From contig NZ_CP025938.1 in the NCBI RefSeq assembly GCF_002893765.1, positions 1,822,673 to 1,886,672 of the forward strand: DNA of 64,000 nucleotides, written 5' to 3'. This DNA comes from Pseudotamlana carrageenivorans. GTDB lineage: Bacteria > Bacteroidota > Bacteroidia > Flavobacteriales > Flavobacteriaceae. This document shows, piece after piece, positions 1 through 64,000 of the stretch. The notes below the pieces were generated by a model. The model did not search any database. It was not told the origin of the DNA and was given only the letters and a program-made list of their open reading frames with translations. Positions within the stretch are counted from its first letter, which is position 1, and every line of letters begins with the position of its first letter. A program made the translations under genes and the position numbers.

Positions 1-413
1 GTTTAGGAACTGAAGATATTGAGCTGTATATTAACAGTCCTGGTGGTTATGTGACTTCGGGTTTCGCTATTTACGATTGCATTAAGGCGTTAAATAGTGA
101 GGTGTCTACCATATGTACGGGGTTTGCTGCGTCGATGGGTTCTATTATTTTATCGGCAGGAGCAAAAGGGAAACGTTTTATTCAGCCTCATGCTCGTGTG
201 ATGATTCATCAGCCTAGTGGAGGTGCTCGTGGTCAGGCCAGTGATATTGAAATTACGGCTAAAGAAATTATTATCACTAAGGAGTTAAGTGCTAAAATTT
301 TAGCAGACAATTGTGGTCAAGATTACGAGAAAGTCATGAAAGACTTTAATCGCGACCACTGGATGAGTGCCGAAGAATCGGTGGCTTATGGCATCGTTGA
401 TGGGGTGAAGTAA
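1..413 (+). CDS. clpP: ATP-dependent Clp protease proteolytic subunit ClpP, partial at the 5' end (reading frame starts at nt 3)
   Basis: The frame is open from nt 3 and reads ...LYINSPGGYVTSGFAIYD...MIHQPSGGARGQASD, with the ClpP Ser/His active-site motifs. The listed ORF 51..413 is only the part after an internal Met. Confidence 0.85.
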   Translation, partial: LGTEDIELYINSPGGYVTSGFAIYDCIKALNSEVSTICTGFAASMGSIILSAGAKGKRFIQPHARVMIHQPSGGARGQASDIEITAKEIIITKELSAKILADNCGQDYEKVMKDFNRDHWMSAEESVAYGIVDGVK

Positions 414-565
414 AGTCAGGCCCCCTAACCCCAAAAGGGGAACTTTTACTCATTCCTAATAAAATATTGAGAATATCAGATTAAATTATAGAACTAAAAT
501 TTAATACACCGATTCCCATTTGAGTGTTCCTCCCCTTCGGGGAGGCTAGGTGGGGCTCTTTCATT

Positions 566-1492
566 ATGCTACAAAACGAACTTAACAAAGCGGAAGGTTT
601 TAAAAACCTCGAACTTCTTGCAAAACAAGTGGTCGAGGGCTTTATTGCGGGTATGCATAAGAGTCCGTTTCATGGCTTTTCGGCAGAATTTGCCGAACAT
701 AAAATTTACAATCAAGGCGAAAGTACCCGTCATATCGATTGGAAGTTGTTTGCAAAAACCGAAAAACTATACACGAAGCGCTACGACGATGAAACCAACT
801 TGCGTTGCCATATGATTATAGATAATAGCAGTTCGATGCATTATCCTAAAAGGCAGACTTTCTGCATAGATCATTTGAATAAAATAGGATTTTCGGTGTT
901 AGCAGCTGCTGCGCTGATGCACATATTAAAGAAGCAACGTGATGCTGTAGGATTGAGTGTGTATAGCGATCAGTACGATTATTACGCACCAGAAAAGGGG
1001 AGTGAGCGACACCATCAAATGTTATTAAGTGCTTTGAGTGAGGTGGCTATTTCCAATTCGGAAAAGAAACAAACGGATACCTATAAGTATTTGCATGAAA
1101 TCGCAGAGAAAATCCATAAACGCTCCATGATTTTTTTGTTTACGGATATGTTTCAAGCTTCGGAAGATGATTCTAAAATGTTTGAAGCCTTACGTCATTT
1201 AAAATATAACAAGCATGAAGTGGTGTTATTTCATGTTATGGATAAAAAGAAGGAGTTGGAATTTAATTTTAGCAATACACCAAAACGGTTTGTAGATGTT
1301 GAAACGGGGGAATATATTAACTTATATGCCGATGCCGTTAAGGAAAGTTATCGGGATACCGTAAAAAAGTATTTTACTAACTTACGTTTGAAATGCGGAC
1401 AGTATAAAATAAAGTATGTGGAGGCCGATATTAACGCCGATTTTAATCAGATACTAACAACGTATTTAATCGAGCGTCAAAAATTCACTTAA
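566..1492 (+). CDS. DUF58 (vWA-like, MoxR-associated) family protein; internal Met at 566 chosen, the ORF is open from 524
   Basis: 308 aa with a DUF58-like pattern (HxxxFSAEFAEH...YxxGD...IDWK). A stable UUCG-tetraloop hairpin (cctccccTTCGgggagg) at 530-547 overlaps the annotated 524 start, so the start at 566 is preferred. Confidence 0.55.
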   Translation: MLQNELNKAEGFKNLELLAKQVVEGFIAGMHKSPFHGFSAEFAEHKIYNQGESTRHIDWKLFAKTEKLYTKRYDDETNLRCHMIIDNSSSMHYPKRQTFCIDHLNKIGFSVLAAAALMHILKKQRDAVGLSVYSDQYDYYAPEKGSERHHQMLLSALSEVAISNSEKKQTDTYKYLHEIAEKIHKRSMIFLFTDMFQASEDDSKMFEALRHLKYNKHEVVLFHVMDKKKELEFNFSNTPKRFVDVETGEYINLYADAVKESYRDTVKKYFTNLRLKCGQYKIKYVEADINADFNQILTTYLIERQKFT

Positions 1493-1640
1493 AAGGGCTT
1501 TTTTTATTAAATAAAATATATTTATTAAATAGTTGATTTTCAGGGGCTATTAAAATAAATGAAAATTTTTATAAAAAAAACTCAAAAAACGTTTGTGAAA
1601 TTTAAAAAGGCGTGTATCTTTGCACTCGCAATAAAGCAAC

Positions 1641-1714
1641 GGTCTGGTAGTTCAGTTGGTTAGAATGTCGCCCTGTCACGGCGAAGGTCGCGGGTTCGAG
1701 TCCCGTCCAGACCG
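1641..1714 (+). tRNA. tRNA-Asp (anticodon GTC)
   Basis: Cloverleaf with acceptor stem ggtctgg/ccagacc, anticodon loop cTGTCAc and T-arm gcgggTTCGAgtcccgt; 74 nt. Confidence 0.85.
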
Positions 1715-2126
1715 CTAAAATTGCAAAAAGAAAGCTCTGAGAAATTAGGGCTTTTTTTGGCAATTATAATGAGGTTGTGTTGTTCACGCTATAAGCGTGA
1801 TGTAGTTTACCAAAGTTATTTTGGTATTCCAATGGAAAGCTTTCCTTTTTTCCTTAAGTCCTGATGACTATCAGGATCTAGAAAATGGGGATGCTTTTTT
1901 GTTTTAGGGCGGTTTGTGCTTGATCCTAGAAAGCTCGTAAAAAGGGATCAAGCACAAAAGTTGGGGAGTATTTAAAAAAAGAAGATCTTTGAATAAAAAT
2001 TTTTAATGTCATCAGATTCATTATTAGCCATAGCCAATTTATTACTTCCAGAAATACTTATGAAGTATTTTGATTTGGACAAGCACGAAATTAAAGGAGA
2101 AGCGGATCAGTCCTAAAAGTTGGGGA

Positions 2127-3071
2127 CTAGGCATAAATTTGTGCTAATCTAAAGAGGAAGAATTCCTTATTTCTCACACCTCTAAGTTGTTGTCTAAAGG
2201 CTTTGATCTTTGCATTAAAAGATTCAGCGGCCGCATTGGTACTTCTGTTGTCAAAATAGTTTAATATTCCCCTGTAATTTAGGGAGATTGTGTTCATAAC
2301 AACTCTAAAGCTTTTAAAGCCACTATTTTCAATTTGATTGTACCAAAGTGCCAATTTAGTCATTGCTATATTTTTGTCTGTACAAGTATTATAAATTACT
2401 CTTAGCTGGTTTGACAAGTCATAAGCTTCCTTTATCATAGGGTATTGCATGAATAAAATTCCTGCCCTTTCCTTTTGGGAACTAGTCCATTTGTCAGGAC
2501 TTTTGAATAGAAGATACCTACTTCGTGCTAGCAGTTGTTTGCGCGTATCCCCGTTACTAAATACTTCTGCTAGATACTGGTAGTTATTATTTTTAGCTGT
2601 CTTGATAGCCTCATTTTCTAGTTCTAGAGCTTGCCAGCGGTATTTTACTCTAATGTCTTGTACAGCATCAGAAGCTAGTTGTTGTACATGAAAGCGATCA
2701 ATGACTTGCACGGCTCTTGGGAAGCTCTTCTTTGCAATTAGTTTCATGCTACCGGCCATATCTAAGGTTATTTCTTCTACCAACCTCCGCTTGCCTTCAG
2801 GTATCTTTTTAAGATATTTAATAACCTCTTCGGCCTTAGTTCCTGAAATAATAGCTACAATAGAACCTGCTCTACCTTTGGCTTTTTTATTGGTTACTAC
2901 GGTGTATAACTCTCCTTGTGAAAGTGCTATTTCATCTATAGATAATCGTTTGCCAATATTTTGAGGGTAGACTAACCATTTGGAGGATCGCTCAAGGTAT
3001 TCCCAATCTTTAAATTCACTTAAATAATCTCGATATTGGCGCTGTAGCTTTTTACCATCTAAACCATACAA
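2127..3071 (-). CDS. ISL3-family transposase, C-terminal (DDE) ORF; TTG start as listed
   Basis: 314 aa ending ...NAAAESFNAKIKAFRQQLRGVRNKEFFLFRLAQIYA, a typical ISL3 DDE C-terminus. Confidence 0.7.
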   Translation of the reverse strand: MYGLDGKKLQRQYRDYLSEFKDWEYLERSSKWLVYPQNIGKRLSIDEIALSQGELYTVVTNKKAKGRAGSIVAIISGTKAEEVIKYLKKIPEGKRRLVEEITLDMAGSMKLIAKKSFPRAVQVIDRFHVQQLASDAVQDIRVKYRWQALELENEAIKTAKNNNYQYLAEVFSNGDTRKQLLARSRYLLFKSPDKWTSSQKERAGILFMQYPMIKEAYDLSNQLRVIYNTCTDKNIAMTKLALWYNQIENSGFKSFRVVMNTISLNYRGILNYFDNRSTNAAAESFNAKIKAFRQQLRGVRNKEFFLFRLAQIYA

Positions 3072-3102
3072 ATTAGCTATAGTTTGCGTGCTAGTATTGT
3101 TA

Positions 3103-3453
3103 TTATCGATTAATTTCTTTTAAAAAAGCGGCAAACTCGGTGGTCATACGAGTGCCTTTTTCTACATTATTCCAGTCTCTTTGCAGGGTTTCTTTTGTGT
3201 CTACATCACGCCATCTGCGGCGCTTTAAATGCAGATAAACTAGTTTCCCTCTAAGTGGAAAATCCTCGATAATTATTTCTTTATGAAAACCTTTAGATTC
3301 TACTTTACGTGTTTTAAAACTATTTGGGACAATGTTCTTCTCTTCGAAATACAACCGAAGTTTATCTTCTGTTGAAGAACTACTTTTAAAACTAAAATGA
3401 GCTACCAGAAAATCAGGTAGTAATAAGGATAATAAATCTTTAGAAATTTCCAC
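3103..3453 (-). CDS. ISL3-family transposase, N-terminal ORF; separated from the DDE ORF by a frame change at a T6A4 tract
   Basis: 116 aa MEISKDLLSLLLPDFLV...HLKRRRW, homologous to the N-terminal fragment of copy B. The same split occurs in copy B. Confidence 0.6.
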   Translation of the reverse strand: MEISKDLLSLLLPDFLVAHFSFKSSSSTEDKLRLYFEEKNIVPNSFKTRKVESKGFHKEIIIEDFPLRGKLVYLHLKRRRWRDVDTKETLQRDWNNVEKGTRMTTEFAAFLKEINR

Positions 3454-3910
3454 GGAATTTAATTTTTTCCAAAGATAAAATTATTTTTACTCCCCAACTT
3501 TTGCTCTTGATCCGGAGAAGCACTACATTTTTATTTTACAGAACTAAACACGATTCCCGAAGAATTTAATGGAACTAAACTTCATTCCAAAGGCTTCTTT
3601 TCTGAGGCTACCGTTCAAGACTTCCCTATACGAGGTAAAAATGTTTACCTTCATATAAAACGCCGCAGATGGCTGAATAAGCAAACCAATGAAGTGGTTC
3701 ATAGAGATTGGAATTTAGTAGCACAGGGAACACGGATGACCGCCGAGTTTGCTGATTTTTTAAAAGAAATTAGTCCATACTAAAGCTACGGATTGCCACA
3801 CCATTGGATTTTTCTACGGTGTTAACGGCAAGAAACTGCAACGCCAGTACAAAGATCACTTAAGTGATTTTAAATCTTGGGATCAAAAAGCCCATGCAAA
3901 AGATTGGCTA

Positions 3911-4756
3911 TTGTACCCTGAGAATCTAGGAAGCTACCTATCGCTTGACGAAACCGCTTTTTGCAATGGCGAACTCTACACCATCTTAACCAATAAAGAT
4001 GCCAAAGGAAAGAAAGGCTCTATAGTAGCTATAGTTAAAGGAACTAAAGCTGAAACAGTGATAAAAATACTTCATGAAATTCCTTTAAAACAAAGAAATA
4101 AAGTTAAAGAAGTGACTCTGGATATGGCAGGAAACATGGGACTCATTGTTAAAAAATCATTCCCCAATGCCTGCTTAGTTATAGACCGTTTTCATGTGCA
4201 GAAATTAGCATTGGACGCTTTGCAAGAAATAAGAATAAAACACAGGTGGGAAGCCATCGATTTTGAAAATGATGCCATAGAAGACGCTAGAAGTAAATCT
4301 TTAAAATACACACCTGAAATACTTCCAAACGGAGATACATTAAAACAACTACTGGCAAGAGGAAGATATTTACTCTATAAGCCAAGCAATAAGTGGACTG
4401 AAAACCAAGCTAAAAGATCAGTGATACTATTTAAACACTATCCTGATATAGAAAAAGCATACAAACTATGCCAGAACTTATCTTGGATTTTTAACAATAC
4501 TCAGGATAAAACTTCCGCATTAACACGATTAGCTAAATGGGATGAAAAAGTTAGACAAGCAGCCTTTAAAAGCTTTAATACTATATCCAGAACCATGTCT
4601 GTTCACTATCAAAACATTCTAAACTATTTTGATAATAGAAGTACCAACGCTTCAGCAGAAGCTTTCAATGCTAAAATTAAGGCTTTTAGAGCACAGTTCA
4701 GAGGCGTGAGAAACGTAAAATTCTTCCTCTATAGATTAACTACTATTTTTGCTTAA
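3911..4756 (+). CDS. ISL3-family transposase, C-terminal (DDE) ORF of copy B
   Basis: 281 aa, about 60% identical to the 2127..3071 product (…FDNRSTNASAEAFNAKIKAFRAQFRGVRNVKFFLYRLTTIFA). The N-terminal coding region 3514-3783 is present on the + strand but lacks a start codon because copy A was inserted. Confidence 0.65.
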   Translation: MYPENLGSYLSLDETAFCNGELYTILTNKDAKGKKGSIVAIVKGTKAETVIKILHEIPLKQRNKVKEVTLDMAGNMGLIVKKSFPNACLVIDRFHVQKLALDALQEIRIKHRWEAIDFENDAIEDARSKSLKYTPEILPNGDTLKQLLARGRYLLYKPSNKWTENQAKRSVILFKHYPDIEKAYKLCQNLSWIFNNTQDKTSALTRLAKWDEKVRQAAFKSFNTISRTMSVHYQNILNYFDNRSTNASAEAFNAKIKAFRAQFRGVRNVKFFLYRLTTIFA

Positions 4757-4796
4757 TTCTAAAATCCCCCAACTTTTGCTCTTGATCCGTAAAAAG

Positions 4797-5622
4797 GCGT
4801 GTTGCCAGGGGTGTTGCTCGTAGTGGCTTGAATGGCTATGATGTGGTTTAGCCACGGATTAAAATATTTTCTGGCATCAATTTCATATTTAGAAAATTGG
4901 TAGGTACTTCCTAAAAATTTTGGGTTGGTTAAAATGTAAGTCATTACATAGGTCCCTTGTTGCGGGTTGTACCTGTTGTCGCGGCTATCATAAGAAAAAG
5001 CTAATCCTGTACCTAAGGCAATACCTCCGTCTAAGCCTGTAACTTTGTCTCGGATTAAAAAACTATCTGGTTCGGTTTCAATATTAAAATAACTAGAAAA
5101 ATTAATAGGTACCCCAACGTAGAAGTATTTGTTGAAACGAAACATGTAGGTAGAAAAAAACTTGATGCTTTCCAGTTGGATTTCTTCTACATCCTCTCTT
5201 TTAACGTTATTACCAATTCCAAAAATATAATCGGGCTGTTTTTTATAATTTATGTAGGCCTCTACAACACGATTGTTTTCTTTAAAGATAAGTTCTGTGG
5301 AAATGGAAGCGTTAATTTGACCCCTAGAGGATAAGGTGAACAATTCTGATAGTTTGGAAGGTTTCGAAATCGTATCCTTTTGGGATAGTTGTAAAATGTT
5401 AAATTTGGTTAATCCATAAATATTACCAGCTTCTGGAAGATGAGAATAAATAGGTACAGGGAATTTCTTAAAAAAGGCTTCAGCTTTTTTATTGAATTGG
5501 TCAAACTTTGACTCGTGTTTAGTGCTATCCGTTTTCTTTCTATGAATTGTGGAGTCATGCTGTGCGATAATAGAGATCGAACAAATGAGCAGTGATAGAA
5601 AAATATGCCTTTTCATAAGCAT
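4797..5622 (-). pseudogene. Outer-membrane beta-barrel protein (Omp85/surface-antigen-like C-terminal TPFY motif); 3' end displaced by the ISL3 insertion
   Basis: Signal peptide MLMKRHIFLSLLICSISIIAQ. The last 8 residues of the listed ORF (GSRAKVGGF) are read from the ISL3 inverted repeat. With ISL3-B removed, the frame continues into 1942..~1898 (…NTPFYELSRIKHKPP*). Confidence 0.4.
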
Positions 5623-5836
5623 TTTAAATTGACCAAGTAGTAAGGGGTATTTATATAGCTTTGGCGAAGGTAGGTTTATTTTTTATTAATAGAAATGCTT
5701 AATAAAGCAATGTGCTGTTCTTTTGGCATACAAATATTATTTTTTTGAGGTTTTGGTGAAAATGTGCTATTGTTATTTTTTATCTTATGTTTAAAAGGAA
5801 AGCTTTTCCTATGTTGAATTTTTAAAGTGTATTTGA

Positions 5837-6202
5837 ATGAAAAAAGTATATCATGTTTTATTTATTTTAGGTCTTTTTATGGGTTTTAACTCATGCGGAT
5901 CTGATGATGCTGAAAATGCTATTGATTGCCTTTTTGAACCCGTAAATTTCAATGTAAATCATGTGATATCACCCAAAAACTCAAAGGAAGTGTCTTTTAT
6001 CTTGTTGTATACTGGTGAACATAATTTAGATGAAGAGGTCACATGGAATTTTGGAGATGGTACTACTCTGAAAATTTCAGGAACTAGGGCGACGCATACT
6101 TATTCTGATGCAGGATCGTATAAGGTGGTGGTAAAACCTACTGTTAGAAACGGAGATGCCTTTTGTTCTCCAAGTGTAGATAGGAATATTAATGTAGAGT
6201 AG
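5837..6202 (+). CDS. PKD-domain lipoprotein
   Basis: Lipoprotein signal (…GFNSCGSDD) and a PKD-like WNFGDGT…HTYSDAGSYKVVV motif. Confidence 0.55.
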   Translation: MKKVYHVLFILGLFMGFNSCGSDDAENAIDCLFEPVNFNVNHVISPKNSKEVSFILLYTGEHNLDEEVTWNFGDGTTLKISGTRATHTYSDAGSYKVVVKPTVRNGDAFCSPSVDRNINVE

Positions 6203-6303
6203 TTCAGGTTTTTAGTACATGTGAATTTTTCTAAAAAAATAAATCATGAGTAGCAATGAGTAATTTTGTACATTGCATGAGTTATACAATTTTATAATCA
6301 TTT

Positions 6304-7305
6304 ATGGTGACATTAAAACAATTGGCTAAAGAGCTAAATGTATCGATTTCTACAGTTTCAAAAGCCCTAAATAATAGCACCGAGATAGGTGGCGAAACCG
6401 TAAAACGTGTTAAAGAACTCGCCGAATTATATAACTATAAACCCAACAAGGTTGCTTTAAGTTTAAAACAGAATAAAACCAAAACTATTGGTGTTATAAT
6501 TCCTAATATTCTGAATCATTTTTTGGCTAAAGTTCTTTTCGGAATCGAACGAGAGGCGACTAAACACGGTTATAATATCATTACTTGTATTTCTAATGAA
6601 TCTTTAGCTCAGGAAAAGGAAAGCTTACAATTACTGGCCAGCGGAAGTGTTGATGGATTTATCTTGTCCATGGCCGAAGAAACGCAAATTAAAGGTGAGG
6701 TTGAGCATTTCAAAAGAACCATTAGTCAGGGGTTACCTGTGGTCATGTTTGATCGCGTTGCTCACGATGTGATGTGCGATAAAGTGATTGTAGATGATTT
6801 TGAATCCACCTATAATGCTACAAAAACCTTATTAGCCGAAAACCGGAAAACTATAGGTTTTATTAGTAACATCAACGATTTAAGTGTTGGGAAACTTCGA
6901 GAACGCGGTTATAATAAAGCGATTTTAGAAGCCGGTATGGAGGCACTGGTTTTAAAACTTAAGAAAAAAGATGATCAGCAGAAAAAGATTAAGAGTTTTT
7001 TCAAGAAAAATGGTCAGCTAGATGGTATTATTGCTGCCGATAGTTCTTCGGGAATAATTGGCTTAAATATGGCTGTGAATTTTGGTTTAAAAGTACCAAA
7101 GGATATCTCTGTAATTGGTTTTGCTAGTAAGTCCGATTCTTATCATACCTTACCCAGATTAACGACCATTCGTCAGCATGCTAAAATTATCGGATCTAAG
7201 GCAGCAGAACTTCTAATAACCAGGCTTCAACAAACGCCAAGGGATGAGAATTTTCGCACTAAAATAGTGAAAACGAGCCTCATAAAAAATAAATCTACAC
7301 TTTAG
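6304..7305 (+). CDS. LacI-family transcriptional regulator
   Basis: N-terminal HTH VTLKQLAKELNVSISTVSKALN plus a periplasmic-binding-protein-like sugar-binding core. Confidence 0.8.
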   Translation: MVTLKQLAKELNVSISTVSKALNNSTEIGGETVKRVKELAELYNYKPNKVALSLKQNKTKTIGVIIPNILNHFLAKVLFGIEREATKHGYNIITCISNESLAQEKESLQLLASGSVDGFILSMAEETQIKGEVEHFKRTISQGLPVVMFDRVAHDVMCDKVIVDDFESTYNATKTLLAENRKTIGFISNINDLSVGKLRERGYNKAILEAGMEALVLKLKKKDDQQKKIKSFFKKNGQLDGIIAADSSSGIIGLNMAVNFGLKVPKDISVIGFASKSDSYHTLPRLTTIRQHAKIIGSKAAELLITRLQQTPRDENFRTKIVKTSLIKNKSTL

Positions 7306-7597
7306 TTTGTTAAAATTTCGGGTATTTCAGCGATTATAGGTTCCTTTTTTAGGGGGGCTTTATAATTTTAAATATTTGTAATTATATTAGAATGCTGAAT
7401 GGTTAAAAAATTGCTTCTTTATTTCCTGTAAAAAATCATTCATGGCTATTTCTGGCCATTTTTCTCTCAATATCCATACGCTAATGGTCGTGCATTTAAG
7501 TGCGATTTCATATGTTTTGTTTAGTTGATTTTTACGGTCTAAAATTCAAAATACATCAATTTTTTAAAATAATATTTAACCTGAAAAACTCAAAAAA

Positions 7598-7744
7598 ATG
7601 AAAATTCTTAAAATCACCTTATTAGTAGCAGTCTTTATCACTTTATTCACTTCTTGTACTAAAGAAGATTTACATGAAGATGATATGTTGATAGACGAAA
7701 CTTCAACGACATTAATCACAAGCGGAAATGTAGTTGAACGCTAA
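7598..7744 (+). CDS. Small acidic lipopeptide precursor (48 aa), paralogue 1 of 3
   Basis: MKILKITLLVAVFITLFTSC|TKEDLHEDDMLIDETSTTLITSGNVVER. It has a signal peptide, a Cys lipobox and acidic residues after Cys+1 (a Bacteroidota surface-export-like signal). The C-terminal TTLITxGNVVER is conserved in all three copies, and differences between copies are mostly synonymous. Confidence 0.55.
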   Translation: MKILKITLLVAVFITLFTSCTKEDLHEDDMLIDETSTTLITSGNVVER

Positions 7745-7829
7745 TAAAAAATAAATTTCTCAAATCAAATAACAATTAAAAAAACGTAAAAATGAGGCCT
7801 AATAGACAAAATGGTTGGTCTTTTAACGC

Positions 7830-8404
7830 CTATTCTTGTACGTCTATTTTTGCTTTTAAAAACTCATTAATAAATTTGATTTTTCTTTGTTTGGTTAATC
7901 CGTTATGATTTCTGAGTTTGTTTTTTAAATCAGAAAAATGCCCATCAATCATATTGGTTGTATTAGGAATATTTAAATCGTAATTATCATACCATGTAAA
8001 TAACCATGTCATATTCGTATTAAGACTTCTATACGCACTCCTAAGTCGTTTATGGGTAAAATGACTCTTGCCTGTTTCATTATTAATAGTTCGCTCATTT
8101 AAAAAGCTTTCCCACTTAATAAACCACATATTTAATCCTCCTTCGAAAGATTCTTTATCTGTATTTTTGAGCATAGCTACATGCGTTTTTAATTCAATTG
8201 AAGCAAGCATTTTCGGGTTCTTAGTTATATATCTTCTTATTGCAGCAACTTGATGAAATTGACAGAGCTGGACAGGTATTCCTTTAAACGTACCAACCAA
8301 GCCTTTTCTACCATCACATACAATAGCAACAATCTCAAAACCTTTAGATTTTAGCTCATTAATCCCCTTTATATACAAAGCGTTAGTTTCTGATTTGACG
8401 TAAT
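7830..8404 (-). pseudogene. IS1-family-like transposase, C-terminal DDE fragment (upstream part displaced by IS21)
   Basis: The first ~17 codons of listed ORF 7830..8456 (GTG start) are read from the IS21 terminal repeat. The real sequence runs from …YYVKSETNAL… to …TTNMIDGHFSDLKNKLRNHNGLTKQRKIKF, which is IS1 InsB-like. Confidence 0.5.
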
Positions 8405-8489
8405 ACCTGGCTATTTCGGAGTGACCATGCCACGTATTTCGGTCAAACCGTGCCACTTTAAGAGATCATACAATAATAGTTAAATTTAA

Positions 8490-9302
8490 TTAATACTGTT
8501 CTTTCAACTTACCTTTTCTCAAGGATTCTCCAGTAAGGTTTATCCTATGCGATGAATTTACAATACGATCTAGTATCGCATCAGCGATAGTGCTTTCGCC
8601 GATAATATCGTACCAAGCGGATACAGGTATTTGTGAAGCTACAATCGTTGCTTTTTTATCATGTCTTTCATCGATTATGTCCATAAGCGCCTCTCTGTCC
8701 TGATTGTCGAAGCTCTGTAAACCAAAATCATCAAGGATAAGCAGATCTACTTTTAATAGTTTTGCAAGTTCTTTAAGGTAAGTGCCATCTACTTTACTTA
8801 GTTTTAATCGTTTCATCAGTCTAGCAGTATTTGTGTATAGGGTTCTTTTATTCATCATACAAGCTTGATGTCCCAATGCCTGAGCTATATAACTTTTACC
8901 CACTCCAGAGGATCCTGTGATAATCAAGTTTTCCTTTTTTTGTACAAAATCTAGAGTAGCCAAACGCTCGAACATATTTCTGTCCAAGCTTCTGTTGTGC
9001 AGGTAATTAATATCTGTAAGTGTAGCTCCCTGCTTAAAGGCTGCTTGCGTTGTAAGCCTTTTTATCTTTCTATTCTGAAGGTCTTCCCATTGGTGATCGG
9101 TAAGCAATGCTAGATATTGATCTGGCGTAAGACCCTCTATTCGGTTATCACTAAGGTGGTTGTGATGGAGTTCAGCCATAGCTGTTAATCTCATTTTTCT
9201 GAGTTTTTCGATGGTGTGATTTGTATTCATATATGTATAAAATTTAAGTGATTTTTTCGTGTTGTTTTTACTTATAATTGGATGCCCCACGGATGTTCGC
9301 AT
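8490..9302 (-). CDS. istB: IS21-family helper ATPase IstB
   Basis: Walker A GSSGVGKSYIA and Walker B DDFG in the IstB/DnaC-like fold. Confidence 0.85.
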   Translation of the reverse strand: MRTSVGHPIISKNNTKKSLKFYTYMNTNHTIEKLRKMRLTAMAELHHNHLSDNRIEGLTPDQYLALLTDHQWEDLQNRKIKRLTTQAAFKQGATLTDINYLHNRSLDRNMFERLATLDFVQKKENLIITGSSGVGKSYIAQALGHQACMMNKRTLYTNTARLMKRLKLSKVDGTYLKELAKLLKVDLLILDDFGLQSFDNQDREALMDIIDERHDKKATIVASQIPVSAWYDIIGESTIADAILDRIVNSSHRINLTGESLRKGKLKEQY

Positions 9303-10897
9303 GCTTGGGGATATGAGAACCTCGGTCTGTTTCTTCTTGTAGGAATAAGGAGCTTTGATCTAGATTATTCTTCAGTATGTTGGTTATCCTGTTGTAGCTT
9401 ACAGCATCAGCCTGTATGGCTCTTTTGCAAGCATTATCTAACCTTTGGGAGCCATAAGACTTATGGAGTTGTATAACGCCCATAGCTCTTTTATACCCTG
9501 TTTCAGGATAATCCAACGCAGCAATAATCCGCTCGACACATGCTGCAACATAACTACCATGGACAACTGCCTTGTTCTTAAAGTATTGCGGACTCCACTG
9601 GCTGTATTGTTTATGAGAACTACTAAGGTGATCCTTGTTGGTTATGTATGCGCCTTTGGAACCGCTACGTTGGTGTATAGCTATGCGCTGTTGATTATAA
9701 TACACCTCTACCATGCCTTTGGTATAGTGTAGCGTGGTTTCCTTGCCAATGTAACGATATGGAACGCTGTAGTAAGTCTTATCTGGTGAAAAATAGATAT
9801 AGCCTATTTTCTGAACCTTAGCTCTTCTATATTCTTTTATCTCGTAGCGTGTACTGCTTAAGGGTTTTAGATACTCTCGTTCGACGCTTTGGAAGAGCTC
9901 CAGACGACTAGCTTCTTTGCGTTGGAATAATAGGTTGTTGTAGCGCTCTAGTAGAAGTTTTATCTCTTTGTTTAGATCTGCTAAAGAAAAAAAGGTCATT
10001 TCCCGAAGGGGATAATAAATCCGTTGATAAGCTAGATGCACCGCGTTTTCCACCAGCGCTTTATCTTGAGGGGAGTAACTACGCGTTGGATTGACCACGC
10101 AGTTGTAATGGCGGGCAAAGTCTTTAAAACTACGGTTAACCTGAGCTTCGTATCTACTAGATCTGGTAACGACTGATTTTAGATTGTCTGATACGATGGC
10201 CTTGGGTACTCCCCCCGTAGAAATGAAGGGCGTTTTCGCAACAACTTATAAAATCTTCACGCTTTTGGCTCATACAAGCCTCAACATAGGTATACTGACT
10301 GTTAGGGAGCATGGCAACAAAGACCTCTACTGGAAGTATCTCGCCTGTGATTTTGTCTACTATCTGAAGTTTTTTTCCAGCAAAGTCCACGAACATCTCT
10401 TTCCCTGCCTCGTGTTCAAGTTTCATAGATCCCTTGATCTTGGCATATTTACGATGGTAATGCTCCATGAATTGAGTGTAACTATAAGGGTCTTTAACCT
10501 TTTGACTATATTCTGTGTAGTGGTACAAAAAAGTAAATCCTGGGTGGTTCCGAGCCTTATTAATACTTTCAAAATAAAGCATCAATTCATCATAGCGTTT
10601 GTTATTTATGGTTGTATGAGATGTAAAGAGCTTTTCTAGGGTGTGGTTGTCTAGCTTTAATAACTCCTTAAAACTATAACCACTACCTTTAAATAGGTGT
10701 ATATAGCTATTTATAGTGTTGCGGCAAATGCCAAGTGTGGCTCCAATTTGACGGTTACTATAACCATCTTGTTTTAAGTTGATAATTTGTTTTAGGTCCT
10801 TTGGATCAAGTGTGTTGGCCATATCGCTTTTTAGAGCAATAAGGTAATTACTTGATCTCTTAAAGTGGCACAAATCGAAACGGAAACATTGGCACAA
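9268..10897 (-). pseudogene. istA: IS21-family transposase IstA, frameshifted in a C6/G6 homopolymer at 10211-10216
   Basis: Listed ORFs 10157..10897 (HTH; …HFYGG) and 9268..10098 (…NPTRSYSPQDKALVENAVH…) join in one frame as HFYGG-VPKAIVSDNLKSVV…VVNPTR if one G is removed. The likely true start is the Met at 10822. Confidence 0.8.
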
Positions 10898-11008
10898 ATC
10901 AAACCGTTTTTAGCTAACTCAATTTCCGTGTGGCACAATTTAAACCGAAATCAACGGCACAGTAACTCCGAAATCACTGGCACAAATCGAACCGTGTTAG
11001 CCAATACC

Positions 11009-12119
11009 TCCGTATTCAAGAACTTAACGCAACAAATCTAAATTAATAGATTTGTAATTATGGTACGAAAAAAACAGGTAGACTTACCCTTAAAGAAAGA
11101 ATAAAGAATACAGATTGAGACTCTTTTAACTGAAAAAAAGAATAAATCATACATCGCTATAACCATTAACAGAGCTCGATCTACGGTTACAAGAGAAGTT
11201 AATAAATGGGTGCAAACAGATAGAGATAAATACTCAGCAGAACTAGCTCATTGGTGCGCCAAAGATGATTACCTAAACAAAAGAAATATTGATAAAATAT
11301 CTAAGTACCCTAGACTTCGAATTTATGTCTATAGGGGCTTATTATCACAATGGACTCCTGAACAAATTGCTGGAAGACTAAAAGAAGAATTCCCAAATGA
11401 TCCTATAATGTCTATTTCTCACGAATCAATTTATAGGTACATATATGCAAAGCCTCAAGCTAGTTTAAATAAAAAACTAATTAAACTCCTCGTACGCAAA
11501 AAAACAAGACGTAGACCCTCTAAAAAAAGACGCAGAACAGGATCTAAAATATTAAACCAAGTCAGTATAGACCTAAGGCCCGAGCATATTAACCTAAGAA
11601 ATGAAATCGGACACTGGAAAGGAGATTTAATGATTGGGAAGGATCAAAAATCGGCTATTGGAACTATCGTAGAACGCAAATCTAGATATACATTAATTAT
11701 CAAACTAAAAGCCAGGAACTCTAAGGAAATTGCTAAAATGTTTTCTAAAGAACTTAACAAACTAGATCCCATATTCAAAAAATCTATGACCTACGATAAT
11801 GGAATTGAAATGGCAAGACACGAAACAATTACCAAGAAAACAGGTATGAAAATTTACTTTGCACACCCCTATTCTTCTTGGGAAAGAGGTACCAATGAAA
11901 ACACTAACGGACTCATCAGAAGGTACCTCCCAAAAGGAACAGATTTTAACAAAATTGACTTAAATACATTCATCGAAATTCAAGAAAAATTAAACAATAG
12001 ACCTCGTAAAATTATTGGATTTAAAACCCCTAATGAAGTTATGATAAAAGAACTAAAAATTGTAGCTTAGACTCATACAAAAAAAAGCAACGTTTGTTGC
12101 GTTAGAACCTTGAATGCAG
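11009..12119 (+). mobile_element. IS30-family element; boundaries approximate
   Basis: Roughly 25-bp inverted repeats gtattcaagaacttaacgcaacaaa (11009-) and its reverse complement (-12119) bracket the IS30 transposase gene. Confidence 0.65.
11060..12070 (+). pseudogene. IS30-family transposase with N-terminal frameshifts at two A7 tracts
   Basis: Listed ORF 11210..12070 has the DDE region with HWKGDLMIG. The upstream HTH is present in two other frames (RLTLKERIKN / IETLLTEKKNKSYIAITINRARSTVTREVNKW), broken at aaaaaaa runs near 11069 and 11140. Confidence 0.7.
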
Positions 12120-12351
12120 CACCAAAGAAGATTCTCCTTGCTGTAAGCATCCTTAAAGAGCATTAATCCAAAGCTTCTCCCCCAATATGTTGTATCCATT
12201 AAGACAATAACTTTCTTAGGTGTTATCTCTACGTCCTTTACTTGATGAAGATCTAGTTTACGTTGTATAATTCGCTTTGAACATCCATATTTCTGAGAAA
12301 GCTGTAAATAGGTCTGCTTTCCTCTGGTATATTCATCCCAAAGAGAGTCTA
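12120..12351 (-). pseudogene. IS1-family-like transposase, N-terminal/middle fragment (between the IS30 and IS256 insertions)
   Basis: Reverse strand reads …SLWDEYTRGKQTYLQLSQKYGCSKRIIQRKLDLHQVKDVEITPKKVIVLMDTTYWGRSFGLMLFKDAYSKENLLW, in frame with the far side of IS256 copy 1. Confidence 0.45.
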
Positions 12352-13705
12352 GAGTTTATCCAAAATTTTGTGTTTTTGAAAAATAATTTCAAAATTCATA
12401 GGTTAAAATAATATAGATTATAACCTGTTTGGAAAACAAATATACAATTGATTGTAAATTTGGCCCCATTTAAATCGTGTTTTCTTCCATTTTTTGCTGA
12501 TGCTTTGAGCTGCTAAATATATGGATTTCAGTGCTGCATCATCATGAGGGAAGACTTTTTTGTTGCGTGTATATTTTCTTAAACTGGCATTAAAACTCTC
12601 AATGATATTGGTAGTATATATAAGTTTTCTAATCTCTTTTGGGTAGTTTAAAAACGCGGTCAAATTATCCCAATTGTTTTCCCAAGACTGTACGGCAGAG
12701 AGGTATTTATCTTCCCAATTTTGTTTAAAGACTTCGAAAGCCTCTAAAGCGAATTTCTCATTATCGGCTTGATAAATAGCTTTAATATCGACCATTATTG
12801 ATTTACGGTCCTTATAGCTCACATATTTTAAAGAGTTTCTAATTTGATGTACGATACATATTTGACGTATACTACCTGGAAAAATAGCTTCTACAGCTTT
12901 ATCTAATCCAGAGAGGTTATCCGAACACAGAAAGAAGATATCTTTTACGCCTCTAGAGCGCAGATCGTCTAAAATGGACATCCAAGCAGCTGCCTTTTCT
13001 GTCTCCACAATACTCATGCTCAAAATATCTTGTTGCCCTTCGGTATTCACCCCTAAAACTATCATACAGGCTTTAGATATTACCTTGCCTTCTTGACGTA
13101 TTTTATAATGAATAGCATCTATCCAGACAATGGGATATACGTCTTCTAAAGGTCTATTCTGCCATTGTTTGATGTCTTCCAATAATTGATTGGTGATAAT
13201 GGATACCTGTGATGTGGAATACTGCACTCCATAGGTACTTTCAATAAAATCAATAATATCGCTATTGCTCATACCTTTGGCGTAAAGCAGTTGAATACAA
13301 TCTTCTAATTCTTGACTAATCGATTGATGTTTGGGGACAATAACAGGCTCAAAGCTCGCTTGACGATCTCTGGGGATTTTGATGCGTTGTTCGCCGTTAT
13401 GAGTCTTGATAGTTTTCTCTGAGAAACCATTGCGCTGGTTGTTCTCAATTACAGAACCTCCTTTTTGAAACCCTAAGTGGGCAGTCATTTCTGCTTTTAA
13501 AAGTGATTCAATACCACGTTTAAGCAACTGTTCCTTGACCTGGTCAAAGTCCTCCTTGTTGCTGATTTTGCCGATCAAGGCGTCTAATTGTTTTTCTAAG
13601 TCTGAGTTCATAAAATAAAAATTTAAAAGTAAATTTTTTGCCTATGAATTTCAAAATCATTTTTAAACTAACTAACAGCAAAAACACAAAATAGTTTACA
13701 GTCCC
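12352..13705 (-). mobile_element. IS256-family element copy 1 (1354 bp); 8-bp target-site duplication AGAGTCTA (12344-12351 and 13706-13713)
   Basis: Imperfect terminal inverted repeats gagtttatccaaaattttgtgtttttg and caaaaacacaaaatagtttacagtccc; perfect flanking direct repeats; identical to copy 2 at 33463..34816. Confidence 0.85.
12418..13611 (-). CDS. IS256-family (mutator-type) transposase
   Basis: 397 aa with the D…D…E and CxxH signature (…FPGSIRQICIVHQIRNSLKYV…TTNIIESFNASLRKYTRNKKVFPHDDA). Confidence 0.9.
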   Translation of the reverse strand: MNSDLEKQLDALIGKISNKEDFDQVKEQLLKRGIESLLKAEMTAHLGFQKGGSVIENNQRNGFSEKTIKTHNGEQRIKIPRDRQASFEPVIVPKHQSISQELEDCIQLLYAKGMSNSDIIDFIESTYGVQYSTSQVSIITNQLLEDIKQWQNRPLEDVYPIVWIDAIHYKIRQEGKVISKACMIVLGVNTEGQQDILSMSIVETEKAAAWMSILDDLRSRGVKDIFFLCSDNLSGLDKAVEAIFPGSIRQICIVHQIRNSLKYVSYKDRKSIMVDIKAIYQADNEKFALEAFEVFKQNWEDKYLSAVQSWENNWDNLTAFLNYPKEIRKLIYTTNIIESFNASLRKYTRNKKVFPHDDAALKSIYLAAQSISKKWKKTRFKWGQIYNQLYICFPNRL

Positions 13706-13918
13706 AGAGTCTACTTGAATTTCTTTTCCTCCAGTAAAAACACTTTTACAATTCAAACATTTATAACGCTGTTTTTCTAATCTAACACCATATTTATGGG
13801 TTAGTAAGCTATTACAAAATTTACATTTTTTTTATTCAAAGCCTTTGATTTGCTTCAAAGCTAATAAACATAAGCTCTTCGAAAGGATTTACCAACCATT
13901 TTGTCCATTACATCAAAA

Positions 13919-14065
13919 ATGAAAATTCTTAAAATCACCTTATTAGTAGCAGCCATTATTACTTTGTTTACTTCATGTACTAAAGAAGATTTGCATGAAG
14001 ACGACAAACTCGTCGAGGAACTAACAACGACCTTAATTACAGGTGGAAATGTAGTTGAGCGTTAA
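13919..14065 (+). CDS. Small acidic lipopeptide precursor (48 aa), paralogue 2; its start codon lies inside the target-site duplication of the composite IS
   Basis: MKILKITLLVAAIITLFTSC|TKEDLHEDDKLVEELTTTLITGGNVVER. Confidence 0.55.
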   Translation: MKILKITLLVAAIITLFTSCTKEDLHEDDKLVEELTTTLITGGNVVER

Positions 14066-14115
14066 AAAAAAGATTACAAATATAATATCTAATGACAATT
14101 AATAAAAACGTAAAA

Positions 14116-14262
14116 ATGAAAATTCTTAAAATTACCTTATTAATTGCAGTCTTTATAACAATTTTTGCTTCGTGTACAGAGCAAGACCTACAAGAAGATG
14201 ACATGCTTACTGATGAACCAACAACGACGTTAATCACAGGCGGAAATGTAGTTGAGCGCTAA
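14116..14262 (+). CDS. Small acidic lipopeptide precursor (48 aa), paralogue 3
   Basis: MKILKITLLIAVFITIFASC|TEQDLQEDDMLTDEPTTTLITGGNVVER; a 50-bp spacer separates it from paralogue 2, like the spacer between copy 1 and the interrupted copy. Confidence 0.55.
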   Translation: MKILKITLLIAVFITIFASCTEQDLQEDDMLTDEPTTTLITGGNVVER

Positions 14263-14368
14263 TTAGGTATTTGTAAATTTAGATGGCTTTTTATATAGGT
14301 TTGATCATCGGTTTTAGATAAATTGAAAAATTATAGATACATTTGAAGGTGTTTACCCCCTGATACTT

Positions 14369-16393
14369 TTGAAACGCTTTATTTTCTTTTTATTCTCGAT
14401 AGTCTTGTGTGTTAATCTTTCTTTTACTCAGAATTATAGTAAAGAAAAGTTTGACAGGGTACTCTATTATTTAAGTGAGTCGAGTAATCCAGAGCATAAT
14501 TTAGAGGAAAAAAAGGAACTTGTTTTAAAAGCTAAGGATTTAGCGTTTGATATGAATAGCTATTCCCTATTGTTGCAGTGTAACCAAAAACTTTTAGAAT
14601 TAGATAAGGAAATGGGACATAGTGGTTCCTTTCTAAAATTGAGTCATGAAAACTTACAACTAGCAGAAAAGTTTAAAGATACGACTACCATAGCTCAAAT
14701 AAATAAAAACTTAGGCTATTATTATTTTGATAAACAGGTCGATAGTGCACATTTTTATAACCATCGCGCGGAGAAATTGTTTAAACAATTAAATGATCAT
14801 TATAATACGGCTGCAGTATTATTAGATATCGCTTTGCTTCAACGTGGTGCCAAGGATTATACAGGTAGTGAACTGACGTCAATTGAAGGCATCATGCTTT
14901 TAAACAAAATAAAAAAACCGACAAAAGAGGTTATTCAAAAAAAGGCATTTTTCTATAATAATTTAGGGGTGGTTTTTAATGGTTTAGAGCAATATGATAA
15001 ATCTATTGAATATCAAAATAAGTCTATAGAACTCAAGTTAAGGTTAAAAGGAAATAATAAGGCGGCTATAGATTTTTCAAAAAACAACTTAGGAAACGTA
15101 TTAAAAAATGCCGGACAATATGAGTTAGCATTAAAGACTTTAGGGGAAGTTCTTGAAGATGAAACTTTAGAAAATGAATCACCCGAATTTTACGCCATCG
15201 TCCTCGACAACTATGCACACACTTTATATTTGTCGAATGATAGAGACGCCTTGCCAGGTTTATATCATAAAGCCTTGAAAGCAAGCAAAGCTGCCGGTAT
15301 AGATGGTTATAATTCTATAATCATTTTTCAACATTTAGCCGAATATTCTAATGATTTGGGATTGAAGGATTCCGCTAAATATTATGGTTATGAAGCCAAG
15401 CGTATTGCAGAAAAATATTATAATGACGCCCTCTTGAAATCATTATTATTACTTTCAAAAATTGAGGAAGGCGAGGTTGCTGCCAACCATTTAAGAAATT
15501 ATGTGCGACTTAATGATAGCCTTCAGAAAAGTGAACGGGCTATTAGAAATAAGTTTACTAGAATTAAGTTTGAAACTAATGAGATAGAAGAGGAGAATAT
15601 TAGAATAGCACGCGAGCGCATGTGGTTGTTAGTTATTTCAATTGTAGTTATTGTGGCTTCTATTTTATTATACATCATATTTACACAGCGCAATAAAAAT
15701 AAGAAGTTAGAGTTTATTCAACAACAACAACAAACCAACGAAGAAATTTATAATCTTTTACTTGCTCAAAATGAAGTTGTTGAGGATGCTCGAGCTTTAG
15801 AAAAGAAACGTATTTCGGAAGAGTTACATGATGGTGTGCTAGGGAAACTTTTTGGTGCTCGTTTAAGTTTGGATAGCTTAAATACCAATACGAGTCCCGA
15901 GGCCATGAAAACAAGAAGCCAGTATATTGCTGAGCTTAAAATGATAGAAGAAGACATTAGAAAAGTCTCACATGAGTTAAATGCCGATTTTGTTTCGGGT
16001 TCTGGTTTTAGAGGTATTATTAAAACCTTAGTGGAGACCCAAACTGTAGCTTACGGACTTGAATATAAATTAGAATGGCAGTCTACTATCGATTGGGATG
16101 AGGTTTCAAATAAAATAAAAATTCATTTTTATAGAATTATTCAAGAGGCGCTCCACAATATTTATAAACATGCTAATGCAAGTAAAGTGAATCTTGTTTT
16201 TAAATTGGAAAATAATGCCGTTTGTTTAAGTATTATTGATGACGGTGTTGGATTTGATGTGAGCAGAACAAAATCTGGCATTGGCCTTAAAAACATGACC
16301 TCAAGAATAAAGGAAATACAAGGAAAAATAGACATAATTTCTAAAAAAATAGAAGGAGGAACCACGGTAAATATAGATGTCCCCATATCTTAA
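14369..16393 (+). CDS. Sensor histidine kinase with an extracytoplasmic TPR-repeat domain (HisKA_3 + HATPase_c; NarL/LuxR-type partner)
   Basis: Signal peptide, about 400 aa of TPR-like repeats, TM helix MWLLVISIVVIVASILLYIIF, H-box EELHDGVLGKL and G-boxes GIGLKNM…GGTT. Confidence 0.8.
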   Translation: MKRFIFFLFSIVLCVNLSFTQNYSKEKFDRVLYYLSESSNPEHNLEEKKELVLKAKDLAFDMNSYSLLLQCNQKLLELDKEMGHSGSFLKLSHENLQLAEKFKDTTTIAQINKNLGYYYFDKQVDSAHFYNHRAEKLFKQLNDHYNTAAVLLDIALLQRGAKDYTGSELTSIEGIMLLNKIKKPTKEVIQKKAFFYNNLGVVFNGLEQYDKSIEYQNKSIELKLRLKGNNKAAIDFSKNNLGNVLKNAGQYELALKTLGEVLEDETLENESPEFYAIVLDNYAHTLYLSNDRDALPGLYHKALKASKAAGIDGYNSIIIFQHLAEYSNDLGLKDSAKYYGYEAKRIAEKYYNDALLKSLLLLSKIEEGEVAANHLRNYVRLNDSLQKSERAIRNKFTRIKFETNEIEEENIRIARERMWLLVISIVVIVASILLYIIFTQRNKNKKLEFIQQQQQTNEEIYNLLLAQNEVVEDARALEKKRISEELHDGVLGKLFGARLSLDSLNTNTSPEAMKTRSQYIAELKMIEEDIRKVSHELNADFVSGSGFRGIIKTLVETQTVAYGLEYKLEWQSTIDWDEVSNKIKIHFYRIIQEALHNIYKHANASKVNLVFKLENNAVCLSIIDDGVGFDVSRTKSGIGLKNMTSRIKEIQGKIDIISKKIEGGTTVNIDVPIS

Positions 16394-16402
16394 CCCTTAA
16401 AT

Positions 16403-17077
16403 ATGACTGAAACTATTAAAATACTTATGATTGATGATCACCCCATGATTATTGAGGGGTATCAAAACACGTTGCTGTATACCAAACGCGACAATCAAGA
16501 ACTAGAAATTGAAATCGCTCATAACTGCGATGAAGCGCTTAGGGCCATAAACAAGGCTGTAAAAACAGACAGGTCCTTTGATGTGTTATTCGTAGATATC
16601 AGTTTGCCAGCGTCAACTGATGGAAGTATGAATTCTGGCGAAGATTTAGCCGAATTTGCTAGAAAGGTATTGCCCCAATCCAAAATAATCATTTTAACTA
16701 TGTTTAATGAGTCGTTTAGAATTCATAACATTATTAAAACGATAAATCCGGAAGGCTTGTTAATTAAAAGTGATTTAACATCTAACGAATTAGCCAACGC
16801 TTTTCAAACGGTTATGGATAATGTGCCTTTTTATAGTGCTACAGTAAATCAATTAATACGCAGAACCATTAGCAGTGATATTGTGATTGACGATAAGAAT
16901 CGAAAAATACTCCACTTACTTTCACAAGGTGTTAAAACTAAAAATTTAGCCGCGCATTTAGATATTTCTTTAAGTGCTATAGAAAAGCGCAAAAAGCAAC
17001 TTCGTGATCTTTTTGAAGTTGAAGATGGACAGGATGAGACCCTTCTAAATCAAGCACGTAAAAAAGGATTTGTATAA
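16403..17077 (+). CDS. Response regulator (REC domain + LuxR-type HTH)
   Basis: IKILMIDDHPMI…FDVLFVDISLP receiver acidic pocket; C-terminal HTH …NRKILHLLSQGVKTKNLAAHLDISLSAIEKRKKQL. Confidence 0.75.
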   Translation: MTETIKILMIDDHPMIIEGYQNTLLYTKRDNQELEIEIAHNCDEALRAINKAVKTDRSFDVLFVDISLPASTDGSMNSGEDLAEFARKVLPQSKIIILTMFNESFRIHNIIKTINPEGLLIKSDLTSNELANAFQTVMDNVPFYSATVNQLIRRTISSDIVIDDKNRKILHLLSQGVKTKNLAAHLDISLSAIEKRKKQLRDLFEVEDGQDETLLNQARKKGFV

Positions 17078-17298
17078 AAAGTACCGTTAAAAATAAAAAT
17101 TATTACTTTTTTAGACATTATTTGTTTATTTTTAACATGTTAAAAAGCTGAAAATCAACTACTTGATCTGTTTCCGTAAGTTTGATGCGGGTTTTCCGCA
17201 GTTAGAAAAGAATCATGTTATATATCTTTGTGGTATCAACAATTCAAAAATTAATTAATCCCTCAATTTTTTAGTTGATAATAGCAATTTACATAACC

Positions 17299-17340
17299 CT
17301 GTGGAGGTGAGAGACCCACAGGGTTCTTCTTTTTTAAAAG
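17299..17340 (+). terminator. Rho-independent terminator-like hairpin
   Basis: ccctgtggAGGTGAGAGAcccacaggg followed by ttcttctttttt. Confidence 0.4.
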
Positions 17341-17615
17341 TTTCCTTTTTTATAGATTACGCTTCTTTTAAAGAAATTGTGAAGTTTTAAAACCTTAGTT
17401 TTAATTAAGGTCATGATGTTTTGCGTCTCCGCAACTTTAGGTGCCTATTCTATGACACCTTTTTTTGCTTGATGACGTTGTTGCTTTGAAACTTTGTATC
17501 TCTACCGTTTTTTAAGTCCGTATTTCTATATCACAAGGCTCAGTGTATTAGGTTTTTCCCTTTTTGTCAACATAAAATCTAAAAATATTGTACTTTTCGG
17601 TTTCAGTTGTAATCC

Positions 17616-18092
17616 ATGAAACACGCTATTGTTTTTTTATTGGTTTTAATGCTTTCGTCTTGCGAGTATTTTAAAGTAAAAAAAACATCTTCAGAAGCCA
17701 TTTTAAATGAAGAGTTGAAGACTTTTAATTGGAATGATGTTGATGAATACCCTAATTTTACAGTTTGTGATGAATCGGCAAGTAAAGCTGCGCGACAAAC
17801 ATGTTTTCAAAACACGTTAACCCATCATATCACCAATTTTTTGCAAGATGAAGGGATTGTGGTTTCTCGAGATATTAATGATACCATTTTATTGGAATTT
17901 CAAGTGTCTAAAACAGGTGATTTATCTTTAATTAATGCCAGTGTTGATAGCTTAACCATCGATGAAATCCCAAATATTGATGATTTACTAAATCAGAGTC
18001 TAACCGGTTTGCCTAGAATTTTTCCAGCCATTAAACGTGGTCAGCAAGTCACTACAGAATTTAAGCTGCCTTTAATAATACGTGTTAATTAG
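17616..18092 (+). CDS. Lipoprotein with a TonB-C-terminal-like domain
   Basis: Signal plus Cys (LSSC), and a C-terminal pattern …ILLEFQVSKTGDLSLINA…LPRIFPAIKRGQQVTTEFKLPLIIRV resembling the TonB_C fold. Confidence 0.4.
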   Translation: MKHAIVFLLVLMLSSCEYFKVKKTSSEAILNEELKTFNWNDVDEYPNFTVCDESASKAARQTCFQNTLTHHITNFLQDEGIVVSRDINDTILLEFQVSKTGDLSLINASVDSLTIDEIPNIDDLLNQSLTGLPRIFPAIKRGQQVTTEFKLPLIIRVN

Positions 18093-18093
18093 C

Positions 18094-19218
18094 CTAGCGC
18101 TTAAAAGTTCTGCCTTTCCAGTTGTAGTTTGAAAATAAGGCCATAAATGCCACGTAAACATTAAAAAAAGGATAAAGGAAGGCGCTTACCACGAAATTTT
18201 TTAAAATAGAAGTCTGTTTAAAAAAACGAGCCGTTTTATAGAGCAGGTAAAAGTCGGTCCCGCACTTTAGTACAAAGGTTATGCTGAGGTTTTTAAATGA
18301 AAATAGACCAAACAAACTAAGTATTAGTCCAATAACGAGGAGTAGGTTTGTAGCGAATACAAGAACACCAGTAAGTTTTCCAAAACCATTTTTATAGGCT
18401 GTGGTTTTTGCAGCCCAACGCACCCGTTGTGAAATGAGTTGCTTCCAGTTTTCTTGGGCATTTGTTTTAATAATGGCCGTTTGGCATTTCAAATAGTTAA
18501 CCCGATTTGCTTGCTTATCAAGGGCTTTTTCTAACAAAAACAAATCGTCGCCACTAGCAATATTCGTGTTGCCTTCAAAGCCAGAAACTTCTGTGAATAA
18601 TGATTTTTTATAAGCAAAATTAGCACCATTACACAAAAAAGGCGTCTTTAGGCCAAACCCTCCAATCGTAGCACCTTGTAAACTCAAAATATCAAGACAT
18701 TGAAAACGGTTTAAAAATGAACTTTTCACATGGTAAGTTACAGGGCCAGCAATGCAATAAGCACCGGTTTTTTGAATAAAAGCATCAAAGCTGTCTAACC
18801 AAAATTCTGGCAAAATACAATCGGCATCGGTGGTAATTATCCAGTCGTGATTTGACTTACTGATAGCAGAAGTTATCGCATCCTTTTTTGGGGAATTTGA
18901 GTTTCTTTCATTGGGTATTATTTTTAGATCAATGCGCTGGTCTTTAGTTAAATTATGTATCAGCTTAACGGAGTCGTCTTCCGAGGCATCGTCAACTAAA
19001 ATGACTTCAAATAAGGTTTTAGGGTAGTTAAGATTGAAAATCGATGCTAATAATTGAGGCAGGTTTTTAGCTTCATTACGGAAAGGAATCACTACAGAAA
19101 ACTTGGTTGCCGGTTTTTTTATTGTACCATTAAAAATTTTAATCTGACTGCAACCGTACGCTAAACTACCAATTAGGATAACATAAAGGATGAGAATGGC
19201 TGTGTATAAAAACATCAT
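18094..19218 (-). CDS. Glycosyltransferase family 2, membrane-associated
   Basis: N-terminal VVIPFRNEAKNLPQLL…VILVDDASED GT2 signature, QxxRW-like QRVRWAAK, and C-terminal TM helices. Confidence 0.7.
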   Translation of the reverse strand: MMFLYTAILILYVILIGSLAYGCSQIKIFNGTIKKPATKFSVVIPFRNEAKNLPQLLASIFNLNYPKTLFEVILVDDASEDDSVKLIHNLTKDQRIDLKIIPNERNSNSPKKDAITSAISKSNHDWIITTDADCILPEFWLDSFDAFIQKTGAYCIAGPVTYHVKSSFLNRFQCLDILSLQGATIGGFGLKTPFLCNGANFAYKKSLFTEVSGFEGNTNIASGDDLFLLEKALDKQANRVNYLKCQTAIIKTNAQENWKQLISQRVRWAAKTTAYKNGFGKLTGVLVFATNLLLVIGLILSLFGLFSFKNLSITFVLKCGTDFYLLYKTARFFKQTSILKNFVVSAFLYPFFNVYVAFMALFSNYNWKGRTFKR

Positions 19219-20045
19219 GAGTTTATCGTGTTTTTATACTTAAAGTTGAGTACGTAGTAACAGCCTATTAGGCTTGGAAGCATAAAATTAAGCAACCACA
19301 TCACCATGGTAATTGATAAAATGATAAGCTCGTGAGCGCCAACAAATGCAAATAAATATACCGAAATGCTGCCTTTTATCAAGCCGTCAAAAAGTGTTAT
19401 AGAAGGAATTATTGAGGTTATAAAGTACATGGAGGCAATTATGGAGAGCGCTTCAAAATAAGGCAGTTCAATTTGGAAAATTTGTAGTAAAAAATAAAAT
19501 TGAAAGGAAAAAACAGCGTATCGTAAAAAGGATAATCCTAATCCGTAATAAAGTGTTTTTTTAGGAAGTCGTCTTAAAAAGCGACTCAATTTTTTAGTAG
19601 ACAACTGCATGAATTTAAAATTACCCTTAAAAACAAACAAGCCAATTAAACCAGTAATAAGTGCTAGAGTAGTGATGTAAATGACTAGGTAATATGTGTT
19701 TAAAAGTGTTTTATGGCTTTGTGTAAACCACAATAAACCTATAAATCCAACAATTGTTGTTACCGTTAATTGTAAAATATTATTAATAAGATTTAGTACT
19801 ACAACATGCTTTCTAAAGGCGGCTTGGTAGTACATGGCTTTGGCGCCATATTCACCAATGCGGTTAGGGGTTATTAAAGAAGCGGTGAGCGACCCTAAGC
19901 ATTGTTCGCAGGCTTGATATAAAGAAATTTTTTTAAATGGACGAAGTAGCCATTGCCACTTAAAAAGCTCCAATAACCAGTTAATAAGGGTCAAAATTAA
20001 CAGAAAACTTAGTGTTTTGACCGAAAAAGCATTATTTTCAGACAA
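19215..20045 (-). CDS. Polytopic membrane protein (flippase-like, UPF0104/TIGR00374-like), translationally coupled to the GT2 gene
   Basis: Multiple hydrophobic helices; a 4-nt overlap with the downstream GT2 gene. Confidence 0.4.
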   Translation of the reverse strand: MSENNAFSVKTLSFLLILTLINWLLELFKWQWLLRPFKKISLYQACEQCLGSLTASLITPNRIGEYGAKAMYYQAAFRKHVVVLNLINNILQLTVTTIVGFIGLLWFTQSHKTLLNTYYLVIYITTLALITGLIGLFVFKGNFKFMQLSTKKLSRFLRRLPKKTLYYGLGLSFLRYAVFSFQFYFLLQIFQIELPYFEALSIIASMYFITSIIPSITLFDGLIKGSISVYLFAFVGAHELIILSITMVMWLLNFMLPSLIGCYYVLNFKYKNTINS

Positions 20046-20215
20046 AATATTGTAGAAGTCAGAAAAATGTAACGTATTATTGTGTATAATTTTCTGATAG
20101 ATAAAGTAAAGCGCAGCAAGGACTATGCTTATTTTAATAAGCCTAAAAAGATACTGTTTGCTGCGGTATGAAAGTGTATGTGCTATGATGGTACAAATTA
20201 AATCAATATTACGAA

Positions 20216-20854
20216 ATGATTGCTTATTTTAATAAAATTAAGAGTTCATGGGTGGTAGGTTTCTTATTGTTGTGTTGTAATTTATCACAAGCACAAGGCG
20301 ATACGAGTACATTTAAATTGCAATTTGCAACGGGAATTAATACGCCCATGTCAAATGGTTTTGTGAGTAATTTTGAAGCGAAGCCAATTAATTTTCCAAC
20401 CATTAACTTAGGGTTACAATATATGTTTAGTGAAGATTTTGGCGCTAAATTAGACTTTGGGTATAACCGGTTTTCAAACAAAAACCAGAGTCCAGCCTTT
20501 AAAATAAATTATACGCGTTTAAATTTACAATGGGTTTACGACGCCTCTGATATTATGAGATTTTCCCAACGCATGGCAACTTTTTTGCATGCAGGCCCTG
20601 GATATTCTATGATTAGACCATTGGATATTTATGGTGAAAAAAAACTGAACTACCTTAATGCCATGGGAGGCATAGAATTTCATTACGCTATTAACGACGT
20701 TTTGTCCATTTATTTGGATGGTTCTTATATCTTTGGCTTCGGAAAGGACTATAATCAGGTGTCTGATGGTTATGGTACTTTTAACGGAGATATATTAACC
20801 GTAACAATTGGGGCGTCTATTTCGCTAAGCGGTTGTTACTTTTGTAATGATTAA
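20216..20854 (+). CDS. Outer-membrane beta-barrel (porin-family/OmpA-like N-terminal domain) protein
   Basis: Signal peptide ending …SQAQG and alternating-hydrophobic beta-strand pattern. Confidence 0.5.
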
Positions 20855-21438
20855 TGCAGGAAAGAATAATTTTAGGGATTGACCCTGGAACCACCATTAT
20901 GGGTTTCGGCCTTATAAAAGTGGTTGGTAAAAAGATGCACTTTTTGCAGATGAATGAGTTGGATTTGAAAAAATACGACGATCATTATATCAAGTTAAAA
21001 CTTATTTTTGAACGCACCATTGAACTTATTGACACACACAATCCCGACGAAATAGCTATTGAAGCGCCTTTTTTTGGTAAAAATGTACAAAGTATGTTAA
21101 AGCTAGGTAGGGCTCAAGGCGTGGCTATGGCTGCTGGTTTAAGTCGTGAAATTCCAATTACCGAGTACTTGCCTAAAAAAATAAAAATGGCCATTACGGG
21201 AAATGGAAATGCTAGTAAAGAACAGGTTGCTAAAATGCTTCAAAGTAATTTAGGCTTAAAAACCTTGCCTAAAAACTTGGATGCTACTGATGGTTTGGCT
21301 GCGGCTGTTTGTCATTTTTATAATTCTGGACGTGTTAATGTAGATAAAAGTTATTCTGGGTGGGCAGCTTTCGTGAAGCAGAATAGTACACCGTCTTCAA
21401 AAGGGACTACAGTTATTAATCTTCGTTCTAAAAAGTAA
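20854..21438 (+). CDS. ruvC: Crossover junction endodeoxyribonuclease RuvC
   Basis: [17 protein letters not shown]… with catalytic Asp/Glu spacing as in RuvC. Confidence 0.85.
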
Positions 21439-21459
21439 CCTTTAATAAATTGATATGGT

Positions 21460-22665
21460 ATGAATAACTATGCTCAAACAGCACAGGGTCTATCCCATTT
21501 GAAGCGCTATAAAGGTGCTGCCATATACATTCATATTCCCTTTTGTAAACAGGCTTGTTACTATTGCGATTTTCATTTTTCTACGTCTTTAAAAAAGAAA
21601 GATGAACTATTACAATCTTTAATTATTGAATTAGAAATGCGTAAAGCGGATTTTGAAAATCTAATTATTGAAACCATATATTTTGGAGGAGGTACACCTA
21701 GTTTATTGTCTCAACAGGAAATCCAAATGTTATTAGATGCCGTTTATAAACACTATACCGTTTGTGATGACCCAGAAATTACTCTGGAGGCCAATCCAGA
21801 TGATTTATCGGCATTAAAAATTAAAGCATTGTCTCAGTCGTCTGTAAACCGTTTGAGTATAGGTATTCAGTCTTTTTTTGAAGATGATTTAAAAAGCATG
21901 AATCGGGCTCATAATGCCCAAGAGGCTAGGGCGTGTTTAGAAGAAGCGACTGCTTATTTTGATAATATAACCATCGATTTAATATATGGTATTCCGAATA
22001 TGAGCGTGGAAAAATGGGAGGCTAATATAGCACAAGCTTTGGAATTTGGAGTGCCGCATATTTCTAGTTATGCCCTTACGGTTGAACCTAAAACTGTCTT
22101 GGATAGTTTTGTGAAAAAAGGCGTGTTTCCACCTATCGATGAGGATTTAGCTTTGCAACATTTTAATCATTTGGTTAGGCGTACTAAAGAAGCAGGATTT
22201 GTACATTATGAAATTTCAAATTTTGGGAAACCCGATTACTTTTCTAAGCACAATACGAGTTATTGGCAAGGCAAAGCTTATTTAGGAATAGGGCCGTCGG
22301 CGCACTCCTTTCAGGGGAATGAACGCAGTTGGAATATTGCCAATAATAATAAATACATACAAAGTATCGCCATAGGTAAATTACCAAAAACAACAGAAAC
22401 GCTATCTGAAATCGATCGCTTTAATGAATGTGTTATGACGGGCTTAAGAACGGTTTGGGGGGTATCGTTGTCGCAAATTGAAGATGAATTTGGGGAGCCG
22501 TTTCTTCAATATTTACGAAAACATGCAGCGTCATTTTTAAAAGATGATTTGCTGGCTATTTCAGAAGGTATTGATGAAAATGGTCAAGTCATTAAAAGCC
22601 TTGTAGCAACACAGAACGGTAAATTTTTAATTGACGGAATTGCTTCAGAACTATTTATGATTTGA
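21460..22665 (+). CDS. hemW: Radical-SAM heme chaperone HemW (HemN-like)
   Basis: IYIHIPFCKQACYYCDF radical-SAM CxxxCxxC plus a HemN C-terminal domain. Confidence 0.8.
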   Translation: MNNYAQTAQGLSHLKRYKGAAIYIHIPFCKQACYYCDFHFSTSLKKKDELLQSLIIELEMRKADFENLIIETIYFGGGTPSLLSQQEIQMLLDAVYKHYTVCDDPEITLEANPDDLSALKIKALSQSSVNRLSIGIQSFFEDDLKSMNRAHNAQEARACLEEATAYFDNITIDLIYGIPNMSVEKWEANIAQALEFGVPHISSYALTVEPKTVLDSFVKKGVFPPIDEDLALQHFNHLVRRTKEAGFVHYEISNFGKPDYFSKHNTSYWQGKAYLGIGPSAHSFQGNERSWNIANNNKYIQSIAIGKLPKTTETLSEIDRFNECVMTGLRTVWGVSLSQIEDEFGEPFLQYLRKHAASFLKDDLLAISEGIDENGQVIKSLVATQNGKFLIDGIASELFMI

Positions 22666-22671
22666 TTATAT

Positions 22672-23427
22672 TTGGATATGAACGCTACAATCCAATATAA
22701 TTCACGAAAACTTCAAATTAATTTAAAAAAGCCTATAGATATTTCTATACCGCTTCGTGCTTCCGAAAAAAATGTTCGGGCATGGTATGTCGATGCTCCT
22801 AGAATAGAGCCTGTTGAGGATGGTGAGTGGAAAATAGCGGTAAAAAATGGCGCTTGTATAAATTTTAATAATGTTAGTTTTAATCCGCATGCTCATGGTA
22901 CACATACCGAATGTGCAGGGCATATTACCGAAAAAGTACACTCTATAAATGAACACTTAAAGGAATTTTTCTTTTTAGCAGAAGTCATTACCGTAGCGCC
23001 AGAGCGTTTAAATGGAGACTCGGTTATTTCTGAAAAGCAGATTAAATTTGCCTTAGGAAATAAGAAGCGTGACGCTGTAGTGATTCGTACGATTCCTAAT
23101 ACATTAGACAAGTTGTCCATGCATTATTCTCATACCAATCCGCCCTATTTGTTAGAAGATGCGGCTATTTATTTAAGAGAAAAGGGTATAAAACACCTGT
23201 TGGTAGATTTGCCAAGTGTCGATAAAGAAAAGGATGAATGTATGCTTTTAGCGCATAATGCGTTTTGGAATACCAGCGGAAAGTTACGCCTTGATGCTAG
23301 TATTACAGAGTTTATTTATGTACCTAATAAGGTTAAAGACGGCGAATATTTTTTAAATCTCCAAATTGCACCTTTTGAGAATGATGCAGCCCCTAGTAAG
23401 CCTATTTTATATGAAGTTATAGGTTGA
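22672..23427 (+). CDS. Cyclase-family protein (kynurenine-formamidase-like fold)
   Basis: HAHGTHTECAGH matches the HxGTHxDxPxH-type motif loosely. Confidence 0.45.
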   Translation: MDMNATIQYNSRKLQINLKKPIDISIPLRASEKNVRAWYVDAPRIEPVEDGEWKIAVKNGACINFNNVSFNPHAHGTHTECAGHITEKVHSINEHLKEFFFLAEVITVAPERLNGDSVISEKQIKFALGNKKRDAVVIRTIPNTLDKLSMHYSHTNPPYLLEDAAIYLREKGIKHLLVDLPSVDKEKDECMLLAHNAFWNTSGKLRLDASITEFIYVPNKVKDGEYFLNLQIAPFENDAAPSKPILYEVIG

Positions 23428-23446
23428 ATTTTATAGAATTTAAAGC

Positions 23447-23815
23447 ATGGATATTGAACAAATTCGAGATTATTGTTTAAGTAAAAATGGGGTTTCTGAA
23501 GATTTTCCGTTTGATGAGCATACTTTGGTTTTTAAAGTTTTAGGCAAGATGTATGCCTTAATTTCTTTAAAAAAATGGGAACAAGGCGAGCCGGCAATCA
23601 ACTTAAAGGCCGATCCCGAATACGCTTTAGAGTTACGGGCATCTCATAGTTGTATTCGGGCGGGTTACCACATGAATAAAAAGCATTGGAATACCCTTTA
23701 CCTGAATGAAGGTGCCTTACAATCCGATTTTATAAAAACTTTAATCGATCATTCATACAACATGGTTGTAAAAGGTATGCCAAAAAAAATGCAAGAGAAT
23801 TTAAAAAACATATGA
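23447..23815 (+). CDS. MmcQ/YjbR-family DNA-binding protein
   Basis: 122 aa; the MDIEQIRDYCLSKNGVSEDFPFDEHTLVFKVLGKMYALISL pattern is typical of the YjbR family. Confidence 0.6.
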   Translation: MDIEQIRDYCLSKNGVSEDFPFDEHTLVFKVLGKMYALISLKKWEQGEPAINLKADPEYALELRASHSCIRAGYHMNKKHWNTLYLNEGALQSDFIKTLIDHSYNMVVKGMPKKMQENLKNI

Positions 23816-23933
23816 TAATGTGAATACTTTTTTGTATTTTTAACAACTTGTCTCTCAGTATATTATATTAGTAGCGTAATCCTTGCCCCAAAATCTTAAA
23901 GCCTAATTATTAACTTTAATTTTTTGCTAGATT

Positions 23934-24755
23934 ATGAAAACTATTAAACACACCCTCACATGCATGACACTTCTGTTCATGTTTTTTTATGCCGAAACCA
24001 TCTGTGCTCAGTCTGGCCAAGCACCGAAGTTTATGACAACAACTACCTTGAGTTGGAATCAAAATTTAGAACATTTAGATTTAGCCGAATGGAAAGCTAT
24101 AGAAAAAGAGTATTTAGAGAAAGTCATTAAAAAAAATGAGTATATACTGGGGTCGTCCTTTTATAAGCCACAATTATCGGGAAGTAGTGGAGAGCTTGTT
24201 TTAGTAAGAGTATACGGTTCTTGGGCGGCGATTGAAAGAGCTGTAGAGCGCAATGCAGAACTAGAAAAAATAGCCTGGCCTAACGAAAAAGCGCTTAAAG
24301 ATTTTAAGAGAAAGCAGCGATCGTTTTATACGCATGATCATGCCGATGAGATTTATTCTGTACTTCCAATAATGAAGCCAGTTCAAGACTGGTCTAAAGA
24401 CATGGTGTGCTATGTGCGTACGAAGCATCTCAATTTCCCAGAAGATGGAAAAAAAGAAGAGGTAGAAAACATAATTAAGGAAGATTTTGAAAAATTAATC
24501 AAAGATAATGCTATAGTTAAGGGGTATTTCACCTACAGACATGCTTGGGGCGCCCATGGTAGTGAATTGAAAAACGCCTATTTTTTATCGTCTATTTCAG
24601 ACTTGCAAAAACTTTTTGAAAGTGTTCCAGATTTGGAGAAAAAGGCATGGCCAACAGATCACTTACGTAAAAAGCGTGAACATATGATGAATAAATATTT
24701 TACAAATGTTTATCGAGATGACGTTTACACCTTTGTGTCAGGACTTTCTAAATAG
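23934..24755 (+). CDS. Secreted hypothetical protein with an internal tandem duplication
   Basis: Signal peptide; two repeated modules (…LEKIAWPNE…HDHADEIY / …LEKKAWPTD…YRDDVY). Confidence 0.35.
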   Translation: MKTIKHTLTCMTLLFMFFYAETICAQSGQAPKFMTTTTLSWNQNLEHLDLAEWKAIEKEYLEKVIKKNEYILGSSFYKPQLSGSSGELVLVRVYGSWAAIERAVERNAELEKIAWPNEKALKDFKRKQRSFYTHDHADEIYSVLPIMKPVQDWSKDMVCYVRTKHLNFPEDGKKEEVENIIKEDFEKLIKDNAIVKGYFTYRHAWGAHGSELKNAYFLSSISDLQKLFESVPDLEKKAWPTDHLRKKREHMMNKYFTNVYRDDVYTFVSGLSK

Positions 24756-24822
24756 TTTGTTTTTGTTTTCAAGCTTGCGGAAGGTTTTATTTAGCTGTAT
24801 TTTTGCAAGATAAATTTCATAT

Positions 24823-25401
24823 ATGAGCGTTTTACAGACCTTAAAAGACCGAAGCAACAACACTTGCGAATTATGTTCATCTGCTAAAGATTTATCGCAA
24901 TACACCATTCCTCCATCATTAAATGAAAATGTGGATAATGACATTTTGGTGTGTAAAACCTGTTTGGATCAAATTGAAGAAAGGGAAGAAATGAATCCTA
25001 ATCACTGGCGTTGTTTAAACGATAGTATGTGGAGCGAGCATGTGGCCGTACAAATCATGGCTTGGCGTATGTTACAGCGTTTACGTCATGAGGGTTGGCC
25101 AAAAGACTTGGTTGATATGATGTATTTGGATGATGACGCTTTAGCACTAGCACGCGCTACTGGCGAGCATGAAGATGAGGCTAACAAAATTATTCACCGT
25201 GATGTTAATGGTGTAGTTTTGAGTAACGGTGATGCTGTAGTGCTTGTTAAAGATTTGAAAGTGAAAGGCTCTAGCTTGGTAGCAAAACAGGGTACTGCGG
25301 TTAGAAATATTCGTTTAGATCGCGACAATGATAAATACATTGAAGGTAAAGTAGGCGCGCAACAAATTGTGATTATTACCGATTTTGTAAAGAAATTGTA
25401 G
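24823..25401 (+). CDS. phnA: PhnA-domain protein (zinc ribbon + PhnA C-terminal domain)
   Basis: CELC…CKTC zinc ribbon; the C-terminus …NGDAVVLVKDLKVKGSSLVAKQGTAVRNIRL… closely matches E. coli PhnA. Confidence 0.7.
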   Translation: MSVLQTLKDRSNNTCELCSSAKDLSQYTIPPSLNENVDNDILVCKTCLDQIEEREEMNPNHWRCLNDSMWSEHVAVQIMAWRMLQRLRHEGWPKDLVDMMYLDDDALALARATGEHEDEANKIIHRDVNGVVLSNGDAVVLVKDLKVKGSSLVAKQGTAVRNIRLDRDNDKYIEGKVGAQQIVIITDFVKKL

Positions 25402-25416
25402 GGCAAGAACCTTTTA

Positions 25417-25844
25417 AGTTGAAGTGTCGGCAATAATTTTCCATGCGCCATTAATTTTTTTGAAAACCAGCATAAAAATACCATCGGCATTTCCAACATC
25501 TCGTTTTATGTGATACTCTCCTAAAACATAATACGCGTCGTTGCTAATTTTAGTGATGTCATTTATTTTGAAATTTAATTTCCCGGTGTGCTCTTTGGTA
25601 GGATATGCCTTTAGATAGAGCTCTAGAGTGTTTTCCCAGCCTTTTGTAACACCATGAACACCGTAAACTTTAAAGAGTCGCTTTTCCAGTAACCTTCCAT
25701 GTAGGATTCAATATCGTTGTTTGACCAGGCTAGCCTTTGTTTTTTTTAAACTTTTTGAATGGCTTTTTGGTCTGATGCCTCTTGCGACTGTGCCAAGCTA
25801 CTCAAGGTGCATAGTAAACAAAAACATAGGGCGAATTTTTTCAT
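25417..25844 (-). pseudogene. SnoaL-like/NTF2-like (DUF4440-type) secreted protein, disrupted by two frameshifts (one in a T8 tract at 25740-25747); absent from the ORF track
   Basis: Reverse strand reads MKKFALCFCLLCTLSSLAQSQEASDQKAIQKV* | …LAWSNNDIESYMEGYWKSDSLKF | YGVHGVTKGWENTLELYLKAYPTKEHTGKLNFKINDITKISNDAYYVLGEYHIKRDVGNADGIFMLVFKKINGAWKIIADTST*. Confidence 0.45.
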
Positions 25845-26076
25845 GAACTTAAATTTGTAGGTTTAAACTAGAACTTAAAAGTTCTAGTAAAAGTAATGAA
25901 ATATAGAAATTGATATGTCTTTTGTCGATAAAATATGCACCTAGAAGTGTTTTAACTGATCTTAAAATCTATTGGTCGATAAAATAGTATACAAATGATA
26001 TTGGTTTCTTACTTTTATGGGACAACCCTATTATGGACTCCTTATTTTTTTAGTTTAACCATTTAAAACATTTAGT

Positions 26077-26355
26077 ATGGATTTAGAAATTACCAGCTGT
26101 AATAACTTTTACAAAGTTAAAGGCCACTTAAACAAAAGTACTGTAGGCATTTTTATCAACGAGTTTGATAATATTTTTAATAATTTTGATAGTCTTACTA
26201 TTAGTATTAAGGACGTTGAGAGTATGGATAAATATGGCGTAGAGGCTTTGTCTAAACTTCATACCGAGTCTTTAATGAAAAACAAGCAGTTTTCAATTAT
26301 TGGTTATGGTTGTAAAGAGCTTTACGACCATTTTAAAACAGAAATTGCTGCCTAG
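26077..26355 (+). CDS. Hypothetical small protein
   Basis: 92-aa ORF with a plausible start and no recognised motif. Confidence 0.3.
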   Translation: MDLEITSCNNFYKVKGHLNKSTVGIFINEFDNIFNNFDSLTISIKDVESMDKYGVEALSKLHTESLMKNKQFSIIGYGCKELYDHFKTEIAA

Positions 26356-26700
26356 AGCGTTCTTCATTTTCGTTTTATAAATTTAGAAGAGGCTGTATAA
26401 AAAGTTATAGTTTTTTTATTAGTTTAAGTTTGTCGAAATCCGAGTTAAGGATTGTTTTTAAGATTATTCGATAAGCTCAAAATAACAAAGAGGCTTATTT
26501 TTATACAGCTTTTTTATGTTTTATTCTGCTTAAATCTAGTAAAAACGTTTCAAGTTGACTGTGTTAGCGATAGGCGTGGAAAGCTTTTGGCGAGGCGTGC
26601 ATCGAGCCAAAACTTGTAGCAGATAGCGCGACGCCCTTTCGCTTCCTTAAAAAGCTAAAGGGCGTAACACCATAACCGAATTTAGATCAAAAAAATAAGT

Positions 26701-28089
26701 TTATTTTGAAAGTTCGGTGAAATATTTATAGAATAAAGGGATGGTTTCTATGCCTTTTAGGTAGTTCCAAATACCGAAATGCTCGTTTGGTGAGTGGATG
26801 GCATCGCTGTCTAAACCAAAGCCCATTAAAATGGTTTTACTTTTTAATTCTTGTTCGAAAAGGGAAACAATTGGGATGCTGCCACCACTACGTTGCGGTA
26901 TTGGCGTTTTTCCAAAGGCATCGCGATAGGCGTTGGATGCGGCTTGGTAACCAATACTATCGATAGGCGTGACGTAACCTTGTCCGCCATGATGCGGGTT
27001 TACTTTAACTTTTACGCCTTCGGGAGCGATGGCCTCAAAATGTGTTTGAAATAAATTCGTGATTTCCTTCCAGTCTTGATTTGGCACCAGACGCATCGAG
27101 ATTTTTGCATAGGCTTTGCTGGCGATAACGGTTTTTGCACCTTCGCCTGTATAACCTCCCCAGATACCATTAACATCTAAAGTTGGTCTAATGGAGTTTC
27201 TTTCGTTGGTAGTGTATCCTGCTTCGCCATAAACAGTATCAATATCTAAGGCTTTTTTATAGTTTTCTAAGTTAAATGGCGCTTTGGCCATTTCGGCACG
27301 TTCTTCTTTAGATAGTTCTTCCACACGATCGTAAAAACCTGGAATGGTGATGTGATTGTTTTCTTCGTGAAGTTGTGCAATCATTTTGGTTAACACGTTT
27401 ATGGGGTTGGCTACGGCACCGCCATACAATCCGGAATGTAAATCGCGATTAGGACCCGTAACTTCCACTTCTACATAGCTTAAACCACGTAATCCTGTGG
27501 TTATTGATGGCACGTCGTTAGCAATCATGCCTGTGTCGGATATTAAAATAACGTCGTTTTTAAGCTTATCGTGGTTGTTTTTAACAAAGTCCCCAAGGTT
27601 AACGCTACCAACTTCTTCTTCACCTTCAATCATAAATTTCACATTGCAGGGTAGCTGGTTTGTGTTGGTCATAAATTCCATAGCCTTAACATGCATGTAC
27701 ATCTGGCCTTTATCATCGCAGGCACCTCTGGCGAAAATGGCACCATCGGGATGCTTATCGGTGGTCTTGATTACGGGTTCAAATGGTGGGGAATCCCATA
27801 AATTGATAGGGTTTGGTGGTTGCACATCGTAATGTCCGTAAACCAAAACCGTGGGTAGATTTTTATCTATTATCTTTTCACCATAAACGATAGGATTGCC
27901 TGGGGTTTCATTAATTTCAACAAAATCGCAACCGGCTTGTTCTAAACGGAGTTTAACGGCTTCAGCGGTTTTTAAAACATCGGTTTTATAAGCAGAATCG
28001 GCGCTAATAGACGGGATTTTGAGGAGTTCAACCAGTTCGTTTAAAAAGCGTTCTTTGTTTTCTTGGATGTATTTTTGAATATCTTTCAT
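26701..28089 (-). CDS. M20-family metallopeptidase (dipeptidase-like)
   Basis: YGHYDVQPP, GACDDKG and EGEEE metal-binding motifs of M20/M28 dipeptidases. Confidence 0.75.
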   Translation of the reverse strand: MKDIQKYIQENKERFLNELVELLKIPSISADSAYKTDVLKTAEAVKLRLEQAGCDFVEINETPGNPIVYGEKIIDKNLPTVLVYGHYDVQPPNPINLWDSPPFEPVIKTTDKHPDGAIFARGACDDKGQMYMHVKAMEFMTNTNQLPCNVKFMIEGEEEVGSVNLGDFVKNNHDKLKNDVILISDTGMIANDVPSITTGLRGLSYVEVEVTGPNRDLHSGLYGGAVANPINVLTKMIAQLHEENNHITIPGFYDRVEELSKEERAEMAKAPFNLENYKKALDIDTVYGEAGYTTNERNSIRPTLDVNGIWGGYTGEGAKTVIASKAYAKISMRLVPNQDWKEITNLFQTHFEAIAPEGVKVKVNPHHGGQGYVTPIDSIGYQAASNAYRDAFGKTPIPQRSGGSIPIVSLFEQELKSKTILMGFGLDSDAIHSPNEHFGIWNYLKGIETIPLFYKYFTELSK

Positions 28090-28191
28090 GCTATTTTTTC
28101 TTAAGATTGTATCAAAAGTATAAAAAAGAAACTTTTTTTGGTGTTATAAAGTTTGCAATTTAAAAATCTTGTTTATATTTGCAGTCCTTTA

Positions 28192-28273
28192 GCGGGCGTG
28201 GTGGAATTGGTAGACACGCTAGACTTAGGATCTAGTGCCGCGAGGTGTGGGAGTTCGAGTCTCCCCGCCCGCA
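28192..28273 (+). tRNA. tRNA-Leu (anticodon TAG), long variable arm
   Basis: gcgggcg acceptor stem, anticodon loop cTTAGGa, variable arm tgccgcgaggtgtg and T-arm gggagTTCGAgtctccc; 82 nt. Confidence 0.85.
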
Positions 28274-28285
28274 CGATTTAAAGGA

Positions 28286-28316
28286 AAAAGCCGACTTTTT
28301 TAAGTCGGCTTTTTTG
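28286..28316 (+). terminator. Rho-independent terminator after tRNA-Leu
   Basis: aaaagccgacTTTTTTAAgtcggctttttt. Confidence 0.5.
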
Positions 28317-28418
28317 TTTAAAATTATTGTTGTCCGATAAAAAACAGAATTAGCTAAAAAAGCGTTGGTGTTGGCCTTTTTTATTGATCGCACTCTTTAT
28401 TTTGAAAACAGAACCTCC

Positions 28419-29521
28419 TTATGGGTCAAAAAGGCTTAATTGCCCAATGTTTTTGGTTGTAATCTCTTCCCAATTAGCTTCTGGGTTTTTCAGGAATTTG
28501 AACAAATCGATATATGTCATCAAATGGTATCGTATGACGGACATCATATTGGAATAAGCCCAGTTTCTTTGGGCTTTTCTTTGGATCACAAGCATAATGA
28601 GCTGGATTATCAAACTGACCCAGATTTGTATTTCGATGGCATTTTGATTGTCTCCCAAAAAATACTTTAGCGGAAAGTTCTGTTTAAGCCGCTTAAACAT
28701 CGTCTCAATCTGCCACCTATTTTTATAGATGTCGGCTATTTTGTCTGCATCAAGATCATAATTATTAGTGATGAACTCATAAACTTTTTGGTGCTTTTCG
28801 TGCCAAAAAGCGATTCTCCTCAGGGAAAAAGCATTGCCGTTTTTGTCCGTAAGCCCTATTTTTTCGTCCTTTAAGACAGCATCGTCCACTTTATTGGAGA
28901 TATCAAACTCTTCAAGGCTTGTATAGCGAGCATTGTCCTTTTGCCGAGTCACAAAGTAAACATCTTCCAGTGTCCATTTTTGGTATTGCTCATAATCCAC
29001 ATACCCTTTGTCAAAAACCACATAAGAGCCCTTCTTGAGTTCCAGGTCTTTTAAAAAGGTGTGGTCGTGCGTGGCCGCGCTTGAAAACTTAATCAGACAA
29101 GAAACGTCTTCCATGGCGTTTATCATAGTATGCATCTTGATACCTCCTTTCTTTTTGCCGTTGAGCGGGTTCCTTCCTACACCTTTAAGAATGTCACTAA
29201 ATAGGGGGATGGTCGAGGAATCAACGATTTTAAGGTTCTTCACTGCAGGTTCTAAGGGTCTGCTGTCCGATAAAAAGCGATGGTAACGTTTGTAGAGTAA
29301 ATGATAAATATCGGCAAATACTTCAGAGCTTCTTCTCCTGTTAGCATCTGACAAGGTACTGCGTTTTGGAAAGTCCGTGAGTCCTAGATGGTTGATCTTT
29401 CCCTCGCAGGCAAGCATAATACTGGAAACCTCACGAAGTGAGCTACAGCCACTGATCACGGTAAATACCATAGTGGCCAAATGCTCATAGGTGGTAAACT
29501 TTTTGGTATAGCGATCGCTGT
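28419..29521 (-). pseudogene. IS4-family transposase, distal 367 codons (first 34 codons lie at 30775-30875 beyond the IS3 insertion)
   Basis: Listed ORF 28419..29480 has DDE_Tnp_1-like motifs (…VFDKGYVDYEQY…YKNRWQIETMFKRLKQ). The frame continues upstream to the IS3 boundary. Confidence 0.65.
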
Positions 29522-29554
29522 TGGACTACCTAATAAATTTGGTACTATTTTATA

Positions 29555-30388
29555 CTAAGCAGCTTTGTTAATAAATCCTTTTAATTGTAATTCTTTTTCA
29601 AGAGGCGTCATGTATCCTAAACTAGAATGTAATCTTTGAGTGTTATACCAGTTTAAATATTGATCAATAGATTTGTATAATTGATTATAAGACGTATACT
29701 TAAATCTGTTAATCCACTCATATTTAATGGTTTTAAAAAAACTTTCAGCTACAGCATTATCCCAGCAATTTCCCTTTCTACTCATGCTTTGTATCACTTT
29801 TTGATTAAAAAAGAACATATTTGTGATTCTGTTGGATGCATATTGCACACCCCTGTCGGAATGAAAAATACACTGCTGGTTTATCACTCTGTTTCTTCTA
29901 GCATCAACCCAGGCCTTTAAAACCGTATTCTCAGTAGTCATATCTTCACTTAAAGACCAGCCTATTATTTTTCTATCAGCCAAATCCATTATCGTGGTTA
30001 AATAGTTCCATTGTTGATTAACTCTTATATACGTAATGTCAGAGACTAATTTGTAGCCTAAAGAAAAACTGGTAAAATCCCTGTCTAATTCATTTTTAGC
30101 TGTTTTTAGAGAATGATTTGAATCCGTAGTTACCACAAATTTCTTATTCAATACACTTCTTAGTCCCATTTCTTTCATAAGTAACCCCACATATGAACGG
30201 GAATAAAAAAGCTTTTCTCGTTCAAGTTGTTTTTGAATTCGATAGCTACCATAAATCTGTTTACTATTGTCAAATATAGCTTCGATTCTGTCTTTTAAAA
30301 ATGATTTAGAGGAATTAACCTTTAAGGTGTCTTTGGTTTTAAGCCAATGGTAATAAGCATTTTTACTAACCTTCATGCATTTGCACAT
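29555..30388 (-). CDS. IS3-family transposase OrfB (integrase core)
   Basis: DDE integrase-core motifs: …LSDITYIRVNQQWNYLTTIMDLADRKIIGWS…HSDRGVQYAS…. Confidence 0.85.
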   Translation of the reverse strand: MCKCMKVSKNAYYHWLKTKDTLKVNSSKSFLKDRIEAIFDNSKQIYGSYRIQKQLEREKLFYSRSYVGLLMKEMGLRSVLNKKFVVTTDSNHSLKTAKNELDRDFTSFSLGYKLVSDITYIRVNQQWNYLTTIMDLADRKIIGWSLSEDMTTENTVLKAWVDARRNRVINQQCIFHSDRGVQYASNRITNMFFFNQKVIQSMSRKGNCWDNAVAESFFKTIKYEWINRFKYTSYNQLYKSIDQYLNWYNTQRLHSSLGYMTPLEKELQLKGFINKAA

Positions 30389-30438
30389 CTTTTCGACAGG
30401 ATAAGTATTTTTGTTTGATAAAATGAAGTTATACCTTA

Positions 30439-30717
30439 TCAGTCGCTCTTGGAAAAGATGCTCACCGCCTTTTTTAAGATGTCACGTTCCATTTTAACAT
30501 CTCTTAATTCCTTTTTTAATGCTATAAGTTCTTGATGTTCTTTGGATTTAGGTTCATTTTTAGAAAAATCTCCTCCTTTTAAATCATACTCTTGTTTCCA
30601 TCTATTAATAACACTTGTATGAACTCCATATTCTTCACTCAGTTGTTTTGTTGGTATACCAGATTTGGATAAATCTAATATCATCGATTTAAACTCATTG
30701 TCATATTTTTTTCCCAT
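30439..30717 (-). CDS. IS3-family transposase OrfA (HTH, leucine zipper)
   Basis: MGKKYDNEFKSMILDLSKSGIPTKQLSEEYGVHTSVINRWKQEY…. Confidence 0.8.
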   Translation of the reverse strand: MGKKYDNEFKSMILDLSKSGIPTKQLSEEYGVHTSVINRWKQEYDLKGGDFSKNEPKSKEHQELIALKKELRDVKMERDILKKAVSIFSKSD

Positions 30718-31001
30718 AATTCAAATATAGTTTATACTCTATATAAAACCGTCACAACAAAGGTAGACACTTCACTGTTGTGCTTTTTGGCTGTCCGATG
30801 AACATCTTTGGGCAAAATGAAATTTAATACCTGTTTGATTATGGGTTGTCCGCTAAAGTTTTTACTTTTATTCATATCTTGGATGTGTGATAACTTCAAG
30901 ATACAAAATAAGCGGGAAATCCTATCTTGGAAATCCCGCTTTTAAAATCTTTTATCGGACACTAATGATTCCTAATCATCGTTTATTTCGCGATAATCGC
31001 G

Positions 31002-32999
31002 ATGTTTTACAAAAAAATACCGCAAGGACAAGCGCTCATTAGAACAGGGTTTGGTGGAACAAAAGTAGCGACCGACAAAGGTTTGTATACCGTTCCTGTT
31101 TTTCATAAAACAGAAATTATGGATATTTCGGTTAAGAAAATCCAAATTGAAAGACTGGCTCATGAAGGTCTTATTTGTAAAGACAACATGCGTGCAGATA
31201 TCAAAGTGGCCTTTTTTGTTCGTGTTAATAATGATATTGAATACATCAAAAAAGTAGCGCAAACTATAGGGGTGGATCGTGCTTCAAAAATAGCAACATT
31301 AGAAGATCTTTTTGAGGCTAAGTTTTCTGAAGCCTTAAAAACGGTAGGTAAGAAATTCGACTTTATCGAGCTCTATGAAGCTCGAAGAGAGTTTCGTGAT
31401 GAAATTGTAAATATTATCGGAACCGATCTTAACGGTTATACTTTAGAAGACTGTGCCATCGACTTTTTAGAGCAAACTTCTGTAAAAGAATTAAAGGCTG
31501 ATAATATTTTAGATGCTGAAGGTATTAAGAAAATCACCGAGCTTACTGCAGTTCAAAACATGAAAGCGAACCTGATTAAACGCGATGAAGAAAAAACAAT
31601 CAGAAAGCAGGATGTTGAAGCTAGAGAAGCCATTTTAGAGCTAGATAAACAATTAGCTGAAAAAGAAGAGAAGCAAAAACGTGAGATTGCAAATATTAAA
31701 GCTAGAGAAGATGCTGAAACGTTAAAAGTTAATGAAGAAGAACGTTTAAAATCTGAAAGTGCTCGAATTGCTACTGAAGAAAAGGTTAAAGTTGCTGAAG
31801 AAAATATGCAACGTCAAGTCATTGTAGCGCTTAAAAATAAAGAGCGTACTGAAGCTGTAGAAACCGAAAGAGTTGAAAAAGACAGGTTATTAGAGGCCAC
31901 AGAACGTGAGCGTGTTGTCACCCTGGCGCAAATTGAAAAAGAGAAAGTAGTTGAAGTTGAGAAAAAGAATATTCAAGATGTTATTAGAGATCGTGTGATG
32001 CTTGAAAAAGGTGTTGTTGAAGAGCAAGAAAACATGAAAGATATTCAAGCGTTTAAAACAGCAGATAGAGATAAGCAAGTTAAAATTACAACTGCTGAAG
32101 GACTTGCTCAAGAAGATTTAATTAGAACAACCATAGCAGCCGAAGCTCAAAAAGAAGCGGCTAAACAAAAGGCTGAAGAGATTAATATTGAGGCACTGGC
32201 GCATAAAGAAGCTAGCCAGAAACAAGCTGAAGCGCGTAAAATATTAGCCGAAGCTCAAGCTAAGGAGGAAGCTACTGTTGGAATGTCTGAAGCTCAGGTG
32301 ATGCATGCAAAAGCAGATGCTAATGAGCGTCAAGGCTTAGTTGAAGCAACCATTATTGAGAAAAAAGCGAAAGCCGAAGCTGCTGGTATTGAAGCCAAAG
32401 CTGAAGCAAAACGTAAAGAAGGTATTGCGGAAGCCGATGTGATTAAAGAAAAAGCCATTGCCGATGCTTCTGGAATTGAAGAAAAAGCAGCAGCAATGAA
32501 AAAACTTGATGGTGTAGGTAAAGATCACGAAGAGTTTAAATTACGTCTTAATAAAGACCTTCAAATTGATTTAGCTAATATTAATATTCAAAAGGAGATT
32601 GCCGATGCACAAGCTCAAGTGATAGGGGATGCCTTAAAAGCTGCTAAAATTGATATTGTTGGTGGTGAAACCATGTTCTTCGATCAAATTGTTGGACAGA
32701 TTACCAGAGGAAAAGGATTTGATCGCTTAGTTCAAAACTCTAATAACATTCAAGAGGTTAAAACGGCTATTCTAGGGAGTGATGACGTAAAGGGAAATCT
32801 CTTAGAAAAAGTGAAGGATTTTGCTTTGAAATATAATGTTTCCACCGAAGATCTTAAGAATATTAGCGTAGCTAGTTTAATTGCAGATTTGAAAATGAAA
32901 TCTAACGACCAGGAGGAGCATACCATGCTTGGAAACCTCTTAAACCTGGCTAAAGGTTTGGGGATTTCTGATAGTACCATTCCAAAGTTGATAAAATAA
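31002..32999 (+). CDS. Flotillin-family (SPFH/Band-7) protein; the 5' end is clipped by the IS4 element and the N-terminal membrane-anchor codons have no start
   Basis: SPFH core followed by about 250 aa of E/A/K-rich flotillin repeats. The in-frame upstream codons FLIIVYFAIIA (30969-31001) are preceded immediately by a stop and the IS4 inverted repeat. Confidence 0.8.
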   Translation: MFYKKIPQGQALIRTGFGGTKVATDKGLYTVPVFHKTEIMDISVKKIQIERLAHEGLICKDNMRADIKVAFFVRVNNDIEYIKKVAQTIGVDRASKIATLEDLFEAKFSEALKTVGKKFDFIELYEARREFRDEIVNIIGTDLNGYTLEDCAIDFLEQTSVKELKADNILDAEGIKKITELTAVQNMKANLIKRDEEKTIRKQDVEAREAILELDKQLAEKEEKQKREIANIKAREDAETLKVNEEERLKSESARIATEEKVKVAEENMQRQVIVALKNKERTEAVETERVEKDRLLEATERERVVTLAQIEKEKVVEVEKKNIQDVIRDRVMLEKGVVEEQENMKDIQAFKTADRDKQVKITTAEGLAQEDLIRTTIAAEAQKEAAKQKAEEINIEALAHKEASQKQAEARKILAEAQAKEEATVGMSEAQVMHAKADANERQGLVEATIIEKKAKAEAAGIEAKAEAKRKEGIAEADVIKEKAIADASGIEEKAAAMKKLDGVGKDHEEFKLRLNKDLQIDLANINIQKEIADAQAQVIGDALKAAKIDIVGGETMFFDQIVGQITRGKGFDRLVQNSNNIQEVKTAILGSDDVKGNLLEKVKDFALKYNVSTEDLKNISVASLIADLKMKSNDQEEHTMLGNLLNLAKGLGISDSTIPKLIK

Positions 33000-33191
33000 A
33001 AGTAGAGGCTTTCTGAAAAGTCGATAATATTTGAATTGTCAGGTGAGCTTGTCGAAACCGATATTGATTGTTAATCAGTAAAACTATTTCGATAGGCTCC
33101 ATATGACAGCTAAATACTTTTCAGCTTGCCTCCATTTTTAAAATTTAAAACGCTCAAACTAATTATAATTTAAAGTTCAGGACAGGATACA

Positions 33192-33462
33192 ATGACAAAG
33201 GACCCTATAAAGGAAGCGCACGCTCAAAAACTTGATGTTGGAACTTACGAGGTTATTCAAAATCGACTTCAAAAGCAAAAAACAGAATTACAGCAACGTC
33301 TTAAAAAACTTAACGAAGGTAGAAAGGTTGTTTTTGGATCTCTAGAAACAAAACTAATCACCAACGATCGTATTAATACAGAAAATAACTGTATTGCTAG
33401 AGATATTGTGTCTCTTGGAAACACTTGTTTGTTTGGTTATAATGTGCACTTTGGCTTACGAA
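33192..33462 (+). pseudogene. First 90 codons of the giant AAA+ ATPase gene, separated from the rest by IS256 copy 2
   Basis: …NVHFGLR stops at the IS boundary. Removing the IS and one copy of the target-site duplication restores HFGLR-TDIALNDVLSIYQFKENSFE in frame with 34845..39431. Confidence 0.6.
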
Positions 33463-34816
33463 GAGTTTATCCAAAATTTTGTGTTTTTGAAAAATAATTT
33501 CAAAATTCATAGGTTAAAATAATATAGATTATAACCTGTTTGGAAAACAAATATACAATTGATTGTAAATTTGGCCCCATTTAAATCGTGTTTTCTTCCA
33601 TTTTTTGCTGATGCTTTGAGCTGCTAAATATATGGATTTCAGTGCTGCATCATCATGAGGGAAGACTTTTTTGTTGCGTGTATATTTTCTTAAACTGGCA
33701 TTAAAACTCTCAATGATATTGGTAGTATATATAAGTTTTCTAATCTCTTTTGGGTAGTTTAAAAACGCGGTCAAATTATCCCAATTGTTTTCCCAAGACT
33801 GTACGGCAGAGAGGTATTTATCTTCCCAATTTTGTTTAAAGACTTCGAAAGCCTCTAAAGCGAATTTCTCATTATCGGCTTGATAAATAGCTTTAATATC
33901 GACCATTATTGATTTACGGTCCTTATAGCTCACATATTTTAAAGAGTTTCTAATTTGATGTACGATACATATTTGACGTATACTACCTGGAAAAATAGCT
34001 TCTACAGCTTTATCTAATCCAGAGAGGTTATCCGAACACAGAAAGAAGATATCTTTTACGCCTCTAGAGCGCAGATCGTCTAAAATGGACATCCAAGCAG
34101 CTGCCTTTTCTGTCTCCACAATACTCATGCTCAAAATATCTTGTTGCCCTTCGGTATTCACCCCTAAAACTATCATACAGGCTTTAGATATTACCTTGCC
34201 TTCTTGACGTATTTTATAATGAATAGCATCTATCCAGACAATGGGATATACGTCTTCTAAAGGTCTATTCTGCCATTGTTTGATGTCTTCCAATAATTGA
34301 TTGGTGATAATGGATACCTGTGATGTGGAATACTGCACTCCATAGGTACTTTCAATAAAATCAATAATATCGCTATTGCTCATACCTTTGGCGTAAAGCA
34401 GTTGAATACAATCTTCTAATTCTTGACTAATCGATTGATGTTTGGGGACAATAACAGGCTCAAAGCTCGCTTGACGATCTCTGGGGATTTTGATGCGTTG
34501 TTCGCCGTTATGAGTCTTGATAGTTTTCTCTGAGAAACCATTGCGCTGGTTGTTCTCAATTACAGAACCTCCTTTTTGAAACCCTAAGTGGGCAGTCATT
34601 TCTGCTTTTAAAAGTGATTCAATACCACGTTTAAGCAACTGTTCCTTGACCTGGTCAAAGTCCTCCTTGTTGCTGATTTTGCCGATCAAGGCGTCTAATT
34701 GTTTTTCTAAGTCTGAGTTCATAAAATAAAAATTTAAAAGTAAATTTTTTGCCTATGAATTTCAAAATCATTTTTAAACTAACTAACAGCAAAAACACAA
34801 AATAGTTTACAGTCCC
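33463..34816 (-). mobile_element. IS256-family element copy 2 (1354 bp, identical to copy 1); 8-bp target-site duplication CTTACGAA (33455-33462 and 34817-34824)
   Basis: Identical sequence and encoded transposase to 12352..13705; perfect flanking direct repeats. Confidence 0.85.
33529..34722 (-). CDS. IS256-family transposase (identical to 12418..13611)
   Basis: Identical 397-aa product. Confidence 0.9.
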   Translation of the reverse strand: MNSDLEKQLDALIGKISNKEDFDQVKEQLLKRGIESLLKAEMTAHLGFQKGGSVIENNQRNGFSEKTIKTHNGEQRIKIPRDRQASFEPVIVPKHQSISQELEDCIQLLYAKGMSNSDIIDFIESTYGVQYSTSQVSIITNQLLEDIKQWQNRPLEDVYPIVWIDAIHYKIRQEGKVISKACMIVLGVNTEGQQDILSMSIVETEKAAAWMSILDDLRSRGVKDIFFLCSDNLSGLDKAVEAIFPGSIRQICIVHQIRNSLKYVSYKDRKSIMVDIKAIYQADNEKFALEAFEVFKQNWEDKYLSAVQSWENNWDNLTAFLNYPKEIRKLIYTTNIIESFNASLRKYTRNKKVFPHDDAALKSIYLAAQSISKKWKKTRFKWGQIYNQLYICFPNRL

Positions 34817-34824
34817 CTTACGAA

Positions 34825-37800
34825 CAGATATTGCTTTAAATGATGTGTTGAGCATTTATCAATTTAAAGAAAATAGTTTCGAAGCTGTTTCTTTAGAGCT
34901 TCTTGAAGATGAGGTTTTTAAATTAGATTTCGAAAATCTCTTTAAATACTACCGCAATACTATTTTTTCAAAGTTCGCCATCATAGGGAATTACCTCTTT
35001 ATGGTTTTTCAGTTAAGTGATAGCGTTACAGATATTAAAACCTTTAAATGGTTAATAAAAGATGGCAGCCTTCAGTATATCGATAATCGAAGTGAACATG
35101 AGTATAAATTGCCATCTCAGCATGAGTTTAATTGGCAGGACGTTTCGCGAGATATGCATAGGCACGGTGTGCATGCCCATGTTTCAATCTTAGACCGAGT
35201 ATTTGTAGAAACTATTGGAGGCGATTTAACTATTAAAGTTGAAGATAATACCGAAGATGGTAAAGGGATTTATTCTGAAGAAGTAAAATATAGAGACCAA
35301 ACCTTAGATGATGCGCAGTATCGCTATGCAAATTTAGGCAACCTCATTGTTTTAGATGTAAAGCCATTTCAAGAAAGTTCGAGGTATTTTGTTTATAACC
35401 ATAAACTGAAAGAAGTTCAGAAAATTGAAAGTATCAAGGATGCTTGTGTTTTACTTCCAGACGATCATGGCATCATTTTCCCTACGGGATATTACCTTCA
35501 AACGGGCGAGTACCATATTTTCGATAACAGTATTTCCCATGTGAAATTTCAAGAAAAGGTAGCATCCCCAAATGGTGAAGATTATCTCTATGTGTTTTAT
35601 TCTGCAGAAAACGGACTCTATAATTTAATGAGTTACAACGTGATTTCGCAAGAGATTAAAACACCCATAATTTGTAATGGATTTACCATTTTAGAAGATG
35701 GCGAGTTATGTTATTTCAGAAATGAAAATGAACAAACTAAACATCATGTTATTCAAATTTGGCAAACGCCTTACATGAAAAGCGATTTTATGCCCTCTGC
35801 GCATGAAGATAACTTGCTTTATAAAATTGGGAATAAAGATATTGTAAAGGCGATGGCCGAAGTAAATGGTCTTGTAAATCTTCTAAATAAAGCAGACGAT
35901 TACGAGGGCTTGTATATTGATTTGGCTAAACAATCAAAGGATATTCTCGATGCTTACTATTGGTTAAAAGAAGCAGAAACCCAGCAATTAAACGAGCCCT
36001 TAAAAGAAATTAATCAAGCTGCAAATGCCGCTATTGATGAGTTTCAAAAAGTCTTGCAGTTAAAGAAAAATGCCGAACAACAAACTGCAGCGCTTGGTGA
36101 AAAGGCCGAGCTTTTATTTAATAAAATTAAAAGTACGGGGTTTAGAAGTGTAAATGACTTTGTTAGTTTCCTTACGCAGTTAAGGGGTTTAAGAGGGGAA
36201 TCTATAAGTTTAAAGGAGGTGCGTTATGTTGATGAAAATTATATAGATGCACTAGAAACGCAAATAGCCGAGCAAACCTCACGAATTTCAGAGCGTTGCG
36301 CTACCTTCCTTTTAGATGATAAAGCTTTAAAACCTTATGAAGATGAGGTTAAACTGAATGAAAAAGCTTTAGCCTCCATTAAAAAGGTGGTAGATGCTAA
36401 AAATTTAGAGGAGAAGGTAAATGTAATTTCTAAAGACCTCGAACTGCTTATCGACATTGTGTCGAATTTAGAAATTGAAGACACCTCACATTCTACCGGC
36501 ATTATTAATAACATCTCATTAATATTTTCAACCATAAATCAGTTAAAAGCTGAAATTAAAAATAAGAGGAAATCTCTCGGGAGTGAAGAAGCTCAAGCCA
36601 GTTTTGCTGCGCAGCTAAAGCTTATTGATCAGAGTATTATCAATTACCTTGATATTGTCGATGTGCCTGAGAAATGTGATGATTTTCAAACAAGAATTAC
36701 TATTCAGTTGGAGGGGTTGGAAGGCAAGTACGCCGATTTCGACACCTTTATTAACCTGATTATCGAGAAAAGAGAAGAGGTTTATAATGCCTTTCAGGCC
36801 CGTAAAAATAGTCTGGTTGAAAAGCGTAATAAACGGACTTTTGTTTTGCAAACTTCAGCAGAGCGTATTTTAAAAGGGATTCGTAAAAAGGCCGAATCGT
36901 TTTCGGAAGTTGCAGATATTAATGGCTATTTCGCTTCCGATATTTTGGTGAATAAAACCAGAGATATCGCCCAGCAGCTTCAAGACATGGATGATAGCGG
37001 TAAAGCAGAGGAAATTTTGTCTTTATTAAAATCTGCTCGTGAAGATGCTCTGCGAAAACTTAAAGATAAAAAGGAACTGTATGAAGATGGCGATAATGTT
37101 ATACGTTTAGGGAAGCATAAGTTTGGTGTTAATAATCAGGAATTAGATTTAACCATACTTTTTGCCGATGGCGGATTGAAGTACCACTTAACAGGAACCG
37201 ATTTTTATCAAAAAATAGAAAATGAAACCCTTTTAAAGTCCGAAGAATTCTGGGATCAAGATTATATTTCTGAAAATAAATACATCTATCGAGGGGCTTA
37301 TTTGGCGTATAAAGTTTTTCAAAATAATAATGCCTTAGTTATAGAAAGAACCGAAGAAAATCTTTTAAACATCGTTCAAGAAGTAAGTAGTAAAGATTAC
37401 TCGGAAGGTTATGTGAAAGGTGTTCATGATTTAGATGCGGTAAAGATTTTGTCTACACTAGTTCAAAAACATAAAGCATTGGGTCTTTTAAGATTTCATC
37501 CCGAAATTAGATCTTGTGCACAATATTTTTGGTATTTCACAGATAAGGAAAACCAGAAATACCTTGATGAAACTATAAAAGCTTCAGGAGAAGTGATTCA
37601 GTTTTTTCCAGCAACCCAAGAGTACGAATTCATATTAAAAAAGCTTCAAAAGAGTATCTTTAATATGGGAGAGACTTTGGGTATTTACGATGCGTCACTT
37701 TCCGCGGAAGCGGCAAAATACCTTTTTGAGGAACTTCAAAACGGCCATAGTTTTCAAAAGAGTGGTATTGCCATTCAAATAAAGGAAGCCTTTCTTAATA

Positions 37801-39431
37801 AATTAAAAGAAGAAAAGGCCGATCTTAAATTTAGAACAAGCATAGACAAATTGGAGTCTAACGAAGCAAAAGTGGCTTTAATTAGGCAGTGGGTTAAAGC
37901 CTTTTTAAGCAGTCAGCAAGATGAAGCGATTGGTTTGAAGCTAAAATATGTTAACGAAGTAGTTTGCCTCATTCTGTTTGAAGATGAAGCTGTCTTGAAT
38001 GCAAAATTTGTATCTCCTTCGGAAACCATTGAAGGTTTAGCAGGCGAACATGAGACTATTCAAAATGGGGTTTTTCAGTTTAATTATCACGATTTTATAG
38101 CTGCGCACTCCAATTATTTTGAAGAAAAAGTTCCTGCTTACAATGCTTTTAGAAAGGCCAAGCATGAAGTGACCGTGCAGTTGAAAGAAGATTTAAAATT
38201 GGAAGAATTTAAACCGGGTATTCTGAGTTCCTTTGTAAGGAATAAGTTGATAGATCAGGTTTATTTTCCGCTTTTTGGTGATAATTTGACGAAACAGTTG
38301 GGGGCTTTAGGTGACCAGAAAAGAACAGACAGAATGGGTTTATTACTGCTTATTTCTCCGCCCGGGTATGGTAAAACAACCCTTATGGAGTATATAGCAA
38401 ATAGGCTTGGTCTTGTTTTTATGAAGATTAACGGTCCTGCTATAGGGCACGAGGTGACATCGGTTGACCCGTCGGCGGCCACGAATTCTGCAACTCGTGA
38501 AGAGCTAAAGAAATTAAACTTAGCCTTTGAAATGGGGAATAATGTGATGTTGTATCTTGATGATATTCAGCATTGTAATCCTGAGTTTTTACAGAAATTT
38601 ATATCCTTATCTGATGGGACTCGAAAAATAGAAGGGGTTTACAACGGGAAATCCAGAACCTATGATCTTCGAGGAAAAAAATTCTGTGTCATCATGGCAG
38701 GGAACCCTTATACAGAAAGTGGTGAAAAATTTAGAATCCCTGATATGTTAGCGAATAGAGCCGATATTTATAACCTCGGGGATATTATTGGTGATACGGC
38801 GCATTTATTTAAGTTGAGTCTTATTGAAAACTCATTGACTTCTAATCCTATAATGCATCAATTAAGTAGCAAGAATTTTGATGATGTGTATCAATTACTT
38901 GATCGTATAGAGAACGGTAATCAAGAAGCGCAATTAACAGGTAATTATACCAATCAGGAGGTTCAGGAATATGTTTCTGTTTTAGAAAAAATCATTCAAA
39001 TTAGAGACACGGTTCTACAGGTTAATGCGAATTACATTAAAAGTGCTGCCATGGAGGATGAATATAGAACAGAGCCTTCATTTAAACTTCAAGGTTCGTA
39101 TCGTGATATGAATAAAATGGTTTCTAAAGTGTCGCCTGTTATGAATAATGAGGAATTAAAAACCCTAGTGCTAACACATTATGAAAGCGAATCTCAAACG
39201 CTTACTTCTTCCGCGGAAGCGAATTTATTAAAGTTCAAGGAGCTCGTAGCACAGTTAACAGATGTAGAACAAAAACGTTGGGCTGCTATAAAAGAAACGT
39301 TTCAAAAAAATAATAAGCTTAAAGGTTTTGGTGATAAAAACGACATGGCGCAGCTGCTTTCACAAATGATGCAATTTTCAGAAAACCTGGAAGGGATAAA
39401 GGAGGTACTTCAAAGCGGATTGCAAAAATAG
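34825..39431 (+). pseudogene. Giant coiled-coil protein with a C-terminal AAA+ ATPase domain, about 1620 aa when joined to 33192..33462; IS256-interrupted
   Basis: Walker A LLLISPPGYGKTTLMEY (~38340-38390), Walker B VMLYLDDIQHCNPE and sensor MAGNPYTESGE. The upstream ~1100 aa are rich in heptad-like K/E/L segments. Confidence 0.65.
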
Positions 39432-39437
39432 GACGTA

Positions 39438-39452
39438 TCTCCCCGCCCGCAC
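39438..39452 (+). repeat. 15-bp direct repeat of the tRNA-Leu 3' end (tctccccgcccgcac), followed by a near-copy of the tRNA-Leu terminator (39462-39496); att-like island boundary
   Basis: Exact match to 28260-28274. The downstream aaaagccgacTAttttGTAgtTggctttttt matches 28286-28316 with 4 mismatches. Confidence 0.6.
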
Positions 39453-39539
39453 TAATAAAAGAAAAGCCGACTATTTTGTAGTTGGCTTTTTTGTTTGTTT
39501 ATTCTGCCTCGTTTTTACTCGCAGTTCAGGTAATACTCA

Positions 39540-40319
39540 TTAAAAAGTCTTTACCACTTTAATTCTGAAAATAATATCATTCGTTCTATACAGTCCGCCA
39601 ATATTCTGTTCGGTGTAATGGTAGGCTAGCATACCTTGAATTTTAAACGTTTTGTCAAATTGGTAACCCGCTCCAGGGGTAATACGAATCACATCGCTAA
39701 ACTGCGAAAGTTCTACTACATTAAAAAAGAATTCTATACCCACAGGGAAATAAAATCCGCGTTCTTCTTGGAATAAAAAGCCTTGTAACCCAATATTTGT
39801 CATAATTTGGTAGCGAAAACGTAACCCAAAATGATTACTGCGGTCTTGTTTGGTAATTAAAAAGCGTTCTTCTAAACGAAAATAGTTAGTAAGATGGATG
39901 CGTTTGGTTAAAGGAAAAGCAACACGATATCCCTGAAAAGGTCTAATTTCCAGTGAATTATTTCCCGTTTTATTATTGAAGTAAAATAAACCTAGTCCGC
40001 CAATATAAGCTTCAGTACGTTTTAAATTCTTGAAAACAAATGGGCTAATCTGTTTTTCATAGCCAGCTCTTGCAATGTATCGGTCCCAGGTATTTGAGTT
40101 TATGGTGCGGTAACCAATATCTGCTTTAAGCGAAACACTATCTTTTAGCTTCCAATTAGGATTTAAAGTAAACCACAATTGTTGTGTAAACGCGTTGTCG
40201 TCTTCAAGAGGTTTGTCTTGGGTATAGCCCATGAAGTTCCAGCAAAAAATAAGGCTATATAAGCAACAAATAAATATCGACCTGGTAGTGTTTTTATGAA
40301 CAGGGCTAAAACAGCGCAT
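39540..40319 (-). CDS. Outer-membrane protein (DUF2490-like beta-barrel)
   Basis: N-terminal hydrophobic region, alternating-hydrophobic strands and C-terminal aromatic residue (…KVVKTF). Confidence 0.35.
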   Translation of the reverse strand: MRCFSPVHKNTTRSIFICCLYSLIFCWNFMGYTQDKPLEDDNAFTQQLWFTLNPNWKLKDSVSLKADIGYRTINSNTWDRYIARAGYEKQISPFVFKNLKRTEAYIGGLGLFYFNNKTGNNSLEIRPFQGYRVAFPLTKRIHLTNYFRLEERFLITKQDRSNHFGLRFRYQIMTNIGLQGFLFQEERGFYFPVGIEFFFNVVELSQFSDVIRITPGAGYQFDKTFKIQGMLAYHYTEQNIGGLYRTNDIIFRIKVVKTF

Positions 40320-40561
40320 GCATTATAGTGATAAGGTTATGGTTGTGTTACAAATAAAAGCATTTTTTTACAAAAAGTAAGCCGTTATTGGGTGTAAGGC
40401 ACTAATACGGACGGAATTAATTTAGTGATAGTTGGAGGTTTAAACCGACTTCGGGCATAAGGTAACTCCGTGTTATTTTAAGGTAAAATACAGTTATTGG
40501 TCTTTGCTTTAAGAGGTTAGATTTGGAATATCTAAATTAATAACAACTAAACTTTAGTATT

Positions 40562-41575
40562 ATGAAAAAAAATTACCTAAGTATTTTATCATTTTTAGCT
40601 TGTCTAGTAATTCAAGCTCAAACGACCATTTATTCTGAAGATTTTACCGATCCAAGTTATAGTGCCATAGAAGCTCAAGATTTGGATTTGCATGTCGATT
40701 GGGCAGCTGGTCATTTTAACAACGCTAGTACTTGGATTTCAAGTGGAGCAAATTCCCAGATTTATACGCAAGCAAACTTTGCTTATAGCGTATTAAGTGC
40801 GCCTATCACTGGTAATGTAGGTGATGTGATTACTGTTAATTCTGTAATGATGTTAGGGTATAACAACCAAAGCTTTAGTGGGTCAGACAAGGATATGGCT
40901 TTAGTTGGACTTACGGTTTCAGCAAACCCTACACAAGCTTCTGTTTTAGGACAAACCCGTGATGGTGTTATAATCAAAACATTAATAGCTAATGGAGGTA
41001 CTGTAGAATTATCGAATACTGTAGGATCGTTTGCTAACGCATTATCGATTAGTCAAGCTGATAAAAGTGCTTATGATATTATTCAAGAGTACACGATAGG
41101 AGCAGATGCAGCTAGCACGACCAAAAAAGTTAGACTACAAAACTTAGGTAGTGGTGAAACTTCTATTGTAGAAGAGGTAACAGGAATTCAAGCCGATGTG
41201 TACAGTGCTCTTGTAGGTTCTGGTGCCTATTATTTTAACTGGTCACTTGGTTTTTATGAAGCTGGAGGAACTAATATTAATACCTTGTTACAAAACAGAA
41301 TAACAATCACGAGAAATGATGTGGTGCTTTCTACAGGTGATAGAAACGAAGCTTTTGCTTTTAAAATGTATCCAAACCCTGTTGCTAATGCGTTGTATAT
41401 TGATACACTAGAGCCTCTTCAAAACGTATCGGTTTATAGCTTATTAGGAAAACAAGTATTATCCTTAAATAATGTTTCTAATAGTATTGATGTGTCTTCG
41501 TTAAGTCCTTCAGTATATGTGATTAAGTTAACATCTGAAAGCGGTGTAGTAACTAAGAAATTTATAAAAAATTAA
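40562..41575 (+). CDS. Secreted protein with a T9SS C-terminal sorting domain
   Basis: Signal peptide; the C-terminal ~80 aa …NPVANALYIDTLEPLQNVSVYSLLGKQVLSL…SPSVYVIKLTSESGVVTKKFIKN is typical of a type-A C-terminal sorting domain. Confidence 0.55.
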   Translation: MKKNYLSILSFLACLVIQAQTTIYSEDFTDPSYSAIEAQDLDLHVDWAAGHFNNASTWISSGANSQIYTQANFAYSVLSAPITGNVGDVITVNSVMMLGYNNQSFSGSDKDMALVGLTVSANPTQASVLGQTRDGVIIKTLIANGGTVELSNTVGSFANALSISQADKSAYDIIQEYTIGADAASTTKKVRLQNLGSGETSIVEEVTGIQADVYSALVGSGAYYFNWSLGFYEAGGTNINTLLQNRITITRNDVVLSTGDRNEAFAFKMYPNPVANALYIDTLEPLQNVSVYSLLGKQVLSLNNVSNSIDVSSLSPSVYVIKLTSESGVVTKKFIKN

Positions 41576-41616
41576 AAATAATAGTTAGTTTATTTAGTAG
41601 TTAAAGTTTTTTAAGA

Positions 41617-41660
41617 TTAAAGGCCGTTTAATTTCATATTAAACGGCCTTTTTGATTTTT
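41617..41660. terminator. Bidirectional hairpin terminator between convergent genes
   Basis: aaaggccgtttaatTTCATattaaacggccttttt. Confidence 0.45.
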
Positions 41661-41946
41661 CAAGTTTCAAGTTTCAAGTTTTGAAGTAACAAAGTAGCAA
41701 AGCGGCAAAGTAACAGAGTTTCAGAGCTTCAAAGATACTAGGTGCCAACAGTCAATAATCAATAGTAAATATTAGATAGAAAATATCAAGTAGTTTGAAG
41801 CTGAGGTCTTGGGATTAAACAATCATGGTTTTTGAATGCCAACAGTCAACAATCAATAATCAATAATCAATATTAAATAGTAAATATAGGATAGTAAATA
41901 TTAGAGTTAAAGGTCAACAGTCAAAAGTCAATGAAACTATTTTCAA

Positions 41947-43164
41947 TTATTTTTTAATAAACTTTCCGGTTTTAATTTGATTGTTATGATTGGTTTTAAT
42001 GAAATATATGCCAGGTAATAAATGGCGAACATCTATTGGATTAGTATGGTTTTCTAATTGTTTTTGAAAGACGCTTTGTCCCAATGAATTGAAAATAGTA
42101 ATCTCAGCGTTCTGTGTGTCTTTTAAATATAAATAATCTTCAGTTGGATTAGGAAAAGCTTTTAGTTTGCTTTGTTTTGAATCTGAAACACTTAACGCAT
42201 TATCCTTCGACCACACCCTTAAATAATCCAAATACATGCTAACAGGCATTGCTGGTAGATTCTTGCTTGCTCTGTCATCTACTTCGGGGTTTACTGGGAC
42301 AAAGGCATTTCCGCTAAAAGTAACAAACGGAACACGCATACCTAGTGAAACGATAACTTGTAATGGGTTTTTGCTCCAGTGAGTATTATCTAAGGATTTT
42401 CCAACCTTAATACCATCGATATAAAAATGAATTTTATCTGGTGTTATTTCACAGCCATAGGTATGCCATCCTTTAGCAGGGTCGAACCTGCCCGGAAGTT
42501 CATATTTGTTAAGCTGCGCATCTGGATTTTGTTTCGGACGTATAAAATTTCTACCATTTCCAGTAGCCACTTTAGTTGCTAAGTGTAAATTCGATTCTGC
42601 ATCATAAATTAAATCTTGTACCCCGTTGTAATAGTCAAACTGTTGCAACTCGACCACATCAATTTCTGTATAGATGACCTCACCTACGGGTTTATCGTCA
42701 TAAAACTCACTGTATAGCCAAAAAGCAGGGCATACGCCACGTCTTTTATCAATTCCTGAAGCTAGAGGTGCTTCTAGATCTGCGCCCCAAATACGGGCTT
42801 CTACATAGCCTACAAATCCGGTAGGTAATACGTTGGTGTTTTGTAAACAGCCCGTATTAAAGTAGGTGCCATCAACAGGTGTGTTTCCAGTATTTTGACG
42901 TGCCGTAATTGATGCTGCTTGTTCGCCTTGAAAGGTGGTAGGGTTGACATTAGTGTCGTTATTCCATTTCCAAGCGGCTACATTGGGTAGGTTGTTTGTT
43001 TTACTCCACTTTGTCCAGTTGATAGTGGTAGCATTAAATTCGTCGGTGTACTCGGGGAGTAAAGTCCATGTGTCGCTTGGGTTAAATGAGTTTACAGGGT
43101 TTTGACTAAATAAACTTAGGCTTGTGAGTGCAAGGGTGATAAAAATGTAATGAGTTGTTTTCAT
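41947..43164 (-). CDS. Glycoside hydrolase family 16 enzyme with a T9SS C-terminal sorting domain
   Basis: GH16 catalytic motif EIDVVE (…VIYTEIDVVELQ…) and C-terminal sorting domain …PGIYFIKTNHNNQIKTGKFIKK. Confidence 0.7.
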   Translation of the reverse strand: MKTTHYIFITLALTSLSLFSQNPVNSFNPSDTWTLLPEYTDEFNATTINWTKWSKTNNLPNVAAWKWNNDTNVNPTTFQGEQAASITARQNTGNTPVDGTYFNTGCLQNTNVLPTGFVGYVEARIWGADLEAPLASGIDKRRGVCPAFWLYSEFYDDKPVGEVIYTEIDVVELQQFDYYNGVQDLIYDAESNLHLATKVATGNGRNFIRPKQNPDAQLNKYELPGRFDPAKGWHTYGCEITPDKIHFYIDGIKVGKSLDNTHWSKNPLQVIVSLGMRVPFVTFSGNAFVPVNPEVDDRASKNLPAMPVSMYLDYLRVWSKDNALSVSDSKQSKLKAFPNPTEDYLYLKDTQNAEITIFNSLGQSVFQKQLENHTNPIDVRHLLPGIYFIKTNHNNQIKTGKFIKK

Positions 43165-43247
43165 TGTTTTTTTCGAATGGGGATTAAAAAAATAAAACCA
43201 ATAACTTTTTAGGTGCTATTGGTTTTATTATGGTTTTAATTAGGTAG

Positions 43248-44708
43248 TTAAATAGTAGTTGTAATACGTTTTTTTACTAAGTAATCTTCTAGAGCTAAAT
43301 GCGAACAGTCGTGACCTATACCGCTATTTTTATATCCACCGTGTGGTAAATAAATCGCGTATTTTACACCGTTAATATGAATTTCACCAAACTCTAATTC
43401 TTCGGTAAAGCGTTCAATGCGTTTATGGTTGTTGGTGAAAATGTACGAAGCCAATCCGAATTCGGTATCATTCGCCAGTTCCAACACTTCATCGTCGGTT
43501 TCAAAAGGCATGATACCAGCAACCGGGCCAAAGGTTTCTTTTCTGAACAGATCCATATTTGTTTTAATATCCGAAATGACAGTAGGCTCAATCCAGTTCC
43601 CACCTTCAGGAAGGTTTTCTGGTATTTTTCCTCCGTATTGTAATTTAGCTCCTTTGCTAACCGCATCGTCAATGAGGTCGAACATTCTATCGCGGTCTTT
43701 ACGACTTACTACAGGACCCATAAATACTTCAGGGTTTTCTTTAATGCCGAAACCTATTTGGATTTTAGAAGCCTTTTTCACATAAGCTTCAATAAATGCA
43801 TCGTAAATGTTTTTATGTACAAAAATGCGGTTTGCAGCGACACAAATTTGTCCGGTATTGCCAAATTTAAGTCCGATAGCCAGATCTACAGCTTTGTCAA
43901 AATCAGCATCCTCAAAAACGATAAAAGGGGCATTACCTCCTAATTCCATACCAAATTTTTTGATTGATGTTGTACTGTCTGCAATTACGCGTAAACCTGT
44001 GTTTGTTGATCCAATCATGGTTAAAACAGCAGGGATATGACTGGTAGTCATTGTTGTTGCAACCTCGCTGCTTGGACCAGATAAAATATTAACGACGCCA
44101 GCAGGGAAATTGATGCTATGCATGATTTCACCTACCATGTATGCCGATAGAGGTGAAAGGGCAGAAGGTTTAATAATTAATGAACAACCAGCAGCTAAAG
44201 CAGGACCGATTTTATAACCCACATTTAAAAGTGGAAAATTCCAGGCTAAATAGGCCACAGCTACTCCTGCAGGTTTCGAAATCATTTTATGAGCATGGGT
44301 GTTATCGTAATCTGGTATTTGCTCTTCGCGTAAATTTTGCATCGCAGCAGGATACCATTCTAAAGCTTCGGTAAGTCGGTCAATATCCTCTTGCGAGCCG
44401 GCAAAGGTTTTACCCATTTCATGAACCATGGCGGTTCTTAATTCATCTGCTTTATCTAAAATGGCTAAGCGCAGTTTATGCATCCATTTAGTACGTTCGG
44501 CAAGTGAAAGTTTAGACCAATATTTAAATCCTTTTTGGGCTGTTTTCAGTGCTTTTAAAGCGTCTTCTTTTCCAGCTCGAGCTACTTGAGCGATAACTTC
44601 TCCTGTAGCCGGACAAATAACATCGTCACGTTCTTTACTAACAGCATCTAGCAATTCGCCGCCAATGTATAATTTTTTATATCCGAAATTTTGCGTTTTC
44701 ATTTTCAA
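43248..44708 (-). CDS. Aldehyde dehydrogenase-family enzyme (candidate 3,6-anhydrogalactose dehydrogenase, DauA/AhgD-like)
   Basis: ALDH Glu/Cys active-site region (…FGMELGGNAP…QICVAANRIFVH…) and NAD(P)-binding GxGxxG. The role is inferred from neighbouring genes. Confidence 0.85.
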   Translation of the reverse strand: MKMKTQNFGYKKLYIGGELLDAVSKERDDVICPATGEVIAQVARAGKEDALKALKTAQKGFKYWSKLSLAERTKWMHKLRLAILDKADELRTAMVHEMGKTFAGSQEDIDRLTEALEWYPAAMQNLREEQIPDYDNTHAHKMISKPAGVAVAYLAWNFPLLNVGYKIGPALAAGCSLIIKPSALSPLSAYMVGEIMHSINFPAGVVNILSGPSSEVATTMTTSHIPAVLTMIGSTNTGLRVIADSTTSIKKFGMELGGNAPFIVFEDADFDKAVDLAIGLKFGNTGQICVAANRIFVHKNIYDAFIEAYVKKASKIQIGFGIKENPEVFMGPVVSRKDRDRMFDLIDDAVSKGAKLQYGGKIPENLPEGGNWIEPTVISDIKTNMDLFRKETFGPVAGIMPFETDDEVLELANDTEFGLASYIFTNNHKRIERFTEELEFGEIHINGVKYAIYLPHGGYKNSGIGHDCSHLALEDYLVKKRITTTI

Positions 44709-44722
44709 TTTTTTTATATCAA

Positions 44723-45850
44723 TTATATAGAAAATTCTTTTAAAACAGCCTCATCCACATCAATACCAAGGCCAGGTCGGTTAGGGACTTCAATATAGCC
44801 ATCTTTCATTTCAATAGCTGGGTAAGTGAGTTTTTCACGTAATCCGTTTTCGGTTTGGTCGTATTCAATTAAGAAATTGGGTTGATACATACGTCCTGGT
44901 ACCGATTCGATATTGGAAATAAAATGTAGCGCCACATGAATACCTATGGAAGTTCCCCATGTATGTGGAATAATATCCACACCGTTAGCACTAGCCAAGG
45001 CACCAATACGCTTGGCTTCTGTAAGTCCGCCACTAGCACAAATATCTGGTTGGATGATGTCTACCGATTTGTTTTCAATGAGTTGTTGGAAGCCAAATCG
45101 TAGGTATTCACACTCGCCTCCCGATATAGGAATGGTCGTTTTTTGTCTCAATTCGTTATACTGCGAATAGAACTCTGGAGATATAGGTTCTTCAAACCAA
45201 CCAATATCGTACTGTTCTATTTTTCGAGCTAGCTCGGTAGCTTCCCTTAGAGTGTATGCGTGGTTGGAATCGACCATTAGTTTAATATCTGGTCCGATGT
45301 ACTCACGCATTTTTCTTACGTTTTCAACATCTTGCTTAATGCCTAAACCTACTTTCATTTTCATGGCTTTAAAACCTTGAGAAATGTAAAGTTTCGCTTC
45401 TTCCTCAAAATCTCTAGCAGGATTATCATGGTCTGTAAAATACAGTCCTGTAGCATAAGGTTGTATTTTGTTACGATGTGCTCCACCCAATAAGGTTGAA
45501 ATGGGAAGGTTTAATATTTTACCTTTTAAATCCCAAATAGCAATATCTATGGCGCTCATAGAAGCGACTAAAATACCACGTCTGGCAAAATCTAAAGTTT
45601 TGCGGTACATGTGATTCCAGATCACTTCATTCTCTAAAGGATTTTTACCAATAACATGAGGTTCTAATAATTTAATACCAGAGGCTAACACGGTTGCAGG
45701 GCCATAACCCTCACCCCATCCGTACTGTCCGTTTGAAGCTGTAACCTTTACAACGCAAATGCAACGTTCGGCATATTCCCATTGTGAAAAGAAAAAACTC
45801 TTGGATAAGGTATCTTTTAAAATAAACGTTTCTATTTTTTCTATTGTCAT
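44723..45850 (-). CDS. Enolase-superfamily (mandelate racemase/muconate-lactonizing enzyme) enzyme (candidate 3,6-anhydrogalactonate cycloisomerase, DauB-like)
   Basis: MR/MLE metal-ligand pattern (KVG…D…E…D), e.g. …AMKMKVG…LMVDSNHAY…WFEEP…. The role is inferred from context. Confidence 0.8.
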   Translation of the reverse strand: MTIEKIETFILKDTLSKSFFFSQWEYAERCICVVKVTASNGQYGWGEGYGPATVLASGIKLLEPHVIGKNPLENEVIWNHMYRKTLDFARRGILVASMSAIDIAIWDLKGKILNLPISTLLGGAHRNKIQPYATGLYFTDHDNPARDFEEEAKLYISQGFKAMKMKVGLGIKQDVENVRKMREYIGPDIKLMVDSNHAYTLREATELARKIEQYDIGWFEEPISPEFYSQYNELRQKTTIPISGGECEYLRFGFQQLIENKSVDIIQPDICASGGLTEAKRIGALASANGVDIIPHTWGTSIGIHVALHFISNIESVPGRMYQPNFLIEYDQTENGLREKLTYPAIEMKDGYIEVPNRPGLGIDVDEAVLKEFSI

Positions 45851-45893
45851 AATTTTGTTTTTTAATGCTTGGTTAGCCTTTGATTTAAAGGAA

Positions 45894-46322
45894 TTAGTTG
45901 TAAACTTCGGTGTCTGTTACCATAACATCATAAACGGTTGTTCCATTTTCTGTTAAGGTGCCTTGTCCCGTTGTTTTATCGGCGTTAACCAAATAAGTAA
46001 TTTCTTCTTCCCCTATGTATTCACCGTCCTCATCTAGAAGTTCAACTATTTTAGTTACAGTAATTTCAAAGGTTGTATCGTTTGAGCTATCACTATAATT
46101 TTTAGTAACAAAATTGGAAGCGTTTACTGGTGTTATATATTCAATAATTAAAGGTTTATCTTGATATATGTTTATTTTAAACGGACCGTTATTGCTGATT
46201 TCTGTTAGGCTGAAAACTGGTGTTTTCTCAGCATCAAAATCTTTAAAATTAGATTCTTCATCACAGGCTACAAACATGATAACACATGCCAAAAGGCCAA
46301 TTATATATTTCAATTTTTTCAT
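45894..46322 (-). CDS. Small lipoprotein of unknown function inside the polysaccharide utilisation locus
   Basis: Lipoprotein signal …LLACVIMFVACDE. Confidence 0.35.
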   Translation of the reverse strand: MKKLKYIIGLLACVIMFVACDEESNFKDFDAEKTPVFSLTEISNNGPFKINIYQDKPLIIEYITPVNASNFVTKNYSDSSNDTTFEITVTKIVELLDEDGEYIGEEEITYLVNADKTTGQGTLTENGTTVYDVMVTDTEVYN

Positions 46323-46343
46323 TGTTTTTTGTATTTCAAATTA

Positions 46344-48101
46344 TTAAGGTCTGTTTTCAATTACGACTAAAGAAAGCTCATCGAAATAGATCTCTTGTGG
46401 TCCAGTTACGCCTGGGTTATCTACATCTAGGATGCGTAAAGTGGTGCGTCGATTAGCTTCGGATGATGTTATTTTGTTGGCTATAACAAGCGGAGCATCG
46501 GCCGTTACTTTAACCCATTCCCCTCTTGGTGCAGTAGAAATATCGAAGTATAAGTAGCCATAAATAGGGTTTCCAAATTCGGTTCTAAACGTATTAATAG
46601 TGGTTCCTGGTTCAATGAATACCCAATAAGATACTTGGTAAGTTCCGGCATCAAGACCATTTGGGTTATCGGCTAAACCAAAACCAAATAAGTTAACTAA
46701 TGGTATTGAGACATCTGGAATTTGGTAACGCATACTAGCGCTTCCTGTATAAGATTTCGTGGTCACACGCTCGTAAATTAAATCGCCATATTGCCCATTG
46801 CCTTGTCCTGGTGGAATCCAGTATTTTGATGATGCAAAAGCATTATCGGCATTTCCTCCGGTAAGTTCAAAACTCGCCCAAGAGTTTGCTGGTAAAACGT
46901 TGTTTCCAAAATGCATTTGTACCAGTTCTGGTCCGAATGGTTCTAAAATTCTATTGTCGGCTGATTCAATAGTGGATCCAGAATAAGAAACAGTAACTTC
47001 ATCGGAATTGTAAATTGGAGCTGCTAAACTTAATTCAATAAAAGTCGCATCACTCGCACGAACTTTAGCGGTTTGAACAGGGATATCTTGATTAAATCCA
47101 GAAGTAGGATTGTTAACATGCACGGTGAAATTGCTTTCTTGCCCAGTAAATGGTAGGACCTCACCTGTTACCCTGAATGAAATGGTTTGATTTGCTGCTT
47201 CGGAAAGTGCACCATCATAAACAAAAGGTTGTGTAGATTGAACTACCTTAACTTTTAAAGGAATAATTTTTTGTGCTGAATAACTTGGAACTGGATTGTC
47301 GGTTGAAGCAAATCTAAAAGATCTCAATGTTCCTGCATTATAAGTTCCTAATTTATAGAATTTAATTTCAGTTTCGGTTTGAGCATCTGTAATAATTTGA
47401 TTTGGCACGCCTTGAGCACTTTTCCACTCCGCTCTATTAGGTCGGCCAGTAGTCGTATTGTCTTTAAAGGTTAAAGAGGAGGCGGCTTCTACCTCAACTA
47501 TAGGCCAAGTGCTTTGGTCGTTAATATCAATAATATCATCTTCAGAAACATTAATGATTTCATTACCGTTTTGCAACACGGAAAAGGCTGGTAATATTTC
47601 GGCATAGACATCAAAAATAAATTTGGTGTCAACAACATATTCACCATTTTCTTCATAGGTGTCAATTTTCACTACTAAAGAGTCATTTCCAGACACAGTT
47701 GGTGTTGTTGGCTCTTTAAATTTGTTGATCAGTCTTACAGTGTTTGTGCCACTATTTTTGAATAAAATAAACGCTTTTTTATGATCCATGGAAGTGCCGA
47801 GGTCTTCATCAATAAAGTTGTCTAAAGTATCACTGGTTTTAAAGCCTGTTTCTAAAAAATAGTTACCCTCTTCAATAATCCATTCACTTCTTGTAGCGCC
47901 CTGAGCTAGATTCATAAAAGGCACATGCGTATTGGCATTAATTTTAAATTGAGCTTCTCTGCTCGGTCTATTTTGATCTAAGCCTACTATCCAAGACACA
48001 TCTGTTAAGTCGTCTGGAGCTGTAAAGTCGGCATATTCCTCTTCACATCCTAAAACAAGTAATAAGCTGAAAAAAAGTATATATTTATTTATGTTTTTCA
48101 T
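46344..48101 (-). CDS. SusE/SusF-like surface glycan-binding lipoprotein (putative)
   Basis: Lipoprotein signal LLLVLGCEEE; sits immediately downstream of the SusD-like gene, as in canonical polysaccharide utilisation loci. Confidence 0.4.
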   Translation of the reverse strand: MKNINKYILFFSLLLVLGCEEEYADFTAPDDLTDVSWIVGLDQNRPSREAQFKINANTHVPFMNLAQGATRSEWIIEEGNYFLETGFKTSDTLDNFIDEDLGTSMDHKKAFILFKNSGTNTVRLINKFKEPTTPTVSGNDSLVVKIDTYEENGEYVVDTKFIFDVYAEILPAFSVLQNGNEIINVSEDDIIDINDQSTWPIVEVEAASSLTFKDNTTTGRPNRAEWKSAQGVPNQIITDAQTETEIKFYKLGTYNAGTLRSFRFASTDNPVPSYSAQKIIPLKVKVVQSTQPFVYDGALSEAANQTISFRVTGEVLPFTGQESNFTVHVNNPTSGFNQDIPVQTAKVRASDATFIELSLAAPIYNSDEVTVSYSGSTIESADNRILEPFGPELVQMHFGNNVLPANSWASFELTGGNADNAFASSKYWIPPGQGNGQYGDLIYERVTTKSYTGSASMRYQIPDVSIPLVNLFGFGLADNPNGLDAGTYQVSYWVFIEPGTTINTFRTEFGNPIYGYLYFDISTAPRGEWVKVTADAPLVIANKITSSEANRRTTLRILDVDNPGVTGPQEIYFDELSLVVIENRP

Positions 48102-48115
48102 GAGTTTTTTGTTTT

Positions 48116-49906
48116 TTAGTTAAGGTTTGGATTGGCATTAACTTCGGCAAAAGGAATAGGGAAATATCCGTGTCTTTCTTCGTTATAGTTTAAACTAGGG
48201 ATATCATATTCGTAGTCTACTGTAATGTGTGCCCCAGTTGGTTTCTGGCTTTCAATAGAAGGGTAGTTGAAGCGGGTTTCGTTTTGTTCTTTTGTATAGT
48301 TGTAATAGGTGAAATTAACACCATAGTACTCTTCGCTTGCTAATTCTTCCAAACGTTCTTTAAAGCCGTAATTTTCCGATTTTTTCCATCTGCGGAAATC
48401 TAAAGTTCTAATACAATGGCCTTCAACAGCCATTTCAAGTGGTTTTTCAACACGCATAAGATGTTGCATTAAAGATTGCTCGGTATAAACTTGCTCGTCA
48501 TAAGTATGAGCAATGTCACCATTAGATAGACCTAGAAGCACCAGACCCCATCTTTTTCTAATATCATTCATTAAGTTTATTGCGCCATTAACATCGCCTG
48601 TTTTAATTTTACATTCGGCTTGCATAAGCATGACATCGGCAAGGCGATTTAGTGTGATGTTTTTAGATGAGAATTGTTGTCCGCCTGGCAACTCACTCTC
48701 TACAGAAACAATATCGTGGTTTTGGTATTTCTTCCACCAAGCAAATCCCCAAGCGGTTCCATGAAAACGCTGGTATTCACTTGTTGTGCCGTCTAAATAG
48801 TAAGTAGTTTCGTTATCGTCAACCAAAGCAATCATGGCCGATGCACGTAGTGGCACATGGCGCAAGGTTAAACTTCCTGATACCGGATCGTTATAATAAT
48901 TACGACTGTCTAATGGGTCCATTGGTTCTTCTTTGTAAGCAGAGGCAATCCATGCTGGTCCTGTGGCCGATTGTGTTTGAGACGTACGAACATTTAACCA
49001 GTTGGTGCCAGATTCACCAGTCCAAGGGGTTAAATCGATACGTACTTGCTCGGCAGCAAAGTTAATTTCGAAAATGGATTCGTCGTTAAACTCACCAGCA
49101 GTAGTAAATAATTTAGACATGTCGTACTCAAGGCTGTAACCATGGTTATTAATTACATCGTCAAAATAAGGCATGGCCATATTGTAATCTAGTTCGTATA
49201 GATAACTGGTTCCTAAAATGGTTGCAGCGGCTCCCGATGTCACTCTACTTAAATCGTTATCAGGATAAGCACCTTTTTTGTATAAGTTGGCATAGGCAAA
49301 TTCTAAATCTTCACGGATAAATTCAATAACTTCTGAAGGTGAAGATAAAGGCTTGCTAAAATCGTCGTTAGTTTCAGGAACGCGATCGCGGATGATTATG
49401 CTACCTTGATTAAAAGACGTATACAAGTAAAAGTGAAACAAACCTCTAAAGAAACGAGCTTGTGCCATTTGCGATGTCCATTCGGCTTCATCACTTATCG
49501 TTTCTTTAATGTTTTCTAGGGCTTCAATAACTTGATTGGCTCTAAAAATACCTGTGTAATTGGTTTGCCATTTTTGTAAAATAGCATCTGTACTCCCATT
49601 GTAAAGGTGTAAATAAAACTCTTCGGTATTATCTGGATTAGGTCTTCCGTATCCTGGGTAACCCATATCCGAACGTAATATTTCTTCAAACTTTATGATA
49701 ACTCCAGGGTTGTGAAGTGTTTGATAAACGGCATTTAGGCCTTTGTCTGTTTCCGATAGGTTTCTCCAAAAGCTATCTGTAGACACTACATTTGGATTCT
49801 TTTCTTCTAAGAACTCATTGTTTTCACAAGACGCCATAAAAGCGACTAGTAGTGTAAGGGTTATATATTTTAGAATTCGTTGTTTCATAACAAATAAATT
49901 TCTCAT
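48116..49906 (-). CDS. susD: SusD/RagB-family nutrient-binding outer-membrane lipoprotein
   Basis: Lipoprotein signal (…MASCEN), TPR-like SusD fold and SusC-SusD gene pairing. Confidence 0.8.
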   Translation of the reverse strand: MRNLFVMKQRILKYITLTLLVAFMASCENNEFLEEKNPNVVSTDSFWRNLSETDKGLNAVYQTLHNPGVIIKFEEILRSDMGYPGYGRPNPDNTEEFYLHLYNGSTDAILQKWQTNYTGIFRANQVIEALENIKETISDEAEWTSQMAQARFFRGLFHFYLYTSFNQGSIIIRDRVPETNDDFSKPLSSPSEVIEFIREDLEFAYANLYKKGAYPDNDLSRVTSGAAATILGTSYLYELDYNMAMPYFDDVINNHGYSLEYDMSKLFTTAGEFNDESIFEINFAAEQVRIDLTPWTGESGTNWLNVRTSQTQSATGPAWIASAYKEEPMDPLDSRNYYNDPVSGSLTLRHVPLRASAMIALVDDNETTYYLDGTTSEYQRFHGTAWGFAWWKKYQNHDIVSVESELPGGQQFSSKNITLNRLADVMLMQAECKIKTGDVNGAINLMNDIRKRWGLVLLGLSNGDIAHTYDEQVYTEQSLMQHLMRVEKPLEMAVEGHCIRTLDFRRWKKSENYGFKERLEELASEEYYGVNFTYYNYTKEQNETRFNYPSIESQKPTGAHITVDYEYDIPSLNYNEERHGYFPIPFAEVNANPNLN

Positions 49907-49910
49907 TTAA

Positions 49911-52900
49911 TTAAAAGTTGAAGTTGATACCGAACATGTACGACGAAGAAATTGGTCCTGTGTTTTTGTCTAGACCTCTTGCAGCAATACCTCCACCTAC
50001 TTCTGGGTTATAACCAGAGTATTTCGTAATCGTTAATGGGTTTTGTGATCTTACGTAAAAACGTAATCTATTAAAGCCCCATCGCTCTACTGTTTTTTTA
50101 GGAATACTGTATCCTAAAGAAACTTGTCTTAATCTTAAGTATGATCCGTCTTCTAGCCATAAATCGCTATATCCTAGGTAGTTTTGGTGTCTTCTCATAT
50201 CGTCACGGTAAGCTGGAATAGGAGAGTTCGGGTTATTTTCAGACCACTGGTAGATTAAATCCTTATGACGTCCAAATCCATAAGCCCAAGCATCAAATCC
50301 ATTCATGATTTCTTGTCCTAGTGCTGCATACCAGTTCATAGAAAAATCGAAGCTCTTCCAGTTTGCGTTAAATGTGTATCCTATTTCGTAATCTGGCATT
50401 CCGCTACCGCTATAAACACGGTCGTTAACATCTAGCACGCCATCGCCATTTTGATCGATAAACCTAGTGTCTCCCATACGAGCATTGTTGTCAATTTTTT
50501 GGTATTCGGCTAGTTTCTCTTCGGTATCAATAATACCATCGGTTCTCCATAAAAAGAAAGACGCTACTTCATGACCTACTGCTAACGCTGTTACACGAGA
50601 TTGCTGAGGTGCTCGCCCTACAAGTCCAAAATCGTTTGTTAATAAGAAGTCTGTACCTCCATTAATTTTAGTGATTTCATTTTGGTTGGTGGCAAAAGTA
50701 CCATTCATTCTAAAGTTAACTTTTCCAATTTTTCCACGGTATCCAATGGCTAGTTCGGCACCACTATTGGTCATGTTTCCTACGTTAAGGATAACACTAG
50801 CATTATTTCCCCCTCCAGCTGATGGCGGTATAAAAACTGGGAAAAGCATATCGGTTTTATCAGCGTGATAATATTCGGCAGATAGGGTGATTTTGTTTTG
50901 TAAGAAGCCCATATCTATACCAACGTTTCTCTGTACAGTAGACTCCCATTGTAATACACGGTTAACAAAATCTTGCTGTGTAGCACCTAATTTTAACGAT
51001 CCGTTGGCAGCCGCGTAATTCACGTCTTGAACAATACCTGCAGCGAATTGGTAGTCTGGAATTCTATCGACACCTACGGTTCCTTGACTGGCTCTAAGTC
51101 TTAGGTTGTTAACAACGTTTTTATTCCAGAACTCTTCATCCGATACGTTCCAGGCAAGGGCTATAGAAGGGAAGGTACCCCAGTGGTTAAAGCCAGGGAA
51201 TTTTGATGATCCATCACGACGTATACTAGAGCTTAAAATGTATTTTCCTTTGTAATTGTACTGCACTCTACCCATAATACCAATACGTGTAGTCGTGTAA
51301 TCGAATCCAGAAGTGGCACTTTGAGTTCCTGTAGCAGAATTTATAACCTCACCTTCAGGATTGGTAGCACCGTTTCGTCTGCCAGTAAAGGCTTCGCTTT
51401 GGTTTTTCTCACCGGTTCCAAAAAGGGTAAAGGTTACGTTGTGATCGTCTGCAATCGTTTTTTCATAAGTTGCACCAAACTCAGTAAGGATATTTGTTGT
51501 GGTTCGTGCTCGGTTTTCAATGTAACTATCTTCTGGTTGACTTTGTAAACGAGGCGGTGTTTGGTTGTTATAAATCTCTTGGTACGGACTAATAATTTTA
51601 CCGTATTCATTTATGCTGGTAAGTCCTAAATTACTGGTTAAGGTTAAGCCATCAAAAAGTTTATAGCTTAAGTTAAGGCTGGCATTAGAACGGTTGGTTT
51701 TTAAAACATTCGTAGTTCTTAAACTTTCAATAACCCATCCTAATCGGTTTACATCGTCACCACCTTGCGATAAATCATCAAAACTATCTAAGTTAATACC
51801 ATTTTGAGTTGGTCTGTAAACAATAGACTGCGATAAAAGCATTTGCTGAGGAATTTCGCGTTGCTCTTTATTCATGGCTAAACTGGTCTGTATACGTAGT
51901 TTGTTTTTTTCGTAAACCGTGTTTGCTCTTACATTAAAACGGTTAAATCCCGAGTTAATTTGTAAACCTTCTTGATCAAATAGCCCTAAAGCAACATTGT
52001 AGGTTATATCTTCGGTTCCACCTGCAATATTGATGTTGTAGTTTTGAGTGGGAACATTGTTGTTGAATATTAAATCGTTTAAGTTGGTTTCGTTTTGAAA
52101 CTGATTAGTTTGTTGTAAAACTTGTAAACTTACCTGGTCATCAAAACTTCCGTTTACATTTCTACTTTGTACCACGTCAAAATAAGTTTGCTCTACAGAA
52201 TTCATTAGAGGTACAGCGGCACTACGGTGTTGTACGGCGTAACTACCGTTTAGGCTTACCTCTAGAGTTCCTGGTTTACCTTGTTTGGTAGTTATTAAGA
52301 TAACTCCTGTTGCACCACGAACCCCGTATATTGCAGTAGAAGCAGCATCCTTTAAAACGGTAAGACTCTCAATATCACTTGGTGGTATTCTTGGGTCGCC
52401 ATCTTGAATGATACCATCCACAACAAATAGCGGGGTGTTATCTCCAGATAGGGAAGTAATACCTCTAATTAAGATTTCAGAATCTGCTCCAGGTTCCGAT
52501 GAGGATACGATGTTAACACCAGCCACTTGACCTTGTAATGCTGTTCCTAAATCGGGGGTTAAAATACTTTCAATCTCTTCAGAATCTACAGTGGCTACGG
52601 CACCCGTAACTTCTTTCTTTTTGACAGCACCGTATCCAATAACGACCACTTCATCTAAATCGACTAGACTTTCTTTCATTTCAACATCAATAGTGGCGTT
52701 CTTGATGACTGCCGAATGTTCTTGAAATCCGATGTAGGTAAATACAAGGGTTTCTCCTTTAGAAGCGTCAAGCGCATATCTTCCATCAAAATCAGTTACA
52801 GATCCACGGGTGGTTCCTTTAACGAGAATGCTAACTCCAGGAAGCGGTATGCCGTCTTCTTCAGTAACAGTTCCGCTAACTGTAATTTTTTGGTTTTGGG

Positions 52901-52987
52901 CATAGAGTATGCTATGCGAAATAAAAAACAAAATAAGCAAGCACTTATTCCATGATGTTTTAAATCCTGTTGTTTTTTTAAGTTCAT
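49911..52987 (-). CDS. susC: SusC/RagA-family TonB-dependent transporter; N-terminal signal is restored only if the T7/A7 tract at 52973-52979 is 8 nt long
   Basis: Carboxypeptidase-regulatory-like N-terminal domain, TonB box (DEVVVIGYG), plug and barrel, ending …FGINFNF. The listed ORF uses a TTG start at 52940; the frame with MNLKK(TTGFKTSWNKCLLILFF…) needs one extra A. Confidence 0.8.
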
Positions 52988-53360
52988 TTGTTTAATTTTA
53001 ATTGGCAAATATTTATGAATATTTTGGGTCATACCTTTACAAAAAATCAGTATTAATATTCGTAGAGTCAAAATTATTGGAATAGTGCCTATGTAAATCG
53101 GTAATATTTACCCTTAACTTAGCCAATATTACCTCCTTTAACTGTTTGTTAACGTTTTCATGATAAGAAGTCTAAAAGACGACTTTTAAGATACTAATTA
53201 TTCTTATTAAATGAATTGAGAATTATGACTTAGGAGGTTTGAAAAAGTAAGATTATAATTGCTATGGAAATGACAAAATGATTAAAAAAGCGCCTCATAG
53301 CCGAAATTAATATTCGAACCATGAAGCGCCTTTAAGAAAAGTACGATTATAAAGATCGTT

Positions 53361-53723
53361 TTATTTTACATTTTTTAATTCTATGCGCATACGGTTTAAA
53401 AAAGGTTGAATTTCACTAAAAGGCCGATCAATAATATCAGATAAAGCATCATAGTATTTCTTGTTTGCCGCCAGGTTACGCTCATTTTTTCCGTCTTCGG
53501 TAATTAAAAACTTCTTTTGCCGCTGTGCTGTTTCCATATAAGTTTCTGCCATTTCGGTTCTGGCATTAGCAATTTTTCGTTGTTGCCTCTTATTTAAATC
53601 AAACTCCTGAGTAGCTGCTCTAATAAAGTAGTTGGTTAACCGGTCTTGGTAATTTTCTTGTGCATAGCTTGATATACAAAAGACTGCAAAAGTTAGGGTT
53701 AAAAGTAGTTTTTTCATGATCAT
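53361..53723 (-). CDS. Hypothetical periplasmic protein
   Basis: 120 aa with a signal peptide and no recognised motif. Confidence 0.3.
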   Translation of the reverse strand: MIMKKLLLTLTFAVFCISSYAQENYQDRLTNYFIRAATQEFDLNKRQQRKIANARTEMAETYMETAQRQKKFLITEDGKNERNLAANKKYYDALSDIIDRPFSEIQPFLNRMRIELKNVK

Positions 53724-53747
53724 TTAATTTTAGGGATTATTCTGTAT

Positions 53748-54773
53748 TTATTTTTTTTGCCAGACTCTAACGTATTCAACCTCGAAGTCTATAACGCCGT
53801 CATCTTTTTTGTTTTCAGGACTATGGGCTTCAAGTTGAGCTTTCGTTTTTGGAATATCATGCCAAGGGAAAATTTCCATGTCTAACCATAGGTTTATCGG
53901 TTTTGTGGCTACATAGCCATTATAGTCTTCTGGGAGTGGTTTTTCGGTACGATTTTCTTTGGCCCAAGCGGTAACTTCTTCTGCGGTTACTTCAGAGAAA
54001 AGTTTGCCGTCAATAAAGTATTTTACACCTTTTTCGCTCCATTCGATGCCCCAAATATGCCAGTCATCTGCAATTCTAAATCCAACGTCTTTTTTTTCGG
54101 TATAAGTAGGCTTTCCTCTTAAATTTTTCCAATCTCTAATGGACCACCAAAGTTGGTTGTCTAGGTGTTTTTTGTTGGGGTTAATGGTGCCTCCGTAAGT
54201 TTCGTAAAAGTCGAATTCAAGGTTGTTGCCTGTAGCCCAAAATGCGCTAGAAACTGGAGCGTTGGCTGCTTTGCTTTTAATTTCGATATAACCGTATTTA
54301 AAGTCTTTTCGACCTATAATACAAGGTGTTGTGATGTTTTCATAGGGCAAGGCTTCTCCAAAAACAGGAGTAACTATATCTTCACTAAAAGGGAAATCGG
54401 GTTCCCAGCGTGCTTCTAATATGAGTTTGCCGTTTTCTAGACGGTAGTTTCTTCCTGAAAACTGTGAAGGAGCGCGCCCTTTCCATACTTTTTTGTTGGG
54501 TTTGTCGGGGTGTTTGTAAACAGGTTTCCCATTTTCAAATTTACCTACGATATACCATTTTTCTTCATCGATTTCTTGGGTGTCAAACTCATCACTCACC
54601 TCCGTGCTTAACCTCCAGTCACCACGGTTTTTTGGGTCTGAAAAAGGCACTACCTGCGCTTTCGTTTTTTGAGTTTGATGAGCAGATTTTTGCCCGTTAC
54701 ATGCTATAGTCAAGCATGCTAAAAGTATTATAGTGGTGTAAAACGTGTATGTTTTCATTTTTTTAGAGTTCAA
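53748..54773 (-). CDS. Glycoside hydrolase family 16 lipoprotein
   Basis: Lipoprotein signal (…IACNGQ) and GH16 ExDxxE motif EFDFYE; …WHIWGIEWSEKGVKYFIDG… matches a beta-jelly-roll fold. Confidence 0.6.
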   Translation of the reverse strand: MNSKKMKTYTFYTTIILLACLTIACNGQKSAHQTQKTKAQVVPFSDPKNRGDWRLSTEVSDEFDTQEIDEEKWYIVGKFENGKPVYKHPDKPNKKVWKGRAPSQFSGRNYRLENGKLILEARWEPDFPFSEDIVTPVFGEALPYENITTPCIIGRKDFKYGYIEIKSKAANAPVSSAFWATGNNLEFDFYETYGGTINPNKKHLDNQLWWSIRDWKNLRGKPTYTEKKDVGFRIADDWHIWGIEWSEKGVKYFIDGKLFSEVTAEEVTAWAKENRTEKPLPEDYNGYVATKPINLWLDMEIFPWHDIPKTKAQLEAHSPENKKDDGVIDFEVEYVRVWQKK

Positions 54774-54998
54774 GTTCGCTTGGTAAGTGCAAAATAAAAG
54801 GAAAAATGAAGTGATGTATTCATAAGAATTACCAACTAATAAATAAAAATTACCATGCTATGCGTGATAAGGTAAAAAACTGCAATTAATGGGTAAATAA
54901 AGGTAAGATTAAAAGCGCGCCTTCCTGTTGCTTTGTGAATTGGATGCGGTTTGAATTAAAAGTCGAACTGTGGATGCAATTAATTAACAAAGAAATTT

Positions 54999-55676
54999 AT
55001 GGAACCAATACCTCAAAGTGCTATGGCACCAGAAATCATTAAAAAAATAGATGACTCTGGTATCATTGCGGTTTTAATCATTGATGAAGTCAAACACGCT
55101 GTGCCCGTGGCAAAAGCCTTATTAAAGGGTGGCGTTAGTGCAATAGAATTAACATTACGAACTCCGGCAGCTATTGAAGCAGCTAAGGTTATTAAAAAAG
55201 AAGTACCAGAAATAACTTTAGGTTTTGGTACGGTACTAACTGTTGAACAAGTAAAGGCTGTTGTTGAGGCTGGAGCCGATTTTGCTGTAGCGCCTGGTTG
55301 CAACCCTGCTGTAATTGCCGAAGCTAAGAAATTAGGATTGTCATTTGCGCCTGGAATTATGACACCAACCGATATTGAATTTGCCATAGAACAAGGCTGT
55401 CGTGTTATTAAATACTTCCCAGCCGAAACCTCAGGAGGTATGGAGCATTTAAAAAATATGGTGGCGCCTTATCAATATTTAGGTTTAAAATTCATCCCAC
55501 TTGGTGGCTGCAATATCGAAAATGCAGGCAGTTATTTGGAATCCGATTTAATAACAGCCATTGGAGGTTCATGGGTCGCAAAGCGACCTTTAATACAGTC
55601 GGAAGATTGGGGTACTATTACAAAAAACGCCCAAGAAATCACCGATTTAATAGCTAAAATAAAATCAAAACGTTAA
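54999..55676 (+). CDS. eda: KDPG/KHG-type (Eda-family) aldolase (candidate 2-keto-3-deoxy-6-phosphogalactonate aldolase, DauD-like)
   Basis: Class-I aldolase TIM-barrel pattern (…VSAIELTLRTPAA…GFGTVLT…GADFAVAPG…IKYFPAE…). Confidence 0.8.
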   Translation: MEPIPQSAMAPEIIKKIDDSGIIAVLIIDEVKHAVPVAKALLKGGVSAIELTLRTPAAIEAAKVIKKEVPEITLGFGTVLTVEQVKAVVEAGADFAVAPGCNPAVIAEAKKLGLSFAPGIMTPTDIEFAIEQGCRVIKYFPAETSGGMEHLKNMVAPYQYLGLKFIPLGGCNIENAGSYLESDLITAIGGSWVAKRPLIQSEDWGTITKNAQEITDLIAKIKSKR

Positions 55677-55727
55677 TAAAACGAATTTAGAATAAGACTC
55701 TAAATTCACAAAAATATATTTAAGAAG

Positions 55728-56816
55728 ATGAAAAAGGTAGTAACATTTGGAGAAATTATGGGGCGTCTTGCTGCTCCAGCAAATTTACGTTTACGTCAAA
55801 CTCGAAATTTAGAAGTAACCTATGCTGGTGCTGAAGCTAGTGTGGCAGCTTCCATTTGTAATTTTGGTGGTGAAGCGCGCTATGTTACGGCTTTGCCAAA
55901 ACATGCCTTGGCTGAAGCTACTTTAGATGCTGTACGTAGTGTGGGTGTTGATACGCAATACGTATTACGAACCGATGAAGGACGACTTGGTTTGTATTTT
56001 TTAGAAACAGGAGCGAATCAACGTCCAAGTAACGTGATTTATGATCGTGCCGATTCTGCGGTAGCGATTACTACACCAGATCAATATGATTGGACGGCTA
56101 TTTTTAAAGATGCGCAATGGTTGCATTTAAGTGGTATTACACCAGCACTTTCTAAAACCTCTGCTGAAGCTACTTTGGTAGCGGCTCAAAAAGCTAAAGA
56201 GGCTGGAGCCATGGTTTCTATCGATTTAAATTTTAGAGGAAAATTATGGAAATGGGATTCTAATAAATCTTCAAAAGAGCTGGCTCAAGAAACCATGCGA
56301 ACCATTTTGCCATTTATTGATGTGGTGATAGGAAATGAAGAAGATTGTCATGATGTTTTAGGAATTCAAGCTGGTGAGACAAATGTACATTCTGGCGAAT
56401 TGGATATCGAGCGCTATCCTGATGTAGCCCGTCAAGTGGTACAGCAATTTCCTAATGTGAGTAAAGTGGCTATTACACTGCGCGAAAGTTTATCGGCAAG
56501 TCATAACAATTGGGGAGCCATGCTTTATGATGCGAAATTGGATAAGCCATTTTTTGCTCCTTTAGATGAGCAGGGCGATTATAAATCATTCCAAATTAAA
56601 AATATAGTAGACCGTGTTGGTGGTGGCGATTCTTTTGCTGGCGGATTAATATTTGCTTTAACAACACCAGCCCTTAGTGAACCATCAATAGCGGTAAAAT
56701 ATGCTGTGGCGGCATCGTGTTTAAAACACTCCATAAAGGGAGATTTTAATTACTCAACTCGTGCGGAAGTAGAAGCCTTAATGGGCGGGTCGGCCTCGGG
56801 TAGAGTTGTGCGGTAA
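55728..56816 (+). CDS. kdgK: PfkB-family sugar-acid kinase (KdgK-like; candidate 2-keto-3-deoxygalactonate kinase, DauC-like)
   Basis: PfkB signatures GEIMGRL…G…GG and …DRVGGGDSFAGGLIFAL. Confidence 0.75.
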   Translation: MKKVVTFGEIMGRLAAPANLRLRQTRNLEVTYAGAEASVAASICNFGGEARYVTALPKHALAEATLDAVRSVGVDTQYVLRTDEGRLGLYFLETGANQRPSNVIYDRADSAVAITTPDQYDWTAIFKDAQWLHLSGITPALSKTSAEATLVAAQKAKEAGAMVSIDLNFRGKLWKWDSNKSSKELAQETMRTILPFIDVVIGNEEDCHDVLGIQAGETNVHSGELDIERYPDVARQVVQQFPNVSKVAITLRESLSASHNNWGAMLYDAKLDKPFFAPLDEQGDYKSFQIKNIVDRVGGGDSFAGGLIFALTTPALSEPSIAVKYAVAASCLKHSIKGDFNYSTRAEVEALMGGSASGRVVR

Positions 56817-56924
56817 TATTGTTAATTATTTAGTGGTTAAGTGAAATTCGGGGTTTTAATTGTTATATTAACTTTTTACTATGCCTATTGTTGTGATTTT
56901 TTAAAAATAATTATCTTTGAATTA

Positions 56925-57782
56925 ATGAAACTAGTTTTAAAAAAATCGAATGAAACCTTATCAAAGAAATTGAATGTTTCTAGAAGAGACATTCCATGCT
57001 TTGATATAGCTTGGCATTATCACCCCGAATTTGAATTAATCTACATCACTAAAAGTAACGGCCTTCGCTTTGTTGGCGACAGCGTTTCTCCTTTTTATCC
57101 TGGCGATTTGGTTTTAGTAGGCGCTTATTTGCCACACCTATGGCGTAATGATGCTTCGTATTATGAAGAAGGTAGTGAAGAACATGTTGAAACCATTATT
57201 ACCAAGTTTAAAAAGGATTTTTTAGGACCAGAGTTTTTTCAAATTCCAGAGTTTAACGAGATTAATAAAATGCTGGGTGAATCTAAATTCGGAATCTGTT
57301 TTGGTAAATCGGTGAGTGAAAAACTTCATGATGAGCTCGTTAATTTACCCAGTTTAACGCCTGTTGAACAACACATTCAATTACTGTCCATATTACAAAA
57401 ACTGTCGCGAACTAAGGATATTACGATTTTGTCCTCTTCTGATATGCGACAATCTACTACCGAAAGTTCAGAACGTATAGATAATGTACTTCGTTTTATT
57501 TCTGATAAATATGCAACGAATATTGGTTTGAATGACGTGGCTGATGTGGCCTGTATGACGACCAATTCATTTTGCCGATTTTTTAAGAAAACTACCAACA
57601 AGTCTTTTACCCAATTTTTAAACGAAGTGCGTATAAGAAATGCTTCTAGATTATTGGTTCAAGAAGATACTTCGGTTTCCTCGGTGTGCTATGCCGTAGG
57701 ATATAATTCCATTACTAATTTCAATAAGCAGTTTAAACAAATTATGGGTGTTACGCCTAAAGCATTTCGTGACGAAATATAA
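56925..57782 (+). CDS. AraC-family transcriptional regulator (cupin N-terminal domain + HTH_18); start at the internal Met, the listed ORF is open from 56841
   Basis: C-terminal double HTH …IGLNDVADVACMTTNSFCRFFKKTTNKSFTQFLNEVRIRNASRLL…; the position matches the AraC regulator CgrA of the carrageenan regulon. Confidence 0.75.
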   Translation: MKLVLKKSNETLSKKLNVSRRDIPCFDIAWHYHPEFELIYITKSNGLRFVGDSVSPFYPGDLVLVGAYLPHLWRNDASYYEEGSEEHVETIITKFKKDFLGPEFFQIPEFNEINKMLGESKFGICFGKSVSEKLHDELVNLPSLTPVEQHIQLLSILQKLSRTKDITILSSSDMRQSTTESSERIDNVLRFISDKYATNIGLNDVADVACMTTNSFCRFFKKTTNKSFTQFLNEVRIRNASRLLVQEDTSVSSVCYAVGYNSITNFNKQFKQIMGVTPKAFRDEI

Positions 57783-58463
57783 CGCGAAAACCGCTTGAAT
57801 GTAAAATTATAATTTTGAAACTCTACAGCGACCTTGTATGTAGAAGAGACTCAATTATTCATTTGGTGAATTCAAATTTTCAGCCAAATGCTTCTTCCTC
57901 TGTCTTTGGTTCTATATACTAAAACAAAAATTCCAATAAATACTTTTTTAGATTTTTCAGCTTTAAGCTACAAACATTCGTGTGATTAGTAGGGTTGTGT
58001 GGGGGTTTAGTGATTTGTTTTTCAGTATTATACGGTGCTCGAGTCCGTTTTGAGTCTTTTTAATGTGTCGAGGAATCACCTTGTGATTTAGTGTTTTAAG
58101 GAGTCTGTATATGTTTTCTTAAAAAGAAGATAAAATAGAGTTAGTGTGAGGTAATTTATTGAGATTTAACAAGAAATTAACTTCATTCCTTTGTAAAGGA
58201 CATAAAAAAGGCTGCTGGTTATTGAACTCAATTTAACACCATATTCCATATTTCTACACTTAAATATATAAACATGGAGTTGCCTTTTTTTTAACTGCAT
58301 TATATAAAAATGACAGTAGGAAATCACTCTTTTAAATCATTCTAATTCTAACTATTAATAGCTATGCCAATGGAGTAAAAACCACAAACCAATTATATTA
58401 ACTAAAACAACATATCCTTTTTATAGGATAACAAAAACAACTTAAACTAAATTTAAAAGAATC

Positions 58464-61400
58464 ATGAAAATAAAACAAGTAAATATTGAGTTTACAGAGT
58501 TTTCTGTGTTCAGGAAATTTTGGACTTGGAATTTATTGCTACTATGCATATTTGCTGTGCCAAGCAAGATGTTTGCTAGCAATACAACCACAACGCTAGC
58601 GTCTTTACAACAAACACATACGGTAACTGGTAAAGTGTCGGATGCCGATGGGGTGCTCCTAGGGGTTACAATACTTGTGAAAAATACCACAAGAGGTGCT
58701 GTAACCGATTTTGATGGTGGTTTTACCATTGAAGCTAGTTCTGGAGAAACTTTAGTGTTTTCGTATTTAGGATACATAACTAAAGAAATTAAAATCACAG
58801 AGGAAACAAAAAATTTAAATGTCGTTCTAGAGTCTGATGTGTCTGGATTAGATGAAGTCGTAGTCGTAGGGTATACCACAAGAAAACGTGGGGAATTAAC
58901 AGGGTCGGTAAGTACCTTAAACTCTGGTGAGGTGGAGAATACCACAAATAGAGATGTGGCAAAATCACTATCAGGAAAAGTGTCTGGTTTAATCGTTTCC
59001 GACAGAGGTGGTTATCCTGGTTCTAACGATGATATAACCATGTTAATTCGTGGTCAAGCAACATTAGGAAATAATGCGCCGTTAATTTTAATTGATGGTA
59101 TCGTGGCTGGACAAGGGTCATTTTCGCAATTAGCACCTCAAGACATTGAGTCATTAAGTATATTAAAAGATGGTGCAGCAGCTATATATGGTGCTCGTGC
59201 CGCGAATGGGGTTATTTTAGTAACGACCAAAAGAGGTAAAATAGGTAAGCCAAAAGTTAACTTTTCAACAGCATATAGTGTGGCTCAATTGTCTTCTCAA
59301 CCTAGATTAATGACCTCCGAGCAATTCGCTATTTACAGAAACGAAGTAGCTGATAGAAATGGTACACCTTTACCATATACTCAAGATGATATTAATAAAT
59401 ACGCTGCGGGTAACGATCCTATAAACTACCCTAGTACCGATTGGTATGACCTCACTTTTGCCGATTCTGCACCCGAAATGAGAACATCGGTTTCTATTTC
59501 CGGTGGTAGCGAAAATGTGAAGTATTTTGTAAGTGGTGATAACTTGCAACGTGAAGGTATGTTCGCTTCTGGTGATTTAGATTTTAAACAAAATCAAGTA
59601 CGTTCTAATATAGATATTAATCTTTCCGATAACTTTAAAGTTGGCGTAGATTTAACCGGAAGATTTGGTAAAACCAATGAACCAGGTGTGGATGCTGGAT
59701 ATATTTATAAGCATATTTATACCAACTTACCAACAGAAGTAGGTGTTTATCCTAATGGACTTCCAGGATGGGGAGGTGAGAATGGGGGTAACCCATTAGT
59801 AATGTCTAGTAACGAATCTGGTTTTGTACGCAGAACAGATAATGATTTACGAGGTCGTTTTTCTTTTAACTGGGATTTAGATGATTTAATAACAGGGTTG
59901 AGCGTTAATGGTTATGCCGGTGTTCGTCGTATGAATAACGATGAGAAATCTTGGTACACGCCATGGACCGTTTATACCTACCAAGAAGGTACCGATACTT
60001 ATGTGCCATCTACTGGATTTTCGCAACGTGGAAACCAACGTATTTTACAAGAGTCGTTCTGGAAGTTTGATGAACTTTTATTAAACTCGACCATTAGATA
60101 TTCAAACACCTTTAATGATGCACATTCGGTTAGTGGTTTTGTTGGGTACGAGCAAATAACTTCCCAATCACGTAATTTTTGGGCAGAAAGAAGAGGGTTT
60201 CCTACTTCAGATCACTCCGAACTATTTGCAGGGAGTGACGAAGGGCAACAGTCTTATGGAACTTCACAAGAAGCTGCTACAGTGAGTTACTTTGGTTCGT
60301 TTTCTTACGATTTTAAAAAGAAGTATTTTATTGATTTTACCTTACGTCATGATGGTTCTAGTAATTTCAGTCCAAACAAGCGTTTTGGTACATTTCCAGG
60401 GGTTGCTGTGTCATGGGCGCTTAATGAAGAAGGTTTTTTGCAAAATGTTAATTGGATTAACGCTTTAAAAATACGTGGATCATGGGCTAAAATGGGTAAC
60501 GATCGTATTGCGCCATTTCAATATTTAACACGCTACAACTATGGAGGGCCTGTTAATGCGGCACAACCCAATTATTATGTTTTTGGAGAAACCGGTGTAA
60601 GTTATAATGGGTATACTAGTGCTAACGTACCTAACCCAGACGTAACTTGGGAAACCGCCTATATGAAAAACGTAGGTTTAAGTTTTTCTTTATTCAATAG
60701 TAAACTTTCGGGAGATTTTAATTACTTCCATCAAAAACGTGAAGGTATATTAGTTACTAGAGATGCCGCTATTCCTGATGCTGCTGGATTGATACTGCCA
60801 GATGAAAACATAGGAAAGGTTAATAATTTCGGTTATGAAATTGAAATGCAATGGCGAGATCAAATTGGTGCTGTAGATTATAATCTTGGTTTTAATTTTA
60901 CGCAAGCCAGAAATGAAGTGGTGTATTTAGCAGAAGCTGAAGATACTCCAGATGGACTAAAAAGAGAAGGTAACCCCATGAATTCTTATGTGGTTTATCC
61001 AACTAATGGGATTTTCCGTGATCAAGATCATGTAAATAATACAGCTGCGAAATTACCAGGTACTGTTGAAGGAGAGCCTGTGTATGTAGATACCAATGAG
61101 GATGGCGTAATTAGTTCCGCCGATAGAATTAGAACCTTTACATCTAATGTTCCAGAAATACAGTATGGTATTCATGGAGGTATACAGTATAAAAATGTCA
61201 ACTTCAATTTCTTGTTTCAAGGACAAGCTGAAGCAGAGATCTTAGTGTTTTTTGATCAAAATGGTGCAAATCCCGATTATCTTTTTAATGAAAGATGGAC
61301 ACCAGATAACAGAGATGCCCAGTACCCTAGAGCATTTGGGCAAGGCGATCCTTATAGTGGAAACCAATCTGATGACGTAGAGAATTTTGAAGGTGCCGAT

Positions 61401-61643
61401 TTCTGGCTTAAAGATGCTTCTTTTTTAAGACTTAAAGAAATAGAGCTCGGGTATACGCTAGGAAAGGATAAAATTAAAATTGGTGATATGAAATTATTTG
61501 TGCGTGGATTCAACCTGTTTACAATGTTTTCAGATATCTACGACATGGGCTTAGATCCAGAATCTACAGGTTATAACAACTTTAGAGGAGCGACTTATCC
61601 TTCTTTAAAATCTTTTACGTTTGGTGTAAACTTTAGTTTCTAA
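58464..61643 (+). CDS. susC: SusC/RagA-family TonB-dependent transporter (second pair)
   Basis: N-terminal extension and carboxypeptidase-regulatory-like domain, TonB box DEVVVVGYT, ending …FTFGVNFSF. A ~680-bp untranslated leader lies upstream. Confidence 0.85.
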   Translation: MKIKQVNIEFTEFSVFRKFWTWNLLLLCIFAVPSKMFASNTTTTLASLQQTHTVTGKVSDADGVLLGVTILVKNTTRGAVTDFDGGFTIEASSGETLVFSYLGYITKEIKITEETKNLNVVLESDVSGLDEVVVVGYTTRKRGELTGSVSTLNSGEVENTTNRDVAKSLSGKVSGLIVSDRGGYPGSNDDITMLIRGQATLGNNAPLILIDGIVAGQGSFSQLAPQDIESLSILKDGAAAIYGARAANGVILVTTKRGKIGKPKVNFSTAYSVAQLSSQPRLMTSEQFAIYRNEVADRNGTPLPYTQDDINKYAAGNDPINYPSTDWYDLTFADSAPEMRTSVSISGGSENVKYFVSGDNLQREGMFASGDLDFKQNQVRSNIDINLSDNFKVGVDLTGRFGKTNEPGVDAGYIYKHIYTNLPTEVGVYPNGLPGWGGENGGNPLVMSSNESGFVRRTDNDLRGRFSFNWDLDDLITGLSVNGYAGVRRMNNDEKSWYTPWTVYTYQEGTDTYVPSTGFSQRGNQRILQESFWKFDELLLNSTIRYSNTFNDAHSVSGFVGYEQITSQSRNFWAERRGFPTSDHSELFAGSDEGQQSYGTSQEAATVSYFGSFSYDFKKKYFIDFTLRHDGSSNFSPNKRFGTFPGVAVSWALNEEGFLQNVNWINALKIRGSWAKMGNDRIAPFQYLTRYNYGGPVNAAQPNYYVFGETGVSYNGYTSANVPNPDVTWETAYMKNVGLSFSLFNSKLSGDFNYFHQKREGILVTRDAAIPDAAGLILPDENIGKVNNFGYEIEMQWRDQIGAVDYNLGFNFTQARNEVVYLAEAEDTPDGLKREGNPMNSYVVYPTNGIFRDQDHVNNTAAKLPGTVEGEPVYVDTNEDGVISSADRIRTFTSNVPEIQYGIHGGIQYKNVNFNFLFQGQAEAEILVFFDQNGANPDYLFNERWTPDNRDAQYPRAFGQGDPYSGNQSDDVENFEGADFWLKDASFLRLKEIELGYTLGKDKIKIGDMKLFVRGFNLFTMFSDIYDMGLDPESTGYNNFRGATYPSLKSFTFGVNFSF

Positions 61644-61660
61644 TAAAAATAATAATCAAA

Positions 61661-63376
61661 ATGAAAAATATAAAAATCATATTTACACTTGTATCTGCGG
61701 CCTTTTTAGCTTTTACAAGTTGCGAAGATGCTCTTGATGTGGAAGCGTCAGATGCATTTGCAGAAGATCTAATCTACAGTGATCCCGCTCAAGTAGAACG
61801 CTTAGTGTATTCGGCATACAACAGTACAGAAAGCTGGGGAATTAACAAGTTTCAATGGTGGTCTAGACGTTTTAATATTGAAAACGCCTCTATGGAAGCC
61901 AAGTTTAATTTTAACGATTTAGACTTATTTAGACTTAGGGCAGGTTGGAATCCAGCAAACATAGGGGTTCTTAGTGATAAATGGCGTAACTATTGGAGTT
62001 ACGTGCGTTCTATTAATGAATTTTTAGATCGTGTTGACAACAGTAAGGCTATGCAAGACAGTCCTGATGAAGTACGTGTGTTAAAAGCCGAAATGCAGTT
62101 TTTACGTGCTAATCTTTACAGTAAACTTATCAAATTGTATGGCGGTGTGCCTATTATGGAATATGCTTTAGGGCTTGATGATAATTTTCAATTGGTAAGA
62201 AATTCATACGAGGAGTGTGTTGCCTTTATTGTACGTGATTTAGATGAAGCGGCAGCCGTTTTACCTGAAACTAGACCAGCAAACGAGTTTGGGCGTGCTA
62301 CAAAATTGTCGGCCCTAGCAGTGAAATCTAGAACGCTCTTGTATGCTGCAAGTGACTTGCATGATCCAGCTTTAGCACCTCAAGCGACCAATAAGGAGTT
62401 CTATACTTATTCTAAAGCTACAAAATGGCAAGATGCAGCCGATGCGGCTAAAGCTATTATCGATTTGGTTGGTGCTCGAGATCTAATTGCGGTGAGTAAC
62501 GAAAAAGAATATCAAGATTTGTTTTTATCGCCTAATCAAGACCTGCTTTTTGCTCGACCTTTTAGTGCTGCATATTACGATTTTGGTACCGATGTGAATT
62601 CGCTACCTAATCAAACGCAAGCACCTAGTGGCTACGGTGGTTGGGCTTTGTCGTCACCAACGCATAATCATGCCTTATTATACAATATGGACGATGGCTC
62701 TGCAACGACTTCTGGAAGCTATGACCCGAGTAACCCAAATGCTAATCGTGAAATGCGTTATTACGCTAATTTAAACTTTAACGGAGCCACGTTTAGAGGG
62801 CGTGAAGTGGAATACTTCCTCTCTGAAGATGTCAATGTATATCCGCATGGTTTAGATTCACCTGAAGGTTTAGGGAATGTTTTACACTCATCAAAAACAG
62901 GTTATAACTTGAGAAAGTTTCAAGATGAGAGTGTTGGTTTAACCGATGTGTCTCCAAGCCGTCCTTTTATTTTATACCGTTTAGCAGAAATATACTTGAA
63001 TTATGCAGAAGCGCAGTATCACTTAGGTAACGAGGCTGAAGCTAAAGTATTTCTGAATAAAATTGTAACTAGGGCCTTATTGCCTGCCGTTACTGCGAGT
63101 GGTACAGATCTTTTAGAGGCAATAAAAAGAGAAAGACGCATCGAGTTGGCTTTTGAAGGACATAATTTTTATGATGAAAGACGATGGATGGAAGAAGATA
63201 AATTAGGTTTTGAAGTAAAAGGTTTACAATGGACAAAACAGACCGATGGAAGTTTAGTAAATACCGAATATACGGTAGTAAACAGACCTTGGGAGGACAA
63301 ACAATATTATTTACCTATTCCTGCAACCGAAGTAGAAAAAGCACCTTCGTTATTGCAGAATGATGGATATCTTTAA
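61661..63376 (+). CDS. susD: SusD/RagB-family lipoprotein (second pair)
   Basis: Lipoprotein signal (…FTSCEDA); SusD-like TPR fold. Confidence 0.8.
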   Translation: MKNIKIIFTLVSAAFLAFTSCEDALDVEASDAFAEDLIYSDPAQVERLVYSAYNSTESWGINKFQWWSRRFNIENASMEAKFNFNDLDLFRLRAGWNPANIGVLSDKWRNYWSYVRSINEFLDRVDNSKAMQDSPDEVRVLKAEMQFLRANLYSKLIKLYGGVPIMEYALGLDDNFQLVRNSYEECVAFIVRDLDEAAAVLPETRPANEFGRATKLSALAVKSRTLLYAASDLHDPALAPQATNKEFYTYSKATKWQDAADAAKAIIDLVGARDLIAVSNEKEYQDLFLSPNQDLLFARPFSAAYYDFGTDVNSLPNQTQAPSGYGGWALSSPTHNHALLYNMDDGSATTSGSYDPSNPNANREMRYYANLNFNGATFRGREVEYFLSEDVNVYPHGLDSPEGLGNVLHSSKTGYNLRKFQDESVGLTDVSPSRPFILYRLAEIYLNYAEAQYHLGNEAEAKVFLNKIVTRALLPAVTASGTDLLEAIKRERRIELAFEGHNFYDERRWMEEDKLGFEVKGLQWTKQTDGSLVNTEYTVVNRPWEDKQYYLPIPATEVEKAPSLLQNDGYL

Positions 63377-63629
63377 TACCATGCTTTATTTAAACCGTAA
63401 ATAATAATTTACGTTTAATTATTAATTTGTTTAATTGGGAGATGCCGAGAACTTTTGTTCTCGGTATTTTTTTTGGCTGTAACAATGTGGTAAAATGCGA
63501 TTAGCAAGGGGTAAATTTCATTAATAATTAATAGGGGTTTTATGATTGTTTTGTATAAACTATATTTATAGGAATCACCAACGGTATGTTTGGGTGTCTT
63601 TTTCCGAGTCATACTAAAACTAACACTAT

Positions 63630-64000
63630 ATGAAATCTTTATTTTATACCTTATTTTTAACTTGTTTCTTTCAGGTTGTTAGTGCTCAAAAACAGCCTAA
63701 TATTATTTTGCTTTTTGCCGATGATGCCGGTTATGCCGATTTTGGCTTTCATGGTAGTAAAGTGATGATTACCCCAAATTTAGATAAGCTAGCCAAATCT
63801 GGAGTGCGTTTCCAGCAAGGATATGTTACCGATGCCACTTGTGGCCCCTCTAGAGCTGGTTTAATAACAGGGAAATATCAACAGCGTTTTGGTTACGGAG
63901 AAATTAATGTGCCTGGTTATATGAGTGAAAACTCTAAGTTTTTAGGCGACGATATGGGCTTGCCTTTAGATCAGGTAACCATGGCCGATTATTTGAAAAA
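63630..64000 (+). CDS. Sulfatase (formylglycine-dependent), partial at the 3' end
   Basis: Signal peptide; [18 protein letters not shown] and the formylglycine motif [13 protein letters not shown] (CxPxR). Confidence 0.75.

What the first reader, a model, noticed from the sequence alone, without database searches (positions are those of the whole stretch)
7598..17077. Tandem array of three paralogous 48-aa acidic lipopeptide genes upstream of an extracytoplasmic-TPR histidine kinase and LuxR response regulator
Three small ORFs (7598-7744, 13919-14065, 14116-14262) encode MKILKITLL… signal peptides ending in a Cys lipobox. Each is followed by a 28-aa acidic tail (C-TKEDLHEDD…) with a strictly conserved C-terminus TTLIT(S/G)GNVVER. 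Nucleotide differences between copies are dominated by synonymous or conservative changes (tta/ttg, gaa/gag, cgc/cgt), which argues for real, selected peptides rather than random ORFs.

Before the composite insertion sequence arrived, the three genes were contiguous with ~46-50 bp spacers. They lie directly upstream of a sensor kinase whose ~400-aa periplasmic domain is built of TPR repeats, followed by a LuxR-type response regulator.

TPR sensor domains are peptide binders in Gram-positive RRNPP quorum-sensing systems. Here the organisation suggests a Gram-negative analogue, with surface-exposed or released lipopeptides as cognate ligands. Alternatively they could be bacteriocin-like or sus-like accessory lipopeptides.
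Basis: partly seen in the sequence, partly recalled or inferred. Interest (0 to 1): 0.65.

Follow-up and report, generated by a model that had tools for sequence, protein, structure and literature searches.

The report
Small lipopeptide genes beside TPR kinase
Three tiny, strongly acidic lipoprotein genes sit directly upstream of a membrane sensor kinase in a marine flavobacterium; the pairing holds in more than ten related genera and looks like an undescribed signalling module, with the peptide probably acting as the kinase's own ligand.

Summary
The window (Pseudotamlana carrageenivorans) carries three 48-aa genes under strong purifying selection (dN/dS 0.11-0.16). A 6.1-kb nest of four insertion sequences, flanked by an 8-bp target duplication at the start codon of gene 2, splits the array.

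The family is unannotated and small: about 35 clusters among 1.84 billion representative proteins. It was linked to the kinase wherever I could look. All six kinase-sampled genera outside Tamlana have 1-4 such genes directly upstream. All six distinct peptide-sampled metagenome contigs that run on downstream carry the kinase.

Each peptide has a lipoprotein signal, a near-invariant C-TKQDLNEDDVL start resembling the Bacteroidota surface-export signal, a variable middle, and usually a [TS]GG motif 4-5 residues from the C-terminus. The kinase sensor is a periplasmic TPR superhelix resembling domains that bind extended peptides.

New here: the peptide unit has its own leader and terminator, the kinase has its own promoter, and an undescribed ~100-nt sRNA with an upstream palindrome follows the response regulator.

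I judge a peptide-kinase ligand relationship the most likely reading, but it rests on inference from context. It is not an RRNPP system, and no bacteriocin or Sus link was found.

The parts
6304..7305 (+). LacI-family regulator. It is the usual upstream neighbour of the peptide unit: present in most loci that reach far enough upstream, absent in L024 and L026.
   Evidence: Pfam LacI + Peripla_BP; 67-82% identical orthologues directly upstream of the peptides in other loci
7322..7333 (+). GTATTTCAGCGA, one copy of the motif GCATTTCRTCGA. Other genera have 1-3 copies here, in some loci arranged as a 22-26 bp palindrome. Candidate operator (inferred).
   Evidence: found at -276 to -356 from the first ATG in most LacI-bearing loci (none in L021); none in L024 or L026
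7338..7360 (+). terminator-like hairpin following LacI
7383..7390 (+). TATATTAG, a conserved TAnnTTAG box (7 of 8 match to the Bacteroidota sigma-A -7 box TAnnTTTG). Candidate promoter of the peptide transcript.
   Evidence: present as TAnnTTAG in 12 of the 15 loci aligned; consensus cited from PMC9723704
7391..7597 (+). about 205-nt leader of the peptide transcript. It holds hairpins at 7442-7459 and 7486-7507, a degenerate UCCCUCA-type motif, and TTAACCTGAAAA at 7577-7588.
   Evidence: in other genera the leader is about 240 nt with three UCCCUCA motifs and covarying hairpins
7598..7744 (+). lipopeptide gene 1 (WP_158651319.1): signal peptide 1-19, Cys20, mature form CTKEDLHEDDMLIDETSTTLITSGNVVER
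7788..7795 (.). left copy of the 8-bp target-site duplication AAAAATGA
7796..13914 (.). Nest of four insertion sequences. The outer element has 20-nt terminal inverted repeats and a truncated transposase at 7830-8456(-). Inside it are an IS21-type element (istB at 8490-9302 and two ORFs, 9268-10098 and 10157-10897, read here as a split istA), an IS30-type element (11210-12070) and an IS256-type element (12418-13611). It separates gene 1 and its leader from genes 2 and 3.
13915..13922 (.). right copy of the target-site duplication; it includes the ATG of gene 2
13919..14065 (+). lipopeptide gene 2 (WP_158651320.1)
14116..14262 (+). lipopeptide gene 3 (WP_158651321.1, annotated with an 8-codon longer start)
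14338..14345 (+). TACATTTG, a consensus -7 box inside the conserved AAAAATTATAGATACATTTG. This is the kinase's own promoter. The intrinsic terminator that precedes it in other genera is missing here.
   Evidence: exact TACATTTG in 15 of 17 loci aligned; the other two differ by one base
14369..16393 (+). Sensor histidine kinase, 674 aa from a TTG start: signal/anchor 1-21, periplasmic TPR superhelix about 25-365, juxtamembrane helix, TM about 420-441, HisKA_3, HATPase_c
16403..17077 (+). NarL/LuxR-type response regulator (WP_102995480.1)
   Evidence: Pfam Response_reg; NCBIfam NarL-family models aligned over residues 5-204; GerE below cutoff
17174..17191 (+). Degenerate copy (CCGTAAG..TGCGGG) of the palindrome (A/C)CCGTAA-N5-TTACGG(G/T) found upstream of the sRNA in other genera. 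Candidate response-regulator binding site (inferred).
17223..17230 (+). TATCTTTG, -7 box of the sRNA promoter
17232..17336 (+). Candidate sRNA of about 100 nt: a 7-bp stem closing a loop with invariant AAUCCCUCA, then an intrinsic terminator. No Rfam family.
   Evidence: (125 bits; one copy per locus in 16 of 17 loci)
17616..18092 (+). 158-aa lipoprotein, syntenic in most loci but often separated from the regulator by a BlaI/BlaR-type cassette. Its membership of the module is doubtful.

Best explanation
This is a conserved signalling module of a clade of marine Flavobacteriaceae. It has four parts: (i) one to five genes for a lipidated, very acidic peptide of about 29 aa; (ii) a histidine kinase whose sensor is a periplasmic TPR superhelix; (iii) a NarL-type response regulator; (iv) a small RNA gene just downstream.

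Most likely mechanism:
1. The peptide is made from its own promoter, behind a long structured leader. That promoter lies next to operator-like repeats and a LacI-family gene.
2. It is exported by Sec, lipidated at Cys20, and carries a surface-export signal.
3. Its unstructured tail, probably including the free C-terminus held at a fixed distance from the [TS]GG motif, lies in the groove of the kinase's TPR domain while the peptide is in the periplasm or envelope.
4. The kinase therefore reports how much of its own lipopeptide is being made or is waiting for export.
5. The phosphorylated regulator then acts at the palindrome upstream of the adjacent sRNA gene.

Shown: gene reality and selection, the conserved linkage, domain topology, TPR fold, separate transcription signals, and the sRNA with its promoter and terminator.

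Inferred: lipidation, surface export, peptide-TPR binding, sensing of the cell's own peptide, and regulator-to-sRNA control.
For: Linkage: peptide genes sit directly upstream of the kinase and regulator in 5 Tamlana loci, in 6 of 6 kinase-sampled genera, and in 6 of 6 distinct peptide-sampled contigs that extend downstream. This includes two loci where LacI is replaced.

Restricted family: only about 35 clusters, all small proteins, in an exhaustive HMMER pass over 1.84e9 representatives. No Pfam or NCBIfam family matches.

Selection: dN/dS is 0.11-0.16.

Peptide anatomy: 77 of 78 members keep the lipobox Cys. Mature residues 1-12 are near-invariant. In 33 of the 45 members that have a [TS]GG motif (72 examined), exactly 4-5 residues follow it to the C-terminus. 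66 of 72 have an acidic residue at the last or second-last position. Net charge is -3 to -11. CTKEDL equals the LES optimum C-X-K-(D/E)2-X.

No fold of its own: the AF2 mature part has pLDDT 50-55.

Sensor: the AF2 model has pLDDT 89 and forms an 18-helix TPR solenoid between a signal sequence and a TM helix. The best PDB matches are LGN/Pins TPRs, solved in complex with peptide or protein partners (TM up to 0.75). Rap-Phr complexes also appear.

Co-variation: distance between the last 8 peptide residues tracks sensor-domain distance in 10 non-Tamlana loci (Mantel r 0.51, p 4e-4). The signal persists after controlling for the kinase domain (r 0.45, p 0.003).

Precedent in the phylum: the export signal of PorA is the periplasmic ligand of the kinase PorY.

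Output: the sRNA is found once per locus in 16 of 17 loci, with a sequence-conserved palindrome and a -7 box upstream.
Against: No binding, lipidation, localisation or expression data exist; everything rests on sequence and context. Co-folding of peptide and sensor could not be run.

The co-variation signal for the whole C-terminal half disappears outside Tamlana (r 0.12). Two fast-evolving sequences can also correlate without any contact.

The kinase sample covers only homologues at 45% identity or more, and the kinases were not sampled independently of phylogeny.

Gene amplification to 3-5 copies and species-specific tails are not needed for a co-sensor acting on its own cell.

A surface-export signal would take the peptide away from the periplasmic sensor.

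Lacinutrix keeps peptides, kinase and regulator but lacks the sRNA, so the sRNA cannot be the only output.
Confidence: 0.45

Rival explanations
1. Released peptide pheromone (quorum or kin sensing). The lipopeptide is flipped to the cell surface and its C-terminal part is cut off. The fragment diffuses, re-enters the periplasm of neighbouring cells, and binds the TPR sensor.
For: The precursor gene lies next to the sensor and regulator, as in comC-comDE. It carries a surface-export signal. It is amplified to 3-5 copies in several lineages. Within one genus the species differ in the last five residues: NVVER, NILER, NGVER, NEVER, TVNER. The tail co-varies with the sensor. Some homologues carry the FTGGDIDE unit twice, like multi-copy pheromone precursors. 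Rap-Phr complexes are among the structural matches.
Against: No processing protease, exporter or importer is conserved in the locus. The regulator-type palindrome is absent from the peptide promoter, so no autoinduction loop is visible. The 12 residues after the Cys are far more conserved than a disposable pro-region would need to be. A 29-aa acidic peptide cannot cross the outer membrane by diffusion, which is my own knowledge of porin size limits. Most lineages have a single gene.
Confidence: 0.2
2. The peptides are not ligands. They are abundant acidic surface lipopeptides, for example cation-binding or surface-charge-modifying. They sit next to the two-component system because they are regulated with it or by it, or only through inherited synteny.
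For: They have an extreme negative charge and a surface-export signal. They have their own promoter, and in most genera a strong terminator, typical of a highly expressed small gene. Gene amplification fits a dosage need. Some tails resemble GGxGxD calcium-binding turns. The whole block from LacI to the glycosyltransferase is syntenic in most loci examined.
Against: Adjacency to the kinase survives rearrangements on both flanks: LacI is lost in L024 and L026, and BlaI/BlaR cassettes are inserted downstream. The family occurs nowhere else in 1.84e9 representatives. A C-terminus-anchored motif and tail-sensor co-variation are not expected for a bulk surface coat. No regulator-type site is present at the peptide promoter.
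Confidence: 0.2
3. The RNA is the main actor. The peptide transcript, with its long leader carrying UCCCUCA motifs, is a dual-function regulatory RNA in the manner of RNAIII/hld, and the small ORF is secondary.
For: The leader is conserved, about 240 nt long, with covarying hairpins and three UCCCUCA motifs. The same motif sits in the loop of the sRNA downstream.
Against: The ORF itself is under strong purifying selection at the protein level and keeps its signal, Cys and C-terminal motifs across genera. The leader motifs are degenerate in Tamlana and absent in Lacinutrix, where the peptides persist. The window leader is not unusually stable (z -0.87).
Confidence: 0.07
4. Bacteriocin or RiPP precursors, or accessory lipoproteins of a Sus-like polysaccharide system.
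For: Tandem small precursor-like genes with a GG motif. In T. agarivorans an alginate utilisation locus lies upstream.
Against: The peptides have a Sec/lipoprotein signal, not a double-glycine leader. No C39 ABC transporter, immunity gene or modification enzyme is conserved nearby, and the nearby radical-SAM gene is HemN-type, part of the housekeeping synteny. The peptides are anionic. SusC/SusD neighbours occur in one species only.
Confidence: 0.03

Closest known systems
PorA-PorY/PorX of Porphyromonas gingivalis (PMC12152298)
   Same: Same phylum. A small exported protein activates a two-component kinase from the periplasmic side, and its export signal doubles as the ligand.
   Different: PorA is a T9SS cargo with a folded C-terminal domain, not a lipoprotein. 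PorY has no TPR sensor. PorX is not NarL-type. There is no sequence relationship.
Lipoprotein-assisted envelope sensors of Proteobacteria: NlpE-CpxA, RcsF-Rcs, QseG-QseE (my knowledge of these systems)
   Same: A lipoprotein in transit through the envelope informs an inner-membrane kinase. In qseEGF the lipoprotein gene is in the same locus as the kinase and regulator.
   Different: Those lipoproteins are folded domains of 100-250 aa, not 29-aa tails. None uses a TPR sensor, none is amplified in tandem, and they are not homologous.
RRNPP systems (Rap-Phr, NprR-NprX, PlcR-PapR, PrgX, Rgg-SHP)
   Same: A small adjacent gene encodes a signal-peptide-bearing precursor. The receptor uses a TPR-type superhelix that holds an extended peptide. 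Peptide ends are species-specific. Rap-Phr complexes appear among the fold matches.
   Different: RRNPP receptors are cytoplasmic and need Opp import. They are fused to an HTH or phosphatase domain, not a kinase, and occur in Firmicutes. Here the TPR is periplasmic and part of a histidine kinase, and no Opp genes are in the locus.
Peptide-sensing two-component systems: ComX-ComP-ComA, AgrD-AgrC-AgrA, ComC-ComD-ComE
   Same: Precursor gene next to kinase and regulator. ComA is NarL-type and binds a 6-N4-6 inverted repeat, which is comparable to CCGTAA-N5-TTACGG here (my knowledge).
   Different: Those kinases sense through polytopic membrane domains and need dedicated processing or export genes (ComQ, AgrB, ComAB). 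None are present here.
GacS/GacA-RsmY/Z
   Same: A NarL/FixJ-type regulator with a palindromic upstream site (TGTAAG-N6-CTTACA, my knowledge) drives a small RNA that carries a repeated short motif.
   Different: The motif here is UCCCUCA, not GGA. It occurs once in the sRNA but three times in the peptide leader. No CsrA partner is known here, and the sRNA is physically linked to the two-component genes.
LGN/Pins TPR-peptide complexes (best structural match)
   Same: An eight-repeat TPR superhelix of the same size and curvature (TM up to 0.75). From my knowledge, the partner peptide lies extended in the inner groove, often acidic and about 25-40 residues long.
   Different: These are eukaryotic cytoplasmic scaffolds at 16% identity. 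This is an analogy of fold only.

Membership tests
Bacterial lipoprotein (signal peptidase II substrate) | N-terminal basic n-region, hydrophobic h-region, and lipobox [LVIF][ASTG][GAS]C with an invariant Cys | tested here: met
   MK-ILKITLLVAVFITLF-TSC in all three copies. 77 of 78 family members keep the Cys. Weak NCBIfam matches are to the N-termini of known lipoproteins.
Bacterial lipoprotein (signal peptidase II substrate) | Actual diacylglyceryl modification and cleavage before the Cys | not testable with these tools
   Needs globomycin sensitivity, palmitate labelling or mass spectrometry.
Bacteroidota surface lipoproteins carrying the lipoprotein export signal (LES) | C-X-K-(D/E)2-X directly after the +1 Cys (Capnocytophaga canimorsus, Flavobacteriaceae; PMC5080379) | tested here: met
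   Genes 1 and 2 have C-T-K-E-D-L, an exact match. Gene 3 has C-T-E-Q-D-L-Q-E-D-D. The family consensus is C-T-K-Q-D-L-N-E-D-D, polar then acidic.
Bacteroidota surface lipoproteins carrying the lipoprotein export signal (LES) | Exposure on the cell surface | not testable with these tools
   Needs proteinase K shaving or surface labelling.
NarL-class two-component system (HisKA_3 kinase with LuxR-type regulator) | HisKA_3 dimerisation/phosphoacceptor domain with the conserved His, plus HATPase_c | tested here: met
   PF07730 scores 27.2 bits against a cutoff of 24 and PF02518 scores 39.1 bits. The H-box is EELHDG.
NarL-class two-component system (HisKA_3 kinase with LuxR-type regulator) | Receiver domain plus a C-terminal LuxR/GerE helix-turn-helix | tested here: inconclusive
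   The receiver is above cutoff (32.8 bits). GerE is the best HTH hit but falls below cutoff (15.8 vs 23.5 bits, E 0.011). NCBIfam NarL-family models (MctR 5e-21, NarL, RcsB, UhpA) align across residues 5-204 but below their equivalog cutoffs. The regulator is a divergent member of the class.
RRNPP quorum-sensing receptors | Cytoplasmic receptor: TPR-type domain fused to an HTH or a phosphatase domain | tested here: not met
   The TPR lies between an N-terminal signal sequence and a TM helix, so it is extracytoplasmic, and it is fused to a histidine kinase.
RRNPP quorum-sensing receptors | Peptide re-import by an oligopeptide permease | tested here: not met
   No Opp-type genes in any of the loci examined. 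Genes elsewhere in the genome were not examined.
RRNPP quorum-sensing receptors | Adjacent small gene for a secreted pro-peptide whose C-terminal part is the signal | tested here: inconclusive
   An adjacent small secreted-peptide gene is present, with a C-terminus-anchored motif. Processing and signalling by the C-terminal part are untested.
Agr/Com-type peptide-sensing two-component systems | Dedicated precursor processing or export gene (AgrB, ComAB, ComQ) in the locus | tested here: not met
   None in any locus.
Agr/Com-type peptide-sensing two-component systems | Autoinduction: the regulator's binding site lies at the precursor promoter | tested here: not met
   The palindrome CCGTAA-N5-TTACGG occurs only upstream of the sRNA, not upstream of the peptides. 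Other unrecognised sites cannot be excluded.
Class II bacteriocins / RiPPs | Double-glycine leader with a C39-peptidase ABC exporter, plus immunity or modification genes | tested here: not met
   The peptides carry a Sec/lipoprotein signal instead, and no such genes are in any locus.
Rfam RNA families (for the sRNA and the leader) | Score at or above a family's gathering threshold | tested here: not met
   The best hits are 13-24 bits against thresholds of 40-141.

The most novel reading that the evidence does not exclude
This could be the first peptide-based cell-cell signalling system in Bacteroidota. A lipopeptide is flipped to the cell surface, and its species-specific C-terminal piece ([TS]GG plus 4-5 residues) is released. 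A periplasmic TPR histidine kinase reads that piece, and its regulator switches on a linked sRNA. A LacI-type metabolite sensor sets how much signal is made. This would be a Gram-negative counterpart of Phr/Rap-type signalling, built from different parts.
Probability: 0.15. Interest if true: 0.85.

Novelty: new variant of a known kind. Interest (0 to 1): 0.62.

Why it matters
To my knowledge, periplasmic-TPR histidine kinases are common in Bacteroidota genomes and none has a known ligand. Here a genetically linked, clade-restricted candidate ligand is identified, so the question becomes directly testable with one deletion and one reporter.

If the peptide is sensed in transit, the module would be a monitor of the still-unknown surface-lipoprotein export pathway of Bacteroidota. 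If it is sensed after release, it would be peptide quorum sensing in a phylum where none is known.

Either way the work adds an unannotated protein family, an undescribed sRNA with a likely regulator binding site, and a structured leader. All occur in polysaccharide-degrading marine flavobacteria that matter for algal carbon turnover.

Tried and rejected
**Searches that gave little or nothing**
- The genome-collection scan with the kinase sensor alignment returned only Tamlana, because the two automatically chosen patterns were too narrow. I replaced it with a kinase protein search plus context look-ups.
- Two look-ups failed (P0054 and P0078). P0078 is probably the same gene as P0073 with another annotated start, so the apparent 611-aa and 670-aa kinase classes may be annotation differences, not paralogues.
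- Rfam found no family for the leader or the sRNA.
- A sequence search of the PDB gave only generic or designed TPR proteins.

**Ideas tested and dropped**
- The covariance model of the sRNA finds no second copy in the peptide leader. The shared UCCCUCA motif is therefore not evidence of homology.
- I first read AGATTTTG in the leader as a weak -7 box. It is one arm of a covarying hairpin.
- GAGGGA complementary to the sRNA loop occurs next to the kinase promoter in only two loci and lies upstream of the likely transcription start, so I dropped it.
- The top hit of the exhaustive search (P0142, 1729 aa) is an unrelated repeat protein.
- The Bacteroidota O-glycosylation motif D-(S/T)-(A/I/L/V/M/T) is present in some tails but not in general, judged by eye.
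- The whole-C-half Mantel signal turned out to be driven by the Tamlana cluster. Only the last-8-residue signal holds outside it.

Full report
**1. The observation**

The window comes from Pseudotamlana (Tamlana) carrageenivorans: the peptides, kinase and regulator match its proteins exactly. Each encodes 48 aa: MKILKITLL..., a hydrophobic core, the lipobox (F/I)(T/A)SC with Cys20, and a 28-residue acidic tail ending in TTLIT(S/G)GNVVER. No other copy exists in the 64 kb.

The copies are old but constrained. dS between them is 0.8-1.0, while dN/dS is 0.11-0.16. Over 38 family genes pN/pS is 0.36 in this frame and 0.63-1.19 in the other five. The 47-aa antisense ORFs are therefore artefacts.

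The element that splits the array spans 7796-13914. It has 20-nt terminal inverted repeats (7800-7819 / 13891-13910) and an 8-bp target duplication, AAAAATGA (7788-7795 / 13915-13922), that includes the ATG of gene 2. It is itself interrupted by IS21-, IS30- and IS256-type elements. Removing it restores a 47-bp spacer; the spacer between genes 2 and 3 is 50 bp.

**2. The family and its linkage to the kinase**

NCBI calls the peptides hypothetical proteins (WP_158651319/20/21). No Pfam or NCBIfam family matches them.

Word-indexed searches found only Tamlana relatives plus a few metagenome peptides. An exhaustive HMMER pass over 1.84 billion representative proteins found about 35 clusters, all small proteins of 44-85 aa, apart from one spurious repeat protein.

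Context was sampled from both sides:
- **From the peptide side.** Five Tamlana genomes carry 3-5 tandem copies between a LacI gene and the TPR kinase. Ten metagenome loci were recovered. Seven of these (six distinct sequences, since L017 and L018 are identical) continue past the peptide, and all carry the kinase; those reaching further also carry the regulator. The others end inside or just after the peptide gene or genes.
- **From the kinase side.** The sensor domain has homologues in Seonamhaeicola, Siansivirga, Flaviramulus, Yeosuana, Algibacter, Flavivirga, Mariniflexile, Gaetbulibacter, Confluentibacter, Formosa, Lacinutrix and others. All six loci I could open have 1-4 peptide genes directly upstream: Siansivirga, Seonamhaeicola, Mariniflexile, Lacinutrix, Confluentibacter and CP047028.

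In Lacinutrix and CP047028 the LacI gene is replaced by other genes, yet the peptide-kinase adjacency persists. So does the adjacency when BlaI/BlaR-type cassettes are inserted downstream of the regulator.

One reservation applies: only kinases at 45% sensor identity or more were visible to me.

Most lineages have a single gene. Arrays of three or more occur in Tamlana, Lacinutrix and two metagenome lineages, so they are local amplifications.

**3. Anatomy of the peptide**

Across 78 unique sequences, 77 keep the lipobox Cys; the exception is the fourth Lacinutrix copy, where Cys became Phe. The mature part is 23-44 aa (median 29) with a net charge of -3 to -11.

Mature residues 1-12 are almost invariant: C-T-(K/E)-(Q/E)-D-L-(N/H)-E-D-D-(V/L/I)-L. 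The experimentally defined lipoprotein export signal of Capnocytophaga canimorsus, also a member of the Flavobacteriaceae, is C-X-K-(D/E)2-X (PMC5080379). Genes 1 and 2 (C-T-K-E-D-L) match it exactly.

The middle is variable in sequence and length. The end is anchored:
- 61 of 72 have GG or GxG in the last 14 residues.
- 45 have [TS]GG, and in 33 of those exactly 4-5 residues follow to the C-terminus.
- 66 of 72 have an acidic residue at the last or second-last position.

Within Tamlana the last five residues differ by species: NVVER, NILER, NGVER, NEVER, TVNER. Two distant members carry the unit FTGGDIDE twice. AlphaFold gives the mature part no confident structure (pLDDT 50-55). It is a tethered, unstructured acidic tail, not a domain.

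**4. The kinase and regulator**

With the TTG start at 14369, which homologues support and which restores a signal sequence that the database annotation cuts off, the kinase has these parts:
- a signal/anchor (1-21);
- an all-helical region of 18 helices (25-365) that AlphaFold models as a TPR superhelix with mean pLDDT 89;
- a long, highly conserved juxtamembrane helix;
- one TM segment (about 420-441);
- HisKA_3 and HATPase_c.

The sensor is therefore extracytoplasmic. Its best solved-structure matches are the LGN/Pins TPR domains, solved in complex with peptide or protein partners (TM up to 0.75). OGT/SPY, kinesin light chain and the Rap-Phr complexes rank lower. Sequence search of the PDB gives only generic TPRs.

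The regulator has a receiver domain and a divergent LuxR-type helix-turn-helix. GerE falls below cutoff, but NarL-family NCBIfam models align end to end.

**5.

*Between the last peptide gene and the kinase.* Most genera have a strong intrinsic terminator whose stem shows compensatory changes between genera. It is followed by the almost invariant AAAAATTATAGATACATTTG, whose TACATTTG is a perfect Bacteroidota sigma-A -7 box (TAnnTTTG, PMC9723704) about 20 nt before the kinase start. The peptides and the kinase-regulator pair are therefore separate transcription units. In the window the terminator is absent.

*Upstream of the first peptide gene.* Reading 5' to 3':
- 1-3 copies of GCATTTCRTCGA, found only in loci that have LacI and palindromic in some of them;
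- a terminator for LacI;
- a conserved TAnnTTAG box (window 7383-7390);
- a leader of 205-240 nt with covarying hairpins, three UCCCUCA-type motifs, and TAACCTTAAAA 21 nt before the ATG.

These leader features are clearest outside Tamlana. The spacers between tandem copies lack these signals (by eye), so an array is probably one transcript. In the window the insertion nest has cut genes 2 and 3 off from this promoter and leader.

**6. A linked sRNA**

About 150 nt downstream of the regulator lies a conserved unit:
- the palindrome (A/C)CCGTAA-N5-TTACGG(G/T), which is conserved in sequence rather than covarying and is therefore a protein-binding site;
- a TTG and a TAtcTTTG -7 box;
- about 100 nt containing a 7-bp stem that closes a loop with invariant AAUCCCUCA;
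- an intrinsic terminator with eight compensatory pairs.

A covariance model finds exactly one copy, always at this position, in 16 of 17 loci that extend past the regulator (window 17232-17336, 125 bits). Lacinutrix lacks it. No Rfam family matches.

The 6-N5-6 inverted repeat fits NarL-family sites such as the ComA and GacA boxes (my knowledge). The sRNA is therefore the most likely direct target of the neighbouring regulator. That link is inferred. The palindrome is absent from the peptide promoter, so no autoinduction loop is visible.

**7. Does the peptide track the sensor?**

Across 15 loci, the distance between peptide C-terminal halves correlates with sensor-domain distance (Mantel r 0.63). 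This holds after controlling for the regulator or the kinase domain. Most of that signal comes from the Tamlana cluster, however.

In the 10 non-Tamlana loci only the last eight residues keep it: r 0.51, p 4e-4, and r 0.45, p 0.003 after controlling for the kinase domain. This is suggestive. Two fast-evolving sequences can correlate for reasons other than contact.

**8. Interpretation**

Four findings make a ligand or co-sensor relationship the best explanation: the tight, clade-restricted linkage that tolerates rearrangement; the shared compartment; a TPR groove of the right size for an unstructured acidic tail; and the C-terminus-anchored motif.

I favour sensing of the cell's own peptide in the periplasm, for four reasons. 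It needs no unknown release and re-entry route. The export-signal region is the most conserved part of the peptide. No processing or transport genes are linked. The same phylum offers a precedent in which the export signal of PorA is the periplasmic ligand of PorY.

The released-pheromone reading remains open. It explains amplification, species-specific ends and duplicated end units better. A role as a bulk acidic surface lipopeptide that is merely co-regulated cannot be excluded. An RNA-centred role is unlikely to be the whole story, because the protein is so strongly constrained. Bacteriocin/RiPP and Sus-accessory readings have no support.

**9. Comparison and novelty**

In working principle the module resembles PorA-PorY, NlpE-CpxA, RcsF-Rcs and QseG-QseE (a lipoprotein or exported protein informing a kinase). 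It also resembles Rap-Phr and ComX-ComP-ComA (an adjacent small precursor and a TPR or NarL-type partner). Its output side resembles GacA-RsmY/Z.

It is a member of none of them. The defining features of RRNPP (cytoplasmic receptor, Opp import) and of Agr/Com systems (processing gene, polytopic sensor, autoinduction site) were tested and not met.

I found no paper describing the peptide family, a ligand for this kinase class, or the sRNA. I rate it a new variant of a known kind: an accessory peptide or lipoprotein plus a two-component system, built from new parts. Interest is moderately high because it turns an orphan class of Bacteroidota sensors into a testable system.

Noticed in passing
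window 17174-17336 (+); same position in L001-L005, L014, L015, L017-L019, L021-L023, L025, L026: An undescribed candidate sRNA of about 100 nt lies directly downstream of the response regulator. It has its own TAtcTTTG -7 box, an upstream palindrome CCGTAA-N5-TTACGG, a loop with invariant AAUCCCUCA, and a terminator with compensatory changes. There is one copy per locus in 16 of 17 loci, none in Lacinutrix, and no Rfam match.
   Followed up: partly
window 7383-7597; L011-L025 at about -250 to -1 from the first peptide ATG: The peptide transcript seems to start at a conserved TAnnTTAG box and to carry a 205-240-nt leader. The leader has covarying hairpins, three UCCCUCA-type motifs (the same motif as in the sRNA loop, in the same sense) and TAACCTTAAAA 21 nt before the ATG. 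The motifs are degenerate in Tamlana and absent in L024 and L026.
   Followed up: partly
window 7322-7333; L011-L017, L022, L023 and L025 at -288 to -356 from the first ATG: One to three copies of GCATTTCRTCGA lie between the LacI stop and the peptide promoter. In some loci they form a 22-26-bp palindrome. They occur only in loci with the LacI gene. They are possibly the LacI operator, which would put peptide production under metabolite control.
   Followed up: partly
window 14338-14345 and 14262-14368: The kinase has its own near-invariant promoter (AAAAATTATAGATACATTTG). Most other genera have a strong intrinsic terminator between the peptide and this promoter, which the window lacks, so read-through from the peptide genes into the kinase is possible in Tamlana.
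   Followed up: yes
window 14369 (TTG start of the kinase): The database protein (662 aa, WP_102995479.1) starts 12 codons too late and loses the N-terminal signal sequence. Homologues support the 674-aa form. Similar start-codon differences probably explain the apparent 611-aa and 670-aa classes among the kinase hits.
   Followed up: partly
window 3911-4756, 7796-13914, 28419-29480, 29555-30388, 33529-34722: The window is rich in insertion sequences: ISL3-type, the four-element nest, an element with a DDE_Tnp_1 transposase, an IS3-type element, and an ORF at 33529-34722 of the same 397-aa length as the nest's IS256-type transposase (its identity was not checked by Pfam or alignment). The Omp85 and PKD genes upstream of LacI (4759-5622, 5837-6202) look truncated compared with Tamlana sp. 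s12.
   Followed up: partly
L024 4756-4926 (Lacinutrix jangbogonensis): The fourth copy of the array has lost the lipobox Cys (TSC to TSF) and diverged in its tail. It is a decaying or re-purposed paralogue.
   Followed up: no
P0148, P0159 (metagenome homologues): The C-terminal unit FTGGDIDE occurs twice within one peptide. Others have TGG...GNGG/GNEGG extensions. This suggests that the [TS]GG-x4-5 end is the functional unit.
   Followed up: no
L002 14042-15741, L022 8504-10887, L024 8426-12022, L025 8817-10651, L026 8612-10296: A BlaI/BlaR-type pair (Penicillinase_R repressor plus a Peptidase_M56/TonB_C protein), often with a DUF456 gene, is inserted between the sRNA and the 158-aa lipoprotein in several genera but not in the window.
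   Followed up: no
L001 10001-10525 (Tamlana sp. s12): Three of the five copies encode identical peptides with a 189-bp period, which indicates recent amplification or gene conversion. In contrast, the last copy of T. agarivorans and of Tamlana sp. 2_MG-2023 (CGKQNLHEED...) is a distinct paralogue kept at the same position in both species.
   Followed up: no

Follow-up and report, generated by a model that had tools for sequence, protein, structure and literature searches.

How did four insertion sequences come to lie between two neighbouring peptide genes, and what is the element that encloses the other three? The locus in question belongs to Pseudotamlana (Tamlana) carrageenivorans, and the window is the whole stretch of DNA that was analyzed, 64,000 nucleotides in length. 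The genome is rich in insertion sequences, with many identical IS256, IS30 and IS21 copies. The original prediction described an IS1-like element into which IS21, IS30 and IS256 elements had been inserted one inside another, i.e., four families in a nest, placed at the start codon of a peptide gene. We list the features of the locus here, with the strand in brackets for features that have one.

7598..7744 (+): peptide gene 1 of the tandem array, 48-aa lipoprotein-like
7788..7795: left copy of the outer 8-bp target duplication AAAAATGA, an octamer identical to that at 13915-13922; holds a stranded ATG
7796..8407 (-): outer element, 3' segment, with inverted repeat 7796-7819 and transposase codons 120-310 plus stop (7830-8405)
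8403-8407: left copy of the IS21 duplication ATACC, the terminal bases of the outer 3' segment
8405-8407: left copy of the IS30 duplication ACC, within ATACC 8403-8407
8408..11003 (-): IS21-family element, 2,596 bp, with IstB/IstA profile matches, TGGCTA...TAGCCA ends and repeats
11004..11008: right copy of the IS21 duplication ATACC, whose final ACC also flanks the IS30 left end
11009..12120 (+): IS30-family element, 1,112 bp, with a match to NF033563 and inverted repeats
12121..12123: right copy of the IS30 duplication ACC; outer transposase frame and sequence are restored only with ACC counted once
12124..12351 (-): outer element, middle segment, transposase codons about 43-119, with the first catalytic Asp in LMDTTYWG
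12344-12351: left copy of the IS256 duplication AGAGTCTA, the last 8 bp of the outer middle segment
12352..13705 (-): canonical IS256-family element, 1,354 bp, with matches to NF033543 and PF00872; identical copy at 33463-34816
13706..13713: right copy of the 8-bp IS256 duplication AGAGTCTA, identical to 12344-12351
13714..13914 (-): outer element, 5' segment, with inverted repeat 13891-13914 and zinc-finger codons
13915..13922: right copy of the outer duplication AAAAATGA; contains the ATG of peptide gene 2, 13919-13921
13919-14065 (+): peptide gene 2 of the tandem array
14116-14262 (+): peptide gene 3 of the tandem array
33463..34816 (-): second IS256 copy, identical, flanked by CTTACGAA

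The block bounded by the outer element extends from 7796 to 13914 (6,119 bp), and the predicted outer boundaries proved correct: AAAAATGA stands on both flanks, and the 24-bp inverted repeats are present, matching at 20 of their 24 first positions (inverted-repeat detection gave 20-nt arms at 7800-7819 and 13891-13910, 95% complementary). Its length is exactly the sum of the four elements and a single copy of every inner duplication (ATACC, ACC and AGAGTCTA for IS21, IS30 and IS256, respectively), 1041+2596+5+1112+3+1354+8 = 6119. Excision of IS21, IS30 and IS256, each with one copy of its duplication, leaves a 1,041-bp element with a single restored reading frame. The rebuilt element can be aligned from position 1 to 1041 with elements found in Polaribacter, Formosa and Tamlana; four full-length copies from other genomes measure 1,039-1,041 bp, and the Tamlana one (L020) carries an 8-bp duplication of its own, CAGAATGA. 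Because the pieces sum exactly and the rebuilt element matches elements of other genomes from end to end, the pattern is not a chance one.

The transposase frame of the outer element had been read across three fragments, separated by IS256, IS30 and IS21. A tblastn search agrees, with slightly corrected coordinates (13831-13706, 12352-12122 and 8405-7833). When rejoined, the protein is 99% identical to WP_241910375, an uninterrupted protein of the same species, with which it shares the junction LLWYYVKS; the junction ...KENLLWYYVKSETN... agrees with an intact protein (P0001). The gene itself, cut in three pieces, is dead. The arrangement is not one of elements nested in one another, as had been thought: three separate insertions lie abreast in a single host element, IS21 adjoining IS30, and the insertion depth is two.

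Among the inner elements, IS256 is the best delimited; its ends are fixed exactly because of the second copy (1,354 bp, 100% identical), which has its own duplication at 33455-33462 and 34817-34824 and splits a long DUF3686/AAA ATPase gene. The transposase of the inner copy is intact (397 aa, 12418-13611; 408.9 bits for NF033543 and 365.2 bits for PF00872), and the 8-bp duplication claimed for this copy was recovered on both sides. Judged by sequence, IS256 looks active and is the sole intact element of the four.

In the IS21 element, istB is intact (8490-9230; NF038214, 226.7 bits, cutoff 200), and an identical IstB is annotated at at least four loci of the genome. As assembled, istA (9268-10822) has a surplus base in its G6 run (C6 on the + strand, 10211-10216), which shifts the frame; deleting one G gives a protein of 517 aa that NF033546 matches without a break (224.8 bits, cutoff 160). 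The ends and the 5-bp duplication are those expected of the IS21 family (TG...CA termini, duplications of 4-8 bp). The five direct repeats predicted at the istA-side end are there, as GGCACA-type repeats beginning at 10867, 10891, 10932, 10956 and 10979 (span 10867-10998), and two inverted copies occur at the opposite end (8429-8456). By analogy, these repeats may be IstA-binding sites.

The IS30 element, whose predicted position inside the outer frame is borne out, has inverted repeats that match at 22 of 32 positions and a 3-bp duplication, in keeping with the 2-3 bp of the IS30 family. Its transposase gene (11060-12070; NF033563, 277-285 bits) carries two frameshifts, namely a 1-nt deletion at or beside an A7 run (11068-11074) and a 7-bp duplication in tandem (AAAGAAT twice, 11096-11109), both of which are visible in an alignment with the loci L028-L031. 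Repair of both indels gives a 334-aa protein that has HTH_38 (34.8 bits) and rve (42.2 bits) domains and shows 100% identity to AUS07070.1, an intact IS30 transposase from this species. The IS21 and IS30 copies thus look defective as assembled. It is possible that the lesions of a single base in homopolymers (G6 in istA, A7 in IS30) are errors of sequencing, in which case IS21 and IS30 would be intact.

We put the probability at roughly 0.9 that a zinc-finger-variant IS256 element entered the peptide array and that IS30, IS21 and the canonical IS256 later inserted into it independently. On this history, the 1,041-bp element would have entered first, duplicating AAAAATGA and with it the start codon of peptide gene 2, and resident IS30, IS21 and IS256 elements would then have inserted, each on its own, into the dispensable outer element. 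The dead element may have been a harmless landing pad. The IS256 insertion is probably the most recent of the inner three, given the identical copy 20 kb away. IS21 and IS30 entered at the same spot, so that their duplications ATACC and ACC overlap and their relative order is not readable; IS21-first and IS30-first yield the identical final sequence. Insertion-sequence pile-ups elsewhere likewise form in an already inactive element, keep their own target duplications and have had their history rebuilt by peeling off the elements. Nothing essential sets the present one apart, the notable detail being the overlapping IS21 and IS30 duplications: one of these two elements inserted exactly at the end of the other.

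An unlikely alternative is that the outer element already held the other three when it reached the peptide array, the 6.1-kb block coming as one unit that was mobilized in trans by transposase from an intact sister copy. The intact inverted repeats at both outer ends would have allowed this, and the same species has uninterrupted proteins of the outer family (WP_241910375 and others). However, the annotation of the genome contains the 208-aa fragment reading into the IS21 end a single time (AUS05447.1), so that a second composite copy is not evident; the full identity of the inner IS256 with another copy is what a recent local hop predicts; and an element loaded to six times its normal length would be an unusual substrate. 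An assembly chimera formed by repeat collapse among insertion-sequence copies is highly improbable: identical IS256, IS30 and IS21 copies are a classic source of misassembly and the homopolymer indels hint at long-read error, but a chimera would not yield matching duplications at every junction pair, as the perfect target duplications of all four elements do here, and taking out the inserts gives back, with no base out of place, an element of 1,041 bp that is already known and a protein with 99% identity.

The transposase of the outer element matches the NCBIfam model NF048019, "IS256 family transposase, variant Zn-binding type", over the full length with 414.8 bits (cutoff 150). It also reaches 119.7 bits with the IS1249 model (residues 2-296) and 31.5 bits with the NCBIfam IS256 model, both below the models' own cutoffs. 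BLASTP aligns it with the resident IS256 transposase (24% identity over 172 aa, E = 2e-5) across the second Asp and the TTNxI[D/E] motif, and the best match among solved structures is a Mutator-family transposase (6xg8, E = 0.0015). PF00872 is precomputed on some of its homologues, and the RefSeq name of the 208-aa fragment is already that of the IS256 variant. The 8-bp duplications (AAAAATGA here, CAGAATGA in L020) and terminal inverted repeats agree with the 8-9 bp duplications of the IS256 family. Classical IS256 members are about 1.2-1.5 kb long, and the outer element, at 1,041 bp, falls below this range. The third catalytic residue is Asp (NMIDGHF), not Glu.

That the element belongs instead to the IS1 family, which would make four families, is highly improbable; in its favour are the zinc finger and the 8-bp duplication, the latter being compatible with IS1. 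The CxxC...QRYKCxxC finger fits the first 42 positions of the IS1 model and the IS1/IS1595 zinc-binding domain NF050000 (31.5 bits, cutoff 28), so an N-terminal zinc finger is present; this domain does not discriminate, since it is common to other families too. The IS1 model NF033558 reaches only 20.2 bits (cutoff 100) and aligns with residues 3-43, i.e., the zinc finger alone, whereas NF048019 covers the whole protein and IS1249 residues 2-296; the BLASTP alignment and the solved structure point in the same direction. A Pfam search found no match to an IS1-type catalytic transposase (InsB; DDE_Tnp_IS1), and the 1,041 bp hold one long frame in place of the two-gene insA/insB' layout. These comparisons place the outer element in the zinc-finger-variant branch of the IS256 family, with its IS1 likeness confined to the zinc finger. 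The families at the locus are therefore three (IS21, IS30 and, twice, IS256), not four.

With the NF048019 branch, which is related to the IS1249 group, the outer element shares a Mutator-type catalytic core, an 8-bp duplication, a single transposase gene and terminal inverted repeats of about 24 bp. It differs from the IS256 family at large in being only 1,041 bp long, in its four-Cys N-terminal zinc finger of IS1/IS1595 type, in the third catalytic position, which is Asp in most zinc-finger-variant members, and in a transposase frame that lacks its own start codon. It thereby defines a compact 1,041-bp variant of IS256 that carries an IS1-type zinc finger.

The missing start codon had been noticed before, together with a stop next to an A8 tract upstream of CKFC, and both are seen here (TAA, then the A8 run 13826-13833). 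The elements of this region are as follows.

13863-13856 (-): TAGCTTTG box, in the outer element 5' segment
13839-13837 (-): candidate TTG start, followed by AAT and then by the A8 run
13833-13826 (-): A8 run, in the outer element 5' segment
13825-13823 (-): first Cys codon of the outer transposase, directly after the A8 run

The missing start is not peculiar to this copy: about 100 related loci share it, and the majority of them, with no in-frame start, still keep a full-length reading frame; by this comparison it is a trait of the family, not decay. In 83 of the 85 loci that could be parsed, the first Cys codon is preceded, at a distance of 14 nt, by an ATG or TTG that is out of frame by one (this start is ATG in 57 of the parsed loci and TTG in 28). 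The A run is A8 in 48 and A7G in 33; at least A7 is found in 84 of 85 loci and A6 in the remaining one. In 68 of the 85, a TAnnTTTG box precedes the start by 24 nt, and a frame of about 301 aa is kept in 73 of 77 metagenome copies. This arrangement suggests a programmed -1 frameshift or transcriptional slippage at the A run. A run of A7-8 is short for efficient transcriptional slippage, and RNAalifold predicted no downstream stimulatory RNA structure in 57 diverse sequences (energy 0).

Translation would most likely begin at this conserved TTG or ATG, ahead of the A run. At codons 3-5, the A7-8 run would permit a -1 ribosomal shift or one extra transcribed A, either of which would lead into the transposase frame, giving a predicted product that starts MNKKKC.... 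The unshifted product would be a meaningless short peptide, and recoding would for that reason act purely as a throttle on transposase synthesis. We lean towards the view that a large, mostly Bacteroidota branch of IS256 makes its transposase only by such recoding at the gene start. The competing explanation, that the absent start reflects decay or an annotation quirk and that the true protein begins at a downstream Met or Leu without the first CxxC, seems improbable, although every public gene call for the family does begin downstream (270-282 aa among the best hits). Upstream of these called starts, the pattern C..C.S....K.G.....Q.YKC..C is kept after the A run in about 100 loci while its Cys (TGT/TGC) and Lys (AAA/AAG) codons vary synonymously; the 14-nt spacing is fixed; and a distant Parcubacteria relative reads the same N-terminus from a plain in-frame ATG. 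If recoding at the gene start is the correct reading, the public gene calls lose the first Cys pair of the zinc finger. A protein search finds more than 5,800 homologues, and confirmation of recoding would mean that thousands of database entries of this family are N-terminally truncated. It would also extend frameshift control of transposition to the IS256 family, unusually right beside the start codon.

The proposed site invites comparison with IS1, an element of about 770 bp in which insA and insB' are joined by a frameshift at an A6C motif in mid-gene. There, a -1 shift at A AAA AAC yields InsAB' and joins two functional domains, and the unshifted product is a regulator. The outer element resembles IS1 in its QRYxCxxC zinc finger, its duplication (8-9 bp) and its A-rich slippery heptamer, the A AAA AAU of the A8 members being the Asn-codon twin of A AAA AAC. 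In contrast, its catalytic domain is not of IS1 type, its shift would fall at codons 3-5, and its unshifted product would be about 12 aa long with no conserved sequence. A further comparison is with the ISMich2 group, Mutator/IS256-related transposases in which a conserved -1 frameshift is needed for the full-length protein (PMC3942029), as we propose here. However, the ISMich2 transposase is spread over two substantial frames, while the upstream frame of the outer element has only four to five codons. A review of recoding lists IS1, IS3, IS5 and IS630 (PMC5009743), and start-proximal recoding in this IS256 branch is described neither there nor in the survey of the Mutator superfamily (PMC3942029). 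In a genome with so many insertion sequences the nest is nothing unusual; its interesting by-product is the proposed recoding site.

As to the host locus, the outer element is indeed inserted at the start codon of peptide gene 2, and the duplication AAAAATGA contains that ATG. A second ATG is stranded to the left of the element, as stated earlier, but it lies at 7792-7794, not 7791-7793. The reading frame and ATG of gene 2 are intact despite the insertion. The suggested comparison with a related locus shows the un-inserted array: in Tamlana sp. s12, a LacI regulator, five peptide genes, a histidine kinase and a response regulator keep the same order, and no insertion sequence lies among them. 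It is plausible that the insertion has cut off the promoter region of peptide gene 2, and it may have a polar effect on genes 2 and 3. The block stands between two of the three peptide genes and the DNA upstream of them; the neighbouring sensor kinase and response regulator may be cut off in the same way. In public databases, the peptides of the array have the RefSeq entries WP_158651319 and WP_158651320, and the region is annotated as AUS05446 to AUS05449.

The block at positions 7796-13914 (6,119 bp) has inverted repeats at both ends, as seen when the sequence and reading frames of 7500-14300 were read, and it contains three complete elements. A repeat search gave the arms of the outer inverted repeats as 7800-7819 and 13891-13910 (20 nt, 95% complementary), and 20 of the 24 terminal positions match. 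The direct octamer AAAAATGA is found on both sides of the block, at 7788-7795 and 13915-13922. The original prediction of a nest of insertion sequences with target duplications and inverted repeats was thus confirmed, with small coordinate corrections only. The components are as follows.

Elements of the block, with their target duplications
7796-13914: outer element, transposase on the minus strand, 1,041 bp once the inner elements are removed
8408-11003: IS21-type element, 2,596 bp, duplication ATACC (8403-8407 / 11004-11008), ends TGGCTA...TAGCCA
11009-12120: IS30-type element, 1,112 bp, duplication ACC (8405-8407 / 12121-12123), inverted repeats matching at 22/32 positions
12352-13705: IS256-type element, 1,354 bp, duplication AGAGTCTA (12344-12351 / 13706-13713), identical copy at 33463-34816

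Together, the four elements and one copy of each inner duplication account exactly for the block (1041+2596+5+1112+3+1354+8 = 6119). Joining 7796-8407, 12124-12351 and 13714-13914 gives 1,041 bp with a single long minus-strand reading frame. This rebuilt element aligns over 1-1041 with 1,039-1,041-bp elements of Polaribacter filamentus, Formosa sp. and Tamlana sp. (84-85% DNA identity). L020, the Tamlana copy, sits between the two copies of an 8-bp duplication of its own, CAGAATGA. The rebuilt transposase shares 99% identity with WP_241910375 of Tamlana carrageenivorans, which reads ...KENLLWYYVKSETN... without interruption across the IS21/IS30 insertion point. Because the rebuilt element and protein match uninterrupted relatives, ACC and ATACC are duplications, and no other sequence is missing. 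A misassembly would not yield four matched pairs of duplications together with a base-perfect rebuilt element.

While the original prediction had described the outer element as IS1-like, its transposase scores 414.8 bits (cutoff 150) against the NCBIfam model NF048019, IS256 family, variant Zn-binding type, over profile positions 2-301 of 304. The IS1249 model gives 119.7 bits (cutoff 300; residues 2-296) and the IS256 model 31.5 bits (cutoff 150; residues 114-288). The IS1 model reaches 20.2 bits against a cutoff of 100, and matches residues 3-43, i.e., the zinc finger only, which rules out the IS1 family. The transposase does exceed the cutoff of the zinc-binding domain model common to IS1 and IS1595 (31.5 vs 28), and this match accounts for the earlier idea. 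In BLASTP, 172 aa of the outer and resident IS256 transposases align, including the second Asp and the TTNxI[D/E] motif (E = 2e-5), and the top solved-structure match to the outer-element family profile is 6xg8, a Mutator-family transposase. In RefSeq, AUS05447.1 / WP_102995477.1, the 208-aa fragment, already bears the name "IS256 family transposase, variant Zn-binding type". With the outer element identified as a compact variant of IS256 that has a zinc finger, and not as IS1, the block holds three families rather than the four proposed. The TTNxI[D/E] motif is common to the outer and inner IS256-type transposases even in DNA (17/19 nt, 7945-7963 vs 12599-12617). Most of the outer family carry Asp (NMIDGHF) at IS256's Glu position, and Glu is kept in some relatives (proteins P0027 and P0048, locus L022).

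The start of the outer transposase is the other point at which the original prediction, which stood as regards the nest, did not hold. A stop and an A8 run upstream of CKFC, with no start codon, are indeed present. However, this is not decay, since the arrangement is conserved among related loci. We compared the minus strand of 13823-13839 with loci L001-L025 and L035-L114, 85 of which were parsed automatically. Each of the 25 related genome loci (58-92% protein identity) shows the same start arrangement, as do 77 further metagenome loci, 73 of which keep the reading frame of ~301 aa. The parsed loci have an ATG (57) or TTG (28). In 83/85 the first Cys codon follows 14 nt further on, which puts this start in frame +1 with respect to the transposase. 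AAT is the second codon in 77/85, and the run after it is A8 (48), A7G (33), A7 (2), A7C (1) or A6GA (1). Beside the run, synonymous variation in the codons for Cys and Lys (TGT/TGC, AAA/AAG) argues that the transposase frame is translated there. In 68/85 loci, a TAnnTTTG box, which matches the Bacteroidetes -7 promoter element in form, precedes the start by 24 nt, and its position implies a short leader on which the out-of-frame ATG/TTG is the earliest start codon. In L026, a distant relative from the Parcubacteria, the start is simply in frame: ATG GCT AAA AAG TGT.

These comparisons suggest that codons 3-5 in the outer-element family are a site of programmed -1 frameshifting or of transcriptional slippage. 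Translation would begin out of frame at the ATG/TTG, and a -1 ribosomal slip would then bring it into the transposase frame, at A AAA AAU in A8 members and at the tetramer A_AAA in A7G members. Alternatively, one extra A might be added in transcription; either route would give the product MNKKKC.... No conserved RNA structure was found after the A run; a slip would thus lack a stimulator and be inefficient, which would suit a throttle on transposase synthesis. No conserved non-canonical in-frame start was found. The ATG inside AAAAAAAATG is directly followed by TAA, and is merely the last base of the Lys codon plus the first two of the Cys codon, becoming GTG where Lys is AAG. Public gene calls of the family begin downstream (270-282 aa), without the first Cys pair.

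Frameshifting families have been listed as IS1, IS3, IS5 and IS630 (PMC5009743), and a -1 frameshift is described in the Mutator-related ISMich2 group (PMC3942029). In the latter group, the shift joins two substantial reading frames, unlike the start-proximal site of the outer element. Our literature search, which did not extend to ISfinder, found nothing specific on the P. carrageenivorans genome, zinc-finger IS256 variants or start-proximal frameshifting. The conserved, putative recoding site, for which the evidence is comparative, is perhaps the sole part of this locus of specialist interest. The nest is an ordinary outcome of insertion-sequence expansion, in a genome that is already public and annotated.

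The inner elements had been thought to be nested in one another, but they represent three separate insertions into one host element. The duplications ATACC of IS21 and ACC of IS30 overlap (8403-8407, 11004-11008, 12121-12123), so one of the two elements went in precisely at the other's end. Starting from ...GTAATACCAAAG..., the observed sequence arises with either element first, so their order is not recoverable. By a rough estimate, two independent insertions no more than 2 bp apart in a 1-kb target would occur by chance ~1% of the time, which hints at a putative targeting of one element's end by the other. The ends of the IS256 element could be set to the base by its 100% identical twin at 33463-34816, which has its own 8-bp duplication, CTTACGAA; this identity fits a recent hop. 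The twin splits a gene of ~1,600 aa (DUF3686 'ATPase involved in DNA repair' plus an AAA domain) that adjoins an SPFH/Band 7 gene.

Family assignments of the inner elements are supported by NCBIfam scores of 226.7 bits (IstB), 277 bits (IS30) and 408.9 bits (IS256), with which Pfam is concordant. The istA-side end of IS21 carries five GGCACA-type direct repeats (10867, 10891, 10932, 10956 and 10979), and the opposite end has two inverted copies. The inner IS256 is intact. The istA gene is broken at a G6 run (C6 on the plus strand, 10211-10216), and with one G taken out it encodes 517 aa that match the IS21 transposase model in one unbroken stretch (224.8 bits); the protein collection has no entry identical to this exact sequence. 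Compared with intact relatives, the IS30 gene is damaged twice, by loss of 1 nt at or beside an A7 run (11068-11074) and by tandem duplication of 7 bp (AAAGAAT x2, 11096-11109). With both lesions repaired, the protein is 100% identical to AUS07070.1, an intact IS30 transposase of the same species. The single-base homopolymer changes, i.e., istA's only lesion and one of those in IS30, might stem from errors of long-read sequencing, an unlikely origin for the 7-bp duplication. A truncated 286-aa IS30 product (P0272, alongside P0276) is annotated at at least two genome loci (AUS05449.1, AUS06565.1). Several IS30 copies may therefore share N-terminal lesions, and if so, defective copies would have moved in trans. 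The G+C content of IS21 (8600-10400) is ~38-42%, vs ~30-35% in the flanking genome and other elements.

All four elements have many copies in the P. carrageenivorans genome (4,116,543 bp); a tblastn search of the window, with the four transposases as queries, turned up no additional, more diverged copies. An Rfam scan of 7000-15000 matched no RNA family. Public entries cover the LacI regulator (AUS05446.1), IstB (AUS05448.1), the 286-aa IS30 frame (AUS05449.1) and the array peptides (WP_158651319, WP_158651320). The comparison with a relative's un-inserted array, suggested in the original prediction, was successful: the orthologous locus of Tamlana sp. s12 has the LacI regulator, five tandem 48-aa peptide genes, a TPR histidine kinase and a response regulator, with no insertion sequence. 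The block-deleted window aligns with this array without a break across the junction, which places the insertion between peptide genes 1 and 2. As proposed, it fell on the start codon of gene 2; the duplicated octamer includes the ATG, and the gene is intact. Whether gene 2 has also lost its promoter depends on the array being one operon. The 48-aa peptides, which match no Pfam or NCBIfam family, have a lipoprotein-type signal (...LFTSC) and an acidic mature part that closes with GGNVVER. Their genes (7598-7744, 13919-14065 and 14116-14262; 7299-8201 of locus L033) sit between the LacI-type regulator and the TPR histidine kinase with its response regulator; the window has three of them, Tamlana sp. 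s12 has five and P. agarivorans two or more.

Follow-up and report, generated by a model that had tools for sequence, protein, structure and literature searches.

The locus lies within a 64,000-nucleotide stretch of the Pseudotamlana carrageenivorans genome, referred to here as the window, and begins with an intact tRNA-Leu(TAG) gene on the plus strand, placed at 28192-28274 by ARAGORN and ending at 28273 in the Rfam RF00005 match (60 bits). The tRNA anchors the insert on its left side and adjoins an M20 peptidase gene (26701-28089, minus strand), as it does throughout the Flavobacteriaceae, where tRNA-Leu(tag) lies ~100-300 nt from the M20 gene start in most of 80 species loci. The last 15 nt of the tRNA, TCTCCCCGCCCGCAC, recur exactly, with copies at 28260-28274 and 39438-39452; no further copy with up to 2 mismatches is present in the window, and a shuffled-sequence control gave matches in 0 of 100 cases (chance expectation 0). 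The direct repeat begins just past the T-loop of the tRNA, outside the T-loop itself, a point that counts against integration. Both cores are followed on their 3' side by related hairpins and a T-run. In particular, the left repeat (28260-28319, plus strand) consists of the core and a terminator hairpin with arms at 28277-28297 and 28302-28322, while the right repeat (39438-39496, plus strand) comprises the core, a native-type spacer and a hairpin at 39460-39492 that is flagged as terminator-like. The spacer of the right copy is of the native Tamlana type (TAATAAAGGAAAAGCC...), as found downstream of tRNA-Leu in Tamlana sp. I1, whereas the sequence following the left copy departs from this type; such unlike spacers are what would be expected of attL versus attR.

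Between the repeats, three insertion sequences accompany the remains of two genes. The first is an IS4-family element on the minus strand (28322-30970; NF033592, 192.7 bits; DDE_Tnp_1 and DUF4372) with terminal inverted repeats at 28322-28342 and 30950-30970, whose transposase gene is interrupted by an IS3-family element (29515-30778, minus strand, approximate boundaries), leaving a C-terminal part at 28419-29480 and the N-terminal ~33 codons around 30779-30877. The IS3 element carries orfA (30439-30717; HTH_Tnp_1) and orfB (29555-30388; rve/rve_3/HTH_21). Directly at the IS4 edge lies a flotillin remnant (30972-32999, plus strand) with a transmembrane segment, an SPFH/Band-7 domain (PF01145 Band_7, 2e-14) and a coiled coil. 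Its frame is open upstream as far as the IS4 edge at 30972, and the first in-frame ATG, at 31002, opens the Band_7 open reading frame 31002-32999. By comparison with the intact 692-aa orthologue, codons 18-692 are kept and the start codon and the initial 17 membrane-anchor residues are lost, the remnant translation beginning LIIVYFAIIAMFYKK... versus MESILPIIGIGIGVLLFLIIVYFAIIAMFYKK... in Tamlana sp. s12. The second gene encodes a giant AAA+ ATPase and is split by an IS256-family element (33463-34816, minus strand; Transposase_mut 4.7e-109; NF033543; inverted repeats) with a transposase reading frame at 33529-34722, flanked by the 8-bp target duplication CTTACGAA (33455-33462 and 34817-34824). 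Since a second IS256 copy at 12352-13705 is 100% identical over 1354 nt, this insertion is recent. The 5' fragment of the ATPase gene (33192-33462, plus strand) holds codons 1-90 plus 1 nt and the 3' part (34825-39431, plus strand) codons 91-1625; once rejoined, they form an open, in-frame sequence of 1625 codons that is 98% identical to the intact protein of Tamlana sp. s12 (P0001). A sequence-only reading of the window had already noted the exact tRNA-derived repeat with nearly the same hairpin after each copy, the IS4-like element with its nested IS3 and the IS256 copy, the truncation of the flotillin at the IS4 edge and the interruption of the ATPase after codon 90, and all of these features are borne out.

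The same reading took the two genes to be the only cargo of the insert, a view that does not survive comparison with Tamlana sp. s12. At the equivalent repeat-bounded site, the s12 locus (L001) carries six genes, namely a divergent XRE-HTH repressor with a LexA/S24-like C-terminal domain (HTH_19/HTH_3), a CesT/Tir-like chaperone (CesT_Tir_1, 6e-56), PspA/IM30 (PspA_IM30, 1e-41), a 236-aa YqiJ/YuaF (NfeD-like) membrane protein, the membrane-anchored flotillin (SPFH, Band_7; 692 aa) and the 1625-aa ATPase, composed of an N-terminal helix, a predicted β-propeller-like domain, a coiled coil, helical domains and the AAA+ module. The sole PDB match of the 236-aa protein is YuaF (E 0.25); in Hymenobacter, the corresponding protein carries the annotation DUF1449 and the regulator that of the LexA family. 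The window and L001 have in common the left flank (M20 peptidase and tRNA-Leu) and the right flank (DUF2490, Por_Secre_tail and GH16), and the s12 insert is bounded by a perfect ~70-nt direct repeat, the right copy of which is at L001 14885-14954. A blastn alignment of the two sequences ends at 28319 of the window and restarts at 30968, with L001 4692-7775 left unmatched. Hence, the pair in the window is the outcome of a 3,084-bp deletion beside IS4 that takes out the repressor, CesT-like, PspA and YqiJ/YuaF-like genes and reaches 47 nt into the flotillin gene. It is thus probable that the region represents the remnant of a ~10.2-kb six-gene operon for envelope stress and membrane remodelling, inserted as a discrete unit between two copies of the tRNA-Leu(TAG) 3' end with its terminator. 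The IS4 element, which IS3 entered later, is associated with the loss of the four genes and of the flotillin start. With four genes lost, the flotillin start gone and the ATPase split, the system is dead in this genome, as had been suspected from the two damaged genes. The flotillin is 99.5% identical to that of s12 at the amino-acid level (dN/dS 0.014) and the ATPase has a dN/dS of 0.053 against the same strain; as the remaining coding sequence still shows these low ratios, both the IS4-linked deletion and the IS256 insertion are recent.

The cassette most likely came to lie between the repeats by site-specific integration, or by a later homologous exchange involving the tRNA-derived ends. 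In the Flavobacteriaceae, tRNA-Leu is a recurrent integration hotspot: 60 species loci and the genome of Tamlana sp. s12, 61 genomes in all, have 33 unrelated gene contents downstream of it, a 9.5-kb unrelated insert in Aquimarina pacifica has a repeat that begins at the matching tRNA-Leu nucleotide, and Flavobacterium frigoris carries an island with a tyrosine integrase at the corresponding tRNA-Leu. In Formosa PL04, the cassette itself follows a 52-nt tRNA-Leu fragment that is separated from the intact tRNA by 27 kb; the hairpin type is shared, and the right-hand repeat consists of the terminator only, without the tRNA core, the latter being a point against integration. At the M20/tRNA-Leu site, which is otherwise conserved, 80 other species of Flavobacteriaceae are without the cassette, the nearest relatives in Tamlana and Algibacter among them; on the other side, a clean empty site with a matching right flank was not found among the tRNA-Leu loci compared. 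In agreement with the sequence-only reading, profile searches detected no tyrosine or serine recombinase between the repeats, and neither the window as a whole nor the sister strain has an integrase; a recombinase may have been supplied in trans or since lost.

The missing integrase would also fit a non-mobile, vertically inherited operon, with the repeat arising when the 3' end of the tRNA and its terminator were duplicated locally and the flanks varying through the heavy rearrangement of Flavobacteriaceae genomes. Along the same line, the insert shows no compositional anomaly, its GC content being equal to that of the flanks, and the cassette dS of 0.13 (flotillin and ATPase versus s12) falls inside the range of the flanking genes (0.11-0.23), so that no recent transfer is visible. 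Moreover, cargo-free tandem copies of the tRNA-Leu 3' end, ~115-119 nt apart, occur in Gelidibacter, Olleya and Maribacter, and tRNA linkage is specific to a few lineages, most other cassettes having neither tRNA nor repeat: of 80 metagenomic loci, 3 have a tRNA within 10 kb and none has one directly beside the cassette. We nonetheless regard vertical inheritance as unlikely, as the cassette occupies the repeat-bounded interval nearly exactly, with the right core only 6 nt past the ATPase stop codon, is absent from the site in so many species, is flanked in the window by spacers that differ as attL and attR would, and is also plasmid-borne; the Aquimarina repeat, the integrase-bearing island and the Formosa cassette at the corresponding tRNA-Leu speak against it as well. 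Like tRNA-integrated islands of the tyrosine-integrase type, the cassette lies directly 3' of an intact tRNA, has its far end marked by a repeat of the tRNA 3' end and occupies a site that is hypervariable between species, F. frigoris providing the integrase-bearing example. Unlike them, it has no integrase, excisionase, mobility gene or compositional signature, its repeat takes only ~15 nt of the tRNA and reaches ~55 nt beyond into the terminator, and its cargo is one conserved operon that elsewhere is usually not tRNA-linked.

The pairing of flotillin and ATPase, which had been proposed from this locus, is recovered as a real functional pair across genomes. Of 48 metagenomic loci, 44 have a co-oriented flotillin at most 1.5 kb upstream of the ATPase and 47 have it within ~4 kb, and the CesT-like, PspA and flotillin genes are all present in 19 of 37 loci. 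Gene order is strict across Bacteroidota, being identical in Tamlana agarivorans, Gramella, Formosa, Dokdonia and Echinicola; variant forms are found in Proteobacteria and other phyla, and the full cassette is also present on a Hymenobacter plasmid, while the Pseudomonas plasmid pQBR103 carries a variant with a polyamine module. PspA was originally discovered as a phage-induced protein, a circumstance that counts in favour of an anti-phage defence or conflict island, in which a mobile module of flotillin and NTPase would sense infection at the membrane and abort or exclude the phage, as the sequence-only reading had suggested. The hypervariable, tRNA-adjacent and repeat-bounded locus, a chromosomal context that is patchy and genome-dependent, the plasmid-borne copies, a repressor of the CI/LexA-like kind that mobile elements typically have and, in Dokdonia, a gene with a SieB (superinfection-exclusion) domain between the flotillin and ATPase genes all point in this direction. 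Such a role is nevertheless improbable. PADLOC models run against the six proteins gave no match beyond a generic HTH, the best for the ATPase being mad8 (E 0.0012) in the P-loop region, and searches of 2.9 million viral contigs and 50,697 phage records turned up no copy. The cassette proteins evolve slowly, unlike typical defence genes: they retain 65-85% identity between genera, the propeller domain forms only 557 clusters at 50% identity among 1.8 billion representatives, and dN/dS values of 0.01-0.05 point to strong purifying selection. The rarity of tRNA linkage also weighs against defence, and every recognisable partner is an envelope-stress component.

The ATPase belongs to the Pfam families DUF3686/DUF7902 and goes by the NCBI name 'DNA repair ATPase'. 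On the rejoined protein, Pfam identifies DUF3686 (1.8e-178), DUF7902 (1e-23) and AAA/AAA_5 at aa 1264-1388, with the motifs Walker A GYGKTT, Walker B LYLDD and the sensor-1 N in AGNPY, whose residues are invariant in 58 homologues; identity to Dokdonia orthologues is 71%. In AlphaFold2 models (pLDDT 72 and 75), a β-rich, propeller-like region at ~69-401 is predicted to be followed by long helices at 421-839, a small β domain at 850-887 and a helical domain at 913-1142. The N-terminal ~1100 aa, initially read as coiled-coil-like, are thus not coiled coil throughout. The 3' part of the gene (34825-39431) extends from the DUF3686 propeller-like domain, most of which it includes, over the helical/coiled-coil region (with DUF7902) and the small β and helical domains to the C-terminal AAA+ module. 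Weak fold matches of ~350 residues, all β-propellers (E >= 1e-3), together with the published assignment (PMC11237479), suggest that ~69-401 is a β-propeller-like domain. In Foldseek searches, the AAA+ core matches NorQ/CbbQ, Vps4, spastin, Rix7, Lon and p97 at E~1e-6, with the MoxR-type NorQ/CbbQ scoring level with Vps4 and classical AAA proteins. That the protein acts in DNA repair, with the flotillin neighbourhood being incidental, is suggested by the database names (the Pfam text for DUF3686 reads 'ATPase involved in DNA repair'), by weak P-loop-level matches to RuvB models and by the LexA-like regulator. This is highly improbable, as the RuvB matches cover ~45 residues around Walker A and reach 22 bits against a curated cut-off of 282, Pfam finds no nuclease, helicase or DNA-binding domain, the literature search gave no support for a repair role, and a membrane flotillin almost always precedes the ATPase, often together with PspA and NfeD-like genes.

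PspA/IM30 is a bacterial membrane-repair polymer of the ESCRT-III family. [quoted passage not shown] In such a scheme, the repressor would free the operon upon a stress signal, flotillin and its NfeD-like partner would build a membrane platform, and PspA, held by the chaperone, would be recruited to sites of membrane damage. The AAA+ ATPase, which presumably forms a hexamer, would dock by way of its propeller and coiled coil, using ATP to assemble, remodel or recycle PspA and/or flotillin polymers.

Although the sequence-only reading did not recognise a named system, both the operon and its 'β-propeller + coiled-coil + AAA-ATPase' architecture have been described by comparative genomics (mSystems 2024, PMC11237479), where Table S3 includes the Dokdonia orthologue, the exemplar being Dokdonia donghaensis ANH61663.1. 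The locus is therefore an IS-wrecked copy of a widespread, described six-gene operon, a known kind of system instead of a new two-gene defence island. Gene set and order of the published operon are shared with the s12 locus and Dokdonia sp. R86516, including the divergent cHTH+protease regulator, whereas the window retains the final two genes, both disrupted, with four of six lost. The tRNA-Leu-derived bounding repeats, present in the window and in one sister strain, are without mention in the passages and Table S3 entry of that article that were consulted. With the ESCRT-III/Vps4 systems (archaeal CdvB/CdvC, eukaryotic Snf7/Vps4), the cassette shares an ESCRT-III-superfamily polymer (PspA) and a single-module AAA+ ATPase, and Vps4 structures align to the model of the AAA+ core at E~4e-6. 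Since NorQ/CbbQ (MoxR) proteins match equally well, this is no evidence of specific kinship with Vps4, and according to the review PMC7619361 a Vps4-like ATPase is apparently absent from bacteria. In contrast to Vps4, the cassette ATPase is four times larger, its AAA+ module lies C-terminal to the propeller and the coiled coil, and neither an MIT domain nor any other module known to bind ESCRT-III was identified in it. Closer to the membrane side of the cassette, B. subtilis ydjFGHI(L) likewise encodes PspA with an SPFH-domain protein; the review PMC7619361 cites Scholz et al. 2021 (PMC8581546), whose title names an SPFH-domain protein as needed for linking PspA to the B. subtilis membrane. 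Similarly, yuaF-floT and E. coli yqiJK pair a flotillin with the NfeD-like membrane protein YuaF/YqiJ. These three systems differ from the cassette in being without a giant AAA+ ATPase and a CesT-like chaperone, and the cassette flotillin, at 692 aa, is longer than theirs, its E/A/K-rich coiled coil being extended.

The insert that follows the tRNA-Leu(tag) gene (28192-28274; ARAGORN and Rfam) in the window is a PspA–flotillin–AAA+ operon of a computationally described type, which has been degraded by insertion sequences (IS) and lies between repeats at a tRNA-Leu integration hotspot. An exact second copy of the 15 nt that form the 3' end of this tRNA, TCTCCCCGCCCGCAC, is located at 39438-39452, leaving 11.2 kb between the two copies; no further copy exists in the 64 kb even with two mismatches allowed, and 0 of 100 shuffles matched. 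Hairpin and T-run terminators, related to each other, lie 3' of both copies. Between the repeats, an IS4-family element with terminal inverted repeats, whose transposase is split by a nested IS3 (28322-30970), precedes a Band_7/flotillin ORF (30972-32999) that is 5'-truncated, its reading frame extending upstream without a stop to the IS4 boundary at 30972. The ATPase gene starts 192 nt after the end of this ORF and is interrupted by an IS256 (33463-34816) with an 8-bp target duplication, CTTACGAA; excision of the IS256 together with one copy of the duplication gives an open ATPase frame of 1625 codons. Since a 100% identical IS256 is present at 12352-13705 of the window, this insertion is taken to be recent. 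No tyrosine or serine recombinase was found between the repeats by Pfam or by tblastn with the integrase of Flavobacterium frigoris, a query that had no match in the window and would miss distant recombinases. The sole DDE transposases of the insert found by Pfam are those of the IS elements, and an Rfam scan of the window returned nothing besides tRNAs. Hence the repeat with its hairpins, the IS elements flanking and splitting a flotillin and a large ATPase, the lack of an integrase and the damage to the flotillin start and the ATPase are all as the sequence-only reading had described them. The PspA–flotillin–AAA+ system is non-functional in the window.

The intact form of the insert is found at the same chromosomal site of the sister strain Tamlana sp. 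s12, with the M20 peptidase and tRNA-Leu genes on the left and the DUF2490, Por_Secre_tail and GH16 genes on the right. Here, a divergent XRE-HTH protein (252 aa) is accompanied by a CesT_Tir_1 protein (131 aa; Pfam 6e-56), a PspA/IM30 protein (238 aa; PspA_IM30, Pfam 1e-41) and a membrane protein of 236 aa with hydrophobic segments recognized by eye, followed by a flotillin of 692 aa and the ATPase, between the same two repeats. All six genes are assigned in this way, with no integrase among them. The 236-aa protein has no Pfam match and a sole, weak PDB match to YuaF (E 0.25), and its Hymenobacter counterpart is annotated as DUF1449. By blastn, the alignment of the window with s12 is interrupted between 28319 and 30968, and the composite IS4 element stands in place of 3,084 bp of the s12 locus (L001 4692-7775), a stretch comprising the four genes upstream of the flotillin gene and the 5'-terminal 47 nt of the latter. 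The compact two-gene cassette proposed from the sequence thus turns out to be a deletion product of a six-gene one. Likewise, the CesT/Tir–PspA dyad is present at the orthologous s12 site and replaced by the IS4 element in the window, so that its lack here is a secondary deletion. The surviving flotillin and ATPase are 99.5% and 98.5% identical to their s12 counterparts, with dN/dS of 0.014 and 0.053, respectively; both were under strong purifying selection until very recently.

Although no named system had been recognized in the insert, the operon type has been published before, exactly this arrangement being described in PMC11237479 (mSystems 2024). In that paper, the CesT/Tir–PspA dyad is combined with a YqiJ/YuaF-type transmembrane protein, abbreviated flotillin/YqiJ/ATPase operons are reported as widespread, and the function is a prediction, namely chaperone-like assembly and membrane dynamics. 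Its Table S3 gives a Dokdonia donghaensis operon, around ANH61663.1, with a divergent 'cHTH+Protease' regulator. The ATPase of the published operon combines a β-propeller, a coiled coil and a C-terminal AAA+ module, as does the window protein, albeit with weak propeller matches; in both, the flotillin adjoins the ATPase, the window Band_7 ORF being 5'-truncated. The Dokdonia sp. R86516 locus (L005) reproduces the Table S3 layout, including PadR and PspC/Toastrack genes just upstream of the cassette, with 71% identity between its ATPase and that of the window, R86516 rather than D. donghaensis being the strain compared. The literature searches returned nothing on DUF3686 or on flotillin together with a 'DNA repair ATPase', and no experimental paper on the operon.

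The same six genes occur in the same order in Tamlana agarivorans, Gramella sp. MT6, Formosa sp. PL04, Dokdonia sp. R86516 and Echinicola, with different flanks in each case and with no integrase or tRNA seen at these five copies. A search with the AAA+ region gave 80 metagenomic loci, of which 48 carried at least 2.6 kb upstream of the ATPase start; a co-oriented flotillin ended within 1.5 kb of the ATPase in 44 of these 48 and slightly farther away in three more. CesT, PspA and flotillin were found together in 19 of the 37 metagenomic loci with enough sequence. The near-obligate linkage of flotillin and ATPase is thus a direct observation, as are the domain content, the conserved order and the purifying selection. 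The full cassette is also carried by a 169-kb Hymenobacter plasmid, annotated in the order LexA family regulator, chaperone Tir, PspA/IM30, DUF1449, hypothetical protein and DNA repair ATPase. A polyamine-module variant is found on the Pseudomonas fluorescens SBW25 plasmid pQBR103 (L167, record 84437-97641), where YjfI, PspA, rhomboid, DUF2491, DUF350, DUF1190, glutathionylspermidine synthase, SPFH and 'DNA repair ATPase' genes are clustered. pQBR103 is a well-studied megaplasmid, and the cluster would be a convenient experimental handle on the ATPase family.

In the rejoined 1625-aa ATPase, Pfam identifies DUF3686 at aa 32-469 (E 1.8e-178), DUF7902 at aa 590-674 and AAA/AAA_5 at aa 1264-1388. 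DUF3686 is described in Pfam as 'ATPase involved in DNA repair', and the protein database contains over 5,000 homologues, most of which NCBI names 'DNA repair ATPase', a name that is regarded here as misleading. The best match is the intact Tamlana sp. s12 protein (98%), and identity is 65-85% between genera of Flavobacteriaceae and remains in this range for Echinicola, one of the Cytophagales. At 50% identity, the propeller-domain region gives 557 clusters from 1.8 billion representatives, most of them of proteins of 1600-2000 aa; these few clusters, together with the homologue counts, indicate that the family is widespread and slowly evolving. Two AlphaFold2 models (pLDDT 72 and 75) resolved the layout into an N-terminal helix at residues 16-48, followed by a β-rich domain at 69-401 and by long helices at 421-839; a small β domain at 850-887 and a helical region at 913-1142 then lead to a C-terminal α/β AAA+ core with lid. 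Thus, of the coiled coil of about 1100 aa proposed for the N-terminal part, the long helices stand, while residues 69-401 are β-rich with propeller-like matches. The core matches NorQ/CbbQ (MoxR), Vps4, spastin, Rix7, Lon and p97 at E~1e-6, and since these matches are spread over several clades, they confirm the AAA+ fold and not the clade. The fold search with the N-terminal model gave nothing at E < 1e-3, which makes the propeller assignment weak in this analysis; the weak matches over about 350 residues are to β-propellers, in line with the assignment published in PMC11237479. In PDB sequence searches, matches of the ATPase were confined to the Walker A/P-loop region, and the flotillin had no match. 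Overall, the ATPase represents a slowly evolving family of proteins of about 1600 aa, present across phyla, almost always encoded directly after a flotillin gene and often together with PspA.

By analogy with known membrane-remodelling systems, we infer a division of labour in which the flotillin and its NfeD-like partner would form a membrane platform, and PspA, restrained by the CesT-like chaperone, would be brought to damaged membrane. The AAA+ ATPase may dock through its propeller and coiled coil and spend ATP to assemble, remodel or recycle PspA/flotillin polymers, as Vps4 does on ESCRT-III, while the HTH/S24-like repressor would gate expression of the operon. A B. subtilis paper cited in a 2025 review (PMC7619361) reports, according to its title, that PspA requires an SPFH-domain protein for its link to the membrane. 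According to the same review, a Vps4-like regulator of ESCRT-III/PspA polymers appears to be absent in bacteria; the ATPase is an obvious candidate for such a regulator of bacterial ESCRT-III/flotillin assemblies, and intact orthologues in Tamlana sp. s12, Dokdonia, Christiangramia forsetii and the Pseudomonas plasmid pQBR103 make this candidate testable. The likeness has its limits. Vps4 carries an N-terminal MIT domain and a classical-clade AAA module, whereas the window ATPase has no MIT domain by Pfam and its AAA module is C-terminal; the Vps4 fold match of the AAA core (E 4e-6) is no better than those of NorQ/CbbQ, Lon and spastin, and sequence matches to Cdc48/Rix7 cover the Walker A region only. 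In parallel, the best structural matches are MoxR-type, to NorQ/CbbQ, with a TM-score up to 0.63 on the target, and AAA_5 exceeds its cut-off of 22 bits with a score of 27.9, but a gene for a VWA-domain partner, a MoxR trait, was found in none of the cassettes examined.

The sequence-only reading had likened the island to anti-phage defence or conflict islands. One suggestive item is found in the Dokdonia sp. R86516 locus, where a gene for a SieB (superinfection exclusion protein B) domain protein (L005 9357-9938; 193 aa; PF14163, 3e-27) separates the flotillin gene from the ATPase gene in an otherwise identical cassette. However, PADLOC-DB v2 gave for the ATPase mad8 alone, at E 0.0012, no match for the flotillin, CesT-like, NfeD-like and SieB-domain proteins, generic HTH matches for the regulator and weak, low-scoring ones for PspA, read as coiled-coil noise. 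Moreover, viral-contig scans and tblastn against phage records returned no copy of the cassette, and its proteins evolve slowly. The resemblance is therefore not borne out, and it is quite unlikely that the cassette is a defence island.

The site itself provides further information on how the operon came to lie next to a tRNA. In s12, the repeat is perfect over about 70 nt, comprising the 15 nt of tRNA, a spacer and the terminator. In the window, the right copy has the native Tamlana spacer type (TAATAAAGGAAAAGCC...), the same as in the cassette-free Tamlana sp. I1, and the left copy has another spacer and hairpin; such unlike spacers are what attL and attR would look like, and the candidate att core is (G)TCTCYCCGCCCGCAC. 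Searching 185,579 species genomes for the M20 peptidase and checking 80 loci showed that the M20/tRNA-Leu(tag) pair is kept in about 70 of 80 Flavobacteriaceae species. The cassette lies within 10 kb of the pair in none of the 80 species, but in none of them does the DUF2490/Por_Secre_tail right flank adjoin the tRNA, so that no exact empty (attB) junction was obtained. The 5 kb downstream of the tRNA fall into 33 unrelated groups among 61 genomes (60 species loci and s12). Other inserts are present at the same tRNA: a Flavobacterium frigoris island of 6.9 kb encodes a tyrosine integrase with Phage_integrase, SAM_5 and Arm domains and has a repeat of 32 nt, and an Aquimarina pacifica insert of 9.5 kb (L050 246-9754) has a 16-nt repeat that begins at the tRNA position where the Tamlana repeat begins, with no integrase in the two of its ORFs scanned against Pfam. 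In Formosa sp. PL04, an insert of about 27 kb with a repeat of about 95 nt starting in the anticodon loop is followed by a 52-nt Formosa-type tRNA-Leu fragment with terminator, then by the same six-gene cassette, which ends in one more terminator copy. Hence, in Flavobacteriaceae the tRNA-Leu(TAG) beside the M20 gene is a hotspot at which integration recurs, with at least three repeat classes and with some inserts devoid of an integrase. The cassette has lain directly behind tRNA-Leu in at least two genera; in most genomes it has no tRNA linkage.

The window insert shares with tRNA-integrated islands the intact tRNA followed by an insert with a repeat of the tRNA 3' end at its far boundary. 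Unlike them, it has no integrase or recombinase of its own and no atypical base composition (GC 0.34-0.38 in the cassette vs 0.31-0.41 in the flanks). Recent horizontal transfer was considered and rejected, as the dS of the cassette (0.13) shows no clear discordance with that of the flanks (0.11-0.23). The most economical reading is an old site-specific insertion, or a later homologous exchange through the conserved tRNA and terminator ends. The recombinase would have acted in trans or been lost since, and the cassette would have come down vertically to the window strain and s12 from their common ancestor. A bolder reading takes the operon as a discrete integrase-less mobile module and its ATPase as the bacterial Vps4 counterpart for PspA/ESCRT-III, possibly directed against membrane-attacking invaders. 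The module would hop or be exchanged between Flavobacteriaceae genomes via its tRNA-Leu-derived ends, by a trans-acting integrase or by homologous recombination with the conserved tRNA and terminator, and a use against invaders is hinted at by the SieB-domain insertion in Dokdonia. As a whole, this bolder reading is improbable.

Several minor features accompany the site. The DUF2490 gene at the right junction (39540-40319, minus strand) has a dS of 0.85 and 86.5% amino acid identity to s12, whereas its neighbours have dS of about 0.1-0.2, and the distance from the repeat to this gene is about 175 nt longer in s12 than in the window; this suggests local recombination or replacement at the junction. 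Just 3' of its tRNA-Leu, Tamlana sp. I1 (L009) carries about 1.3 kb with 96% DNA identity to window 3514-4788, with a paralogous 65% match at 2145-3251 and involvement of 1942-2103; the match was rejected as synteny and resembles a repeated or mobile element, probably an IS, that both genomes share. Among the genes of the Aquimarina pacifica insert are those for an HSDR_N-domain protein and for lipoproteins, as well as one that resembles a response regulator gene. A motif forming a short direct repeat, GGTACAACATAGGTACAAC, occurs 3' of the tRNA-Leu terminator in four genera (L023, the Formosa sp. PL04 locus, at ~9700-9740; L007; L011; L014). It looks like a conserved end, possibly with arm-type sites, of a shared integrative element, which in Formosa is the one of about 27 kb with the ~95-nt repeat. 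Finally, units of ~115-119 nt are present 3' of tRNA-Leu(tag) in Gelidibacter gilvus (L035 1-711), Olleya aquimaris (L049 ~9500-9877) and Maribacter sp. (L076 ~9500-9889), each ending in the last ~16 nt of the tRNA and the terminator, with a conserved body, GAGACGAGAAGTTTAyCCTGAGC...GTCGAAGGGAG. An Rfam scan of the Olleya units gave nothing beyond tRNAs. In Gelidibacter, the tRNA 3' end is present six times, the tRNA's own included, together with pseudo-tRNA-Leu(taa)-like copies devoid of the 5' acceptor strand, and the units may be att-site remnants or small tRNA-like elements.
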